From positions 298,610,694 to 298,674,693 of the forward strand of contig NC_058135.1 of the NCBI RefSeq assembly GCF_016433145.1: a stretch of 64,000 nt of DNA. The letters are read 5' to 3'. Position 1 is the stretch's first letter, and every line of letters starts with the position of its first letter. The stretch is from Gracilinanus agilis. Its lineage: Eukaryota. Below the pieces are notes generated by a model. The model saw only the letters and a program-made list of their open reading frames with translations, searched no databases and was not told the DNA's origin. Shown here in pieces: positions 1-64,000 of this stretch. Both the position numbers and the translations under genes were made by a program.

Positions 1-484
1 GCTGGGCGCGCACCATGCACGGGCTGCGGGGGCTGCGGGGGCTGCGGGGGCCGCGGTGGCCAGGGCCGCCTCCCCGGCCCGCGGGACCCTTCCCCCGGCG
101 CAGGCGCTCTCATGGTAACCAGCCCGGGGCTGGCGAGAGGGTGGGGGTCCGAACAGCCACCTGCGGCAGGTCCAGGCCACGGGGCGCGCCCAAAAGAGGA
201 GGGGCTCTGCGGGGGCTGTCCACCGCGTTTTACAGGGGGAGAAACTGAGGCAGGCGGCATCCAGGCGAGGCAGGGCTTCCTGACCGTGAGCCCCCTAGAT
301 CTTCTCCGGCTTTCGGCCTCCTCCTCCTCCTAGAAGGGCCCGTTCAGGCCCAGTCTCTGTCACCGGAGACTCCAGGGGTTTCACTGTTCCTTCCCAGCCT
401 CAGTTTCCCCCTTTGTAAGACGATTGGGGTTTGGCTCAAGGACCTCTGAGGCTCCCTCAGCTAGAATTCCATCTTAGAACTATG

Positions 485-570
485 AACCCCATTTTACAGA
501 TGAGGAAACTGAGGCAGAACTTAAGGGACTTGCCCAGGGTCACACCGCAGCTTAGCATCTGAGGTCCTGG
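485..570 (-). mobile_element. MIR/core-SINE fragment
   Basis: ccccattttacagatgaggaaactgaggc...gacttgcccagggtcaca is the reverse complement of the conserved core-SINE sequence. Confidence 0.8.
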
Positions 571-1372
571 GTGACAGCCATCCAGCAGGGTGAAGTGGCA
601 GGCCCAGGAGGGAGAGATCAGGATGGTGTGGGCCTCCCCTCCCCTCCCCTCCCCTCTTCAGCCTCTCTCCTTTCTTACCTCTCCTCTCCCCCCATTTGTC
701 CCCCTGCCCCTCTCCCCTCCCCCTTTCTGCTCTCCTCACTTTTCTGGCCAATGCTCGGAGGCCCTGGCCTGGTCCCAGGAGGGAAGCAGGCTGAGAGAAC
801 CTGGGTGGGGCCTTGGGGGAAGACTGGTAGGCGGGGCAGCCTGAGTCACGGGGCTGAGTGCAGCCCTGGCCTAGGTGGGAGCAGCTGCTGCGCACCCTCC
901 TCGCCCCTCTTCCCTTTCTCCAGCCCCAGGTAAGCTGTGGCCGCCACTAGGAGGGCCTGGAAGGCCCAGCCTGGAGAGTTTGGGGGGCCCCCCCGGAAGA
1001 CTGACACCGAGGCAGGGAGGGAGGCTCCTGCACGTGTCGGGTCCTTGGCTGGGACTCCAGGTTAGAGGCCTTCCAGCCGCTTTGGGAGGCCCCCAGGGAG
1101 CCGGGGGTCTCTGGCCTGGGGGGGGGCGCCCACCAGGGCCTGGGGATGTCTGGGAAGGGAGCTTGGAGTGGGGGACAGTCATGGCGAGCCGGGCCTTCTG
1201 GAGGTCTCCCTGGAGGATGGGCACGAGGGATGCTGGGGGGGGGCTGGCAACGGGATATGCAGAGATTGAGGAGTGAGCCCACAGAGGAGCAGGGCAGGCC
1301 CAGGGGAAGGAGGGGGGGGGAGCTTGCCCAGACCTGGGGTCGGGCCCTGTTGCTCCTCTAGCAGAGGACTCT

Positions 1373-1413
1373 NNNNNNNNNNNNNNNNNNNNNNNNNNNN
1401 NNNNNNNNNNNNN
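1373..1413. other. 41-N assembly gap
   Basis: N run followed by a poly-G tract. Confidence 0.95.
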
Positions 1414-2966
1414 GGGGGGGGTGGGGGGGCATCTCCTCACCTGTGGAGGCCGACGGCACACTTTGTGGGACTCGGGATCTCTCTAGGAGGGGAGTTGATG
1501 CTTTGCTCTTTGCCTCAGTCTCCCCAGTCCGCTTCCTATAGGTCAGCTCACAGGCTTGGGGGGGGGGGGCAGGGAGCTTGGGCAGGCCTCAGGGGTGCTC
1601 CCCAGCCCATGATAACAAGGTCCTGTTGTCACTCACCCCTAGGCCCCCCCCCAGGGGCCCTGCCCCGAGTTCCCTGGGAAGGGGGCCAGTGGCTGCCAGC
1701 ATTCCCGGGCTGAGGCCTCTTTGCCATGGGGGAGGGGGCAGGGAGGTGCTGCGTGCCGGCCACTTGGCTTTCGCGCCTCCCAAGTAATACGCGAAGGGTC
1801 AGGAGACCCCCTAAAACAGGGAGCTGTCGAGAGGTGGAGGGGATGCCTCGTGGTTCAGAGTTCAAAGCCCTCCCGCAGGGCAGCAGAGTGTGGCCTGGCC
1901 CTCTGGCCTAGCTTGGGGGATGGAGCAGGTGATCGATCACCTGCTGGCCTCCAGGGAGGGGGAGGGGGCCAGATGCTTCCGATAGCCAGAGGACCTCCCA
2001 TTCTGCTGTGGAATCCAGCTGGGAAAGCCTTATGTAAGCAGCCCTTCTTGGAGCCGGGCCCAGAGGAGCCGCCGCCGCCACCTCCTTCCTCTCTGCTCCG
2101 GAGCTTGGCCGCCCGGTCCCGCAGCCCCCTCTCGGGCCTCCCGTCAGGGTCCTCGGACGGATTTGGGGGGATTTCTTGGAGCCCCAGAAGAGACTCTCCT
2201 GGTCTCCCTCCCCTCAGGCGGGTTCTCGCTCCCTGCTGCTCTGCCCGCCCGGCCTTCCCTCCTGCCTGGGCTGCTTTTCAGTGGCCTTCCTGCTTTCTGC
2301 CCCTTTGTGATGTCACTGGGGCCTGCCCAGCCTGCCCTGCCTCCCGGCCAGGCCTGTGTTGTCATCCTTCCCGGACCGTGTTCGCTCTGTGGCCGCTCTG
2401 GCTCCCCGGATGGGCAGCGCCTCCGGCTCTGGAGTTCCCCCGGTGTCATCCATGGTTCCTCCCAAAGCACTGGGGGGGGAGGGAGGGCGGGCAGATGGGG
2501 CCCCCTGCTGGGCAGAACCAGGAAGGACGCTGAGGTCCGGGTTAGCCTGGAGGCCAAAGCACCCGACTGACTTCTGGAACCCTCCCCTGCATCCATGTTG
2601 TCGCCTCGGGGGAGCCCGAAGGACCCCGAGAGGGCGGAGCTGCCCCCCCGGGCCTCCTCGTTGCCCCTCCAGCCCTGCCAGGGCCGCTCCCGCTTCACTG
2701 CTGTCGGTCCTCGGGCCACCGGGAGAATGGCAGAGTCCTGGCCGTTCCCCAGGGCCAGCAGGCTCGAGGGGGCCCGGCCCTGGCGTCGCTGGCCCGTCTG
2801 GATGAGCGAGAAGGAGCTCCTCCCCGAATCTTGGGGTCCTCCCTACCCCCGGGGCTCCGCGCTGCCCTCCTCTTGGTAGGTGCAGCCGAGCGCAGCCCAC
2901 GGCCGGGCTCCTCGCGGGGCTCACCTTCCCCTCTCTGCCTCCCCAGGTGCCCCTCTCTTGCCCACC

Positions 2967-5900
2967 ATGAGTCTGGAGATCCAGTGTGAGGACCTGAGCA
3001 GCGCCCGCTGGACGGAGATCCTCCCCTCCATGAAGCAGTATGGCGTCATTCGGTAGGGAGCTCCCCTCGCCCCGGGGGGTTCTGGGGCCCCCCGGCCCCC
3101 CCGCAGCCTTGCGAGCTCGCTGGCGTGTCTTGCAGGCTCGACGACTGTGGCCTCACCAATGCCATGTGCGCCAGCATCAGCTCCGTGCTCCAGGCCAACG
3201 CGTCCCTGACCGAGCTCAGCCTGCCCAACAACGAGCTGAAGGACGAGGGGGCCCAGCTGGTGCTGCAGGGGCTGCAGAACCCAGCCTGCAAGATCCAGAA
3301 ACTCAGGTGAGTCCCGAGGGCAGGGAGGCGGCCCCGGCCACGTGGGGGAAGGAGAGGGTGGCGGCCTGCTTTGGCCCTGGCGCCAGTTTAGTCCTTCCCA
3401 GTTCTGGGCCCGACGCCCGCTTCTGCTTCTGGTCACGCCATCCGGCCTCGCTTGCCAGGAGTCTCCCCAGGTTTTTGGGAGCTCCGCGTGCCCGTCATTT
3501 CTTTCAGCCCGACGCCCCAGCTCGTCCTGCCGTCCCCGAGTGACGGACAGCCTCCCCCCACCCCCATTCTCCGCCACCTCCAAAAGGGCTGCAAGAACTG
3601 TGTGGCCCAGGCGGTCCAGTTAGGACTCGATGCCGAGTTTCCAACTAGCTTCTGTCAAACCATGTTCTTCCCCCAAAAGCTTGGATCCTTGGGTTTGTCG
3701 GGCACCAGGCGGCCACGTGCCGATCGCCCGGATCTATGCCACGGATCCCCCTTAGCCAGGGCCACGTCGCTTCGGTGATTCCTACCTGAGAGCTGGCCCA
3801 GCCAGGCCTCCTGCCTTCCTGTTTTTCAGTGATTCCCTTCATAGGCTGGTCTTCAAGCTTCCAGGTGGATCTGGCTACTTTTTCTAGTTTTATGAAATAG
3901 CTTGTGGGCATTTCGATAGCTTTGGCACTGAACAGGCAAATGAATTTACAAAGGAGTCTCATTTTTACCATATTGGCTTGGCCCATCCATGAGCAATTCA
4001 TGTTTTTCCAGATTGGTTCGGCCTGACTTTGTGCATAGTTGTGTTCATGTGATTGCTGGCTCTGCTTTGGTAGGTATTTTATATGGCCTCGACCAGTGCT
4101 GGGCAAACTCTTCAAAGAGCAGCCGAAGGAAAGGAAACGCTCCTCTGTCAGTCTGTCTCTAAGGCAACTCTTTCCAAGTTTCAGTGTATTTTATCCTCCT
4201 CATTGTCTTCGTCAGATTAGGAAGAATGTCGCTCTGCCGGATAGAATGTTTCAGGGGCGGCCCTGGCCTGCAGACCGTAGTCTGCCCATCACTGGGCTCG
4301 AGTTAATTTAAATGGAATTTCCTTTTCTCTCCTGCTGTTGGCCATTGTTGCTGATTTTCGTGGCTTTATCTTGTATTGTGTAGCTCTGCCCGAGTGGTGA
4401 ATTGCTTCTGTTGGTTTCTGGGGTTCTCGGCATCCGTCGCCACGTGTCATCTGCAGAGAGCGATCGTTTTGGTTCCTCACTGCCCAGCCCGATTCCTTCA
4501 GGCTCTCTTTGGCTTCTTATTCCTCTACTAGCGTTTCTGGGACAGTTTTATAGAGAGCGGTGACAGCGGGCTTCCTTGCTTCGCTCCTGACCTTACAGGA
4601 ACGGGCCTTAGTTTCGCCTCGTTAGAGATCATCCTCTGGTTGCCATCGACTTGGTGACTGATTCTGGACAGTTTGCCTAATATGGAGCCATCCCTGCACT
4701 CCCGGTGTGATGGCATCTGGTCCTGGTGGTGCAGCTCTGCGATTTTCCCATCAGTAGTCACTGGGGCTCTTGGTCTCCAGTTCTCCTCTTTGGGTCTTCA
4801 GGTTTTGGAATCCGCACCGTCTTGGGGTCATGAGAGGAATCTGGAAGATTTCTCCCAAAAAGAAGAACTTGTGTAGAAGGGAAGCCAACTGTCATCCGGA
4901 TAGGGGAGAGATTTCCCTTGGGGACCCATCTGGCACCGGGGCCTTTTTCTTGGGGAACTCCAACGGGCTGTACATTTTCTTTTTCGGTGATGGAGTCAAG
5001 CGCTCCATTTCCTCTTCTGTTAATCTGGGCAGTTTGTGTTTCTGTAAATATTCAGTTGTTTCGCTTAGGCTGTAGTTGGGTGAATGAACTCCCAATGATT
5101 GTTCCAATTTCTTCTTCATTGGCTGCGATTTCATCTTTTTCATTTTTGATCCTCCTCTTGAAGTTACATGGCCAGTTCTCTGATCTGCTTTCACTGGTGT
5201 CGATATGTGTTTAGACACAGAATCTCCCCCCAAGCACAGTTTTAACTGCATCCCGTACACTTTGTTGTTCTCTCCTGTTCTTTGACCCCTTCGTTCTTTA
5301 GGATTATTTTGTTTCCAATTCATTTTTAGTCTTTTTTTCTGCCACTCTTTGTTGAATATAATTTTTATTGCATTCCGGTCTGAAGAGGATGCATTTAATA
5401 TTTCTGCTTTTCTGCATTTGGCTGTGAGGTTCTTATACCCTGGTTTGTGATGGTGCCATATACTGCTGAGAAAAGGTATACTCCTTTCTCTTCCCATTTG
5501 GCTTTCTCCAGAAGTCTAGCTTATCAAATTGTTCTAAAGTTTTATTTGCCTTCTTCTTTCCCATTTATTCTTAGGTTGGATTTTTCTACTTTTGAGCGCG
5601 TAAGTTTGAGGTCTCCTACCAATAAAGTTTCCTCCCATTACTCATGTAACTTCTCCTTTAAGAATATGGATACTATGCCATTTGACACATATGTTTAACA
5701 GTGATTTTGTTTCATTGTCTTTAATCAAAATGTAATTTCCTTTCTTTTACCTTTTAATTAGATCAGTTTTTACTTTTGCTGAGATCATGATTGCTACCCG
5801 TGCTTTTTTTTTTTTTTTTACCAGTTGAAACATAATAGAGTCTTCTCCAGCCTCTCACTTTTACTCTATGTGTACCTTCCTGTTTTAAATGTGTTTCTTG

Positions 5901-8900
5901 TAGACAGGATGTTGTGGGACTCTGGTTTTTAATCCACTCAACTATCTTTTTTCCATTTTAGGGGCGAGTTCATCCCATTCACAATTATGATTACTAATTG
6001 TGTGTTACCCTCTGTCTTATTTTTCCCCCTTTACTCTTCTCTCTCTTTTTAGCCTTTCCTTGTTCACAGATGTTTTGTTTTCAACAACCACTTCTCCCAA
6101 TTTGCCCTCCTTTTTGGCCATTCCCCTCCCTTATTCCCTCCTACTTCCCTGTAGGTAGAGTAAGGTAGGTTTCTATAGTTGGCTGAATGTGGCCGTTATT
6201 CTCACTTTGAGCTAATTTTGGCGATGGTAAGTTTCCAGCATTGGCTGCCCTCATCTCCTCCACTCTATTGAGTCTTAGGCACCTCTTCATGAAATAATTT
6301 ACCCTTTTTTCTTTTCTCCCGTGTTTCTCTTCCATTTCTTTATTTTTTTTATCTCAACCCATCCTGTTCTTTCTTCCTACTTTCTACGCATGTTCCTTGT
6401 CACTGTGCTAATAGTAATAAAGTTCAATATCTCAACTACTTAAAGTATCCTGAATACTTTTAAGTACCTTAAATATCTCAAGTCTCACCTTTCCCAGGTA
6501 TAAATGTACTCAATAAAAACTTAAGTTTTCAATATTCTATTTACCCTTTTCTGTTTGAGTGTTGGCTTTTCTTTTCAGCTTTTTTTTTTGGGGGGGGGGG
6601 GGTCAGAAATAGCTGGATAGTCCTCTATTTCATTAAATGTCATCCCTCCATACCCACTCCTCCTTCCCCAGAGGATTATGCTCAGATTTGCTGGTGATTC
6701 TTGGTGGTAGATTTATACTCTGTGCCTTCTGGTCCCCAAGTGTAGACGGCCCCAGGTCTTGTGTAATCCTGACAGTGATTCCACAATATTGGAGTTGTTT
6801 CCTTCCAGCTTCTTGCAGTGCTTTTTCCTTGGCCTTTTAGAGTCGTTTTCCCAAGTTGTCGAATCTCTCTTCATTCCTTTTATTCTTGATTTTTTAACTT
6901 CATGTTCTTCCAAGGGCTCTTCCTCCCTTTCCTGTGGGCTTCCCTTTTGGAGTCTGTATTCCCATCTTCCCTATCCCTTGAAGCCTTTCCTATAGTTCCG
7001 TGTTTTGCTCATTGTTTTGGTTACGATGTTTCCCCCTTGTGACCTTGCCTGTCTTTTGGGGTGCTGCTCCGTAACCCTCTCTGGTGCCTGAGACGGGCCC
7101 AGCCGCCTCTGGGTGCCTTCATGTGTGCGTGTTGAAGGGTCTCCCTTCCCCAAACTACCATTCGGGTGCCTCGGCTCGTGCAAGTGCCGAGGGGCCCCCC
7201 CCCGCTTGCCAGGCTCCTCGCCCTTCTCACCCCACTGGGGGGTGTGCACCCTGCTTGCCTTCGCTTCAAGGCTGTTTCTCCTTTTGGGGGTTTGAGCATG
7301 CTGGGCACCCCCGATGGGTTTTCCTCAGTCGCCGCCACTGCTTTCTGTCCCCGTCTCTGCCAGTCTGCAGAACTGCAGCATCACCGGTGCCAGCTGTGAG
7401 CTGATCCCGGCGCTGCTTCGCACCAAGTCCACCCTGAAGGACCTTCAGCTCAGCGACAACCACCTGGGTGACGAGGGCGTCCGGCTGCTGTGCGAGGGCC
7501 TCCTGGACCCCCAGTGCAGTATGGAGAAGCTGGAGTGAGTGCGGGGGGCCGGGGTACAGGGGGGCGGCCCCCGGGGGGGAGTGCGGGGGGGAGACCTGAC
7601 GCCCCGCGGCCTCCCTTGCAGGCTGGAGTACTGCGAGTTCACCACGGCCAGCTGCGAGGCCCTGTCGTCCGTGCTCAAGGCCAAGGGCTCGCTGCAGGAG
7701 CTGACCCTGAACAACAACGAGCTGGGAGATGCCGGCGTGGCCCTCCTGTGCCAGGGCCTCCTGGACCCCAACTGCAAGCTGCAGATGCTGAGGTGGGTGC
7801 CCCGGGGACCCGCGGCCCCCGAGCAGGCAGGACCGACGGGAGCCCGACCCAGGAGGAGGGAGAGCGGGTGCCCAGAGGCCCCCCCAGCCCCCCTCTCTCT
7901 GCCACAGGCTGGAAGGCTGCGGCATCACGAGTGCCAGCTGCAAGGACCTCAGCACCGTCCTCCAGACCAAAGAGTCCCTGCTGGAGCTGTGCCTGGGGGA
8001 GAACAAGCTCAGGGATGCGGGCCTGGCGCAGCTCTGCGAGGGCGTCCTCAGCCCCACCTGCCGGCTGCAGACCTTGTGGTGCGTGTGCCCGGGGGGAGGC
8101 TGGGGGGAGGCCGGGGGGAGGCCGGGCACGGGGCCTCCCGGGACCTCACCGCCCGCCGTGCCCGCAGGCTGTGGGAGTGCGACATCACCGCGGAGGGCTG
8201 CAAGGCCCTGGCCCGGGTCCTCAAGAGCAAGCCCAGCCTGAAGAAGATGAGCCTCATCTGTAACCAGCTCGGGGACGAGGGGGCGCAGCAGCTGTGCCAG
8301 GCGCTGCTCGACCCCGCCTGCCAGCTGGAGGAGCTGTGGTGAGTGCCATCCCCGGCCGGGCACCCCGGGGCCCCCGCCCCCCCCCAGCGCCTCAGCGAGC
8401 CCCTCCCCCGCAGGCTGAGGACCTGCGGCTTCACCGTGGCCAGCTGCGCCCACTTCTGCGCCGTGCTGGAGAAGAACCGGTCCCTGAAGGAGCTGCAGCT
8501 GAGCAACAACGCCCTGGAGGACGCGGGCATGGAGCAGCTGAGCAAGAGCCTGACGCACCCCGACTGCACCATCCAGAGCCTCTGGTGAGGGCCGCCGCCC
8601 GGGGGTGGGGTGGGGGTGGGCCGGGCCGGCCCGGGCTGACGGGCGTCTGACCCCCCCTTGGGCCCTGCTTCAGGCTGGGCGACTGCGAGTTCTCGGACGC
8701 CTGCTGCACCTCGCTGGCCTCCGCCCTGCTGGCCAACCACACCCTGAAGGAGCTGGACCTCAGCAACAACGGGCTGGGCGACGTGGGCATCCTGCGGCTG
8801 GTGGGCAGCCTGAAGCAGCCCGCCTGTACCCTGGAGCAGCTGGTGTGAGTGGGGGGAGGGGCGCGCTGGGGAGGGGCCTCGGGAGGGGGAGGGTCCGGGG

Positions 8901-9020
8901 CCTGACCCACCCCTTGCCCTCCCCCTCCCCAGGCTGTTCGACATCTACTGGACGGAGCAGGTGGACGAAGAGCTGAACGCCCTGAAGGACACCAAGCCTT
9001 CCCTGCGCATCATCTGCTGA
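2967..9020 (+). CDS. RNH1: Ribonuclease/angiogenin inhibitor 1, intact, 456 aa, 9 coding exons
   Basis: Exons 2967-3052, 3136-3306, 7364-7534, 7622-7792, 7908-8078, 8168-8338, 8414-8584, 8674-8844, 8933-9020. All are GT-AG, and the seven internal exons are exactly 171 nt (one A/B LRR pair each). Total 1371 nt. The protein starts [15 protein letters not shown], ends LFDIYW...PSLRIIC and has 31 Cys. Confidence 0.97.
3590..7000 (-). mobile_element. Degenerate LINE-1 (ORF2 and ORF1-like remnants), antisense in RNH1 intron 2
   Basis: Minus-strand peptides [17 protein letters not shown] (L1 ORF2 WKNIPCSWIGRINIVKM-like) and KLPRLTEEE...KKKAPVPDG (LPRLNQEE...KKSPGPDG-like). The plus strand is T-rich and the frames are broken. 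Boundaries are approximate. Confidence 0.88.
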
Positions 9021-9076
9021 GGGGCCGGCGAGCACCTCGGGGTGGGGCTGGGGCTCCCGGGGCTGCTCCCCACATC

Positions 9077-9082
9077 AATAAA
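9077..9082 (+). terminator. RNH1 polyadenylation signal AATAAA
   Basis: AATAAA 57 nt after the stop codon. Confidence 0.8.
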
Positions 9083-9705
9083 AGCTCTTTTGCACCCAGT
9101 CTGTGCTCAGGCCTCCGGAGGGGATGTGGGCTGGGGGGAGGGGGGCCAGTCACTACTAGCCTCGGTTTCCTCATCTGTAAAATCCCAGCTCTGCCTCCCC
9201 TGCAGGGATGGGGAGCTCACTCCCTGTGGCCAGGGCCCATTTCCCACATGGCAGACTCTGGGGCAAGGTTCTAAGGCAGGAGGGGTCCCTTCCAGGCGGT
9301 CTGCCTGCCTCAGTTTCCCCACGTGTCCAAAGGGGTGTCCCCGGGGCAGCATCTCCGGCTGGAGATGTCCTGTGAGAGGGCGCAGAGGAGCACCCAACAG
9401 GCAGTCCTCGTCCAGAATGGGGCGAAGGGAAGCGAGTTCAAATTGAGAGAAGCCACCCAGAGGGCCTGAGATGAAAGGGAGGGGGTGGGAGAGCTGGATC
9501 CCCCAGGGCCCGAGTGCGAGGGGTCCCCGCTAAGTGGGGCAGCGGCGCCGTGCCGGTGCCCGGGAGGACTAGCCGGGCCTGGTGGGTGAAGAAGGCTGCC
9601 ACGTGCAGCAGAAAGGGGGCACGAAGGGATGGGCCGAGACCCTCCCGGGGGGCTTTGGGGGTCCAGCCCAAACAAGGCCCCAACGTGGCTTCTTTCCTTC
9701 ATTTC

Positions 9706-9711
9706 TTTATT
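9706..9711 (-). terminator. PTDSS2 polyadenylation signal AATAAA
   Basis: tttatt on the plus strand, about 305 nt past the PTDSS2 stop, convergent with RNH1. Confidence 0.7.
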
Positions 9712-10016
9712 TGGGCCCAGCTTGGGCAAACGGACGCTGATTGCCCGGGGTTCAGGCTGCAACGGAGAAGCGGGCCTTGGGTTCGAGCCCCTGAGTCGGG
9801 GCCTCGCCCTCCTCTGGGGTGGGCTCCGGGGCTGGCTCGGCCGGCGCCCGTCAGGAGGGACCCGTCGGGCACAGCTCCTGTAGGCAGGGCCAGGCTGTGC
9901 AGGCCGCGGGGAGCCTCCTCCTTCCCCCGGACTCAGGCTGGGATATGGAGGCGTCTAGTCCCCCCCGGGGATCCCGGGGGCACCCCACGCCCAGTGTGGG
10001 GGGGGCGGGCGGCTGC

Positions 10017-12541
10017 TCACAGGTCCCCGTCTCTGTCCAGCTCCTCCCGCGCCGGAGGGAGGCCTTCGCTGCTGCTGCTGCCTCCAGCCACGTGGCCCGC
10101 CTCGCTCCGGTTCTCCTGCTTCTGCCGCCGGATCTCCTTGTAGCGGAGGGTGATGTCCCTGCGGGGGATGGGCGGCGTGCATCACTTCGGGGCTGGGGGG
10201 GGCACCCGGGGCTGGCAGGCGCCCCTCCCCCCGCCCCAGGGGAAGCCCTCGCGGGCACCCACCGGAGGAAGAAGCGCCAGACGGTCCAGGTGAGCACCAG
10301 CACGGTGCCCAGGATCCAGCACTGCGCCACGTAGAAGGGCAGCGACAGGGTCAGCGTGTACGGGTCGTACTTCACCACGATCAGGAACTCCGTGGCCGTG
10401 ATGGCCGCCACCAGCCACGCCTGCTGGCCGAACTTCTTGTGGAATTTCCTGAAGGGGGGGCGGGGCTCAGGGAGGGGGGAAACTGAGGCACCGGAGCTCC
10501 TGGGGCTTCGGAGGAGGCTCGGCTCTGCAGGCTCTGGGGACTTGGGGGCCCCTTCCTTGCCTCCTTGGGGATCTGGGGCCTGGGGGTCCCAAAAGGCAGG
10601 GGATTCTGGGAGAGGGGGAGCAGTGGGGCTCCCCTGGAGGTGCCCTCCCTGCCTCCAGCCTGTCCTCAGGCTCTTGCCACTCCCGAAAGGTCTTGGGGCA
10701 GCCCCAGTGCCAGCCCTGTGCCCCCCCATCCCACCTTTTGCCCCTAAAGACCAGACTCCTCCCGACCTCCCCTAGGCACCCCCATCCTGTCCACACAGTC
10801 CAGTGGATCCGGACGTCCCTCTCCTTCGGGCTCTTCCCCTCGGCCGGCGGCCACCCTGTAAAGTGAACTAGGAGCCCTCCTCCTCCTCCAGGAAGCCTTC
10901 CCTGACCTCCCCCAGAGCGGAGATGGGGGGTCACTCACGGGTCATCCATGAAGTCATAGATCTCCCGCATGGCCACGCCCCCCACGTTCACAAAGAAGAC
11001 GAGGCGCAGGAGGACCAGGTAGTGCTCGGGGGGCATCCACAGCACGAACTTCAGGTAGAAGGTGTTGAGCTCCGCCAGGAGGAACTGAGGGGGGACAGAG
11101 ACGGCCTGCAGGCGGGCCCTCCCGGGGAGCCGAGCCGCCCCCCGTGCCCCGTGCCCGGCCCCCTTACCACCAGGATGATGCCGCAGACGCCCAGCCACCG
11201 GCGCAGGCTGGAGGCCGGCTTCCACTCGAAGCGCACCCAGCTGTACGGTGTGAACTGGAAGGCGATCCTCTTCATCTTGCCCCTGCAGAGGGGACACGGC
11301 CGGGCCTTCTCTAAGGGGCGCCACCCCCCCCGGCCTCCTCTGCCCCGCCGGGTCTCCTCCCGAGGCCTCGGGTGCCCTCAAGACCCTTCTGCAGCCGTGT
11401 CCAGGTGGTACCACGGTGCCCGTCAACCCAGGATGGCGAGGGGGCCCACGGGGTCCGGGCCTCGCCTCGGGAAGACCCGAGTTCAGATCTGGCTTCAGAC
11501 ACGCCCCCGCGGGGGGACCCTGGCCGAGCCCCCCGAGGGCCTCCCCCGCCCGAGCGTCCTGCAGGCGGTGCCCGTACTTGTAGGTGGGGATGTTCCACAG
11601 GCCCTGCCACTTGTACGTCTTCAGGGACAGCCAGCCCAGCGTCTTCATGCCGCAGTAGATGCCCAGCCCGTTGCACAGAAGCACGTCCATGATCCACTGA
11701 GGAGAGAACAGAGGCGTGGGCAGCCCCGCCTCGGGGGCCGGGCGCTCTGTGCCCCCTGGGAAGCTCCCCCCACGACCACACTGGGCATGGGCCCTCCCCC
11801 AGCGCCCTGGCACTCTGCTCTGCAGACATCACGGCCGCCCCAACCCCAATCTCTCTCCTCAGGGGCGACCCCGCGGACCCTGCTCTCGGCCACGTGCCAC
11901 CCCGGAGCCTTACGGGCACAGGGAAGGGTCAGATGGGAGACGTGCCCAGGACCAAAGGAGGGCCGAGACAGGGTGCGGGCAGGGCGCGCCGCCACCTACA
12001 TGGTCCCACCAGCACTCGCTGAAGTTGGGCAGCTGGTGCTCCAGGCTGTACTCGAGGAACTCGAACATCACGCTGACGATCATGCACATCCACCAGTCAC
12101 GGATCATCAGAGTCTGCGGGCACAGGCACGGGCATGGGCAGCCTGGCACCGGACCCCCGCCGCCCCTTCCTCTGGCCTCTGCCCCGTGCCCACCCTCGTG
12201 CCATACCTTTAAGTACCAGCCGAGAAAATGAGCCGGCACGAATCCGTCCAGTTTGTCCTGCAGAGACGGGAAGGAGTTGGCACGAGCCCTCGAACCCAGG
12301 GCCGCTTCCTGGTTTTTTCGGCTTCAGTTTCCTCAACTCCGAGACGGGGATGAGGACGGCGACCCCCCCCCACCCCGCGCGGCCCACGGGCACCTCCGGG
12401 CCTCACCCAGACGTTGTGGAAGGGGTCCGTGGCGTTGTCGGGGTCGTAGACAAGGCAGTTGCCGCCATAGTCGCGCTCGGGCAGGGGGACGCCCAGCTTG
12501 GGGTCGATGTACTTCAGGAACTGCCGCCCGTCGTGCACCGT
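10017..12541 (-). CDS. PTDSS2: Phosphatidylserine synthase 2, 3' part (8 exons); 5' exons not visible in the assembled sequence
   Basis: Minus-strand exons 12541-12407, 12257-12207, 12113-12000, 11696-11578, 11282-11168, 11084-10939, 10448-10263, 10158-10017, all phase-consistent. Peptides include [44 protein letters not shown]...[22 protein letters not shown] and [13 protein letters not shown]. Confidence 0.95.
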
Positions 12542-12822
12542 CTGGAAGAGCGACAGGACCTGCTGGGCCGCCCCGCTACGGGGCAGGAAGCAGGCACGGG
12601 CACGGGCCGCCTCCCAGGGCACCGTCTGCCCGCCAGGATCGCCGCGTCCCCAAGGACAGGGCAGCCCCCCGGGGAGGGCGTCTGGCACATCCTTGGCTTC
12701 CCGGGGAGTTGGGGGGGGGGCACTGGACACGGGACCAAGCCATGGGGAAAAGGCCCAAGTACCAGGTGCGAGACACCAACCTCTTGGAAATGTTGGTTCG
12801 GAAAGCCGTCCAAGTACTGGGG

Positions 12823-13322
12823 NNNNNNNNNNNNNNNNNNNNNNNNNNNNNNNNNNNNNNNNNNNNNNNNNNNNNNNNNNNNNNNNNNNNNNNNNNNNNN
12901 NNNNNNNNNNNNNNNNNNNNNNNNNNNNNNNNNNNNNNNNNNNNNNNNNNNNNNNNNNNNNNNNNNNNNNNNNNNNNNNNNNNNNNNNNNNNNNNNNNNN
13001 NNNNNNNNNNNNNNNNNNNNNNNNNNNNNNNNNNNNNNNNNNNNNNNNNNNNNNNNNNNNNNNNNNNNNNNNNNNNNNNNNNNNNNNNNNNNNNNNNNNN
13101 NNNNNNNNNNNNNNNNNNNNNNNNNNNNNNNNNNNNNNNNNNNNNNNNNNNNNNNNNNNNNNNNNNNNNNNNNNNNNNNNNNNNNNNNNNNNNNNNNNNN
13201 NNNNNNNNNNNNNNNNNNNNNNNNNNNNNNNNNNNNNNNNNNNNNNNNNNNNNNNNNNNNNNNNNNNNNNNNNNNNNNNNNNNNNNNNNNNNNNNNNNNN
13301 NNNNNNNNNNNNNNNNNNNNNN
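12823..13322. other. 500-N scaffold join of unknown true size
   Basis: Exactly 500 N, lying where the PTDSS2 5' exons are expected. Confidence 0.9.
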
Positions 13323-13450
13323 TGACCGTGTCCCCGCCTCCCTGCCCCCAGGGCTCTAGTTCCTTAACCGTGAACCTGCCCCCCCTAACCGTGAACCTGC
13401 CTCCCTTAACCGTGACCCCCCCGCCTCTGACCGTGACCCCCCCTGACACC
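13323..13450 (+). repeat. ~21-bp minisatellite (consensus ttaaccgtgaacctgcccccc), about 4 degenerate units plus a partial unit at the gap edge
   Basis: Units start at 13364, 13385, 13406 and 13427; a partial tgaccgtg lies at 13323. Confidence 0.8.
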
Positions 13451-14329
13451 ACCCTGGCTTAGGGAGCTCACGGAGAGCGGCCTCCCCTCCCCCTACCCTG
13501 GAAGCGGCTTCCGGCTGTGTGTGGGAGCTCGCTCCCCACCCGCGGCCACTGACCACCTGGGGCCGCCCGGAGGGGGCTCTCATTAAACTGTTGCTTGCTT
13601 TTAATCCCTTGGCATGGGGAGTGTCGCGTCTGCAGGTGGCGCGTCCGCCACCAGCGGGGCTTCAACCCCCGAGGGGGAGGGGGGACCCGCAGCCAGGAGG
13701 CGACGCTGCCCTGCCCAAGCAGCTCTCTGAGGAGGCTTCGCCCAGGGCGGGGTAGCAGAGTCCCTCTGAAGGGGGCGCTGCCTGCTGAGATCCACATAAG
13801 TTAAACTGGGGAGTCTCGGAGGGAAGGCCCGGATTTAGGGAAGGGGTTCCAGGCCTGGCCTGGGGGGCCAGAGGAAGCAGCCCGGGATGGACCCGCCCGC
13901 AGGCCAGTGCCACAGAGTTCCTGTGGGGGGGGGAGGGGGCAGACTCCGAAGGGTTTCCTGCCTTTGCTCCTGGGGGTGATAGGGAGTCACTGAAGGTTAC
14001 TGAGCAAGGGGGGAAGGAGGGAAGACGTGATTACTCCTGCACTAAGATCATGCTGGCCGCTGAATGGAGGATGGAGAGCCGAGGCAGGCAGACCCCTGGC
14101 AGGCTCTTGCTATAGTCCAGACTGGACGGGCTGAGGGCCTGCCCCAGGGTGGAAGCCGTGCACAGCCATGTTTCGAGCCCCCTGGGCCAGAGGAATTCCT
14201 CAGGGCAGGGAACCTCGCTTCACCGTCCCGGGTGACAAGTGTGCCCTCTGAGGAAGAGGCAGCACCGTTGGCAAACGCGCGTCCTTGCGCTCGGCCGCAC
14301 TCTGCTCCGAAGCCCGGCTGGGAGTGAAG

Positions 14330-15470
14330 CGGGTCTGCTGACCATAATCAAATGCAGCTGGAAGAACAGGGCAGGCATCTCAAGGAAGCGATGGAGTAAG
14401 CCATGGTGGTGAACCTGCGGCACGCGAGCCCCAGAGGCACGCAGGGCCCTCTCTGAGGTCCTCCCTGTGCTGGGTCGTGGGGCTGGGCTGCTCCCCTCCC
14501 CCTCTCCCCAGGCGCCCAAGGACAATCCTAACGTCACCCACCGACATCTCACAGCCTGCCTAGCGTACCAAGAGAAGGGCAACTTGGGTGCAGGATGTAG
14601 ACATGAAGGGTGCCGCCCTAAGCAAGTAGGGGAAGCCAGAGCAGTTTCCCTGTGAGCTCCACAGAGAAGGAAGGAATCAGGACCGAAGAAGAGATCGAGA
14701 GCATTGGAGGATGTAAAGTGGATCCTTTGGGCTGTTGACACTGAAAAAGGCTTTGCACGAACAAAACCAATGCACCCAAGGATAGAAGGGAAGCGGCGGT
14801 GGGGGTGGGACTGCACAGCAAGTCCTCTCCCTGCTCCAGGAGGCCTGCCCAGTCAAATGTATCAAAAGATGGCCTTTTCCAGGTGCCAAATGGCCCGAGG
14901 AAGAAATCCAAGCTGGCTCTAGTTGGGAGAAAAAAAGGCTCTAAAGCCGGAGGATGGGAGAAAGGCGGCCCCGCCTCGTGCCTGTCACATTGGCCAAAGA
15001 GACAGAAAAGGAAAAGGAGAGATGTTGGAGGAGGCTCGAGGAAGATTGGGACGCTAGTGCATTGTTGGTGGAGTTGGGACGCGAGCCAACCATTCTGGAG
15101 AGCAATCTGGACCTGTGCCCAAGGGGCTTCAAAGCTCTGCGTCCCTCTGCTGGGGCTGGAGCCCAAAGAGATCAAAGAAAAAGGGGGAAGGACCCGTTTG
15201 TACAATCTAGTTCTGGCAGCTTTTTGTGCTGGCAAAGAATTGGAAACGGGACGGCCGCCCGCGGGGAATGATCGGAAAAGCCTGCGCAGACTCCTCGGAA
15301 CTCGGATGGACGAGGCGAAGTGAAGCAAGAAGAACCAGCTCGTGGTCGGGAGCCACGGCACGGCTGGGCAGCGGTGCCCGGCCGGGAATGGCCTCGCTCT
15401 TCTCAGCGGTGCAGCCAGATTCACGATGAGCCTCCGGAGAAGAGACGGCCGAGCGGCGTCCTCCGCCGCG
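14330..15470 (+). mobile_element. Old, GC-shifted LINE-1 ORF2 3' fragment
   Basis: aaaggctttgcacgaacaaaaccaatgc, ctggagagcaatctggacctgtgcccaag and cccaaagagatcaaag...ggcagctttttgtgctggcaaagaattggaaa resemble the marsupial L1 3' ORF2 and the younger L1 at 56066-56880. Confidence 0.75.
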
Positions 15471-15974
15471 TGTGCTCCCATCTCGTTCCCCACAAGTGAC
15501 TGATAGGGAAAAACGCTCCCTGCCTCTCGCCCTCTGTGGCTCCCTTCCCTTCCGGGGGTGGGGGTGGGGGTGGGGGCCGGCACCGACCTGGAACTCGAAA
15601 TCAAAAAGTGAAAACCTGTTTGGGCCTGTGACTTGGGAAAATGAATGCCATTAAAAATGGAAAAGCGTAGTTTGGGGGCCCCTCGCTCGTCCTCCTTCCC
15701 GGCTTCGTCACCCCTCGGTGGGGAAAACCCGTTTCCCTTTACAAAGCGGGAACGGCCCTGGGGGGGGCGGGAGCCCACCCAGGCAGGCGGAATCGGGAGG
15801 GAAGTCTCTCCACAGGGGCATCGATGCCGAGAGTCCCGTGGCTACCTCCAGCTCTGCCCTGTGGGTCGTTCCAGGCTGCGTTGGGCCCCTCTTTCCCAGG
15901 ATGCTCTCGTGGATATTGACTTTTTTAGGCCCACCCTGTGTATTAGTTCTGAGGTGGAAGGAAGGGCTAGGCAA

Positions 15975-16050
15975 TAGGGGTGAAGTGACTAGCCCAGGGT
16001 CACACAGCCAGGAAGTGTCTGAGGCCAGATTTAGCCTCCCTCCCATGTCT
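15975..16050 (-). mobile_element. MIR/core-SINE fragment
   Basis: gtgaagtgactagcccagggtcacacagccaggaagtgtctgaggccagattt. Confidence 0.7.
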
Positions 16051-16687
16051 AGGCCCTGCTCTCTAGCCACTGAGCCCCCCAGCTGCCCATAGGTATTCCT
16101 CTTTTTCATGCCGTCTTGAGAAATGCCTTTGCCAAAACGTTGGGTCTACGGTCGGCCTGCTGGTAGGAAGCCCATTGGTGGGCGCTCAATAGGCATCTCT
16201 CAAGAGCCAACTGGGCGCCGGGCCTCACCGGGGAACCCTGGAGCTTGGGAGTAGGCATGTCCCTGGGAGGACTCGGCCCTGCCGATGCTGAGCCACGGCT
16301 TGGGGGCACTAGTGAGGACGCAGGCGCTGCACCTGTGGTCCAAATTAAAGCCAGCCCAGGTACGGCGCCCGCCTCCCAGCTGCCAGGCTCTGTGCCTGTC
16401 CTCTGGGGGGGTTACTTTCTCCTAGCGACAGCCCTGTGCAGGCAGAGAGAATAGGCTGACCAGCCAGAGGAGGGAGACAACTTGGCTGGGGGGGACATCA
16501 TGGCAGGCTTCCCAGAGGAAGAGGGCACAGAGCTGAGGGGGGAGGGCAGACCAGGCAGCAACAGAGCATGCCCACAGCAGAAGGATGGGGCAGAGGGACT
16601 GGGGCTCAGAAAGCTCCTCTTGGAGCCTCGGCTGTCTCGTGTGTAAAATGGTCATGATGTGGCTGCAAGGCTCTCTGGGAACATTTT

Positions 16688-16858
16688 GCCTGGAGTTGAG
16701 AAGACCCGAGTTCAAATCCAGCCTCAGACACTTCGGAGCTGGGTGACCCTGGCCCAGTCACTTCACTCTGTTTGCCTCACTTCCTCGTTTTGCCCTGGAG
16801 AAGGAAACGAACCACTGCAGTGTCTCTGCCAGGAAAATCCCAATGGGACACGACAGAG
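16688..16858 (+). mobile_element. Mar1-type marsupial SINE (core-SINE with RTE-like tail)
   Basis: gaagacccgagttcaaatccagcctcagacac...gtgaccctgg...ggagaaggaaacgaaccactgcagtgtctctgccaggaaaatccc. Confidence 0.75.
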
Positions 16859-17602
16859 AGGGCCAAAGAACATGCCGGGCACTGTGCCAGCCCTGCCAGA
16901 AGCCGGGGGAGGGGGCCCCTCCGGCCAGGCTCAGGTCAGGCAAAGCCGGGGCTGGAAGCGGCTCCTGGAACAGCGGGCAGAGGTCACTCCCACAGAGCCA
17001 GGCTCTGGCCAAGGACAGCCCCAGGACCAGCCTCGCCCACAGGCACGAATCTCCCTTTGTGGGGCGGCACGAGGGGGACCGACAAGTGGCAGAACCGTTA
17101 TTGCTCTGGAGCCCGGCCTGGGGACCGGGAGGGAGGGAGGGAGGGAGGCCAGGCGGGCTCTCCTCCTGGGTCACCTCAGGTGCGTGACGCCGCGGCCGGC
17201 CACTGTCCATCCCAGGGAGCGGAGGAAGGCGCTTTTGTCAGGCTTGCACCCTCCCCCACATCCATGGGCCCCCGGGCCGGGCCAGCGGGGAGGGGGGAGC
17301 GGCAGGAGAAGCTCCGTGGCACGCAGCCGGGCCAGCGTCCCCCCCTCGGTACCTGGCCCTGGGGCTGCCCAAGGACGGGGCGTGGGACTTTCCAGGGGGC
17401 TCCCCGGCCGCCAATCTCCATGGCAGGTGCCACAGCACTCCCTCCCCCCACCCCAAAAGCTTACCCTTCACCAGGGAAGATGCCGCCCTGCCAAGGCCTG
17501 CCCAGGCCGACTCTTCCGCCTTTCTGATCTGGTCCAGATGATGCCATTTCTCGGCTGGCATTTCCCACCTTGGCACCTTGGGTGGGAGGCCCTGCTGCCT
17601 GC

Positions 17603-17664
17603 CCCCCGCCTGGCAGGGCTCCCCCGCCTGGCAGGGCTCCCCCGCCTGGCAGGGCTCCCCCGCC
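17603..17664 (+). repeat. 18-bp tandem repeat, 3.4 copies (cccccgcctggcagggct), upstream of ANO9
   Basis: Perfect units at 17603, 17621 and 17639; partial unit at 17657. Confidence 0.92.
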
Positions 17665-18285
17665 GGGGCCTCATTCCTGGGGAATGGCGGCCCAGAGCCA
17701 CGGAGCTCCCCACGGCCGGGGCTCCTGCCTGGCACACAGCAGTCCTTTACAAGCTGCGCGTGCAGGCGGCCTCCGGGCACAGCGGGACTGGGGAAGGGGC
17801 CACCCACGGCTGCCTTTGGTAGATGGCCGAGCCGAGGCCCACCGACGTTCCTGGAGCGCCTACTAAGTGCCGGGCTTAACACTTAACACAGAAGTGGCGC
17901 CCGGAGCCTGTTCCCGAGTTCAAATGCAGCTGCGGATACCAGCTGAGTGTCCATTTGCCTTAGTTTCCTCATCTGTAAAATGGGCTGGAGAAGGCGGGGG
18001 AGGACCGCAGGGCCCGGCCCCTCCCCTCTCGCATTCCGCACATTCCCGCCCCAGCAGCCAGGTGGCTGCTCTGGGGCTGGGCGGGGCCGGGATGCCCAGC
18101 CCGGCTGGGGGGCCGCCGCTCCCCTTTGTCCCGCCCCTCCCTCGTGCCTGCAGCTCAGGCTGGAGGCTCACACGGAAGTCCGAGCTCCAGAGCCCGCGCA
18201 CCGGAGAGGGGAGAGCGGAGAGCAGAGGGGCCCCTGGGACTGGCCAGCAGCCGCGCGGCCCAGAGCTGCGGAGGGAGCCTCCATC

Positions 18286-21200
18286 ATGCAGGTGAGACCC
18301 GGCCAGCCCCGGCCGCAGAGGGAGATCCGAGGAGGCCCATCTGGGCAGGAGGGCCTCTCCACACCGGGAGCCTGCACGCCCCACAGCTGGGAGGGGCCCC
18401 CCTTCCGGGCCTGCAGGCAAGGAAGCTCTGAGTTCTGATTCAGCCTGAGATGCCCTTCAGGCTGTCTGCCTCAGTTTCTTCCCCTGTAAACTGGGGATAA
18501 TCAGAGCCCGGGGCTGTGGTGAGAATCCTCCCAGGTGATCTCTGTAGGGCTCTTTGCAAACCTTTTAGGGTGCTGGGGGTGGGGTCCCTTGGGTCCCCGA
18601 AGGGCGAGCTGGGCAGTGGGAGAGTGAGGGAAGGCCCACACTTGGCACTTGGTTGTGTCCCCCCCAGAGGTGCCCAGGAAGAGGGCAGGGCCAGGGAAGC
18701 CTCAGCAGGAAGGGGAGAGCTGGGGCCCGGACCCCCCCAGGAGCATGTTCTGGGGGGCTCCCTGCAGGAGAGGCTCTGCCGGGCGCCAGGCCCTGACCTA
18801 GGCATGGGTGAGGGCAGAAGGTGGCCCCAGCCCCTGCCCTCTGGAAGGCTTCCTGGAGGAGGAGGGATTGGAGGCGGGGAGCCGGGGATGGAGGAGCCTC
18901 AATGACATCGGCGGCATGGTCAGACATGGCTGGATGGGGGATGGGCTGGAGCAAGGAGACCCCCCCCACCCCCGCCCCCAGCAGAAACCTTCCACGTCAG
19001 ACCAGAGGCCTCGTGTGCACCCGTGTGAGGGCTGCGCCTGCAGTCTGAAAGACCCGAGTTCAAAATCGGTCTCGGATATTCCATGACTGGATGAGGTGCT
19101 CTGCCTCGGTCTCCTCAACTGTAAAGTGAGGGTAAACCTCGCGGTGAGGAGCCGTCGCGGCCCCGTTGCCACGGCTCGGCCGGGCGCACAGCAGGCGCTC
19201 TGTGCGGGGAGGCGGCGCCACCAGTCAGGACAGTTGGCCGAGTGGGGCAGAAGAGGCCGCCCAGGCTCAGGGCTCCCTGTGGAGAGGAGGCCGGGTCAGA
19301 GAGGGAAGAAACGAGAAGGGAATGTCCTGGGGGAGAGGCCGGAGGGGGAAAGGCCACCGGCCGGGCGAGCAAGGGGTCAGCAGTCCCTCTGGACAGAGTA
19401 AGAGTGAAGAGAGGGGGAGGAGGCGGCACACCAAGTGTAGATGGGCTCCTCGAGTAGTTTACCCACAAAATGGAGGAGGGGCGGGCCGGGCGCTGGTGGG
19501 CCTTTTTGAGGATGGGGGAGACGAGGGCACGTCTGTGGGCCGCCGGGAAGCACTGAGGAGGTGGGGAGAGACTGGTGAGGAGTCCAAGGGGGGATGACGG
19601 AGGAGGCAGAAGGCTGGGAAGGAGGCTGCCCATCCTGGAAGCCAGGGATGGAGGAGGGACGAGAGGGACAGAAGGCCTCCGAAGAGGGCAGGAGCGCGAG
19701 CCCATTTGGGGTAGCATGGAAGGCTGGGGGCTCTCCTCGGAGAGGCCGGAGCAGGGATGAAGCGGGGAAGCGCCTCTGTGCACGCTGGGAGAGTCAAGCT
19801 AACGAGGGTGTCGAGGGATCGCCTTGTAGCAGGCACGACCCAGAGATGATGTAACTGAAACCTGTTGTGGACCCAGTCGGGACGGTGGCCCGATCCTCTC
19901 CACCCCCGTTGGGCAGCTGCAGGGAAGGCAGAGGGCGGTGGGAGGGACTCTGGGCTCTGCCAGCCGAGGACAAGTCCAGCATCCACCCGGGTGGCCGTGG
20001 GAGGCCGTAGGCAGGGAGGGGGCTCCGAGAGGTCTGGCCGGGCCCCAGAATGGCTCACGCAGAGTCCCAGAAGCGGGGTGGCAACCAGTCCCGGGGGGGC
20101 TGGGCACCCCCGTCTCGGGCATCTGGGGCACGCCACTCTGGGTGCCCAAGGAACAAAGGCCAGGGGAGGGGCCGGCCACCTGGGTGTGGAGGCTGCTGGG
20201 AGATCGGAGCAGCAGCTTAACCTGCTCTCCAAGTTCCGGGAAAGGCTGGCACCTGCCGGCCGGGCGGACCCACGGAGGAAGGAGGCGGGAGGCAGGCGGA
20301 GGCCGGATGGTGGCCGAGGGGGGCCCGGCTCACTTTGCAGGGCTGAGGTCATTCGGGCCTAGACCCTCCTCGCTCTGGCAGGAAGCCCTCCCTCCCTCGA
20401 AGGGTTGCTGAGGTGCAAGGAAGGGCTTGGCAGGCGGTAGGGCCTCCACGGGGACCCTGGAGTACAGAGTGGCCACGGAGAGGCCTGGCTCGGGCCTCCG
20501 CTTCTCTCCATCCCTCTGTCTGTCTCCGGGGGCGCTCGCTCCCCCTCACTCAGGCTCGGTCTTGGCTGGACTCCTCTGTCCCCCCGGCTCTGCCGAGGCC
20601 CCCCCGACCCCCCCCCCCCCGTCTCTCGCACTCCACCTCGAATCCATGGCTAGGAGGCCCTCAGCCATTGGCGGCCTCCCAGCCGGCCTCCACAAGGAGG
20701 CCACGCGGATGCTGAGGCCCCAGAAGCTTCGGGCTTTTAGGTCAGGTGGACAACCTGCTGCCCCGACGGCTTCGGCCTGGAACCTCCCAGGAGGGCCCCG
20801 ACTCCCTGTCCAGGGCCGGCCTCCGCCTTCTCTGCAAAGACCAGACTTGGAGGCACAGCGCCTGGGTGTGCGGGAGAGGCCGGCTTCCTTCCAGGCTCCG
20901 GCCTCCTGCAGCCTCCAGCCTCTCCCAGGCTCGGCTCAAAGGCCTCCCCGAGTGGCTGGGGCTCTCTTGAGCGTGGGGCCCAGCCAGGCCTTTCCGTGAC
21001 CACGGTATGTCCCCGGCTTCCTTCGGCTCCGGCCTTCCCTCTGCCCGTCCGCTAGGACCACTCCTGCCTGGGGCTCGTCCCCTCAGGCCTGGCCTTCCTC
21101 TGCGTCCTCACCCTTGGCTCACGGCCCGGCACACAGTAGGTGCTTAATCTATGTATATTTCTGCACGCACACACACGCGCGTGTGCCCGCTCTGCCTCTA

Positions 21201-24200
21201 TCTCTCTGTGTGTCTCCCAAGGGGGCTGAGCAGGATGTCCAAATCGTCTTTGAGTCCGACAGTTTCCCGCTGGTGGAGCTGGGGCAGCACCAGGTGAGTT
21301 CTGACCTGGGAATCCCCCGGCCCGGCCCAGGGGGCCAGATGGGAGGACCCGTGGAGAGGGCCCTGGGCTGGAGTCAGGAAGGCCAGGCTCGCTGGGAGAG
21401 GCTGGGCACGTGGCTTCCTTTCCACGTGCCTCCATTTCCCCAGTGTAGAATCACGCTAAGAACAGTGCTGGCCTCCAGGCTGCCGTCCATAAAGTGCCCG
21501 GTATACAGGAGGTGCTTACTAGATGTGCGTTCCCCTTCTTTCTTCCCGCTGCCTCCTCCTGCAGGCCGCAGAGGCCTGGGACTTCGTCCTGGTGTCGGAC
21601 CTTCAGAAGACCAACCCCAACCGGGACTATCGCCGGAAGCGATTCCTGGACGAGCTCAAGCGTTCGGGCTTCACCATCAAGGTTGGGCTCCGGGGCGTGG
21701 GGGGTCCCCGGCAGGGAGGGGCGGTAGCGGGGGCGGCCCTTGCCAGCCACACTCACACCGTGCCGCGGCCGGGGCTGCCGCTCTGCCCCCCTCCCCCAAG
21801 GAAATCGAAGACAGGAAGAAGATGTTCTACGGCATCAGGGCTCACAGCAGGATCTTCAGCCAATACGGGTTGCTGCTGAAGGAGACCAGCTGCGCCCCCC
21901 CCAGGGCCCTGCCGCGGGGGCCCGTGTACCCCGTCACCGACCGGTGAGCCAGCCCGGAGGGCCAGAGAAGAGCCTGCTCGGGGGCTTGCTGGCAGTGGGG
22001 GAGAGACAGGAAGAGGTGGGGACCCCCGGGGGGCCCTCAGGAGGCTCCCCCTGAAGCTGGGAAATGGCAGACTCCCTCGTGTGGGCCTTCTGGAGGGTTC
22101 CCGAGCGCCGCCTCCTCTCCATTTCAGGATTCGCATCGTCTACTTCGTCCTGCGGAAGAAGGAGGTAGACGGGGGTAAGGCGTGCCAGCTGTGGCCCCGC
22201 ACGTCCCGGTGCCTCCCCAGAGGGCTGAGGAAGGAGGGCCGGGGCCGGGTGTGGAGTGCGGGTCTCGTTCGGGGCCGTCGGGGGTCCCCCGATCCCTCGG
22301 GCGCCCCCTGAGCCCGACTCGTCTCTCGTAGAGAAGTTCGAAGACCTGATGAGAGACCACGTGTTTGAGGCCATGTTTCCTCTCCACGAGGTAGGGCCGG
22401 GGAGGTCCCGGGGCAGGGCCGGGGGCTGGAGGCGCGGGCGTGGGGTGCTGGGCCAACGTGGCACGACTCCCGTGTCCAGAGGGAAGAGTTTCTGCAGAAT
22501 AACTGGGCCCGCTGGAGCGGCATCTTCCACAAGCAGCCCATTGACAGGATCAGGTACTGGGGTGCTCGGGGGAGGCGAGGGGCTCAGCAGGGGCCCGTCT
22601 GGGGGCCGATGGCCGAGGGAGTCCCGCACGGCCCCCACGCCGCGCCCGGGGCGACCTGCGGGGCTCCCTCTGAGGCCCGGCCTCGCGCCGTGCCACCTGC
22701 AGGGACTACTTCGGGGAGAAGGTGGCCTTGTACTTTGCCTGGCTGGGCTGGTACACCGTGATGCTGGTGCCCGCGGCCGGGGCCGGGCTCCTCGTCTTCC
22801 TCAGCGGCTTCTCCCTCTTTGACGCCAGCCAGATCAGGTGGGAGACGAGGCCGGGCGGACGAGGGGGGCGGCGCGGGGCGGCTGGCCGGGAGGGCTCCGC
22901 GGGACCCTCACTGTCCCCGCCTCCCGCCCGCCCCTAGCAAAGAGGTCTGCGAGGCCAGAGACGTCATCATGTGCCCGCTGCAAGACCACCAGCGCAAGTA
23001 CTGGAGACTGTCGGAGATCTGTACCTTCGCCAAGGTACCCGCGGGGCCCTGCCCGGGCACAGTGCGAGCGTCGAGACGGAGGCCTCGATGCCCCTTCTCT
23101 GGCGGGGGGCCCCGGGGGCGGCGTGTCCCCCTGCCAGCGGCTCGGCGCCTCTCTCCCGCAGCTCACCCACCTCTTTGACAACGAGGGCACCGTGTTCATC
23201 GCCATCTTCATGGCCCTGTGGGGTGAGTGACGTCTCCTGCCGGCCTGAGACGAGGGGGGCCCCGGCCCCGCCCCCCCTCACGTCCCCTCCCTTCCCCAAC
23301 AGCCACCGTGTTTCTGGAGTTCTGGAAGCGGGAACGGGCCCGGACGGCCTCCAGCTGGAACCTCTACGGGTGGGACGAGGACCAGGTGAGGCCCCGGGGC
23401 CGGGCCCCACCGGCCCGGCAGGGCGAGCCCCTCGGCTGGGCGGCCGTCGCCAGTCTGTCTGTCTGTCTGTCCGTCTGCCTGTCCGCAGGAGGAGCTGGCC
23501 CTGGAGCTGATCAACAACCCGGCCTACCAGCTGCAGAAGCACCAGCACTCCTACCTGCACAGCAGCGCCATCCTCATCTTCTCCCTGGTCATGGTACCGG
23601 GCCGCCCGGGGGCAGGGCTGGGGGGGGCGGGGGGGCAGGGCTGGGGGGGCCGCCCGGGGGCGGGGCTCATCCTGCCGCCCCCCCAGATCTGCCTGATGAT
23701 CGGCATGGCCCACGTCCTGGTGGTCTACCGCGTCATGGCCACCTTCCTGTTCAGCCACTCGGCCCTGCCCTTCCTGGNNNNNNNNNNNNNNNNNNNNNNN
23801 NNNNNNNNNNNNNNNNNNNNNNNNNNNNNNNNNNNNNNNNNNNNNNNNNNNNNNNNNNNNNNNNNNNNNNNNNNNNNNNNNNNNNNNNNNNNNNNNNNNN
23901 NNNNNNNNNNNNNNNNNNNNNNNNNNNNNNNNNNNNNNNNNNNNNNNNNNNNNNNNNGGGGGGGGGTGGCAGGCCCCGGCTGAGCCCACCCTGCACTTCC
24001 CCAGGTGAACCGGAAGGTGGCTTTGAAGCTGTGCGACTTTGGTGAGCCTGCGGGGGAGCTCGGGGGAGGGGGGAGGCCGGGCCCTCCTCCTCCTGCTGCT
24101 GCCAGTCCTCAGGCCTGGGCCCGGCTCCCTCCTCTTCCTCCCAGAGAAGCCGCGGACCTTCTCGGAGCGGGAGAGCAACTTCACCATCAAGTTCTTCACG

Positions 24201-26429
24201 TTCCAGTTCTTCGCCCACTTCTCTTCCCTCTTCTACGTCGCCTTCTTCCTGGGCAGGTGAGGCCGGGCCAGCCCCGCCGGGTCCTCCGGGCCGCGCCTGC
24301 GAGCTCGGCCCTTCTCTGCCCCCACCATCTCGCCTCTCCTCTCTCCAGGATAAACGGGCACCCGGGGAACCAAGTCCGGATCGGTGGCCAGTGGAGGCTG
24401 GAAGAGGTCAGTCGGGGCCCCGGCCTCCTCCTCGTCCCTCCCCTCCGTGGGCTGAGCACCGGCTTCGGGGGACGGACGACGAGGGCCCGAGGAGAGCCGG
24501 AGGGTGGGCTGCTCCCCCGTGGCCCGCGGGGACCCAGGCAGAGAGCGAGGCCCACGGGAGGGGGAGGCGGGCGGCCCGGCCTGAAGGCTGCCCCCTGCCT
24601 CCGCCCAGTGCCACCCGAGCGGCTGCATGATGGACTTGTTTGTGCAAATGGCCATCATCATGGGCCTGAAGCAGACCCTCAGCAACTGCGTGGAGTACCT
24701 GAGCCCGTGAGTGGCCACACGGGGGGCCGCCCCCTCCCCCCTGACCCCGGGGCTGCCCAGGGCCCCCCCCGGCACCCCACTCTCCCTGGGGACCCTCCCG
24801 TGGGACCCCGACACCTGCCCCCCCCCAGGTGGCTGAAGCACCGCTTCAGGAGGGTCCGAGAGTGCCCCCAGGCCAGGAGGCTGCGAGAGCCGGCCCTGGA
24901 GGAATGGCTGCACGACTACTGCCTCAACGAGGTCAACGTCTTCAGCCTGTTTGACGAGTTCATGGAGATGAGTGCGTCGGGGTGCCGGGGTGGGGCGGGG
25001 GGGCCGGGAGAGCATCCGAGGAGGCCGAGCTCACGGCGCCGTTGCCCGGGCGGTCCACAGTGATCCAGTACGGCTTCACCACCATCTTCGTGGCGGCCTT
25101 CCCTCTGGCCCCGCTCCTGGCGCTCTTTAGCAACCTCATCGAGATCCGCCTGGACGCCATCAAGATGGTGCGGCTCCAGCGCCGCCTGGTACCGCGGAAG
25201 GCCAAGGACATCGGTGAGGGCGCGAGCCGGCCGGGAAGGGGGGGACCCGGCGCCGGGCAGCCCCTGACCCGCCCGCCCCCCCCAGGGACCTGGCTGCAGG
25301 TGCTCGAGGCCATCGGGGTGCTGGCGGTCATCGCCAACGGGATGATCATCGCCTTCACGTCGGAGTTCATCCCGCGGCTCGTGTACAAGTACCTGTACGG
25401 GCCGTGCAGCAGGGCGGGCAACGTGACGGCCGAGTGAGCGGGGCCGGGGCTGTTCTGGGGGGAGCCCGGGGGGGCCTGGGGGGCCAGCTCAGCCCATGGC
25501 CCACGGCGGGGACTCCTTTGCTCAGCAGAGATCCCGATCTGCAGCCTCTGGGTCGCCATCCTGGCGTGCTGCTCATGCAGCCGGCTTGATGGGGGGGGGG
25601 GGGGACACACGACCTGGTTTGCCCTTCCGGCCCCCGGAGCGGGCCAGGGCATGACCGGGGCTCCCCCCGCCTCTCCCCGCAGCTGTCTGACCGGATACAT
25701 CAACCACAGCCTCTCCGTGTTCCACACCACAGACTACAAGGACCAGGTTCCGAGCCTGGGACTAGAGAACGTGACCGAGTGCAGGTACGCAGCCCCTCTG
25801 CCGCCCCCTCCGCCCGCCTGCTGCCCTCGGCGGGCCTCGGGGGGGTGCGAGGCCTGGCATCCTTCCTCTGCGAAAGCGGGCGCTGTCCCCGCAGAGGCGA
25901 GGAGGCTGGGACGACAGCGTCGGGAACGCAGGTGACGGAGGGGTGTGCCCGGGCCCCCTGGGTCCCCCTCGGCCCTTCTCTCTCTCCCAGGTACCGGGAC
26001 TACCGAGACCAGGTGGAATACAAGCTCTCGGCCCACTTCTGGTTTCTCCTGGCCTGCAGGCTGGCCTTCGTCATTCTCTTTGAGGTGAGGTGGGGCTCCG
26101 GGGCAAGGGGGGGAGTCCCCGGGAGGCCTGGGAAGCCTGGGGGGGCCCTGACATGCCCCTCCCTCCCTCCCTCAGCACGTGGCCCTGTGCGGGAAGCTCA
26201 TCGCCGCCTGGTTCGTCCCGGATGTCCCCCAGTCGGTGAAAAACAAAGTCCTGGAGGAAAAATTTGAGAATCTCTGTGAGAAACTGCGGTAGGAGAGGGG
26301 GCCCCTCCCTTGGGGGAGGGGGGCCCAAATGTGAGAGCCCCTCCCCCTGCCAGTGTCCGACCTCTCGTCTCCCCCTCCCTCCCCTCTTCTGTCCTCCTCA
26401 GCCTTAGCTCGAGAGTCACCGACGTGTAA
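18286..26429 (+). CDS. ANO9: Anoctamin-9 (TMEM16J), 24 coding exons, about 750 aa; exon 13 runs into a 180-N gap
   Basis: Exons 18286-18291 (MQ), 21222-21293, 21565-21681, 21801-21943, 22128-22174, 22332-22390, 22480-22553, 22703-22837, 22938-23034, 23162-23222, 23303-23385, 23489-23593, 23687-(gap), 24005-24041, 24145-24256, 24349-24406, 24609-24706, 24829-24971, 25061-25213, 25286-25433, 25683-25784, 25991-26084, 26176-26288, 26402-26429. Anoctamin motifs present: [51 protein letters not shown]. The protein ends TDV. Confidence 0.95.
23778..23957. other. 180-N gap inside ANO9 exon 13/intron 13
   Basis: N run followed by poly-G. Confidence 0.95.
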
Positions 26430-26587
26430 AGGCCGCAACAAGGGTCAAAAGCACCTAAAGGTGCCCGAAGCAGCCACTGCCCGCTGCGGATGCCGTACGA
26501 GCTCGTGAAGCCTCCCCTTGGGGGCCTGGGAAATGGGCCAGCGATGGGGAGGCTGCAGAAACCCTCTTCTGTTCTCCCTCTGGGGAT

Positions 26588-26593
26588 AATAAA
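26588..26593 (+). terminator. ANO9 polyadenylation signal AATAAA
   Basis: AATAAA about 160 nt after the stop. Confidence 0.75.
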
Positions 26594-26859
26594 GCCATTT
26601 TTCAAAGCCTGGTTCCACGTGCGAGGAGGAGTAGCCGCCACATTCCCAGAGCAGGGCCGGCTCGGGCTCCCCTCCGAGTCAGGGGGGGCCCATTGCCTGG
26701 GTTCTCCCCATTTATTCAGGCCGGGCCGCCCTCTGGTGGTGCCCAGGGCCACGTGGGCTCCGCTAGTCTAGAAGCAGAGGCCCGGCTTGGGCCCGAAGTC
26801 TGGCCTCTCATCCAGGGGGACCTCTGGGGGAGCCCCTGTTTATGGAGGGCATTGAAGGG

Positions 26860-28135
26860 GGGCGGGAAGATGGCGGCCCGGCCCGGAGGACGGAGCCTGG
26901 GCTCCGGCCCTTCTTCCGGCGGGCCTGTGGCAGGTGCCAGCCATGCCACGCCCGCGGAGATCGCGCGGAAAGTGGCCTTCGGCGGCCATCTTGGCCAGCT
27001 CCTACCAGTCGCGGCCTCCAGACTGAGTGGGCCGCCAGGTGGCGCCCTAGGACGCGGGAAAGTGACCCCGGCCAGTCCCGGGGCCAGTCGGCCTCAGCTT
27101 CTTCCTTTGGCGAACGGGCGGAAGGATCCGGCAAAGCCCAAATGGGGTGCCGGGCCCCGCCAGGTCCTTCCACGAAGCAGGGGCAGCCCTTCGCGGTAGT
27201 GCTCTGGCGGGGGCCTCGGGCACGAGGTCGCCCCGGGGCTGCCTCTGGTCCCTCGAGGAGCTTCCGGTCTGATGGGGGATCTAAGCGGGGCGGGCTCTGC
27301 TGCTCTTCTCTCGGCCCCTCAGGCTGGCAGGTGCGGAGCGTCGAGTCATCGATCTCCACCAATGGGGAGAGGCCCACGCCAAGGCCTCCAGAGGCGGCGC
27401 CCCAGAGCGCTTTACAAGGAGGGCCTCCTGGAGCCTTTGCTCTTCTTCGCGTTTTACAGAAGGGGAAATTGAGGCAGAGGGGACGTGACTCGCCCGGGGG
27501 CTACGACGCACGCAGGGAGGAAAACTCCTACGCGGGGGGGGGCGGGGGGGCCTTCCTGTGGGCCTGCCGGAAGCGGGTCTCGAAGGAAGGAATGGCTTTA
27601 GCGGGCAGGAATGCCCGCGTGTCTGGGAAGGGGAGGCTTCCGGAGGGGCTGATCGTGCTGCCTCTCCTGGACGGGCCGGGAAGTACGCGGGCCTACTGGG
27701 CGGGGGGACGGTAAGGCGGCCAGTCTGGCTGTTTGGGGCAGCCCAAGAAGGCTGCCTTTGCTTCTGGGGGTAATAGGGAGCCACTGGAGCCCGAGCAGGG
27801 GGGAGAGCGCAGTGCCTAGGCACTCCCTACCCAGCATCCCTGAGGGGCCCCGGAGCGAGCTCACGGCCGATCTCCCTGGGAGCTGCTTCCTGGCCGGGTG
27901 ACCCTGGACACGTCACCTGACCCTCGCCCGCCCGCAGAGCCGGCGCCCATGGAGGAACTGTTCGGGCTTCTCGGAGCCCCCTCCCCGGGGGCGGGGGGAG
28001 GGGCAGGTCCTTCTCCAGTCAGTCTGCCCGGGGCCTGCCCCTCCCCCTCTCGGGGCCAGGGGGAGGGCGGGAGGGCGGAGCCGCACCTGCCGCCGCTGCG
28101 CCGCGGGCCGCCGCCTCTGCCGCGCACCTGTCCAG
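26860..28135 (+). promoter_or_regulatory. CpG-island promoter region and probable non-coding first exon(s) of SIGIRR
   Basis: CpG-dense. YY1-like aagatggcggc near 26868 and ETS-like ccggaag near 27567. Plus-strand donors gacg|gtaagg (27711) and ccag|gtgagg (28136). Confidence 0.55.
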
Positions 28136-29111
28136 GTGAGGAGGCCGCAGCCGCCCGCCCTCTAGGCCGGCCCAACCCGGGGAAGAGGGACCTGGGGGGA
28201 ACCATGAGGCGGACTCCGGGACTCAGGTCTGGACCCCGACCCGGGGGGAGCGGAGCCGTCGGGCCCGGGCCCTGGGCCTGGGGGGAGGCAGCTCGGGGAG
28301 CTTCCTGCCTGCGCCTCCCCTCCCCCTCCGCCTCCGCGGCCCCCGCCCCGAGGAAGGGAACCGAGGGGGGAGGAAGGGCCCGGGCCGGAAACCGCCGGGG
28401 CCACCTTGTTGATTGGGCCTGGAAGCCGCGGGGGCTGTGAGGATCTCTCTGCGCTCCCCCTTCCGGGAGGGAAAGCAGGCCCGCCTCCGAGCCTCCGCGC
28501 CTCCCTCCCCCGACCCCCTCCTTGTCGGGCCTGCCGGCCTTCGGGGGGCCTCCCGGGGTGGGGGCTGCTGGGAGGTTGGCTTCCGTGCGGGGCCTCGTCC
28601 CGCTCAGGCTGGGGGCCTGCTGGCTGCCCGGTGCCAGCGATGGGGTTAATAGGGCCTGGGTGGGGTTTCCACCGAGGAAAGGATGTGAGCTCGGGGCCAG
28701 GAAGCCGGCCGCAGGGCTCCAGGGCTGCCATTGTGTGCTCTGGAGCTCTCGGAACCCAAACGAGCTCCTGGCGCTTCCGGTGGGTGCCCGGCGGGTGCCA
28801 GGCTGGGGGCAGGGCCCGAAGCAGCAGCCACCGCCACCCCCAGGCTGGCAGAAGGCCACGGCGGGCCGCCACCGGAGCCGGTGCCCAAATGCCCCGAGGC
28901 TGGGCCTGAGCGGCTCGGGCCTGGCGGAGGGAGGGAGGTGCAGAGGTCGCACTGGGTTACCCTTTAACCGGGCCGTGCTCGCCCCTTTCTCTGCCTCCGT
29001 AGTGCCTGCCGCGGCCCCTGACCGGCCCAGGACGAGCAACCAGAGCGGCCAGACAGGAAAGAGCGCAGCCGGCTCTGCCCACGGGGCTTCCTCTGGGCCT
29101 CCCCAGAGGCC

Positions 29112-32100
29112 ATGGCAGGTACCAGGGAGTCCTGGGAGGCCGACTTTACCCAGGAAAAGGAGGGGGTCTTCCCATTCCAGCGCTGGTGCCCTGCTGCGGC
29201 CCTGGGGGAGGAGGGAGGCTCCCGGGCCTAGAGAACCACTTCCGGCCAGGCTGTGGTTGGCTGAGGAGGAAGAGCTGCCTCCCCCCACTCACCCCCCCCA
29301 ACCCCCAGCCCGCAGAGCTCATCCTCGTTTTAGAGCTGGGTACCCAGAGAAGTGCCAGCCAAAGCCACGCGGCAAGGTAGAGGCAGAGGCGGGCCCAGGG
29401 CCCTGCCACAGGCCCATGGATCTCCAGCCCACCCCTGGCCTCGGTTTCCCTTACCCATCCAGTGCGGGCCTTGGGCCGCATGATGTCCGAGGGCCTGTCC
29501 AGGTTGAGGTCCGAGGGGTCTTGTGAGCTGTCACAGACGAGCCCCAGGGATGACGGCCGGCGGCGCCCCAGCCTCGCTCTGTCGGGGGAGAAGCAGCCGC
29601 CCCGCCGCCAGGCCCACTAAGCGCCAGGCTTCCCCTGCAGACCTCTGCACCGCGGCCCCCGCCATCCTGACCCCCAGGGAGGAGCAGGTCCTGGGGCCTG
29701 CCCTGGGCAGCAGGATTGCTCTCAACTGCACGTTCTCGGTGGCCTTCGAGGCCCGCTGCCCCCCCACCGTCCAGTGGCTGAAGGACGGCCACCCGCTCGT
29801 GAATCACAGCCTCTATGACATTCAGGAAGTCTTCTGGTGAGGATGCTGAGCCCGAGGGGGCCAGAGACCAAGCCCGGGGGAGGAGGAGGGGCGCCACCCC
29901 CGGGCCAGGGGCACCCTGGGACCCCCCACGAGTCTGAATTCCAAGGCTCCAGAGGAAGGGGGCTGCTTCGTGGGATCCTGAACCTCAGGAGGCCACGGAC
30001 AGACCACCTGGGGGGGAGGGGATGGACGCTGGAAGGGGGACATGTCCGAGGAAATCGGGGCGGAGCCAGGACCCCCCTATCCCCTCGCCATCTTCGGCTT
30101 CCTGCCCATCCCAGCTGCTGTGGGAGCCAAGGCAAGGCAGGCTCCCTCCCTGCAGCCCCCTCCCCAGGGACTCAGAGCTGTGGGCTCCTCCCCGGGGTCT
30201 CCTCAGGGGCGGAGCTAATGCGTCCCAAGGCTTCGTGTCCAGCGTCCTGGAGGCCAACGTGACGAGCGTCCAGGACTTCGGCACCCTGAGCTGCTCCCTC
30301 CGCAACCTCAGCGCCCACTTCACGCTGCAGAAGACGGGTATGGCCCGGCCTGGCTGGGAGGGCCCACCGCGGCGCTGCCTCGCGGGCGCCCAGCTCCAGG
30401 ACGGCCCCTTGTCCCCCCCGCAGACCCTGCCGGCCACATCCTGGCCGTTCTCGCCTCCCTCCTCGTCCTGCTCGTCCTGCTGGTGGCGGCTCTGCTCTAC
30501 GTGAAATGTCGGCTTGGCGTGCTGCTCTGGTACCGAGACAAGTACGGGGACGTGGAGATGAACGGTGAGCAGCGGGCCGGGGCCGGGCGGGCAGAGACAG
30601 AATGGCCTTCCCTGGATGGGGGTCAGGAAGATCCGAGCTCCGATCTCAGACCCTTACTAGCTGTGTGACCCTGAGCAAGTCACTTCGCCTTTGTCTACCT
30701 CGGTTTCCTTAAGTGTAAAAGCACGCGCCTCCCAGGGTTGTCGTGAGGCTCAAATGAACGAAATGGTATTTGTAAAGGCCTGGCACGGCGTCTGTCTGTC
30801 TGTCTGTAGAGGGCATTTGATGGATTCTCGCTTCTTCCCTCCCTCCCTCCCTCCCTCCCCGCCACGCTCAGATGGGAAACTCTACGACGCCTACGTCTCT
30901 TACACCTGCTCTCCGGAGGACAGGAAGTTTGTGAACTTCATCCTGAAACCCCAGCTGGAGAATCGCCACGGCTACAAGCTCCTCCTCGACGACACAGACG
31001 TCCTCCCCAACTCAGGTACGGGCCGAGGGCAGAAGGGGCTGCCCGGAGCAGCTTTGCCTCCTCTAAGCCATCTCAGTCCCTCCTCCAGAGCTCCCCCTCC
31101 CCTCCCCCCCCCCCCCGGGCCTTCTGGGATGGGCTCCCGCGATGGGGCTTCTCCGGGCTCTCCCTTCCCCTCGTCCCCCCAGAGCCCTCCGCAGATCTGA
31201 TCATGAGTCTTAGCCGGTGCCGCCGCCTTATTGTGGTTCTCTCGGACACCTTCCTGGCCCAGGCCTGGTGCAGACACAACTTCAGGTACCCGCTGGGAGA
31301 GCCGAGTGGGCGAGCGGGTGTGTGGGCAGCGCGGGGCTCTGGAGCTCAGGGTCTCCCTCTGGCTGCTCCAGGGAAGGCCTGTGGAGACTCCTCGAACTGT
31401 CCCGAAAGCCCATCTTCATCACGTTCGAGGGCCAGACCCGGAACCCCTCCCACCCCGCTCTCCGCCTGCTTCGGCAGCACCGCCACGTCGTGACTCTGCT
31501 GCTGTGGAGGCCGGGCTCTGTGGTAGGAGGGGGAGGGGAGGGGTGGGGAGGGGACCCCGTGGCCCGTGCACTGGCCTCCATGCGCACAACATGTGTCCGT
31601 GGTAGGTGTGTTACACGCTTACCCGGTGGATTTGGGCCATGAGGCTGGTTGTCACAGTCGATGCCCAGAAATCTCACATTTGTACCCCCCTAGAGGCTGG
31701 GTCAGGTGGCTCAGTGGAGTCTGGAAGACTCATCTTCCCGAGTTCAAATCTGGACTCGGATCCTTCCTAGCGTTGTGACCCTGGGCAAGTCACTCAACCC
31801 CTTTGCCTCAGTTTCCTCATCTGTAAAAATGCGCTGGAGAAGGCAAGGGCAAAGCCTCCAGCCCAGCGGGGTCCTGAAGAGTCCCACGTGAGTGGCTGCC
31901 GAGCAGGGGCTGAAGCACTCCTGGTCTCCCTGCAGACGCCCTCCTCTGACTTTTGGAAGGAACTGCGCCTAGCCCTGCCCCGAAAGGTGCATTACAGGGC
32001 CCTGATGGGCGATCCCCAGACCCAGCTGCAGGAGGACAAGGACCCTATGCTGACGCTCCACGGTGGCTTCCTGGAGGGCAGGCCTGGCCCCGACCCGGAC

Positions 32101-32555
32101 CCAGACCCGGACCCTGAAGGAGACCTGGGTGAGAGCCTCTCCTGGGCACTTGGGCCTTCAGACGAGCCAGAGGAGGGGCCACTGGGGCGAATGGGAGGAA
32201 GGTGTCTTCAGCGCCAGGGTCTGATTGCCACACACACACACACACACACACTGGCCCACTTCGGGGTCCCACACCTGCACACGGCGGTTCTTCTGCCCAC
32301 TTCCCCGAGCCCTCTGGGCCCGGCTCGCTGCCCGCGGCTCCTCTCTCCTTGACCTGGACTCTCTCCACAGGTGTCAGGGGGCCCATCTTTAAAGACCTCC
32401 CCCCTCCACGCATGACCCCAGGCCCTGCACTGCCCAGCCTTCAGGCTTCTCGCGGGGAGTGCCAGCGGAATGAAATCGATGTCTCTGACCTGGGCTCCCG
32501 CAACTACGGCGCCCGCACTGACTTTTATTGCCTGGTCACTGAGGACGACGTGTAG
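29112..32555 (+). CDS. SIGIRR: Single Ig IL-1-related receptor (IL1R8/TIR8), intact
   Basis: Exons 29112-29118, 29641-29836, 30207-30337, 30424-30564, 30872-31015, 31183-31285, 31372-31522, 31936-32128, 32371-32555, all phase-consistent. Features: Ig domain (LNCT...WLKDG...LSCS), TM helix, TIR domain ([10 protein letters not shown]...[12 protein letters not shown]) and tail [25 protein letters not shown]. Confidence 0.96.
30620..30800 (+). mobile_element. MIR/core-SINE in SIGIRR intron
   Basis: ggtcaggaagatccgagctcc...ttactagctgtgtgaccctgagcaagtcacttcgcc...ggttgtcgtgaggctcaaatga. Confidence 0.8.
31690..31895 (+). mobile_element. Mar1-type SINE in SIGIRR intron
   Basis: ggtggctcagtgg...gagttcaaatctgg...gtgaccctgggcaagtcactcaacc...cctcagtttcctcatctgtaaaa...ctggagaaggc...gaagagtc. 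Confidence 0.8.
32229..32250 (+). repeat. (CA)11 microsatellite
   Basis: Direct read. Confidence 0.9.
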
Positions 32556-32859
32556 GCCGCCCGGGACTTCCCAGGCCTGGCCAGTGGAGAGCAGAGGCCC
32601 GCCCTCATCCCTCTCAATCACACTTCCGCCATTTCCTGGAGCCAGTCAGGGCCCCTCACTCTCCTGGCCTCAGTTTCTTCTGCTGTAAAATGAGATGGGA
32701 CCCCTCAAGTTTCTTGCAGCTTGAAATCGGGAATCCTCTTTGCTTGACCTCCTGAGAATCTCAGGCTCTGTCCCTGGGAATGGGGCCACAGAGAGCCCAC
32801 AGGATGGTTCGGTCTGGGGTCCTCGAACCCAGGGCTTCATCCTGTTCCTGTTTTCTCAC

Positions 32860-32865
32860 AATAAA
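32860..32865 (+). terminator. SIGIRR polyadenylation signal AATAAA
   Basis: First AATAAA seen after the SIGIRR stop. Confidence 0.7.
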
Positions 32866-33087
32866 GTGAAAATTCCTATATTTGGACTTAAGCATTGGCT
32901 CTTGCTGGAGGGGGAGGGGGGAGGGGCATAGCCACCATATATCACTGAAGCTGAGATTCCACAGTGGAAGCTCTGACTTCCAGGACAATGATGGGGGGCT
33001 GCATCTCATGCGGGCCCTCACCAAGCCCAGCTTCTTCCAGTGAGTCCCAGAGAATGCAAAACAGACACCTACCAGACCAATGCCTCC

Positions 33088-33093
33088 TTTATT
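33088..33093 (-). terminator. PKP3 polyadenylation signal AATAAA
   Basis: tttatt on the plus strand, about 470 nt past the PKP3 stop, convergent with SIGIRR. Confidence 0.65.
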
Positions 33094-33559
33094 GTGCCAG
33101 CCCCAGCCCCCCCAGCCCCTCAACCCGTCGTGACTGCATGTGCTTGTCCGGCTGCTTCCAGCCACTTCCCTTATCAAGCATCGGATGAGGCCCTGGGGGA
33201 CGAGGGGGCCACAGCAGCAGCGGCCCCCTGAAACACCAAAGGATTCCCAAGCATCCCCACACCCAGAAGCCAGGGGCTCTTGCCCCGTCTTGATAGCCAG
33301 GCTCACCCTGAAGCCCCAAAGTTCCCTCAAGTCCAGGACCTGTTCTTGGTGCCTGCCCATCCTGTAAGCAGTCAGCCTGCTTTTGTGCTCCACCCAAGAT
33401 GGCAGTGCCAGGGGCCAAGAGGCCAGACCGGGCCAGGCCCAAGGAGATGGGGCCAGGAGCCATGAGGCCAGGGCAGAGCCAAGCCAAGACGGTCCCATGC
33501 AGCTTTGGGGGGGGTCATTCATTAGCCCCCCCCAATAGAACTCTTCCTCTTCAGATTGT

Positions 33560-35109
33560 TTACGGACCCAGGAAATCCTCCTTCCGATAGCCTTTCTGCA
33601 ATATGGAGAAGGAGGAGTTGATGGGGGCACCCAGTCGGGTGAGAAGGAATGGCTCTGCCTCCTCTCTGCTCTCCCAGGCTTCCTTGCGGTCTTTCTTCCC
33701 AGGGAGAGGAGCCTCGGCTCATCTGGGGGTTCTCTGCCCCATCCCTTGTCTTGGGGAGAGTTCAGTGTGCTCAGCACGTGCTCACTTACCGCCCGGAAGT
33801 CTCGGTGGAGTTTGCTGTACTGCCACATGTTGGCCAGAAGGCTCGAGGCAGCCCGGGAGGACTTCTCGCTGTCAGGCCTGTGGGGGGGGGGGGGTGCAGG
33901 CGGTTAGCCAGGTGGGGAGGAGGCGGAGCCCAGCCTGGAGGGAGGAGGGGCCGGTCGGTACTAACCCATCCTGCCTTTTCTTGATGTAGATGAGCTTTCG
34001 GAGACCATCGAAGTAGAGGAGGTCTCGGGCGGCGATGGGGCTGGCCACCACCAGGTTGTTGAGCACCGCGATGATGTTGACCAGCACGTCGGCGGGAGGT
34101 GGCTTTTCTCCCACGCTCCCCGGCAGTTTCTCGATCAGATGACTGACCACCTTGGTGGCTGCTGGGCCAGAGGGCAGAGGTGAGAGGCGCCGGGCGCCCC
34201 ACCCCCTCCCTCCTCTTCCTGCAGCTGCCCCCCACGGACCCCCGGCCAGGGAGACTCACACATCTCGTCCTTGTTCCGAGCGTTCCGTGACAGGTTCCGG
34301 ATGAGGCCAGTGAGCGAGCGCAGCTGGTGATGGTCAGCCGTCCGAACTCGGTCCAACAAGGGGTTCAGGATGCGCTCCTGCTCCAGGGCTAGGCGGCTCA
34401 GCACCCCGGCCCACTGCGGGCAAGGAAGGGTTGAGGGCTCCCAGGCCAGCGCGCCCGGCTTCCCGCGCTCCCCCGGCTCCCTCGCTGCCCATCCCCCGGG
34501 TTTCTAGGTGTCCCCAAGCCTGGAGCTCACCCTTCGGTCCCCGGCGGTGATGTTCTGCAAGGCCCCCGCCGCAGCCTCGGTCGTGTGCCTGTTCAGCTCG
34601 CACCGCTGGAGGAGCCGGTTGTAAAGGCCCACAATCTGGGGGCTCCAGAGCCACTCGAGCCCCTTCGGGTCCTTGGAGACCTCGGCGAAGGTCAGGGCAT
34701 CTGTGGCCAGGGGCAGCTGCGGGCACGCGAGGGGCCGTGAGCCCGGGAAGCCCCGCCCCCCCCCCCCCCGTGCCAGGGTGCCAGCAGCCCCGGATACGGG
34801 TTGGCCTGTCTACTCCCTCCTGCCCGAGCTCCGCAGACTCCCACCTCGGAGATTTCGGCCCGGCGCTGCCTCCCTTTCCCCATCTGTAAAACGGGCTTCG
34901 GAGCCTTCCTAGGGGAGGAGAGCCCCCTGGCGACCCACCTCCCGCAGCTTCCTGCTCTGGGGGGTGAAGCAGCCGACGACCTCCCCGGGCCTCCCGGCCC
35001 CGGCTTCCCCGCGGCCTCGGCCCTCCAGCCTCTGCAGCGCTGATGGCGGCATCTCGTCGTAGAGGCGGTAGGACAGGTTCCGGAGCACACACACAGCATT
35101 CTCCACGCT
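33560..35109 (-). CDS. PKP3: Plakophilin-3, 3' part (last 6 exons)
   Basis: Minus-strand exons 35109-34939, 34716-34531, 34413-34260, 34158-33966, 33877-33790, 33595-33560. Armadillo-repeat peptides SVENAVCVLRNLSYRL, TEAAAGALQNITAGDRR and LRSLTGLIRNLSRNARNKDEM. The protein ends KGYRKEDFLGP. Confidence 0.95.
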
Positions 35110-35118
35110 CTGCGGGGA

Positions 35119-35618
35119 NNNNNNNNNNNNNNNNNNNNNNNNNNNNNNNNNNNNNNNNNNNNNNNNNNNNNNNNNNNNNNNNNNNNNNNNNNNNNNNNNN
35201 NNNNNNNNNNNNNNNNNNNNNNNNNNNNNNNNNNNNNNNNNNNNNNNNNNNNNNNNNNNNNNNNNNNNNNNNNNNNNNNNNNNNNNNNNNNNNNNNNNNN
35301 NNNNNNNNNNNNNNNNNNNNNNNNNNNNNNNNNNNNNNNNNNNNNNNNNNNNNNNNNNNNNNNNNNNNNNNNNNNNNNNNNNNNNNNNNNNNNNNNNNNN
35401 NNNNNNNNNNNNNNNNNNNNNNNNNNNNNNNNNNNNNNNNNNNNNNNNNNNNNNNNNNNNNNNNNNNNNNNNNNNNNNNNNNNNNNNNNNNNNNNNNNNN
35501 NNNNNNNNNNNNNNNNNNNNNNNNNNNNNNNNNNNNNNNNNNNNNNNNNNNNNNNNNNNNNNNNNNNNNNNNNNNNNNNNNNNNNNNNNNNNNNNNNNNN
35601 NNNNNNNNNNNNNNNNNN
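35119..35618. other. 500-N scaffold join of unknown true size
   Basis: Exactly 500 N, at the position where PKP3 5' exons and, by human synteny, B4GALNT4 are expected. Confidence 0.9.
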
Positions 35619-35776
35619 AGGCTGGGCGGAGCTCGAGGGGGCGGGCTGTGGCGGCTCCCCGGCCCCGCCCCCGCCCCGGAGTCTTTTCTAACTTTGCTGG
35701 GACCCCTCGGAGCCGTCGGCTGCGCTGCGCTCCCCGCTGCTGCCAGGCGCCCCAGCCTCGTCTCCTCCTCCGAGCC

Positions 35777-36096
35777 ATGGCGGAGCACACGGTCATCACC
35801 ATGCACGGCGCCGGCCCCGAGAAGGGGCTGAGCCGGGACCCCCCGCGCGACTACCTGCTGCTGTCGCTCTTCAACATCCTGCTCCTGGGGAACCCCTGCT
35901 GCCTGAGCTTCGCGGCGCTCGTCTACTCCGTCAAGGTAGCCCCCTCCCCTCCCCCTCCCCGCAGGGCCGGCTGTGTGGCCCTCCCGGAGGCGCCCGGGGA
36001 AAGGCGGGCCATGGGGAGCCCCGGCGGGTCTTAGGCGGGGAGGACGGGGTGGGGCCCGGCGGGGGGAATCCAGGGCTCAGCCTCCAGGGAGGGAGC

Positions 36097-36130
<34 letters not shown>

Positions 36131-36435
36131 GAGGGCTGGCTGGGCCGTGGGCCGGCCCTGCCCCGCCCCCCCCCAAGGGCAGGTGCTTCTCCCCACACAG
36201 CTCGGGCCCCCCCGTGCCCATTGGAAAGGTGGGCAGAATGAGGCCTCTCCTCGTCTCTTAGTCCAGGGACCGGAAGCTGGTTGGGGACATGGACGGGGCC
36301 TTGACCTACGCCAAGACCTCCAAACAGATGAACGTCTGCGCCATCGTGCTCAACGTGCTGCTGCTCATCATCTTCCTCATCCTCTTCTTCCTCTACGTGA
36401 TCCCCGTCCTCAAGAACCTGTACCAGCCGCACTAG
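35777..36435 (+). CDS. IFITM family gene A (IFITM1-like, short N-terminus, CD225 domain), 110 aa
   Basis: Exons 35777-35935 and 36262-36435 with a phase-0 intron at the canonical K|S/A-RDRK site. Protein: MAEHTVITMHGAGPEKGLSRDPPRDYLLLSLFNILLLGNPCCLSFAALVYSVK/SRDRKLVGDMDGALTYAKTSKQMNVCAIVLNVLLLIIFLILFFLYVIPVLKNLYQPH. AATAAA at 36538. Confidence 0.92.
36097..36130 (+). repeat. (CCGGCT)n hexamer repeat in the IFITM-A intron
   Basis: About 5.7 perfect units. Confidence 0.85.
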
Positions 36436-37139
36436 GGGCCCCTCCCCCGCCTGCTCCCCAGGCCCGGAGCCCCTGCCGAGCCCCTGCCAGCCTCTCCCTC
36501 CCCCAGAATGCTCAGTGCCCGGGCAAAGGCGGCACAGAATAAAGCTTGTGGAATCAGCCGTGTGTGTGCGCGTGTGCCAGCGCCCGGGGCCCTCCCTTTC
36601 TCCCTGCCGCTCCCTGGGGGGCGGGGGGGGGGGAAGCTCCGGAGGAAACAAGAGCCTGAGCCAGAGAAAGGGGGGAGGGGTCGGGGTGGGGACCCACAAT
36701 TCACCGGGGCAGATTTTGTGGGCTCCGAGCCAGGAGCACCCCAGCTCCTTGCGGACACGCACCAGGGGGCTGCCCATGAACGAGCTCCATCTGGAAACTA
36801 GGCAGCCAAACGGGCGCCCTCCGGGATAACCCCGAGGGGGCTGGGTGGGCTTTCTCTGCTGAAGCAGGACCCGCTGGAACCCCAGGATAGCTCAGCAGGA
36901 AGCCCGAGGGCCCTGGCACAGTCTATAGCTCCCTATTTACCTGGGGGGGGGCAGGCCGAGAGCACAAAAGACCAGAAAACGACTGTCCAACGGCCTTTTG
37001 ACATGGAACTGGAGGAAAGAAGGAGGAAGAAAACCCCTCAAGAAGTGGAAGCCTGAGAGAGAATGGAGGGAAACCCCAACCCGCAGGAGAGGGGGGCCCG
37101 GGGTGGACCCCAGGGTGCTGCTGGGTAGCTATGGCGGTC

Positions 37140-37235
37140 AGGTCCTAGATTGAAATCCTGGCTCTGCTACCTGCGTGACCTTGGGCAAGTCCTTCTGCCT
37201 CTCTGCCCCTCGGTTTCCCCCTGTGAAAACAGAGA
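37140..37235 (+). mobile_element. MIR/core-SINE fragment
   Basis: ggtcctagattgaaatcctggctctgctacctgcgtgaccttgggcaagtcc...cctcggtttccccctgtgaaaac. Confidence 0.75.
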
Positions 37236-38119
37236 TGGAGCCGGTCCGTGTCCTCTGATGATGAACGCCGGCAGACCCCGTAGCCCGAAAGGCCTGTCGG
37301 CCGAGGCTTGTCCTTGCTGGGGAGGAGGAGGGGATCGATGGCAGGTGCCCGGTGCCCGGTGCCCGGTGGCTGCACGCAGGCAAAGGGAGCCTCCACCCTC
37401 CCCTGTGGGCAGCTACAGCGGGTGAACCGAGGGGCTCCTTCCCAGGATGCTGCTCCTCCTGCCTCTGGGCCGGATTGCCCTGGACCGAGGCCGGTGATGG
37501 CAGGCCCGGACACGGGACTCCTGAGGCCACAGGTGGCCAGCGAGGGCAGCGCGTGCAGACTGGGAGGGGCAGAGACTCGGGGAAGAGCCTGTGGCTTGTG
37601 CACACTCGGAGGCTGTGGTTGTGGATGGCCACAGGGAGAAGGAAGTGGCAATTACCAAGAGCCGGCCAAGTGGCCTGGCCTCCTCCGAGGAGCTGGGGGG
37701 GAGGGGAGCACCGTTTGGCTCGAACCTGGCCACCTGTCCCTGTGGAGAGAAGGGCGAGATGCCCACAAGGGGAGAAGCCGGGCAGATGCCAAGGACTCCT
37801 CGCCAGAGGGCTCTGGGCGCTGAGACGCTACGCTACTGGGGGGGATTGGAGCTGCCTTGCCCTTGGCTACAAACCAGGCAGTGGGGGGGGGCAGAGGTTC
37901 CCAGGGAGGTCTAGGGGGGCCTGCATGGCGAGCCACCTGGGTAGCACCTAAGGGCTGGCCCTAGGTCAGGCCCCCTGCTAGAACCTTTCAGACAGGCTCC
38001 TTCCCAGAGCTGGAAGGCCCTCCCCTGGAGTCTGGGCTCAGCTGTGGGCAGCACCATTCCAAAATGATCTACAGAAGGGCCTCGAGTTCTAGTCATGTGG
38101 GGGGCAGCAGGGAAGCGAA

Positions 38120-38260
38120 AGCAATGACCATTTCTTAAGCTCCTACTGTGTGCCTGGCCCTGGGCCCAGTGCTGTACAAATATTATCTCACGGGATCCCT
38201 GCAGGGTGGGGGCCATTCATTCTGACCCCATTTTACAGGTGAGGAAACCGAGGGCAAGAA
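38120..38260 (-). mobile_element. MIR fragment
   Basis: catttcttaagctcctactgtgtgcctggccctgg...tattatctcac...gaccccattttacaggtgaggaaaccgagg. Confidence 0.75.
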
Positions 38261-41200
38261 TGCCTTGTGGAGCAGGAGGTTAGCAGGCTGAACTCTGGAG
38301 GTGGCAGTAAATCAGGGAGACCTTGTTGTTCCTGCAGGGGCCTTGGGAGAGCCAGAGAAGATGGCCACAGGGCAGCCAGCCCAGCTGAGCTGAAGCTGAA
38401 CTTGGCCAAGGCCGGTCCAGGCCCCAGAAGCTCCCAGCCTAGATTTGTGGGTGCTCGGGGCACCGAGGCTCCGGCCCCAGGCAGGGAGAAGCACCCCGGC
38501 CGCCCCGGCTCCGGGACATCTCACCTCAGTGACAGTAAAGAAAAAAGTGGAAGGAGCCGAAGGGGCGCACAGGGGCCTCCGTGCAGTGGGGGAAAAAACT
38601 GCTGGTCCGCCAAAGCCTGAGAGCTGTGTTCAACTGACAATGGAATGTCCCCACTAAGTTCCAAGACTGAATCCACTGACTTCCATCAGTCCCTCGACAA
38701 AAGAGACCCAGGACTCAGAAGGCAGAGTCTGAACCCAAGTCCTCTGACTCCAGGGTCAGCTACCCCTTCTCTTCTTCTAGACGAGGAAACCAAAGCCCAG
38801 TCACGAAGCCCGACATCCTGGCCTCGGTTTCCTCCCTGATCACGGTGGCGGGGCCGGGCTCCTTGGATCTCCAGCTCTCTGACACCGGATTGTTTTCGGG
38901 TCCCTTCCAATATCAAATCGACAAGTTAAAAGAAACCAAGAGAGCTAAGCCGTTTGCTTTGGAGAGTCCAAGAGGCAGGGAAATGGGTCCAGGGTGGAGC
39001 ACAAAGAAGCCCTTTGCACAAGAGGACTGCCTCTGTAGAAAGAGCCCAGTGGAGGGTTTCCTGGATCTCCACGTGCTTCAGGAGGACAGGAAGCAAAAGA
39101 GGGTGGGGACTTCCCAGAAGCGTTCAGACAAGAGATGTGACATGAGGTCGCTGATGCCACAACAAAGCGGGCTCATTAAAACCCAGGTGGCAGGGCAGGT
39201 CCCACGGAGGCCCGGGCCCCACTGGGCCAGTGAGTGTGCAGCAGCACTTCTGGGAAGCAGAAAAGGCACCAAGCAAACCAGTGACCAGAAGACCTGGCAC
39301 TGACCTGGCCAGCATTCAGGAAGTGGTTACTGCTCCCCACACCAGGGTAGGCTCCGGTTTCCCCCATCTTCCTGACTTTGATTTCCGTGAGAACTGGGGC
39401 CTGCCAGTCACGCTAGCCACATGGGCCGGGCACTGTGCTAAACAGGATGTGGGCTAAACCCTGGCACACTCACCTCCCCCCTCCCCCCTCCCCCCCTCCC
39501 CGGGGCAATGATGCTTTTTGGGGAAGGGCTGAGGGTTTCATGGATCACTCCTGAGGAGCTGATTCCCAATGAGAAATGTCTTGGGCTAGTCCAGGGAGAA
39601 GCTGAGTAGCAGCTCCCCACAATGCATCTGGGTAGAGAGGCCAGGGGTCGCCACTGGTCTTTGGATTGTCAAGACAGTGTGTTGACCACAATCAGGCTGT
39701 CTTGCCCTGCAGGGAGAAATCCTTCGCAAATGAAGAGATGGCGACTCGCAAGGACTTCAGCCTTTAGACGGGGAAGTGCAGAGGGAGCTCCTGAAGGAAG
39801 TTCCCAAAGCCTGATTGGCTGCAGCGAGATCACGGAAGCGAAATCTGGGGTGGGCCCATGACCGCCTCCACTTCCCTCGTGCCCCCGAATAGGAGGAAAG
39901 GAGGCAGATGGTGAGAGGAGGCCCGGCTTTGTCGAGGCTCCATGGGAAATGGGACCCTCGTGGGCTAAAGGGCCCAGCTGTGGAGGCTGGTGGAAAGGTG
40001 AGGCAGCCCCCAAGGGCCCTGAGCCAGTGAAGGTGGAGGAGGGGAGAGAGCCAGCCTGTGGAGGGAGGTCAGGCTGGAGAGGGTCTGCGATCAGAGGCAC
40101 AAATAGCAGATTTCATGGACGTGCAGGTGGTGCATGGGGGGGGGGGGTGGCGGCACGATCAAGGAGCTCCTCATCATCTCTGCGTGTGGACAACCTGGGA
40201 AAAGGTGGGGGATGGGGAGGTCCCTCCGTGTGAGGCCAGGAGTTGGAGAGGAAGGAAAGCCTGAGGCCGGCCTAGAACTCCCGAGGAGGAAGGGAGATTG
40301 CATAAGGACCAGCAGGGTCCAGATGGTGCCATGCCCAGGGAAAGAGGCTGATACAGGAGGGAGAGCCACCGGGATCCTCTGGGCAGTCTGGGGAAGCCCC
40401 GTCGTGGCAGTGTCAGGGGGGAGCCGGCCTCCTCCGGGAGAGGCAGATGGTGGAGGGAAAGACCCAAGAGCAGAGCCAGTTGGTGGGCCATGGGGCAGCC
40501 GGCCTGGGGGCACTGGGAGGGGGCGAGTAAATGGGGTTGGTCCAAGGGCCCAGAGAGGTCGGTGCTGAGGGACGGGAGAGGGTTAACCTGGTCAAGGCCC
40601 AACATGGTGGCACTCCCAGTCTGAGGAACAGGGAGGTACCCCACCCCCACCCAAGGGTGTCAGCCAGGTCGCAGGTTGAGGAACTGCAGCCGTGGTGGGC
40701 TGTTCTGGCTTCTCCAGGGGATCCCGAGGGCTCTAGAGTGGGCAATCCTGAGGCGGCGGCTGGCACCCGGCTCCGTCCGTCTCTGCCAGCCAGACCCCAA
40801 GGGTCTCCGGAGGCTGCAGGTGTGTCTCCCTTTCAGGCGGAGCCCAAGCGGAGAGCAGAGTCTGCATGGGTGAAGCCCCTCCGGTGGGCCCACCCTGGCT
40901 CTGGGCTGACAGCCTGATGGGGAGGAAACAACCAGAAAGCCCTTGGCCGGGGGTGCTGGAGCAGGCTGGCCAAGGGCCGCCCAGTGCTGCCCAAGAATCC
41001 TCCCCTTGTCTTGGCTTGGGCTCCCGCAATGGGGGTTAAGTGACTTGGCCAGGGCCACACTGCTAGGGGGTGTCTGAGGCCACGGCCAGGCCCGGCCCTA
41101 TCCACTGAGCCACTCGGCTGTCATCCGAGCTGCATGTGGAGGGGGCGGCAGGGGAAGAAGGGCCGAGCGTCTGGGAGGGGGAGGGGAGGGGGAATCCGCC

Positions 41201-41699
41201 CAGGCTCAGCAGAAGAACAGAGCCGTCCTGGCCAGTTCCTTTCCGTCCGGGTCCCTCCTGGAAGAGAGCGCCTGGCGCGGCGGGCCGGCAGTTTGGACTC
41301 CTCAGCAGCCGGGGAGCAGGCGCGTCCCTCGGGCCTCAGGGAGGGGGTCTTGGGCTGAGAGGCCCGGGCGAAGCTGCGGGATCCCGGGCGGCCCGCCGGC
41401 TCCTCGGAGCTGCTCGCCCCTCCCGCCACAGCTGGGCTGCAGCCACGCCTCCCGGCCCGGAGGGCGAATGGGGGTGAGGGTGGGGCCGTGTCCCGCCAGC
41501 AGAGCCGCCCCTGGAGAGGGCCCAGGAGGCCCCGGGCACGTGCGGCGAGGAAAGCAGCCGCAGCAGGACCCCGGGGTCCCGCGGGGAGGGAGAGCTTGGA
41601 GCGGGGCCTGGCTCGCCCCGGGAGTGGGAGATCCCGACTCCTCGGTTCAATCCCGAGGCCATAAAGGGCGCGATGTGCGGAAGGATCAGGGCGGCCGCC

Positions 41700-42130
41700 T
41701 CACGCCAAATCCTGGCGGAGGGAGGTTTGGGGGTTGCTCGCCGTAGAGGACGAGGCGCATGCGCAAAGGTCCTCCGCCCGCCCGCCCGCCCGCCCGGAGA
41801 GGTCAGCCTCCGCGCGATGGGCACAAAGCTGGGGGCCAGAGCAGGGCGTCCCAGCCCCAGGCTGCACAGTTGACGGCCCCTCACTGCCGGCTCCCTGGGA
41901 CACTTGAACCCAAGTCCTCGGACTCCAGAACGCTCCTCCGGTCCGACCGGAGACTTACGGTGGCTGCAGATGGGCTGGTTGGGGCGAGCCAGAGTGAGGA
42001 GGGGGAGGGGGAGGGGAAGGCCGGGAGAGCTTCAGGCAGAAATAGGGAGGGGGAGGGGCCCCGCCCGGGTAAGATGGCGGCGTCGAGCTGGCCATGGCCG
42101 TACTGGCCCGAAGGGCCAATATGGGGCGTG
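41700..42130. promoter_or_regulatory. Orphan CpG-island promoter-like element
   Basis: NRF1 palindrome GCGCATGCGC at 41755-41764, (ccgc)x5 GC-box array at about 41774-41795, YY1 motif AAGATGGCGGC at 42071-42081, CCAAT near 42116, and candidate splice donors on both strands. Confidence 0.5.
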
Positions 42131-45100
42131 GATGTGGGAGGCGGGAGCGTGGAGAGAAAAGAGCGCCCCGGGGAACCCCGCCCGCCCAGCCGGCAGACCC
42201 CCAGGCAAGGGGCGAATGAGACGTGAGAGGTGGGGGTGTGACTGCTGACTGCCCAGGAGGAAGGCGGAAAGGGACGAGGGAGAGCAGCCCAGAGAGGGAG
42301 GCGGCTGCCATCCTCCACCGCTCTGGGGACTGAGTGCGGATTTTCCCACCACTGTGCTCTAAGTCAAGTGGCAGCTGCGGCATTTCCCAGAAGCCCTGCC
42401 CTGCCTCGGCCGCCCGCATCCTCAATTCCCCACCGAGGTCCAGGCCAGGCGGCACCCGGCTGCCAAGAAAGCACACAGGATCTCGGGCTGCCTTGGGGGA
42501 GAAGCCTAGCCTCTGGGAGGGAGGCCCCGGCCCTGCTCAGCCTCAGTCCTGGGGGCTGCAGCTTGGGAAGGTCAGAGGTGAGCTGGAGAGCTTTCAGAGA
42601 AGCCCTGTGAGGCCCTCCTTGCATCCAAGTCATAGAAAGATCCATCCGAGGCTCAGGGGCCCCAGCAGCGCCTTGCTCCGCCCGGCTCCAGAGGACACTC
42701 GGCAGCAGGGAACAGAGCTCCGAAGAGGCTGCCCAAAAGGACCTTCCAGGGCACTGGTAGGGTTTGCGAAGTACCAAGCCAGGAGCTCCCATTGGAAAGG
42801 GAAGGTTTCAGCTGCAAGCCTGATGAGAAGGGCCCCTCCCCAAAGGAAGCAGACCTGCAGGCCTCCTGGAAGCCATTCCCACTGAGAGAAGGGCATCCGC
42901 AGCTGATGCGGAACCACCGTGTGGTGCTAAGGCCTGTGGCTGGAACTGTGACCCCCAGATGAACTTTGCGCCATCCGCGGCCCATCTTTTACCAGGGTCC
43001 CTCCCCATCCCCATCCCGGTCTTCATGCTGCTGGCAGCGGCCTCTCCTCTTTTCTCTTCTTTCAGCTTCTCTGCCCTCCTCACTGGAAACAATAGGCGCC
43101 CTCTCCATGGAGTCCCCACACCCTGAGCCTGCAGGCCCACAGGTTCCCTGAGGAAAGGCTGCTGTGGGCAGGCACAGCATCTCCCACATCCTGCTTCCCT
43201 CCAGTCTCCCAAATGGGACGTGGAGACCCCCAGTTCGAAGAGGAGCTCCGAGCCCCCTGCCTCCCGCCACACCTTTCCTTGGAGTGTAGAGGAGTGGCGC
43301 ACGGTGCGCAGTGACAGTGGGCAGTGATGACCATTCTTGAGCCTGGTCACACCCTTCCCAACCCTGTGACTGAACCCCTGCAGAGCATGCTGAAACCCTC
43401 CCCTCCCCCTCCCCCCCCCCAAGTTCCTCATTCTCATCCCCCTTAATCCTCCCTCTCCAGTTTCAGCCTAACTCCACCCAGCCCTTCTGCTGTGCCCTCT
43501 GGAATGCCTGGGCCAGAGGCAAGGAACCTCCCTCCATCTTAAGCCATCCCCCTTCTGCTCCTTCACTCCCTCTTCTTGGCTCCCTGGTCAAGGAGGGGGA
43601 ACTGGAAGGCTCCCATCTACCCACTGCCACTTCCAGGGCTCCCCCTTTCTCCATGACTCAGTAAGCTCAATGGGCCTCTTTCTTCCTGGCCTCCTGGCCT
43701 CCATCCAGGGGACCTCAGTGTCTGCAGAGACTCTCCCTCCCTGGAGCACCCTAACCACCCGGGTTCTAGGAGCTACTCCTCCCCCCACTCCACCTCACCT
43801 TTGATCTTGCGGCTCCCACCGACGTGCCCCAGCGAAATTCTGGGCTTCTCTCCCGCAGCCCCCCTCGGCTGGCCCTTCCCCTCTCCCCGGCCTCCTCTTC
43901 ACACTTCCCTGCTCTTCGCCCTCCCGTGGTTCTCTGGCCCTTTGATTCTCTCGCAGACCACCTGAGCGGCACTCTCTCCTCTTCTGCCCGCCCCGAGCCC
44001 TTGGAGAACCAGTTCCATTGGACTGGACACTGTCTTGCATTCCTCCCCCCTTTCCCACGTCACTTTATCACGTCACCCAGACGTCCAGCCTCCTGATATC
44101 AACTTCCTGCCCTCCCGCGTGCTACTGAAGGGAGGTGGAAAATCAGGCCCTCCTTCTGCCTGGGTCTACTGCAAGTGGACACACCTCGCCCCTCTCCGGC
44201 TCTGCATGGCTGCCCTTCCACACCTTCTCTTCCCTCCTCAGAATTCCCCTAGCTCCCCCTCCCCCTCCCCCCCAGCTGGTCCTTGCTTCACATTTTCCAG
44301 AAAAAAATTGTGGCTCAGATCGGGAAGCCCCGCCTCTCCCTCACTCGGGGCCTGCCGCCACCTGGTCCTCCCTCCTTTGTGCCTCCCTCCTGGCTCCGCC
44401 TGCTCACGGGATGCCGTTCCGGTGTCGCCTCCACACACATGCTCTCGTGCCCACCTCCCTGGGCTCTCCGCCGTGATCTCGGCTGCCCTCTGAGGCTAAG
44501 CCTCCTGCGGGCAGGCCTCTCTCTGCTCCGCCCTCGGGCCCGGCTCTCCTCCCCCTCCCCCTCCCCCTCCGGTGGGCCGGACCTCCCACTGGACATCTCA
44601 AGCTCCGCCCTCCGGCTCCAAAGCCTCTTCCTGGCCTTCGGAGCCCTCAGAGCCTCGCAGGCCCCGGCCTCCTCCCTGCCCTCCTCCAAGTCCTCTCTGC
44701 TGCGGGAAGCCTCCCAGCCCCTCTGGCGGGCCGGCCTCGCTCCTTCCTGGGGCCTCCCTTATCCGGGCCGGGCCTCGCCTCGCCTCGCCTGGCCCGGGGT
44801 GTCTGCCCGGAGGGTCATGTGACCCGCCTCTATAAAGGGCCGGAGGCTGAGCTGCAGGTTCCGGTCAGGCCCACGCCAGGCCTCCAGGGAGCTGCCCTTC
44901 CTGCCGGGCCACCTCTCCGGCCAGGGCCGGAGCTCCGGCTTCCAACCCTCTCCGAAGGGCCCGCGGCAAGCCGAGCCCCGAAAGGAGGCCTGCGGGTTCC
45001 GAGGGCAGCAGCCCGGGAGCCCGGGAGCCTGGGTCGGGATCCCCCCCATCCCTCTCCTGGCTTCCGGAGCAACTACCTGAGGGGAGGGGCCTGGGGAGCC

Positions 45101-45290
45101 CCGCCCCGCCCCGCCCCGCCCCGCCCTCGCCTCCCTTCCCGGGCCGGGGCGCAGGGACAGCGGGAGCAGGAAGAGGAGAAGCCTGGAAACAGGGTCCTTT
45201 ATTGCATTCAGCGGGGCGCCGCGGGGAGACGGGCCAGCGGAGGGGGCGCCGCTCCCAGCGCGAGGAGGGGGCGGGGCGGGGCGGGGCAAC

Positions 45291-46861
45291 TCAATTGCGG
45301 GGGAATAGCTGCTGCCTCTGGGCCAGGCCGATGAGTCCCAAGATCAAAACCGTGGCCAGCACTGCCAGCAGGAGGAGGGAGAAGATCAGGGCGAAGATGT
45401 TAAGGCACTTGGCGGTGGACCCGTAGCTCCGCGCTGAATCCAGGTCCCCCACCACCTTCCGGTCTCTGGCCTGGGCGGGGGGACGAGAGGCAGCCGGGGT
45501 TAGTGAGAGGCCGGGGGCCGATTTCCAGCTCAGCCGCTCGNNNNNNNNNNNNNNNNNNNNNNNNNNNNNNNNNNNNNNNNNNNNNNNNNNNNNNNNNNNN
45601 NNNNNNNNNNNNNNNNNNNNNNNNNNNNNNNNNNNNNNNNNNNNNNNNNNNNNNNNNNNNNNNNNNNNNNNNNNNNNNNNNNNNNNNNNNNNNNNNNNNN
45701 NNNNNNNNNNNNNNNNNNNNNNNNNCCCTCCCTCTGCCTCTGTCTCTCTCGGTCTCTCTCCGTCTCTGTCTCTGTCTCTGCCTGTCTCTCTGTCTCTCTC
45801 CGTCTCTGTCTGTCTCTCTCTGTCTCTGTCTCTGTCTGTGTCTCTCTCCCCTCTCCCTCCCGCCCTCCCTCTGCCTCTCGGTCTCTCNNNNNNNNNNNNN
45901 NNNNNNNNNNNNNNNNNNNNNNNNNNNNNNNNNNNNNNNNNNNNNNNNNNNNNNNNNNNNNNNNNNNNNNNNNNNNNNNNNNNNNNNNNNNNNNNNNNNN
46001 NNNNNNNNNNNNNNNNNNNNNNNNNNNNNNNNNNNNNNNNNNNNNNNNNNNNNNNNNNNNNNNNNNNNNNNNNNNNNNNNNNNNNNNNNNNNNNNNNNNN
46101 NNNNNNNNNNNNNNNNNNNNNNNNNNNNNNNNNNNNNNNNNNNNNNNNNNNNNNNNNNNNNNNNNNNNNNNNNNNNNNNNNNNNNNNNNNNNNNNNNNNN
46201 NNNNNNNNNNNNNNNNNNNNNNNNNNNNNNNNNNNNNNNNNNNNNNNNNNNNNNNNCTCCCTCCNNNNNNNNNNNNNNNNNNNNNNNNNNNNNNNNNNNN
46301 NNNNNNNNNNNNNNNNNNNNNNNNNNNNNNNNNNNNNNNNNNNNNNNNNNNNNNNNNNNNNNNNNNNNNNNNNNNNNNNNNNNNNNNNNNNNNNNNNNNN
46401 NNNNNNNNNNNNNNNNNNNNNNNNNNNNNNNCTCCCTCCCGCCCTCCCTCTGCCTCTGTCTCTGTCTGTGTCTCTCTCCGTCTCCGTCTCTGTCTCTCTC
46501 TGTCTCTGTCTGTGTCTGTATCTCTCTCTGTCTCTGTCTGTGTCTCTCTTCCCTCTCCCTCCCGCCCTCCCTCTGCCTCTCGGTCTCTCTCCGGCTCACG
46601 CGCCGGCACTGGCGCACGTGGCCCCCCCTCCCCCACCCCGCCGCCTACCTTCACGGAGAAGGCGAGCGCCGCGATGCCCAGGCAGCAGAAGTTCATGTAG
46701 AGGGCGTTGAACAAGGACCAGACAAAGAAGTCCTTCGGGGGCGGATCACAGGAGCGGATGTTGATGGTGGTGGAGGTCTCGGCCTCCTCGGAGAGCAGCT
46801 TAGAGCTGGGGGGGAAAGCGCCGTTGATGTGGCCAAGGGGGAGCGTCTGGGTGCTGGCCAT
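45291..46861 (-). CDS. IFITM family gene B (IFITM3-like, lacks the Y20 motif), 130 aa
   Basis: Exons 46861-46649 and 45470-45291. Protein: [136 protein letters not shown] at 45198-45203 (minus). Confidence 0.93.
45541..46575. repeat. (TC/TCTG)n-rich microsatellite with N gaps in the IFITM-B intron
   Basis: CT-rich low-complexity sequence interrupted by N runs of 185, 369 and 167 nt. Confidence 0.85.
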
Positions 46862-46960
46862 GGCGCGGGAGCCTCGGAAAGTGAGTGAGGAGCTGCCTGA
46901 GCGGCGGGCAGGCAGGCCAGGGGGAGGGGCCTCCTCGCACAGCCCACCTCCCCTCTGCCA

Positions 46961-46974
46961 ACTTTCGATTTCCC
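46961..46974 (-). promoter_or_regulatory. ISRE/IRF element upstream of IFITM-B
   Basis: GGGAAATCGAAAGT on the minus strand (GAAANNGAAA consensus), 100 nt upstream of the ATG. Confidence 0.75.
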
Positions 46975-47299
46975 CGAGCAGCCCAGCCTCTCCCAGAACA
47001 GAAACCGGTGAAGCGGGGCCTCCAGCTGGGTGCAGAGGGTTCCCCCCATCCCAGGCTGGGGAGGGCGCTGGGCCCCGGCTCCCGGCAGCCTCCCCTCACT
47101 GTGGGCCCCCTGAGCTTGCCCCAAAGCTGGCCCTAGGCCTGAGCTTGCTCCAGGGTCCCCTCCTAGTTCCGGAAGACCAGAATCCCCTCAGGCTGCTGTC
47201 CACCCGGCAGCCCTCGGGAGAAGTGCAGGCCTGGCCTTGTCTGGGTCGGCCCCGGGGCTGGTAGGCAGGAGCAGCTTCTCCTACTCAAACTCTGGGAGT

Positions 47300-48150
47300 T
47301 GTGAGTCTCACCTTGATTGACAGGTGAAGACAGTGGAATGTTCCCCGAGGCTGGAGGACAGGAGGAAAGGCGGTTGGCCAGAGGAGATAAATACCCTCCC
47401 TGACAGCCAGCTGACAAGGCCCTTGGCTTTGACCCTCGGCCTGGGACGTTGATCTGAGCTTGGAGCAGTGACCTGTGTGGGTCCTCTGGTTCTCATCTGA
47501 ACCATCACTAGACATTTAGGGAGCCGGGAAGAGGGAAGGAGAAGCAGCAGAGGGAGGTGAGGGAGGTGTTTCCTGAGGGCTGTAGCACTGACACAACAAC
47601 TGGCAGAAAGAAGCTGAGAGGGATCAGCGATATCCGAATCATCAGCCGAGCAGATTGCTTTCTCTGGTTTGGCCGAGGCCAAGCTGAGCCCGAGGAAGGG
47701 AAGGAGAGCTCCAGCATTACTGAAACAGCCTGCTGGCCTGAGGGATTAGTGATCCTAGCCACCAGTGACAGGGTCTCCTGTCCCCAATCCGTTCCTGATC
47801 ATCCCTTTCCCTTATAAAGTTGATTAAGTACCTTCCTGAGTGGTCATTACATCAGAGCCCTTGGGGAGGGAGCAACACAGTCAGATGAAAATGTGATCCA
47901 AGGCTAACAGGGCCCAATATTCACAATCAGTCCAACCCCAGGTGGGACCTGAAAGGGCTACCCATCCACTGACCTTTAGGGATCCTTCCTGGGTGCTGTT
48001 ATTGAGAAGGGCAGTTATTATACCATCCAGCTGAGTGACAGGACTCATGCGTCCCTGCACCAGCTATCAAGGGAGACCAAGGCACAGCTTCCCTGATCAA
48101 TATGCCCTATAATAACTAGAATAGTAGACAAAGATACCTTCTTTATAACA
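47300..48150 (+). mobile_element. Candidate solo LTR or LTR-like element (left boundary uncertain)
   Basis: More AT-rich than its flanks. It begins with TGTGAG, ends TATAACA exactly at the duplication breakpoint and contains a TATA-like gataaata near 47388. No target-site duplication was found, so the call is tentative. Confidence 0.35.
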
Positions 48151-49279
48151 TGTGCGAGCAGGGCCATAGGACGGGCAGGGAGAAGCTGCCCACAAGGGAT
48201 GCCGAGGAAGGCGAGGCAGCCTGGGCCCCAAGGCGGGGAGGAACTATGTGGGAATGGGGGGAAAGCTGGGGAGGTGATGCCCTCGCTCTGAGGTGGTCCA
48301 GGAAGGTCCTGAGAGGAGGGAAGCGGCTGCTGGGGGGCTGGCCTCGAGAGGGGGTGTTAGAAAGGCTGTGGGGACTAAGAACCTTAATCTCTGGGGTGGA
48401 AGGTGACTTGGCCAAGGTAACCCAGGGAGGGAAAGAAATGAGGTCCAGGCGGAGAGGAGGAGGACAGAAGCTCCTCGGGAAGGAGGCTGGAAAGGATGAT
48501 GTCTTAGCCCCCAGGAAAGGAGAGCCCAGCAAAAGGGCAGGCTGGAAGTGGGGGAAGCCAGCGGGGCACAGAGGGCCGGGAGCTTGGGCTCCAAGCGCGC
48601 CCTGGCGGCCGCTGCCGAGATTGCACGCTGAGCAGCCACACCTGGCTTCCCCCTGACCCCAAGAAGCTCTCTGGGGCAGCTCTGGGAATGCGGGTGGCTC
48701 CGAGAGGGCCAGCCTCCAGAGAAGGTTCCCGGAGGCTTTGGAGGCTTCCCTCCGCCGGTCAGCTACCCACCGGGCTTTCTTTGGGAGGGAGAGAGCGAGC
48801 CCCGAAGGAAAAGGAGTCTGGAAATCGGGGGACCCGGTCCAGAGCCCCTCAGCTCGACCAGGATGCCGCGTCTGCCCCAGGAAGGGCGGGCGGAGTCCCG
48901 CAGATCAAAGCCACCCTCAGGATGCCATACCCAACCCTCTGGGCTCTCCACCCTCGGCCGCAGGGACTCTCTTATTTTTAGCCCCTGCGGCGGCGGCGCC
49001 TTTCTCAGCTTCCCTTGGCTCTGGCAGGGCAGGAAAATGAAGAGGAAAAGAAAAAGCAGCCAATTAGAGGGCGGCTGGTGGGGCCGAAGTCTCTAGCCAG
49101 AAGGGACCTCCAGCGGGAGGCACATCAGATGGCACCAGCTTGGCCTTGATCTCCTGCTGGGCTTTGGGTGGTGTCAGCCTGGTGGCCCATGAAGACCTCT
49201 GAGGGGTGCCTCCCTCTAAGGAGAACTGGGGTGGGGGGAGGCACGCTGGGTGGCCCAGTGGATAGAGCCATGGCTTTCA

Positions 49280-49350
49280 GTCTGGCCTCAGAAATGCCTA
49301 GCTGTGTGACCCTGGGCAAGTCCTTTCAGCTTTGGACCCCCTGTTTAGCA
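49280..49350 (+). mobile_element. MIR/core-SINE fragment
   Basis: cagtctggcctcagaaatgcctagctgtgtgaccctgggcaagtcc. Confidence 0.7.
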
Positions 49351-49811
49351 GCCATTCTAAGGCAGAAGATAAGGGTTAAGGAAGCTAAACTGGGAGCCCC
49401 ATCCTGTCCCAGGGAGCAGCCACTTTCTGCTGCCCCCCTTGGGCTCGCTAGGGGGAGGGGGTCCAGGGGAGTGTGCTTCAGCGCCTGGGGGGGGATCTCA
49501 TTGGTCGGACTCCCAGAAGCCTCCCCTAAATGGCCGAGATCCCCAGGAGCCCCTGGGAAGGGGAGCAGATGGAGCTGAAGGAGGACGGGATCTCTTGGGG
49601 GTGGGGAAGAGTCCCCCTCCCTTCTGGGGGGGGAAAGCTAGAGAGAGGGAGGTAGGCCTTTGGGGGGGGTGTCCGAAGGGCCAGCTCCTATTGGTTCTTG
49701 GGGTGAGCAAGCCGCCAGGGGATACGGGCCGAGTTTCCTCCAGGGAAGTTTCTCCCCCTCCCCCACCCAAGAGATGTCTCGGGGAGAGGCAGAGAGGGAC
49801 GTGCTGGGTGA

Positions 49812-50914
<1,103 letters not shown>

Positions 50915-51760
50915 GCCTGCGCCGCCCCCCCCCCCAGCCGTCCAGTCCTCGCCCAGTTATCTCTCCAGAAAGACCCAATCCTCCCCCTTCCCCCCTCTGC
51001 AGGCCACTTCCGGTCAGGCCCCCATCTCGGGCGGGGCCCGGGGTGGAACGCGGGTCGGCACGAGGCTTTTCGTGGCAAATGCCCCGCCCCCACCCCCGCG
51101 CCCAAGGCTGACTCTTCAGAGAGCCCAGCCAGGGTCAGCGGGACCCCCGGCTCCCTCCCCCGGGGGTCCCCCCGCCCTGCGCCCTAGCCCAAACTTCCAG
51201 GCCCGCCGGCCTTCTCGTTGGCGAGCATCCTCCGGGCTCCCCGCCTCGCGCCCCCAGCCAGCGTCTGAGCTCCGGGTCCGAGGGTCTTTCGCGCAGGCCC
51301 GTGGCCGTGTGCCCCCGCCCAGGAGTGGGGGCGGCGATTGTTCGCTAGTGTAGAAGCCGGGGATGGGGGCCCTTGGAACCCGGGGGCTCCCCGCCCGGGT
51401 GGCCTCCGTGCCCCTGGCCGCTGGGAGAGGGGCCCACGGAGCGTCCCAGCCCGGGGTGTGGTGGGCCCGGCAGCCCCTAATTACAGGGTGGCGCCTCTCC
51501 TGTTCCCCTTCCCTCCCCCGAGTTCCTGCCGCGCCTCCCTCTCTGGCCGGAGCCCCCACCTCGGGCTCGGCGGCTCTTCTCCAGCCTGGCCGGTCGGGCT
51601 CCGCGCCCCCCCCCCCCCAATCCCGGCCTAGCCCGATCCACCCCTGGTCTGGGTGTGTCCCGGCCGGGCCGCCCTCCTCCTCACGCGGGGGTCCCGGTTT
51701 CTGGAAGGCCCGAATCGTGCACCTCTGGGCCGCCTGAGGCCCGGCACACAGTAGGTGCTC

Positions 51761-51766
51761 AATAAA
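51761..51766 (+). terminator. Probable IFITM5 polyadenylation signal inside a MIR-tail-like sequence
   Basis: The only AATAAA seen downstream of the IFITM5 stop before the PGGHG 3' end. Context: ggcccggcacacagtaggtgctcAATAAA. Confidence 0.55.
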
Positions 51767-51911
51767 GGACTGACCCCCCCAAGGGACTCGAGCCTGTTTC
51801 CAACAACTCCTGGGCCCAAGAGTGTCGGCGCCCGGCGGGGGGGGGGAGGGGGGAATACGGCGGCCTCAGAGGAGACCAAGGACCGGCTGGAGGGGGCAGA
51901 GGCCGCCGACA

Positions 51912-51917
51912 TTTATT
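51912..51917 (-). terminator. PGGHG polyadenylation signal AATAAA
   Basis: tttatt on the plus strand, about 245 nt past the PGGHG stop. Confidence 0.7.
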
Positions 51918-52161
51918 GAGTCCCTGCCGAGGGGAGGCCTGGGAAGCCGGGGAGAGAGGCTGGACGGGGCCTGGAGGTCCCGCCCTGGAGGGGTGGCAGT
52001 GCGGAAGCCGCGCGGGGAGACGAGAACGCTCCCGAGGCCGGAGAAGGGAAGGCAGGGAGGGGGGCTCGGCCTGCCCGAGGAAGATGCCCCAGGCGGTGGG
52101 GGCGAAGGAGGCCGCCAAGGGGCACTCGGGCCGGAGAGGCCCCCTCCCGGGTCTCCGCCGT

Positions 52162-55100
52162 CTACACGGGCGCCCTCTGGATCCTTCCGGCAGCGGCGGG
52201 GAAGGAGATCTCGCGTCCTGAGGGGGAGCCGCAGACTCAGCTGGGACGCCGTCGGGCCGAAGGCCCAGGGACCGCCCCCGCCCCGCCCCTCCCCTCGCCG
52301 GGGCGGGGCCTCACCCACGGGCAGGGGGAGGCGCTTCCCAGAAGGCCTCAGCTCCACCTCCAGGGGCGGGGCCCCCGGGACCCCCGCGGCCGTCACTTCG
52401 ATGGTCACCGCCTCCTCGGAGAAGTCCAGGCGGAGCTTGTGGCCCAGGTAGGAGACCCCGGGGAGCCGCACGGCCAGAACGGGGGCGGAGCACGCGGGGT
52501 CGAAGAGCAGGCCGGCCCCGGTGATCCTGTCGGGGGCGGCCCGAGTGAGAGCGGCCACGACTCCGGGAGCCCCGCGCCCCGCCCCCGCCCCCAGCCCTCC
52601 GCACCTGAGGCCCGTGAAGCCGAACAGCACCGCCTGCAGGAAGCCCCCCATCCCGGTCAGGAAGTTCACCGCGCCCGAGCCGTCCGCGTTCTCCGTCCAC
52701 ACCTACGAGGACGATCCAGGCGCTGCCTCCGGGCCCCCCGCCCCGTTCCCCCACCGGCCGGGAGGGCAGCGCCGAGCCTCACCTTGAAGGGCTCCGAGAT
52801 GTTGGAGAAGCACTTCCTGAGCTGTTCCAGGGCCTTCCGGGGCTCCTTCAGCTCCAGCCAGCCCACCGCAAACATGCTCTGGGGGAGAGGAGTGCGCGGC
52901 CTGCCCTCCCGCCCAGGAGCCCCGGGGCCCCCCTCTCCTCCCCATTCCGGTCCGGGGAGACTGAGGCCAGGCGGCGGCCCCCCCCCCCGCCCCCTTTACC
53001 CAGGACATTGCCGGGCCCTGGCGGGACGTCACAGCTTCGTAGGTCTCCAGATTGGTCCTGCGAACATCCGGGCTCAGGGCGTAGGGCACTGGGTAGCCCA
53101 GGAGGACCACGTCGGCCTGCTTGACCGTCTGTCCTGGGGGCAGAGTGCGGAGCACCCCGGGGTGCTCGGGATTAGCCGGCGGCGCGGGGCACCGAGGCCC
53201 CCTTCCCCCCCTCCACAGACCCCAAAGCCCTGGTCTGGAAGCGGGCGGGGCAAAGGCAGGATGGGGGCGGGGCGCGCTCACCCGGCTCGTAGCCGTCGAA
53301 CTCCGGGTGGTACTTCCTCTCCCTATCGAAGGGCACCTTCATCTTCTCGGCCACCGTCACCCAAAGGTCGGGGACTGGCCGGCCCAGGTCCCCGGCCAGA
53401 TCAGCGGCGAAGCGTAAGCTGCGGGGGGCGGGGCCGAGCTGAGGCGGGGCTGCGGGGCTCCGGGGCGGGGCCTCCCGCTTTACCTCCCCACCAGCCCACT
53501 CACCTGGTCTGAGCTATGACGTTGGTGTAGACAGAGTTGTTGACCCCGGAGTGGTACTCGTCTGGGGGCATCACCCCTGGGGGGGCGGGGGGGAGCTCTG
53601 AGCGCACCGGCCAGCGCTGGCCGCCCCCTCCGGGCCCTCCACCCGACCCTCACCTCGGAGCTGGTAGTTCTGCTCCTCCTCGCACCACGTGACCCGGCTA
53701 CACCAGAAGTCAGCCACGGCCCTGACCACGTCCCAGCCACCCGCCTCTTGAAAGAGCTGCACGTCCTGGGGCGAGGGGGGGCAGTGGGGAGAGGCCGTCC
53801 CCCCCTCCCTCCTCTCCCTCCCTCCCTCCAGTGCCTCCAGGGTACCTGGGTGGCCTGGTAATAGAGCTGGAAGGCCAGCAGCACCGCCCCGTTGACGTGG
53901 ATCTCCTGGGTCCCATAGATTTCCTCAGGACAGACCTCTCTGCCAGAGCTGGCACTTTCCCAGGCAAACTTGGCACCCTGAGGAGGGAGGGGGCCCGAAG
54001 GGGCCTTGAGGATGGAGCCAAGACCTTTTGGAAGTGGGTGGGATCAAGCCAAGGGCATCATGGCCACAGGCTTGAATTTCTCCTCTCCCTCCACTCCCTT
54101 GTGCCTTTGGGCCCAGCACTTGGTGCTCCTGGGCCTCAGTTTTCTCATCTGTAAAATGGGAGAGTTGGAGTCAGTGGTCCTCTCAAAGGAGCAGGCCAGA
54201 CCATGAAGGCAAAGCCCAAGCAGCCCCTGCCATCCATGGGCCCAGCTAAGTCATCGGGAGGAACTTGAGGCTGAGGACACTAACAGAAAGGGCAAACTTG
54301 GCTTCAAAGAGGCTGGTCTGAGGAGGGATCATATTCCAGGCATGAGGCACAGCCTAGTCAAAAGGGTGGAGGTGGGGGATATGACTCTGAGGTTTGGCCT
54401 TCAGGGGGTGGAAGATGGGAAACGGTAGGGAAAGGCAGGAAGCAGGCTGCCAAGGGGCCTTATTCCCTCCTTTTGCAGGTGAGGGAGCTGAGGCTGGGTC
54501 AGGTCATGCGGAGGAATCCACATGGAAAGCCGCCCACCTGAAATCCCAGCAGCTTGGCGTTGGCCAAGGCCCCGGCCAGGGTCCGGATTCGATACTCCAG
54601 GATGCTCCTGGCAGCGCTGGGCTCCAACAGGAGGATGCTGGGAAACATCCAGATGTCCTGCAGCAAAGATGCTGGCCTCAGGGGGGGAGGGGCGGGGCCC
54701 GAGGTGCGCAGGGGGCCGAGGGGCCCCGCGGCCGGCTGCCTCACCTGATCCCAGAAGACGTGGCCCCAGTAGCACTGGCCGCGGGCCCCATTGGAGAGGC
54801 CTCCAGGGCTGAGCCCGTGGAAGGGCTCGCGGCAGCCCGGGGGCGGCAGCGCGCTGAGCGTGTAGTAGAGGCACCCCCGCAGGGCCTGTCTCAGGGCGAG
54901 GGGCCCCTCCAGGTCCGCGGCCCAGGCCTCCCACAGCGCCGACCAGGCCGCGGTGTGGCGCGGGTACAGGCTGCCCGCCGCGCGCATGCCCAGGGCCTCC
55001 AGGAACTGGGCCTCGGCTTGCGCCCGGCTGCCCGCCACCAGCGTCAGGAAGTCCCACGTGCGCTCCTGCTCGTCCGCCGCCAGGCTCAGCGCGGGCGGCA

Positions 55101-55177
55101 CCGGCGTCCACAGCAGGTGCACCTCGGCCAGGGCGCCTCCTGGCTGCTCCGGGACCAGCGTGCGGCCGTGAAGGTAC
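52162..55177 (-). CDS. PGGHG: Protein-glucosylgalactosylhydroxylysine glucosidase (ATHL1, GH65), 3' part (11 exons)
   Basis: Minus-strand exons 55177-54745, 54657-54538, 53977-53846, 53765-53654, 53576-53504, 53418-53282, 53133-53000, 52878-52783, 52702-52605, 52526-52315, 52217-52162, all phase-consistent. Catalytic-region motifs [30 protein letters not shown] and [23 protein letters not shown]. Confidence 0.95.
54120..54170 (+). mobile_element. MIR core fragment in a PGGHG intron
   Basis: ctcctgggcctcagttttctcatctgtaaaatgggagagttgga. Confidence 0.7.
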
Positions 55178-55226
55178 CTGGCCGGGCAGAGGGGCGGCTA
55201 CTCCCGGGACCGCCCCCGCCCCGCCC

Positions 55227-55726
55227 NNNNNNNNNNNNNNNNNNNNNNNNNNNNNNNNNNNNNNNNNNNNNNNNNNNNNNNNNNNNNNNNNNNNNNNNNN
55301 NNNNNNNNNNNNNNNNNNNNNNNNNNNNNNNNNNNNNNNNNNNNNNNNNNNNNNNNNNNNNNNNNNNNNNNNNNNNNNNNNNNNNNNNNNNNNNNNNNNN
55401 NNNNNNNNNNNNNNNNNNNNNNNNNNNNNNNNNNNNNNNNNNNNNNNNNNNNNNNNNNNNNNNNNNNNNNNNNNNNNNNNNNNNNNNNNNNNNNNNNNNN
55501 NNNNNNNNNNNNNNNNNNNNNNNNNNNNNNNNNNNNNNNNNNNNNNNNNNNNNNNNNNNNNNNNNNNNNNNNNNNNNNNNNNNNNNNNNNNNNNNNNNNN
55601 NNNNNNNNNNNNNNNNNNNNNNNNNNNNNNNNNNNNNNNNNNNNNNNNNNNNNNNNNNNNNNNNNNNNNNNNNNNNNNNNNNNNNNNNNNNNNNNNNNNN
55701 NNNNNNNNNNNNNNNNNNNNNNNNNN
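55227..55726. other. 500-N scaffold join of unknown true size and orientation
   Basis: Exactly 500 N. The PGGHG 5' exons are not found on the far side. Confidence 0.9.
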
Positions 55727-56065
55727 GGGGGGGTGAGGGGGGGTCGTCTGTGCCCGAGCACTGATCCAGGATAAAACAAGTGCTCTCTTGTAAGGACTCA
55801 AAGCCATTCACGAGTTAGTGTTCCACTGGTAAGTTAATGAGTTTGTGTCCATCCCCCAGAAGAATGATCCATCCACACATTCTTCCACATGAAGGAAAGA
55901 GTCAGCCAGCTCTTGTGTAACTCACGTGCCCCTTATTCACTTGGGAACCCTGGCGAAGTAGCCACCTGTCTTTTGGGTTTCACTGCTCCCTCCTGGATTT
56001 TCTAGTAAATATGCACTCTCCCCTTCCTCTTCAGCTACCCAGCTCTGCTCCAAGCCCGCACTGGC

Positions 56066-56880
56066 TGAATGCTCCAAATCATTGTTGCCTGGAGAAATGC
56101 ACATTCAAACGCCTCTGAGGTACCACTTCACACCTATCAGACTGGCCCACATGACAGAAAAGGAGAGACTAAGGAAGGAAAATTGAACATCTCTGCTGTT
56201 GGGGTTCTAAATTGATCCAGCCAATTTGGAACTGTGCCCAAAGGGCCTTAACGGGCTGCCTGCCCTTTGATCCAGCCATAGCACTGCTAGGTCTGAACCC
56301 CAAAGAGATCATAAAAAATGTTTGTAAAAAAGTATTCATAGCCGCACTCTTTGTGGTGGCAAAAACCTCGATTGGGGAACGGCTGAACACATTGTGGTAT
56401 CTGTTGGTGATGGAATATTATTGTGCTCAAAGAAATAATGAACTGGAGGAATTCCATGTGAACTGGAAAGACCTCCAGAAACTGATGCAGAGCGAAAGGA
56501 GCAGAGCCAGAAGAACATTGTACACAGAGACTGATACATTGTAGCACAATCGAATGTAACTGACTTTGCTACTAGCGGCAATGCAATGACCCAGGACAAT
56601 CCAGAGGGACTTGGGAGAAAGATGCTCTCCACATCCAGAGAAAGAACTGTGGGAGCAGGAATGCAGAAGAAAAACATATGATTGATCACTTGTTTATATG
56701 GGTATAGGATGGAGGGGGTTGGTGACTATTATAAAAATTAATATGGAAACAGGTATCAAATGATACGACAAGTATAACCCAGTGGACCGGCTTCTCAGCT
56801 CTGGTAGGGGGGGAGGGAGGGGGAGAGGAAGTGAAGTGGGGCACTTTGTGCCACAAGGTCCAGACATCCAAAAGTTCAAA
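56066..56880 (+). mobile_element. LINE-1 3' end (ORF2 C-terminus and 3' UTR), marsupial/opossum type
   Basis: ggagaaatgcacattcaaacgcctctgaggtaccacttcacacctatcagactggc; tgaactggaggaattccatgtgaactggaaagacctccagaaactgatgcagagcgaaaggagcagagccagaagaacattgtacacagagactgatac; aaagaactgtgggagcagg. Confidence 0.88.
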
Positions 56881-59240
56881 TTAGTGGAAGCTTTATTACT
56901 GGCCAGGAGGTGCTCTCTAATAGAGTCGCCCCCAACAGAAGTGTCATGCAGCTTTTAGAGGAGTTTGGATAGGCAGGAAACAAGTGGACTCAAACATTTC
57001 CATACATACATGCTGGGGGGGTGGGGGCGGCTGGGAGCTCTTCCTTCTGGCTCCGCCCTGACTTGGGCGCCCACTTCTCAGGTCAAGCCTGGTCCTTGTG
57101 ATGACCCAGTGGCCTGCCGTCTTCTCTCTCCCCTTCTGTGTCTCCCTCTGTCCCTCCCCCACCTCTGTCTCTCTTCTCCCCTCTGCACTTGGCCGTCTCG
57201 GGTTCCTCCGTCTCTCCCCCTCCCCCCCCCCTTTCCGGGTCTCTCCCTCAGGCTGCCCCGCCGGTCTCTGGTGACGGAGGGTAGCCGCTACCTGCACTGG
57301 GCAGCCTTCTCAGACCGCCTGCTCTCCTCATCGCTGGCCTCGGGAGGGCTCTGCTGCCATGGCAACCCCTGCCCGCGTCCCCTGGGCCTGAGCCTCTGCC
57401 GACTCCTTTCCTCCCGGAGGCCCCACGGGGGTTAAAGCAGCCAGCCCAGCTTCCAAAATGCGCGTCCCGGGCTGTTGGGCTCTACAAGGTTCTGGAGCAG
57501 CGGAGGCTCACCGTGCCTTCAGGAGGCGAACTGCAGTGAGGAAGACCTCGGGTCTCCGCTTTCCCGGGAGTCCTCCCAGCGTTCCCCGGCCACCCAGCCC
57601 CATTCCTTCCCCCCACCCCCCACCCCGTGAAGGGGGCCACTTCACAGCCCGAGGCCAGACACCCAGAAAGTCAACAATTGGAGCCATTATTTATTGCCTA
57701 AAAAGAAAATTAAACGTCCCACGTGACAAGGCAGTCCAAGCAGGGTTACAGGCTCCGAGGCCAGCCCGGCTCTTATTTGTCACGAGGAGTGAGACGTGAC
57801 ACCCGCAGACCACAGCGGGGCTTTGCTTTTCCCACGTGCCCCATGATGCCCCCAGTCAGCTCACCTGCTCACCTGCACTCCAGCCCTCCCTGGCTGTCTG
57901 TGCCTGCCCTGCTGGCTGACCTCCTGGGCTTAGCCCAGGGCCTGGCACACTCAGGATGCCCAGAGGAGAAGGGAGGAGAGCGGCAGGTGCAAGGGGAAAG
58001 GCCAGCCTGGCCGTTGGGATTTCCAGGGGGCCTGAGGGCTCAGGGGTGTTATAAAGAAGGTATCTTTGTCTACTATTCTAGTTATTATAGGGCATATTGA
58101 TCAGGGAAGCTGTGCCTTGGTCTCCCTTGATAGCTGGTGCAGGGATGCCCGAGGCCTGTCACTCAGCTGGATGGTATAATAACTGCCCTTCTCAATAACA
58201 GCACCCAGGAAGGATCCCTAAAGGTCAGTGGATGGGTAGCCCTTTCAGGTCCCACCTGGGGTTGGACTGATTGTGAATATTGGGCCCTGTTAGCCTTGGA
58301 TCACATTTTCATCTGACTGTGTTGCTCCCTCCCCAAGGGCTCTGATGTAATGACCACTCAGGAAGGTACTTAATCAACTTTATAAGGGAAAGGGATGATC
58401 AGGAACGGATTGGGGACAGGAGACCCTGTCACTGGTGGCTAGGATCACTAATCCCTCAGGCCAGCAGGCTGTTTCAGTAATGCTGGAGCTCTCCTTCCCT
58501 TCCTCGGGCTCAGCTTGGCCTCGGCCAAACCAGAGAAAGCAATCTGCTCGGCTGATGATTCGGATATCGCTGATCCCTCTCAGCTTCTTTCTGCCAGTTG
58601 TTGTGTCAGTGCTACAGCCCTCAGGAAACACCTCCCTCACCTCCCTCTGCTGCTTCTCCTTCCCTCTTCCCGGCTCCCTAAATGTCTAGTGATGGTTCAG
58701 ATGAGAACCAGAGGACCCACACAGGTCACTGCTCCAAGCTCAGATCAACGTCCCAGGCCAAGGGTCAAAGCCAAGGGCCTTGTCAGCTGGCTGTCAGGGA
58801 GGGTATTTATCTCCTCTGGCCAACCGCCTTTCCTCCTGTCCTCCAGCCTCGGGGAACATTCCACTGTCTTCACCTGTCAATCAAGGTGAGACTCACAACT
58901 CCCAGAGTTTGAGTAGGAGAAGCTGCTCCTGCCTACCAGCCCCGGGGCCGACCCAGACAAGGCCAGGCCTGCACTTCTCCCGAGGGCTGCCGGGTGGACA
59001 GCAGCCTGAGGGGATTCTGGTCTTCCGGAACTAGGAGGGGACCCTGGAGCAAGCTCAGGCCTAGGGCCAGCTTTGGGGCAAGCTCAGGGGGCGCACAGTG
59101 AGGGGAGGCTGCTGGGAGCCAGGGCCCAGCGCCCTCCCCAGCCTGGGACGGGGGGGGGGGGAACCCTCTGCGCCCAGCTCGAGCCCATCCCGCAGGCCCC
59201 GCTTCACCGGTTTCTGTTCTGGGAGAGGCTGGGCGGGCTC

Positions 59241-59254
59241 GGGAAATCGAAAGT
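59241..59254 (+). promoter_or_regulatory. ISRE/IRF element upstream of IFITM-B'
   Basis: GGGAAATCGAAAGT, identical to the arm 1 core. Confidence 0.75.
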
Positions 59255-59357
59255 TGGCAGAGGGGAGGTGGGCTGTGCGAGGAGGCCCCTCCCCCTGGCC
59301 GGCCTGCCTGCCCGCCGCCCAGGCAGCTCCTCACTCACTTTCCGAGGCTCCCGCGCC

Positions 59358-60940
59358 ATGGCCAGCACCCAGAGGCTCCCCCTTGGCCACATCAACGGCG
59401 CTTTCCCCCCCAGCTATGAGCTGCTCTCCGAGGAGGCCGAGCCCGCGGGCGGCTGCCGGACCTCCACCACCATCAACATCCGCTCCTGTGATCCGCCCCC
59501 GAAGGACTTCTTTGTCTGGTCCTTGTTCAACGCCCTCTACATGAACTTCTGCTGCCTGGGCATCGCGGCGCTCGCCTTCTCCGTGAAGGTAGGCGGCGGG
59601 GTGGGGGAGGGGGGGCCACGTGCGCCAGTGCCGGCGCGTGAGCCGGAGAGAGACCGAGAGGCAGAGGGAGGGCGGGAGGGAGAGGGAAGAGAGACACAGA
59701 CAGAGAGAGATACAGACACAGACAGAGACAGAGAGAGACAGAGACGGAGACGGAGAGAGACACAGACAGAGACAGAGGCAGAGGGAGGGCGGGAGGGAGN
59801 NNNNNNNNNNNNNNNNNNNNNNNNNNNNNNNNNNNNNNNNNNNNNNNNNNNNNNNNNNNNNNNNNNNNNNNNNNNNNNNNNNNNNNNNNNNNNNNNNNNN
59901 NNNNNNNNNNNNNNNNNNNNNNNNNNNNNNNNNNNNNNNNNNNNNNNNNNNNNNNNNNNNNNNNNNGGAGGGAGNNNNNNNNNNNNNNNNNNNNNNNNNN
60001 NNNNNNNNNNNNNNNNNNNNNNNNNNNNNNNNNNNNNNNNNNNNNNNNNNNNNNNNNNNNNNNNNNNNNNNNNNNNNNNNNNNNNNNNNNNNNNNNNNNN
60101 NNNNNNNNNNNNNNNNNNNNNNNNNNNNNNNNNNNNNNNNNNNNNNNNNNNNNNNNNNNNNNNNNNNNNNNNNNNNNNNNNNNNNNNNNNNNNNNNNNNN
60201 NNNNNNNNNNNNNNNNNNNNNNNNNNNNNNNNNNNNNNNNNNNNNNNNNNNNNNNNNNNNNNNNNNNNNNNNNNNNNNNNNNNNNNNNNNNNNNNNNNNN
60301 NNNNNNNNNNNNNNNNNNNNNNNNNNNNNNNNNNNNNNNNNNNGAGAGACCGAGAGGCAGAGGGAGGGCGGGAGGGAGAGGGGAGAGAGACACAGACAGA
60401 GACAGAGACAGAGAGAGACAGACAGAGACGGAGAGAGACAGAGAGACAGGCAGAGACAGAGACAGAGACGGAGAGAGACCGAGAGAGACAGAGGCAGAGG
60501 GAGGGNNNNNNNNNNNNNNNNNNNNNNNNNNNNNNNNNNNNNNNNNNNNNNNNNNNNNNNNNNNNNNNNNNNNNNNNNNNNNNNNNNNNNNNNNNNNNNN
60601 NNNNNNNNNNNNNNNNNNNNNNNNNNNNNNNNNNNNNNNNNNNNNNNNNNNNNNNNNNNNNNNNNNNNNNNNNNNNNNNNNNNNNNNNNNCGAGCGGCTG
60701 AGCTGGAAATCGGCCCCCGGCCTCTCACTAACCCCGGCTGCCTCTCGTCCCCCCGCCCAGGCCAGAGACCGGAAGGTGGTGGGGGACCTGGATTCAGCGC
60801 GGAGCTACGGGTCCACCGCCAAGTGCCTTAACATCTTCGCCCTGATCTTCTCCCTCCTCATGCTCGCAGTGCTGGCCACGGTTTTGATCTTGGGACTCAT
60901 CGGCCTGGCCCAGAGGCAGCAGCTATTCCCCCGCAATTGA
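59358..60940 (+). CDS. IFITM family gene B' (IFITM3-like, intact PPxY/YxxL motif), 136 aa
   Basis: Exons 59358-59588 and 60761-60940. Protein: [142 protein letters not shown] at about 61028. Confidence 0.93.
59645..60690. repeat. (GA/CAGA)n-rich microsatellite with N gaps in the IFITM-B' intron
   Basis: Mirror of 45541-46575, with N runs of 167, 369 and 185 nt. Confidence 0.85.
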
Positions 60941-63900
60941 GTTGCCCCGCCCCGCCCCGCCCCCTCCTCGCGCTGGGAGCGGCGCCCCCTCCGCTGGCCC
61001 GTCTCCCCGCGGCGCCCCGCTGAATGCAATAAAGGACCCTGTTTCCAGGCTTCTCCTCTTCCTGCTCCCGCTGTCCCTGCGCCCCGGCCCGGGAAGGGAG
61101 GCGAGGGCGGGGCGGGGCGGGGCGGGGCGGGGCTCCCCAGGCCCCTCCCCTCAGGTAGTTGCTCCGGAAGCCAGGAGAGGGATGGGGGGGATCCCGACCC
61201 AGGCTCCCGGGCTCCCGGGCTGCTGCCCTCGGAACCCGCAGGCCTCCTTTCGGGGCTCGGCTTGCCGCGGGCCCTTCGGAGAGGGTTGGAAGCCGGAGCT
61301 CCGGCCCTGGCCGGAGAGGTGGCCCGGCAGGAAGGGCAGCTCCCTGGAGGCCTGGCGTGGGCCTGACCGGAACCTGCAGCTCAGCCTCCGGCCCTTTATA
61401 GAGGCGGGTCACATGACCCTCCGGGCAGACACCCCGGGCCAGGCGAGGCGAGGCCCGGCCCGGATAAGGGGGGCCCCAGGAAGGAGCGAGGCCGGCCCGC
61501 CAGAGGGGCTGGGAGGCTTCCCGCAGCAGAGAGGACTTGGAGGAGGGCAGGGAGGAGGCCGGGGCCTGCGAGGCTCTGAGGGCTCCGAAGGCCAGGAAGA
61601 GGCTTTGGAGCCGGAGGGCGGAGCTTGAGATGTCCAGTGGGAGGTCCGGCCCACCGGAGGGGGAGGGGGAGGGGGAGGAGAGCCGGGCCCGAGGGCGGAG
61701 CAGAGAGAGGCCTGCCCGCAGGAGGCTTAGCCTCAGAGGGCAGCCGAGATCACGGCGGAGAGCCCAGGGAGGTGGGCACGAGAGCATGTGTGTGGAGGCG
61801 ACACCGGAACGGCATCCCGTGAGCAGGCGGAGCCAGGAGGGAGGCACAAAGGAGGGAGGACCAGGTGGCGGCAGGCCCCGAGTGAGGGAGAGGCGGGGCT
61901 TCCCGATCTGAGCCACAATTTTTTTCTGGAAAATGTGAAGCAAGGACCAGCTGGGGGGGAGGGGGAGGGGGAGCTAGGGGAATTCTGAGGAGGGAAGAGA
62001 AGGTGTGGAAGGGCAGCCATGCAGAGCCGGAGAGGGGCGAGGTGTGTCCACTTGCAGTAGACCCAGGCAGAAGGAGGGCCTGATTTTCCACCTCCCTTCA
62101 GTAGCACGCGGGAGGGCAGGAAGTTGATATCAGGAGGCTGGACGTCTGGGTGACGTGATAAAGTGACGTGGGAAAGGGGGGAGGAATGCAAGACAGTGTC
62201 CAGTCCAATGGAACTGGTTCTCCAAGGGCTCGGGGCGGGCAGAAGAGGAGAGAGTGCCGCTCAGGTGGTCTGCGAGAGAATCAAAGGGCCAGAGAACCAC
62301 GGGAGGGCGAAGAGCAGGGAAGTGTGAAGAGGAGGCCGGGGAGAGGGGAAGGGCCAGCCGAGGGGGGCTGCGGGAGAGAAGCCCAGAATTTCGCTGGGGC
62401 ACGTCGGTGGGAGCCGCAAGATCAAAGGTGAGGTGGAGTGGGGGGAGGAGTAGCTCCTAGAACCCGGGTGGTTAGGGTGCTCCAGGGAGGGAGAGTCTCT
62501 GCAGACACTGAGGTCCCCTGGATGGAGGCCAGGAGGCCAGGAAGAAAGAGGCCCATTGAGCTTACTGAGTCATGGAGAAAGGGGGAGCCCTGGAAGTGGC
62601 AGTGGGTAGATGGGAGCCTTCCAGTTCCCCCTCCTTGACCAGGGAGCCAAGAAGAGGGAGTGAAGGAGCAGAAGGGGGATGGCTTAAGATGGAGGGAGGT
62701 TCCTTGCCTCTGGCCCAGGCATTCCAGAGGGCACAGCAGAAGGGCTGGGTGGAGTTAGGCTGAAACTGGAGAGGGAGGATTAAGGGGGATGAGAATGAGG
62801 AACTTGGGGGGGGGGAGGGGGAGGGGAGGGTTTCAGCATGCTCTGCAGGGGTTCAGTCACAGGGTTGGGAAGGGTGTGACCAGGCTCAAGAATGGTCATC
62901 ACTGCCCACTGTCACTGCGCACCGTGCGCCACTCCTCTACACTCCAAGGAAAGGTGTGGCGGGAGGCAGGGGGCTCGGAGCTCCTCTTCGAACTGGGGGT
63001 CTCCACGTCCCATTTGGGAGACTGGAGGGAAGCAGGATGTGGGAGATGCTGTGCCTGCCCACAGCAGCCTTTCCTCAGGGAACCTGTGGGCCTGCAGGCT
63101 CAGGGTGTGGGGACTCCATGGAGAGGGCGCCTATTGTTTCCAGTGAGGAGGGCAGAGAAGCTGAAAGAAGAGAAAAGAGGAGAGGCCGCTGCCAGCAGCA
63201 TGAAGACCGGGATGGGGATGGGGAGGGACCCTGGTAAAAGATGGGCCGCGGATGGCGCAAAGTTCATCTGGGGGTCACAGTTCCAGCCACAGGCCTTAGC
63301 ACCACACGGTGGTTCCGCATCAGCTGCGGATGCCCTTCTCTCAGTGGGAATGGCTTCCAGGAGGCCTGCAGGTCTGCTTCCTTTGGGGAGGGGCCCTTCT
63401 CATCAGGCTTGCAGCTGAAACCTTCCCTTTCCAATGGGAGCTCCTGGCTTGGTACTTCGCAAACCCTACCAGTGCCCTGGAAGGTCCTTTTGGGCAGCCT
63501 CTTCGGAGCTCTGTTCCCTGCTGCCGAGTGTCCTCTGGAGCCGGGCGGAGCAAGGCGCTGCTGGGGCCCCTGAGCCTCGGATGGATCTTTCTATGACTTG
63601 GATGCAAGGAGGGCCTCACAGGGCTTCTCTGAAAGCTCTCCAGCTCACCTCTGACCTTCCCAAGCTGCAGCCCCCAGGACTGAGGCTGAGCAGGGCCGGG
63701 GCCTCCCTCCCAGAGGCTAGGCTTCTCCCCCAAGGCAGCCCGAGATCCTGTGTGCTTTCTTGGCAGCCAGGTCTCGCAGCTGACTCCTTCCTCCAGGGCT
63801 TGACTCCCAACCCCTGCTCATTTTCAGGGGTGCTAATAGCCTTGGCCCAAACCCAGGTTCATGGATTGGGGACTCCCCAAAGACCATATGGATGTTGGAT

Positions 63901-64000
63901 CCTCAACAAGCAGGCATTGAGTCCCTCCATCTGCCCAGAGACTTTATCTGTGTAAAATTAAAATTAAATATCCAAATACTCCAAGTATTATTTTTATAAT

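Follow-up and report, generated by a model that had tools for sequence, protein, structure and literature searches.

A candidate pair of IFITM copies, with and without the Tyr20 sorting motif, in the Gracilinanus agilis assembly

The assembly of the marsupial Gracilinanus agilis, the agile gracile mouse opossum, contains two two-exon genes of the IFITM family (interferon-induced antiviral membrane proteins) within the 64-kb window considered here (the whole stretch of DNA that was analyzed, in whose numbering all positions are given). B, on the minus strand, encodes 130 aa, and B', on the plus strand, 136 aa. B' carries tyrosine at residue 20, whereas B carries serine. The Y20/S20 difference is present in the assembly as it stands, and both separate genes and alleles are compatible with the data. 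We tentatively propose, at a little less than an even chance, that B and B' are two immune-type marsupial paralogs (IFITMA type), one without and the other with the sorting module centered on Tyr20, and that they traffic differently. The pair is so far a candidate at the level of sequence, taken from a short-read assembly with many gaps, and primates already provide examples of the general phenomenon.

Gene structure and coding differences

B and B' each have an intact GT donor after ...SVK, AG acceptor before ARDRK, and stop codon, and share at the same site the family trait of two coding exons split after ...SVK and before (A/S)RDRK (Table 1). NCBI annotates them as separate proteins on one chromosome, and a precomputed match to PF04505 (CD225) is present on both proteins. 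In our 22-sequence alignment the CD225 core is invariant, as are the columns of C65, C66, and C99 of B', which correspond to the human palmitoylation cysteines C71, C72, and C105 (PMC13194588).

The coding sequences differ by four non-synonymous substitutions, a single synonymous one (CTG/CTC), and one in-frame indel. Codon 6 is ACG (Thr) in B and AGG (Arg) in B', codon 20 differs as given in Table 1, codon 21 is AAG (Lys) in B and GAG (Glu) in B', and in the second membrane helix B has CTG (L105) where B' has ATG (M111). The indel is assigned to B as a deletion of PAGGCR because the outgroups are longer at this place. In B', PPSY (residues 17-20) forms PPxY, the NEDD4 docking motif, and YELL (residues 20-23) forms YxxPhi, the AP-2 sorting motif, the two overlapping at Tyr20; B reads PPSS and SKLL at these positions, and neither motif is left.

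The ISRE-like motif GGAAATCGAAAGT occurs upstream of each copy, and these are its only 2 matches in the whole window, vs. 0.11 expected by chance. It resembles the ISRE-like motif of tammar IFITMA (PMC3424830). Judging from the motif match alone, B and B' are probably interferon-induced. An earlier note on this DNA had listed the same coding differences (R6T, Y20S, E21K, the 18-nt indel, M/L, and one synonymous change), had placed the tyrosine at residue 20 of an overlapping PPxY/YxxPhi motif lost from the other copy, and had placed both genes behind an intact ISRE; its list agrees exactly with our CDS alignment, and the motif and ISRE observations stand as well.

Table 1. Positions of the features discussed in the text.
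Feature	Position	Strand	Remarks
Arm with B	42454-48150	-	Inverted match to 63772-58047 (BLAST E = 0); ends sharp, in ordinary complex sequence; flanks unique
IFITM B exon 2 incl. stop	45470-45291	-	From CDS alignment
Intron 1 of B	45541-46431		GA-rich tandem repeat; N-runs of 185, 369, 167
IFITM B exon 1	46861-46649	-	Codons 1-71; PPSSKLL at residues 17-23; identical to NCBI protein P0002
Codon 20 of B	46804-46802	-	TCT (Ser); derived state
Divergent island in B	46779-47104	-	Promoter, 5'UTR, codons 1-27; partner in B' 59093-59458
ISRE-like motif GGAAATCGAAAGT	46961-46973	-	100-112 nt upstream of B start codon
IFITM5	50088-50914	+	133 aa; exons 50088-50276 and 50702-50914; in spacer, head-to-head with B
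PGGHG-like gene	52168-55197	-	Codons 148-685 only; 5' 147 codons absent from window
500-N scaffold join	55227-55726		Between the piece with B and the piece with B'
Arm with B'	58047-63772	+	Ends sharp; unique flanks 55727-58046 and 63773-64000
ISRE-like motif GGAAATCGAAAGT	59242-59254	+	104-116 nt upstream of B' start codon
IFITM B' exon 1	59358-59588	+	Codons 1-77; PPSYELL at residues 17-23; identical to NCBI protein P0001
Codon 20 of B'	59415-59417	+	TAT (Tyr); ancestral, common to other marsupials and human IFITM3
18-nt in-frame segment PAGGCR	59441-59458	+	In B', missing from B
Intron 1 of B'	59800-60690		N-runs mirrored (167, 369, 185); identical 8-nt and 162-nt islands
IFITM B' exon 2 incl. 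stop	60761-60940	+	From CDS alignment

The Tyr20 module among marsupials

Of the 17 further marsupial relatives in the alignment, 14 keep PPxY-E-x-L, and in the remaining three PPxY is gone while YxxPhi is kept (Sarcophilus PRNYELL, Macrotis PHNYEGL, and Trichosurus TPKYEPL). The tyrosine itself was lost independently in paralogs of Antechinus (PPPCELL) and Macrotis (PHNNEGL), so that Tyr-less copies have recurred, and degenerate motifs are scattered among the marsupial paralogs other than B in the alignment. Our phylogenetic analysis placed B and B' with tammar IFITMA1/A2 and put the entire change on the B branch (0.035, vs. 0 for B'). The outgroups and the tree show B to be the derived copy and PPNYELL the ancestral marsupial state. 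The nearest relative among the collected proteins, in which Monodelphis and Didelphis are not represented, is from Dromiciops (65% identity).

In human IFITM3 the roles of Y20, AP-2, and NEDD4 are documented (PMC13194588), and the tyrosine signal directs endosomal entry and breakdown. We found no literature on the sorting motifs of marsupial IFITM proteins.

Duplication arms, divergent island, and assembly gaps

The two copies lie in the arms of an inverted duplication, with sharp transitions at 42453/42454, 48150/48151, 58046/58047, and 63772/63773, and the sequences that flank all four arm ends match nothing else in the window. These unique flanks point to a real duplication, which we favor. 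A simple haplotig is ruled out, since neither flank of the B' arm has a counterpart beside the other arm. Outside the divergent island the 5.7-kb arms differ by 0.19%, with clustered substitutions at 48043-48051 and 45366/45371, and a 6-bp indel separates them in the stretch of intron that leads from exon 1 to the first gap. Their near-identity may have come from gene conversion, assembler collapse, or both.

The island is a 326-bp block with 10-15 substitutions and 4-6 indels (3-5% divergence), which sets it apart from the rest of the arms (Fisher p 1e-12 to 7e-8). Non-coding promoter and 5'UTR make up about 245 bp of it; here the promoter of B differs from that of B' by several indels, and this part has diverged as much as the coding part. 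The N-terminal clustering of differences therefore reflects a sequence block that is older or was imported, rather than protein-level selection. The 4 non-synonymous and 1 synonymous differences give a pN/pS of 1.3 (Fisher p = 1; binomial p = 0.64), and no sign of selection was found either in pN/pS or in the comparison of coding with non-coding island divergence. The earlier note had called the pair a very young neofunctionalization and its count of differences too small for a formal selection test. The young age is weakened by N-terminal changes that belong to a largely non-coding island at this divergence, and selection finds no support in such a pN/pS and in a clustering that runs on into the promoter. 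Its paralog pair remains a candidate: the unique flanks at all four arm ends speak for it, while the location on different scaffold pieces, the unsupported join, and the mirrored intron gaps speak against it.

The 500-N gap sits in the spacer, outside both IFITM coding sequences, and leaves their frames unaffected. The copies are on different scaffold pieces that were united by Hi-C alone. When a 686-aa PGGHG ortholog was mapped, only residues 148-685 could be placed, all of them on the left side of the gap. Residues 1-147 found no place in the window on either side of the join. NCBI has a 564-aa PGGHG model that spans the gap; we rejected gene continuity over it because residues 1-147 of the ortholog map nowhere. 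Since the copies are on separate Hi-C-joined pieces and PGGHG codons 1-147 are missing, the order, distance, and orientation of B and B' hold only as drawn. Within each gene, exon 1 and exon 2 are linked only across gaps because of the three N-runs in intron 1, and the mirrored N-runs and identical islands of both introns make independent assembly of the two arms improbable. The assembly was built from 100-bp linked short reads and contains 8.25% gaps (PMC8390783); linked-read barcodes would presumably be unable to resolve copies ~10 kb apart. The intron N-runs are more likely ordinary gaps than deliberate masks, judging from their edges in poly-G and in the GA-rich tandem repeat and from the gap content of the assembly.

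Weighing the explanations

The two island versions might be haplotypes at one locus, or at one of two copies, spread over a collapsed repeat, and Y20/S20 would then be polymorphic. Such an allelic or assembly origin agrees with the mirrored N-runs and the identical partial gap fills of both introns, with the low divergence outside the island, with the 500-N join and its missing PGGHG exons, and with a gap-rich assembly of linked short reads. We nevertheless consider it rather unlikely, because the four arm ends run into different unique sequence, so that one locus would need a transposed and inverted haplotype, and because an island of this divergence with several indels far exceeds ordinary heterozygosity and would imply an older paralogous or long-maintained source; owing to the 6-bp intron indel, moreover, the arms are not plain copies of one string.

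If B and B' are true paralogs, redundant B may simply have drifted under relaxed constraint, losing the sorting module without acquiring an antiviral role of its own and perhaps heading toward a pseudogene. A pN/pS of about 1, protein change confined to one branch, equal divergence of the coding and non-coding parts of the island, several indels in the promoter of B, and the scatter of degenerate motifs over other marsupial paralogs all agree with neutral decay. It is decidedly unlikely in our judgment, however, as B has its frame and splice sites intact and likewise its palmitoylation cysteines, its CD225 core, and its ISRE-like motif, as recurrent loss of the tyrosine in three marsupial lineages and in primates (PMC5046194) fits a repeatedly favored state, and as loss of Y20 alters the activity of human IFITM3 but does not abolish it (PMC13194588). 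A very recent duplication into which ectopic gene conversion pasted the island from a distant third IFITM outside the window would explain why the island stands out so sharply from the arms and why substitutions cluster elsewhere in the arms, but we think it very improbable: there is no island donor in the 64-kb window, where IFITM5 and a 110-aa IFITM align at the CD225 core only, and the protein collection has only two G. agilis proteins of B/B' type.

Our tentative preference remains a pair of paralogs that traffic differently. The two IFITMA-type copies (Hickford et al., 2012) would belong to a 5.7-kb duplication whose arms the assembly draws in inverted orientation on either side of IFITM5 and PGGHG; most of each arm was held near-identical, and the island remained diverged. 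B' would have retained PPSYELL with its motifs overlapping at Tyr20, and B would have been derived from the ancestral form by Y20S, E21K, and the 6-residue deletion, with neither motif remaining. By analogy with human IFITM3, B would be expected to bind AP-2 and NEDD4 weakly, stay longer at the surface, and turn over more slowly, and B' to cycle into endosomes; both, with their ISRE-like motif, are probably interferon-induced. It is a further and doubtful step, unlikely in our estimate, to suppose that selection acts against gene conversion between the arms of a palindrome and so keeps the island diverged, giving an endosomal and a stabler surface IFITM, both interferon-induced, and that the same split arose independently in at least three marsupial lineages (Gracilinanus, Antechinus, and Macrotis) and in primates. 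If so, IFITM duplicates would predictably evolve by way of losing the Tyr20 switch.

If the copies are real and their trafficking differs, marsupials would have reached the primate solution, one endosomal and one surface IFITM with a single tyrosine switch disabled. Such convergence would strengthen the idea that evolution adjusts the antiviral range of IFITM proteins mainly through the tyrosine switch, and the copies would offer a natural S20/Y20 pair for experiments.

Comparison with known systems

B' is like human IFITM3 in both position and logic, with PPSY at 17-20 and YELL at 20-23 matching 17-PPNY-20 and 20-YEML-23, and B and B' share with it the CD225 core, two palmitoylated cysteines in the first helix, and a third cysteine before the second helix (PMC13194588). 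Marsupials, in contrast, have serine at the ubiquitin acceptor K24, and AP-2/Fyn/NEDD4 dependence is extended to them by analogy only. Arms 0.19% apart with one 326-bp block at 3-5% also remind us of a gene-converted palindrome with a diverged island, although the G. agilis picture could also come from assembler collapse.

Marsupial IFITMA likewise has two exons and a similar ISRE-like motif near the start codon (Hickford et al., 2012; PMC3424830); in Monodelphis a single IFITMA was found, the opossum gene being known to that study from a trace read only. In other marsupials the IFITM genes form tandem arrays, all pointing the same way and with short introns, whereas G. agilis has, as assembled, an inverted pair in which the intron is 1.2 kb long and filled with repeats.

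In primates, IFITM3 duplicates have been reported whose N-terminal mutations alter localization, and among these "runaway" variants, too, a lineage-specific duplicate has lost the endocytosis/ubiquitination signal and its partner has it (Compton et al., 2016; PMC5046194); the parallel drawn in the earlier note holds. In contrast to the primate duplicates, the G. agilis pair is known as sequence from one draft assembly and is near-identical save for an island that covers the promoter. Eutherian IFITM1, which has a short N-terminus and is enriched at the plasma membrane, is likewise an immune IFITM lacking Y20 beside a Y20-bearing paralog (PMC13194588; bioRxiv 10.64898/2026.06.11.731520). IFITM1 is without the whole N-terminal extension, whereas B keeps the extension and has lost the motif via point changes and a 6-residue deletion.

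The IFITM Gene Pair and Its Neighbors

Both copies of the gene (B, protein P0002; B', protein P0001) have stops and canonical splice sites, and NCBI Gracilinanus agilis entries showed 100% identity to the predicted proteins, which belong by sequence to the CD225/IFITM family. The coding differences listed in the earlier note were all reproduced by alignment of the coding sequences: residue 6 is Thr in B and Arg in B' (T6R), codon 20 is TCT (46804-46802, Ser) in B and TAT (59415-59417, Tyr) in B', residue 21 is Lys and Glu, respectively (K21E), an in-frame 18-nt segment is present at 59441-59458 in B', the second membrane helix has Leu in B and Met in B', and one change is synonymous. The Tyr of B' indeed falls at residue 20, within PPSY (17-20) and YELL (20-23), and the counterpart of PPSYELL in B is PPSSKLL; B' is predicted to carry an IFITM3-type sorting module, whereas B is predicted to lack it. 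The ISRE claimed upstream of both copies was also found as a motif match: the ISRE-like GGAAATCGAAAGT precedes each start codon by 100-116 nt, its only two sites in the window.

Both copies have Ser at an exon 2 position (VGDLDSAR; residue 89 in B', 83 in B) that is Gly in most other marsupial copies and Ala in dasyurid and bilby copies. This Ser aligns with human IFITM3 G95, part of the GxxxG oligomerisation motif.

The 110-aa neighbor (35777-36435) has a short N-terminus without PPxY/YxxPhi and is similar to the type that Hickford 2012 calls IFITMB; its vicinity yielded no ISRE-like motif. IFITM5 lies 3.2 kb from the start codon of B.

Features of the IFITM region (window positions)
Feature	Position	Strand or orientation	Remark
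Duplication arm, B	42454-48150	inverted	
Duplication arm, B'	63772-58047	inverted	
IFITM copy B	exon 1 46861-46649, exon 2 45470-45291	minus	130 aa
IFITM copy B'	exon 1 59358-59588, exon 2 60761-60940	plus	136 aa
Divergent block	46779-47104 (59093-59458 in B')		326 bp
IFITM	exons 35777-35935, 36262-36435	plus	intact, 110 aa
IFITM5	50088-50914	plus	intact, 133 aa, head-to-head with B
500-N run	55227-55726		
PGGHG-like gene	52168-57603		truncated at the 500-N run

A Probable Duplication and the Divergent Block

At all four arm ends, ordinary complex sequence changes abruptly to flanks unmatched elsewhere in the window. Because a simple alternative-haplotype contig would keep homology past the arm, we favor with fair confidence a real two-copy structure as the more economical reading, and B and B' are probably paralogs. 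The divergent block is >1 kb from the nearest unique flank, and linked-read barcodes would presumably fail to separate copies sharing one long molecule; the pairing of block versions with copies holds only as assembled, and the versions may be fixed or allelic.

The rest of the arms shows 9 differences in 4642 aligned bases (0.19%), while the block has 10-15 substitutions, depending on gap placement, and 4-6 indels, a highly significant contrast (Fisher p between 7e-8 and 1e-12). It comprises ~245 bp of promoter and 5'UTR plus codons 1-27, and the divergence of its coding part (3.7%) does not exceed that of the non-coding part (~5%; p = 0.77). The reported concentration of changes in the N-terminus therefore stands as clustering, but it belongs to the DNA block rather than to the protein.

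If 2.5e-9 substitutions per site per year are assumed, the rough ages are ~6-10 million years for the block and ~0.4 million years for the remaining arms. An older duplication with arms homogenised by gene conversion would fit, as would a young duplication patched from an unseen donor, or assembler collapse masking true differences outside the block. The description of the pair as very young is not supported. The differences outside the block are themselves clustered, with 4 in 9 nt (48043-48051; 58146-58154 in the B' arm) and 2 in 6 nt (45366-45371; 60860-60865), suggesting multi-nucleotide events, remnants of micro-conversion or noise in the local assembly.

Reliability of the Assembly

The 500-N run, of the length that marks 3D-DNA joins, lies in the spacer between the copies, inside the PGGHG-like gene and outside both IFITM genes, so that B and B' sit on different scaffold pieces. 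The NCBI PGGHG model (564 aa) spans this gap, reaching 57603, and its first exon is without similarity to PGGHG orthologs. When a 686-aa ortholog, retrieved via the largest exon, was mapped onto the window, residues 148-685 fell at 55197-52168, wholly left of the gap, and even very permissive thresholds gave no match to residues 1-147 anywhere in the window. Gene structure therefore does not support continuity across the gap. Either sequence is missing at this join or the join itself is inexact, and the arrangement of B and B' (order, spacing, inverted orientation) is valid only as assembled. For this assembly, 100-bp linked short reads were assembled with Supernova and GapCloser, and Hi-C scaffolding with 3D-DNA followed (PMC8390783).

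Intron 1 of each copy contains three N-runs of exactly mirrored lengths (185/369/167 versus 167/369/185), embedded in a GA-rich tandem repeat and separated by identical 8-nt and 162-nt islands, and exons 1 and 2 of either copy are joined only across them. Independent assembly of the two arms is unlikely. The intron (45541-46648; 59589-60690) is a ~1.2 kb GA-rich higher-order repeat that broke assembly, whereas the whole span of the orthologous genes in Dromiciops, Antechinus, and Macrotis is only ~500 bp. Several N-runs resume at poly-G tracts (1414, 23958, 55727), which is more consistent with sequencing drop-out at G-rich sites than with intentional masking.

Tyrosine Loss in Marsupials

In an alignment of B and B' with 17 other marsupial relatives, PPNYELLSEE is the rule, and the tree assigns all change to B (branch of 0.035 versus 0 for B'). 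Three features of B are derived: S20, K21, and the loss of 6 residues. M111 probably arose in B', and the ancestral state at position 6 is ambiguous. Selection on the pair is unsupported (pN/pS 1.3, not significant; 4 non-synonymous, 1 synonymous).

The Tyr is also lost, independently, in lineage-specific paralogs of Antechinus (PPPCELL) and Macrotis (PHNNEGL). These tandem paralogs are P0014 (Antechinus DNA L002, 10001-10511) and P0019 (Macrotis), and the former has an ISRE-like motif ~180 nt upstream (L002 9809-9821). Both motifs are degenerate in tammar A1, and a single copy each from Trichosurus, Sarcophilus, and Macrotis has a degenerate PPxY or YxxPhi.

In human IFITM3, AP-2 recognises a YxxPhi signal built around Y20, PPxY is the NEDD4 docking site, and Y20-mutated protein shows plasma membrane localisation, less ubiquitination, and altered antiviral specificity (PMC13194588). 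If the analogy extends to the opossum pair, B' would cycle through endosomes and turn over faster, and B would be the more stable form retained at the surface; both would be interferon-induced.

B and B' cluster with marsupial IFITMA genes (PMC3424830). The IFITM arrays of Antechinus, Macrotis, tammar, Trichosurus, and Sarcophilus are tandem and in the same orientation, whereas B and B' are inverted as assembled. Our literature search found no paper on such sorting-motif loss in marsupials. In primate IFITM3 duplicates, N-terminal mutations are reported to change localisation and function (Compton, PMC5046194), and the abundance of macaque retrocopies is limited by PPxY (bioRxiv 10.64898/2026.06.11.731520). 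Motif loss is already known in primates and, in a different form, in eutherian IFITM1; the main interest here lies in the recurrent convergent Tyr loss across marsupial lineages and in the island of divergence.
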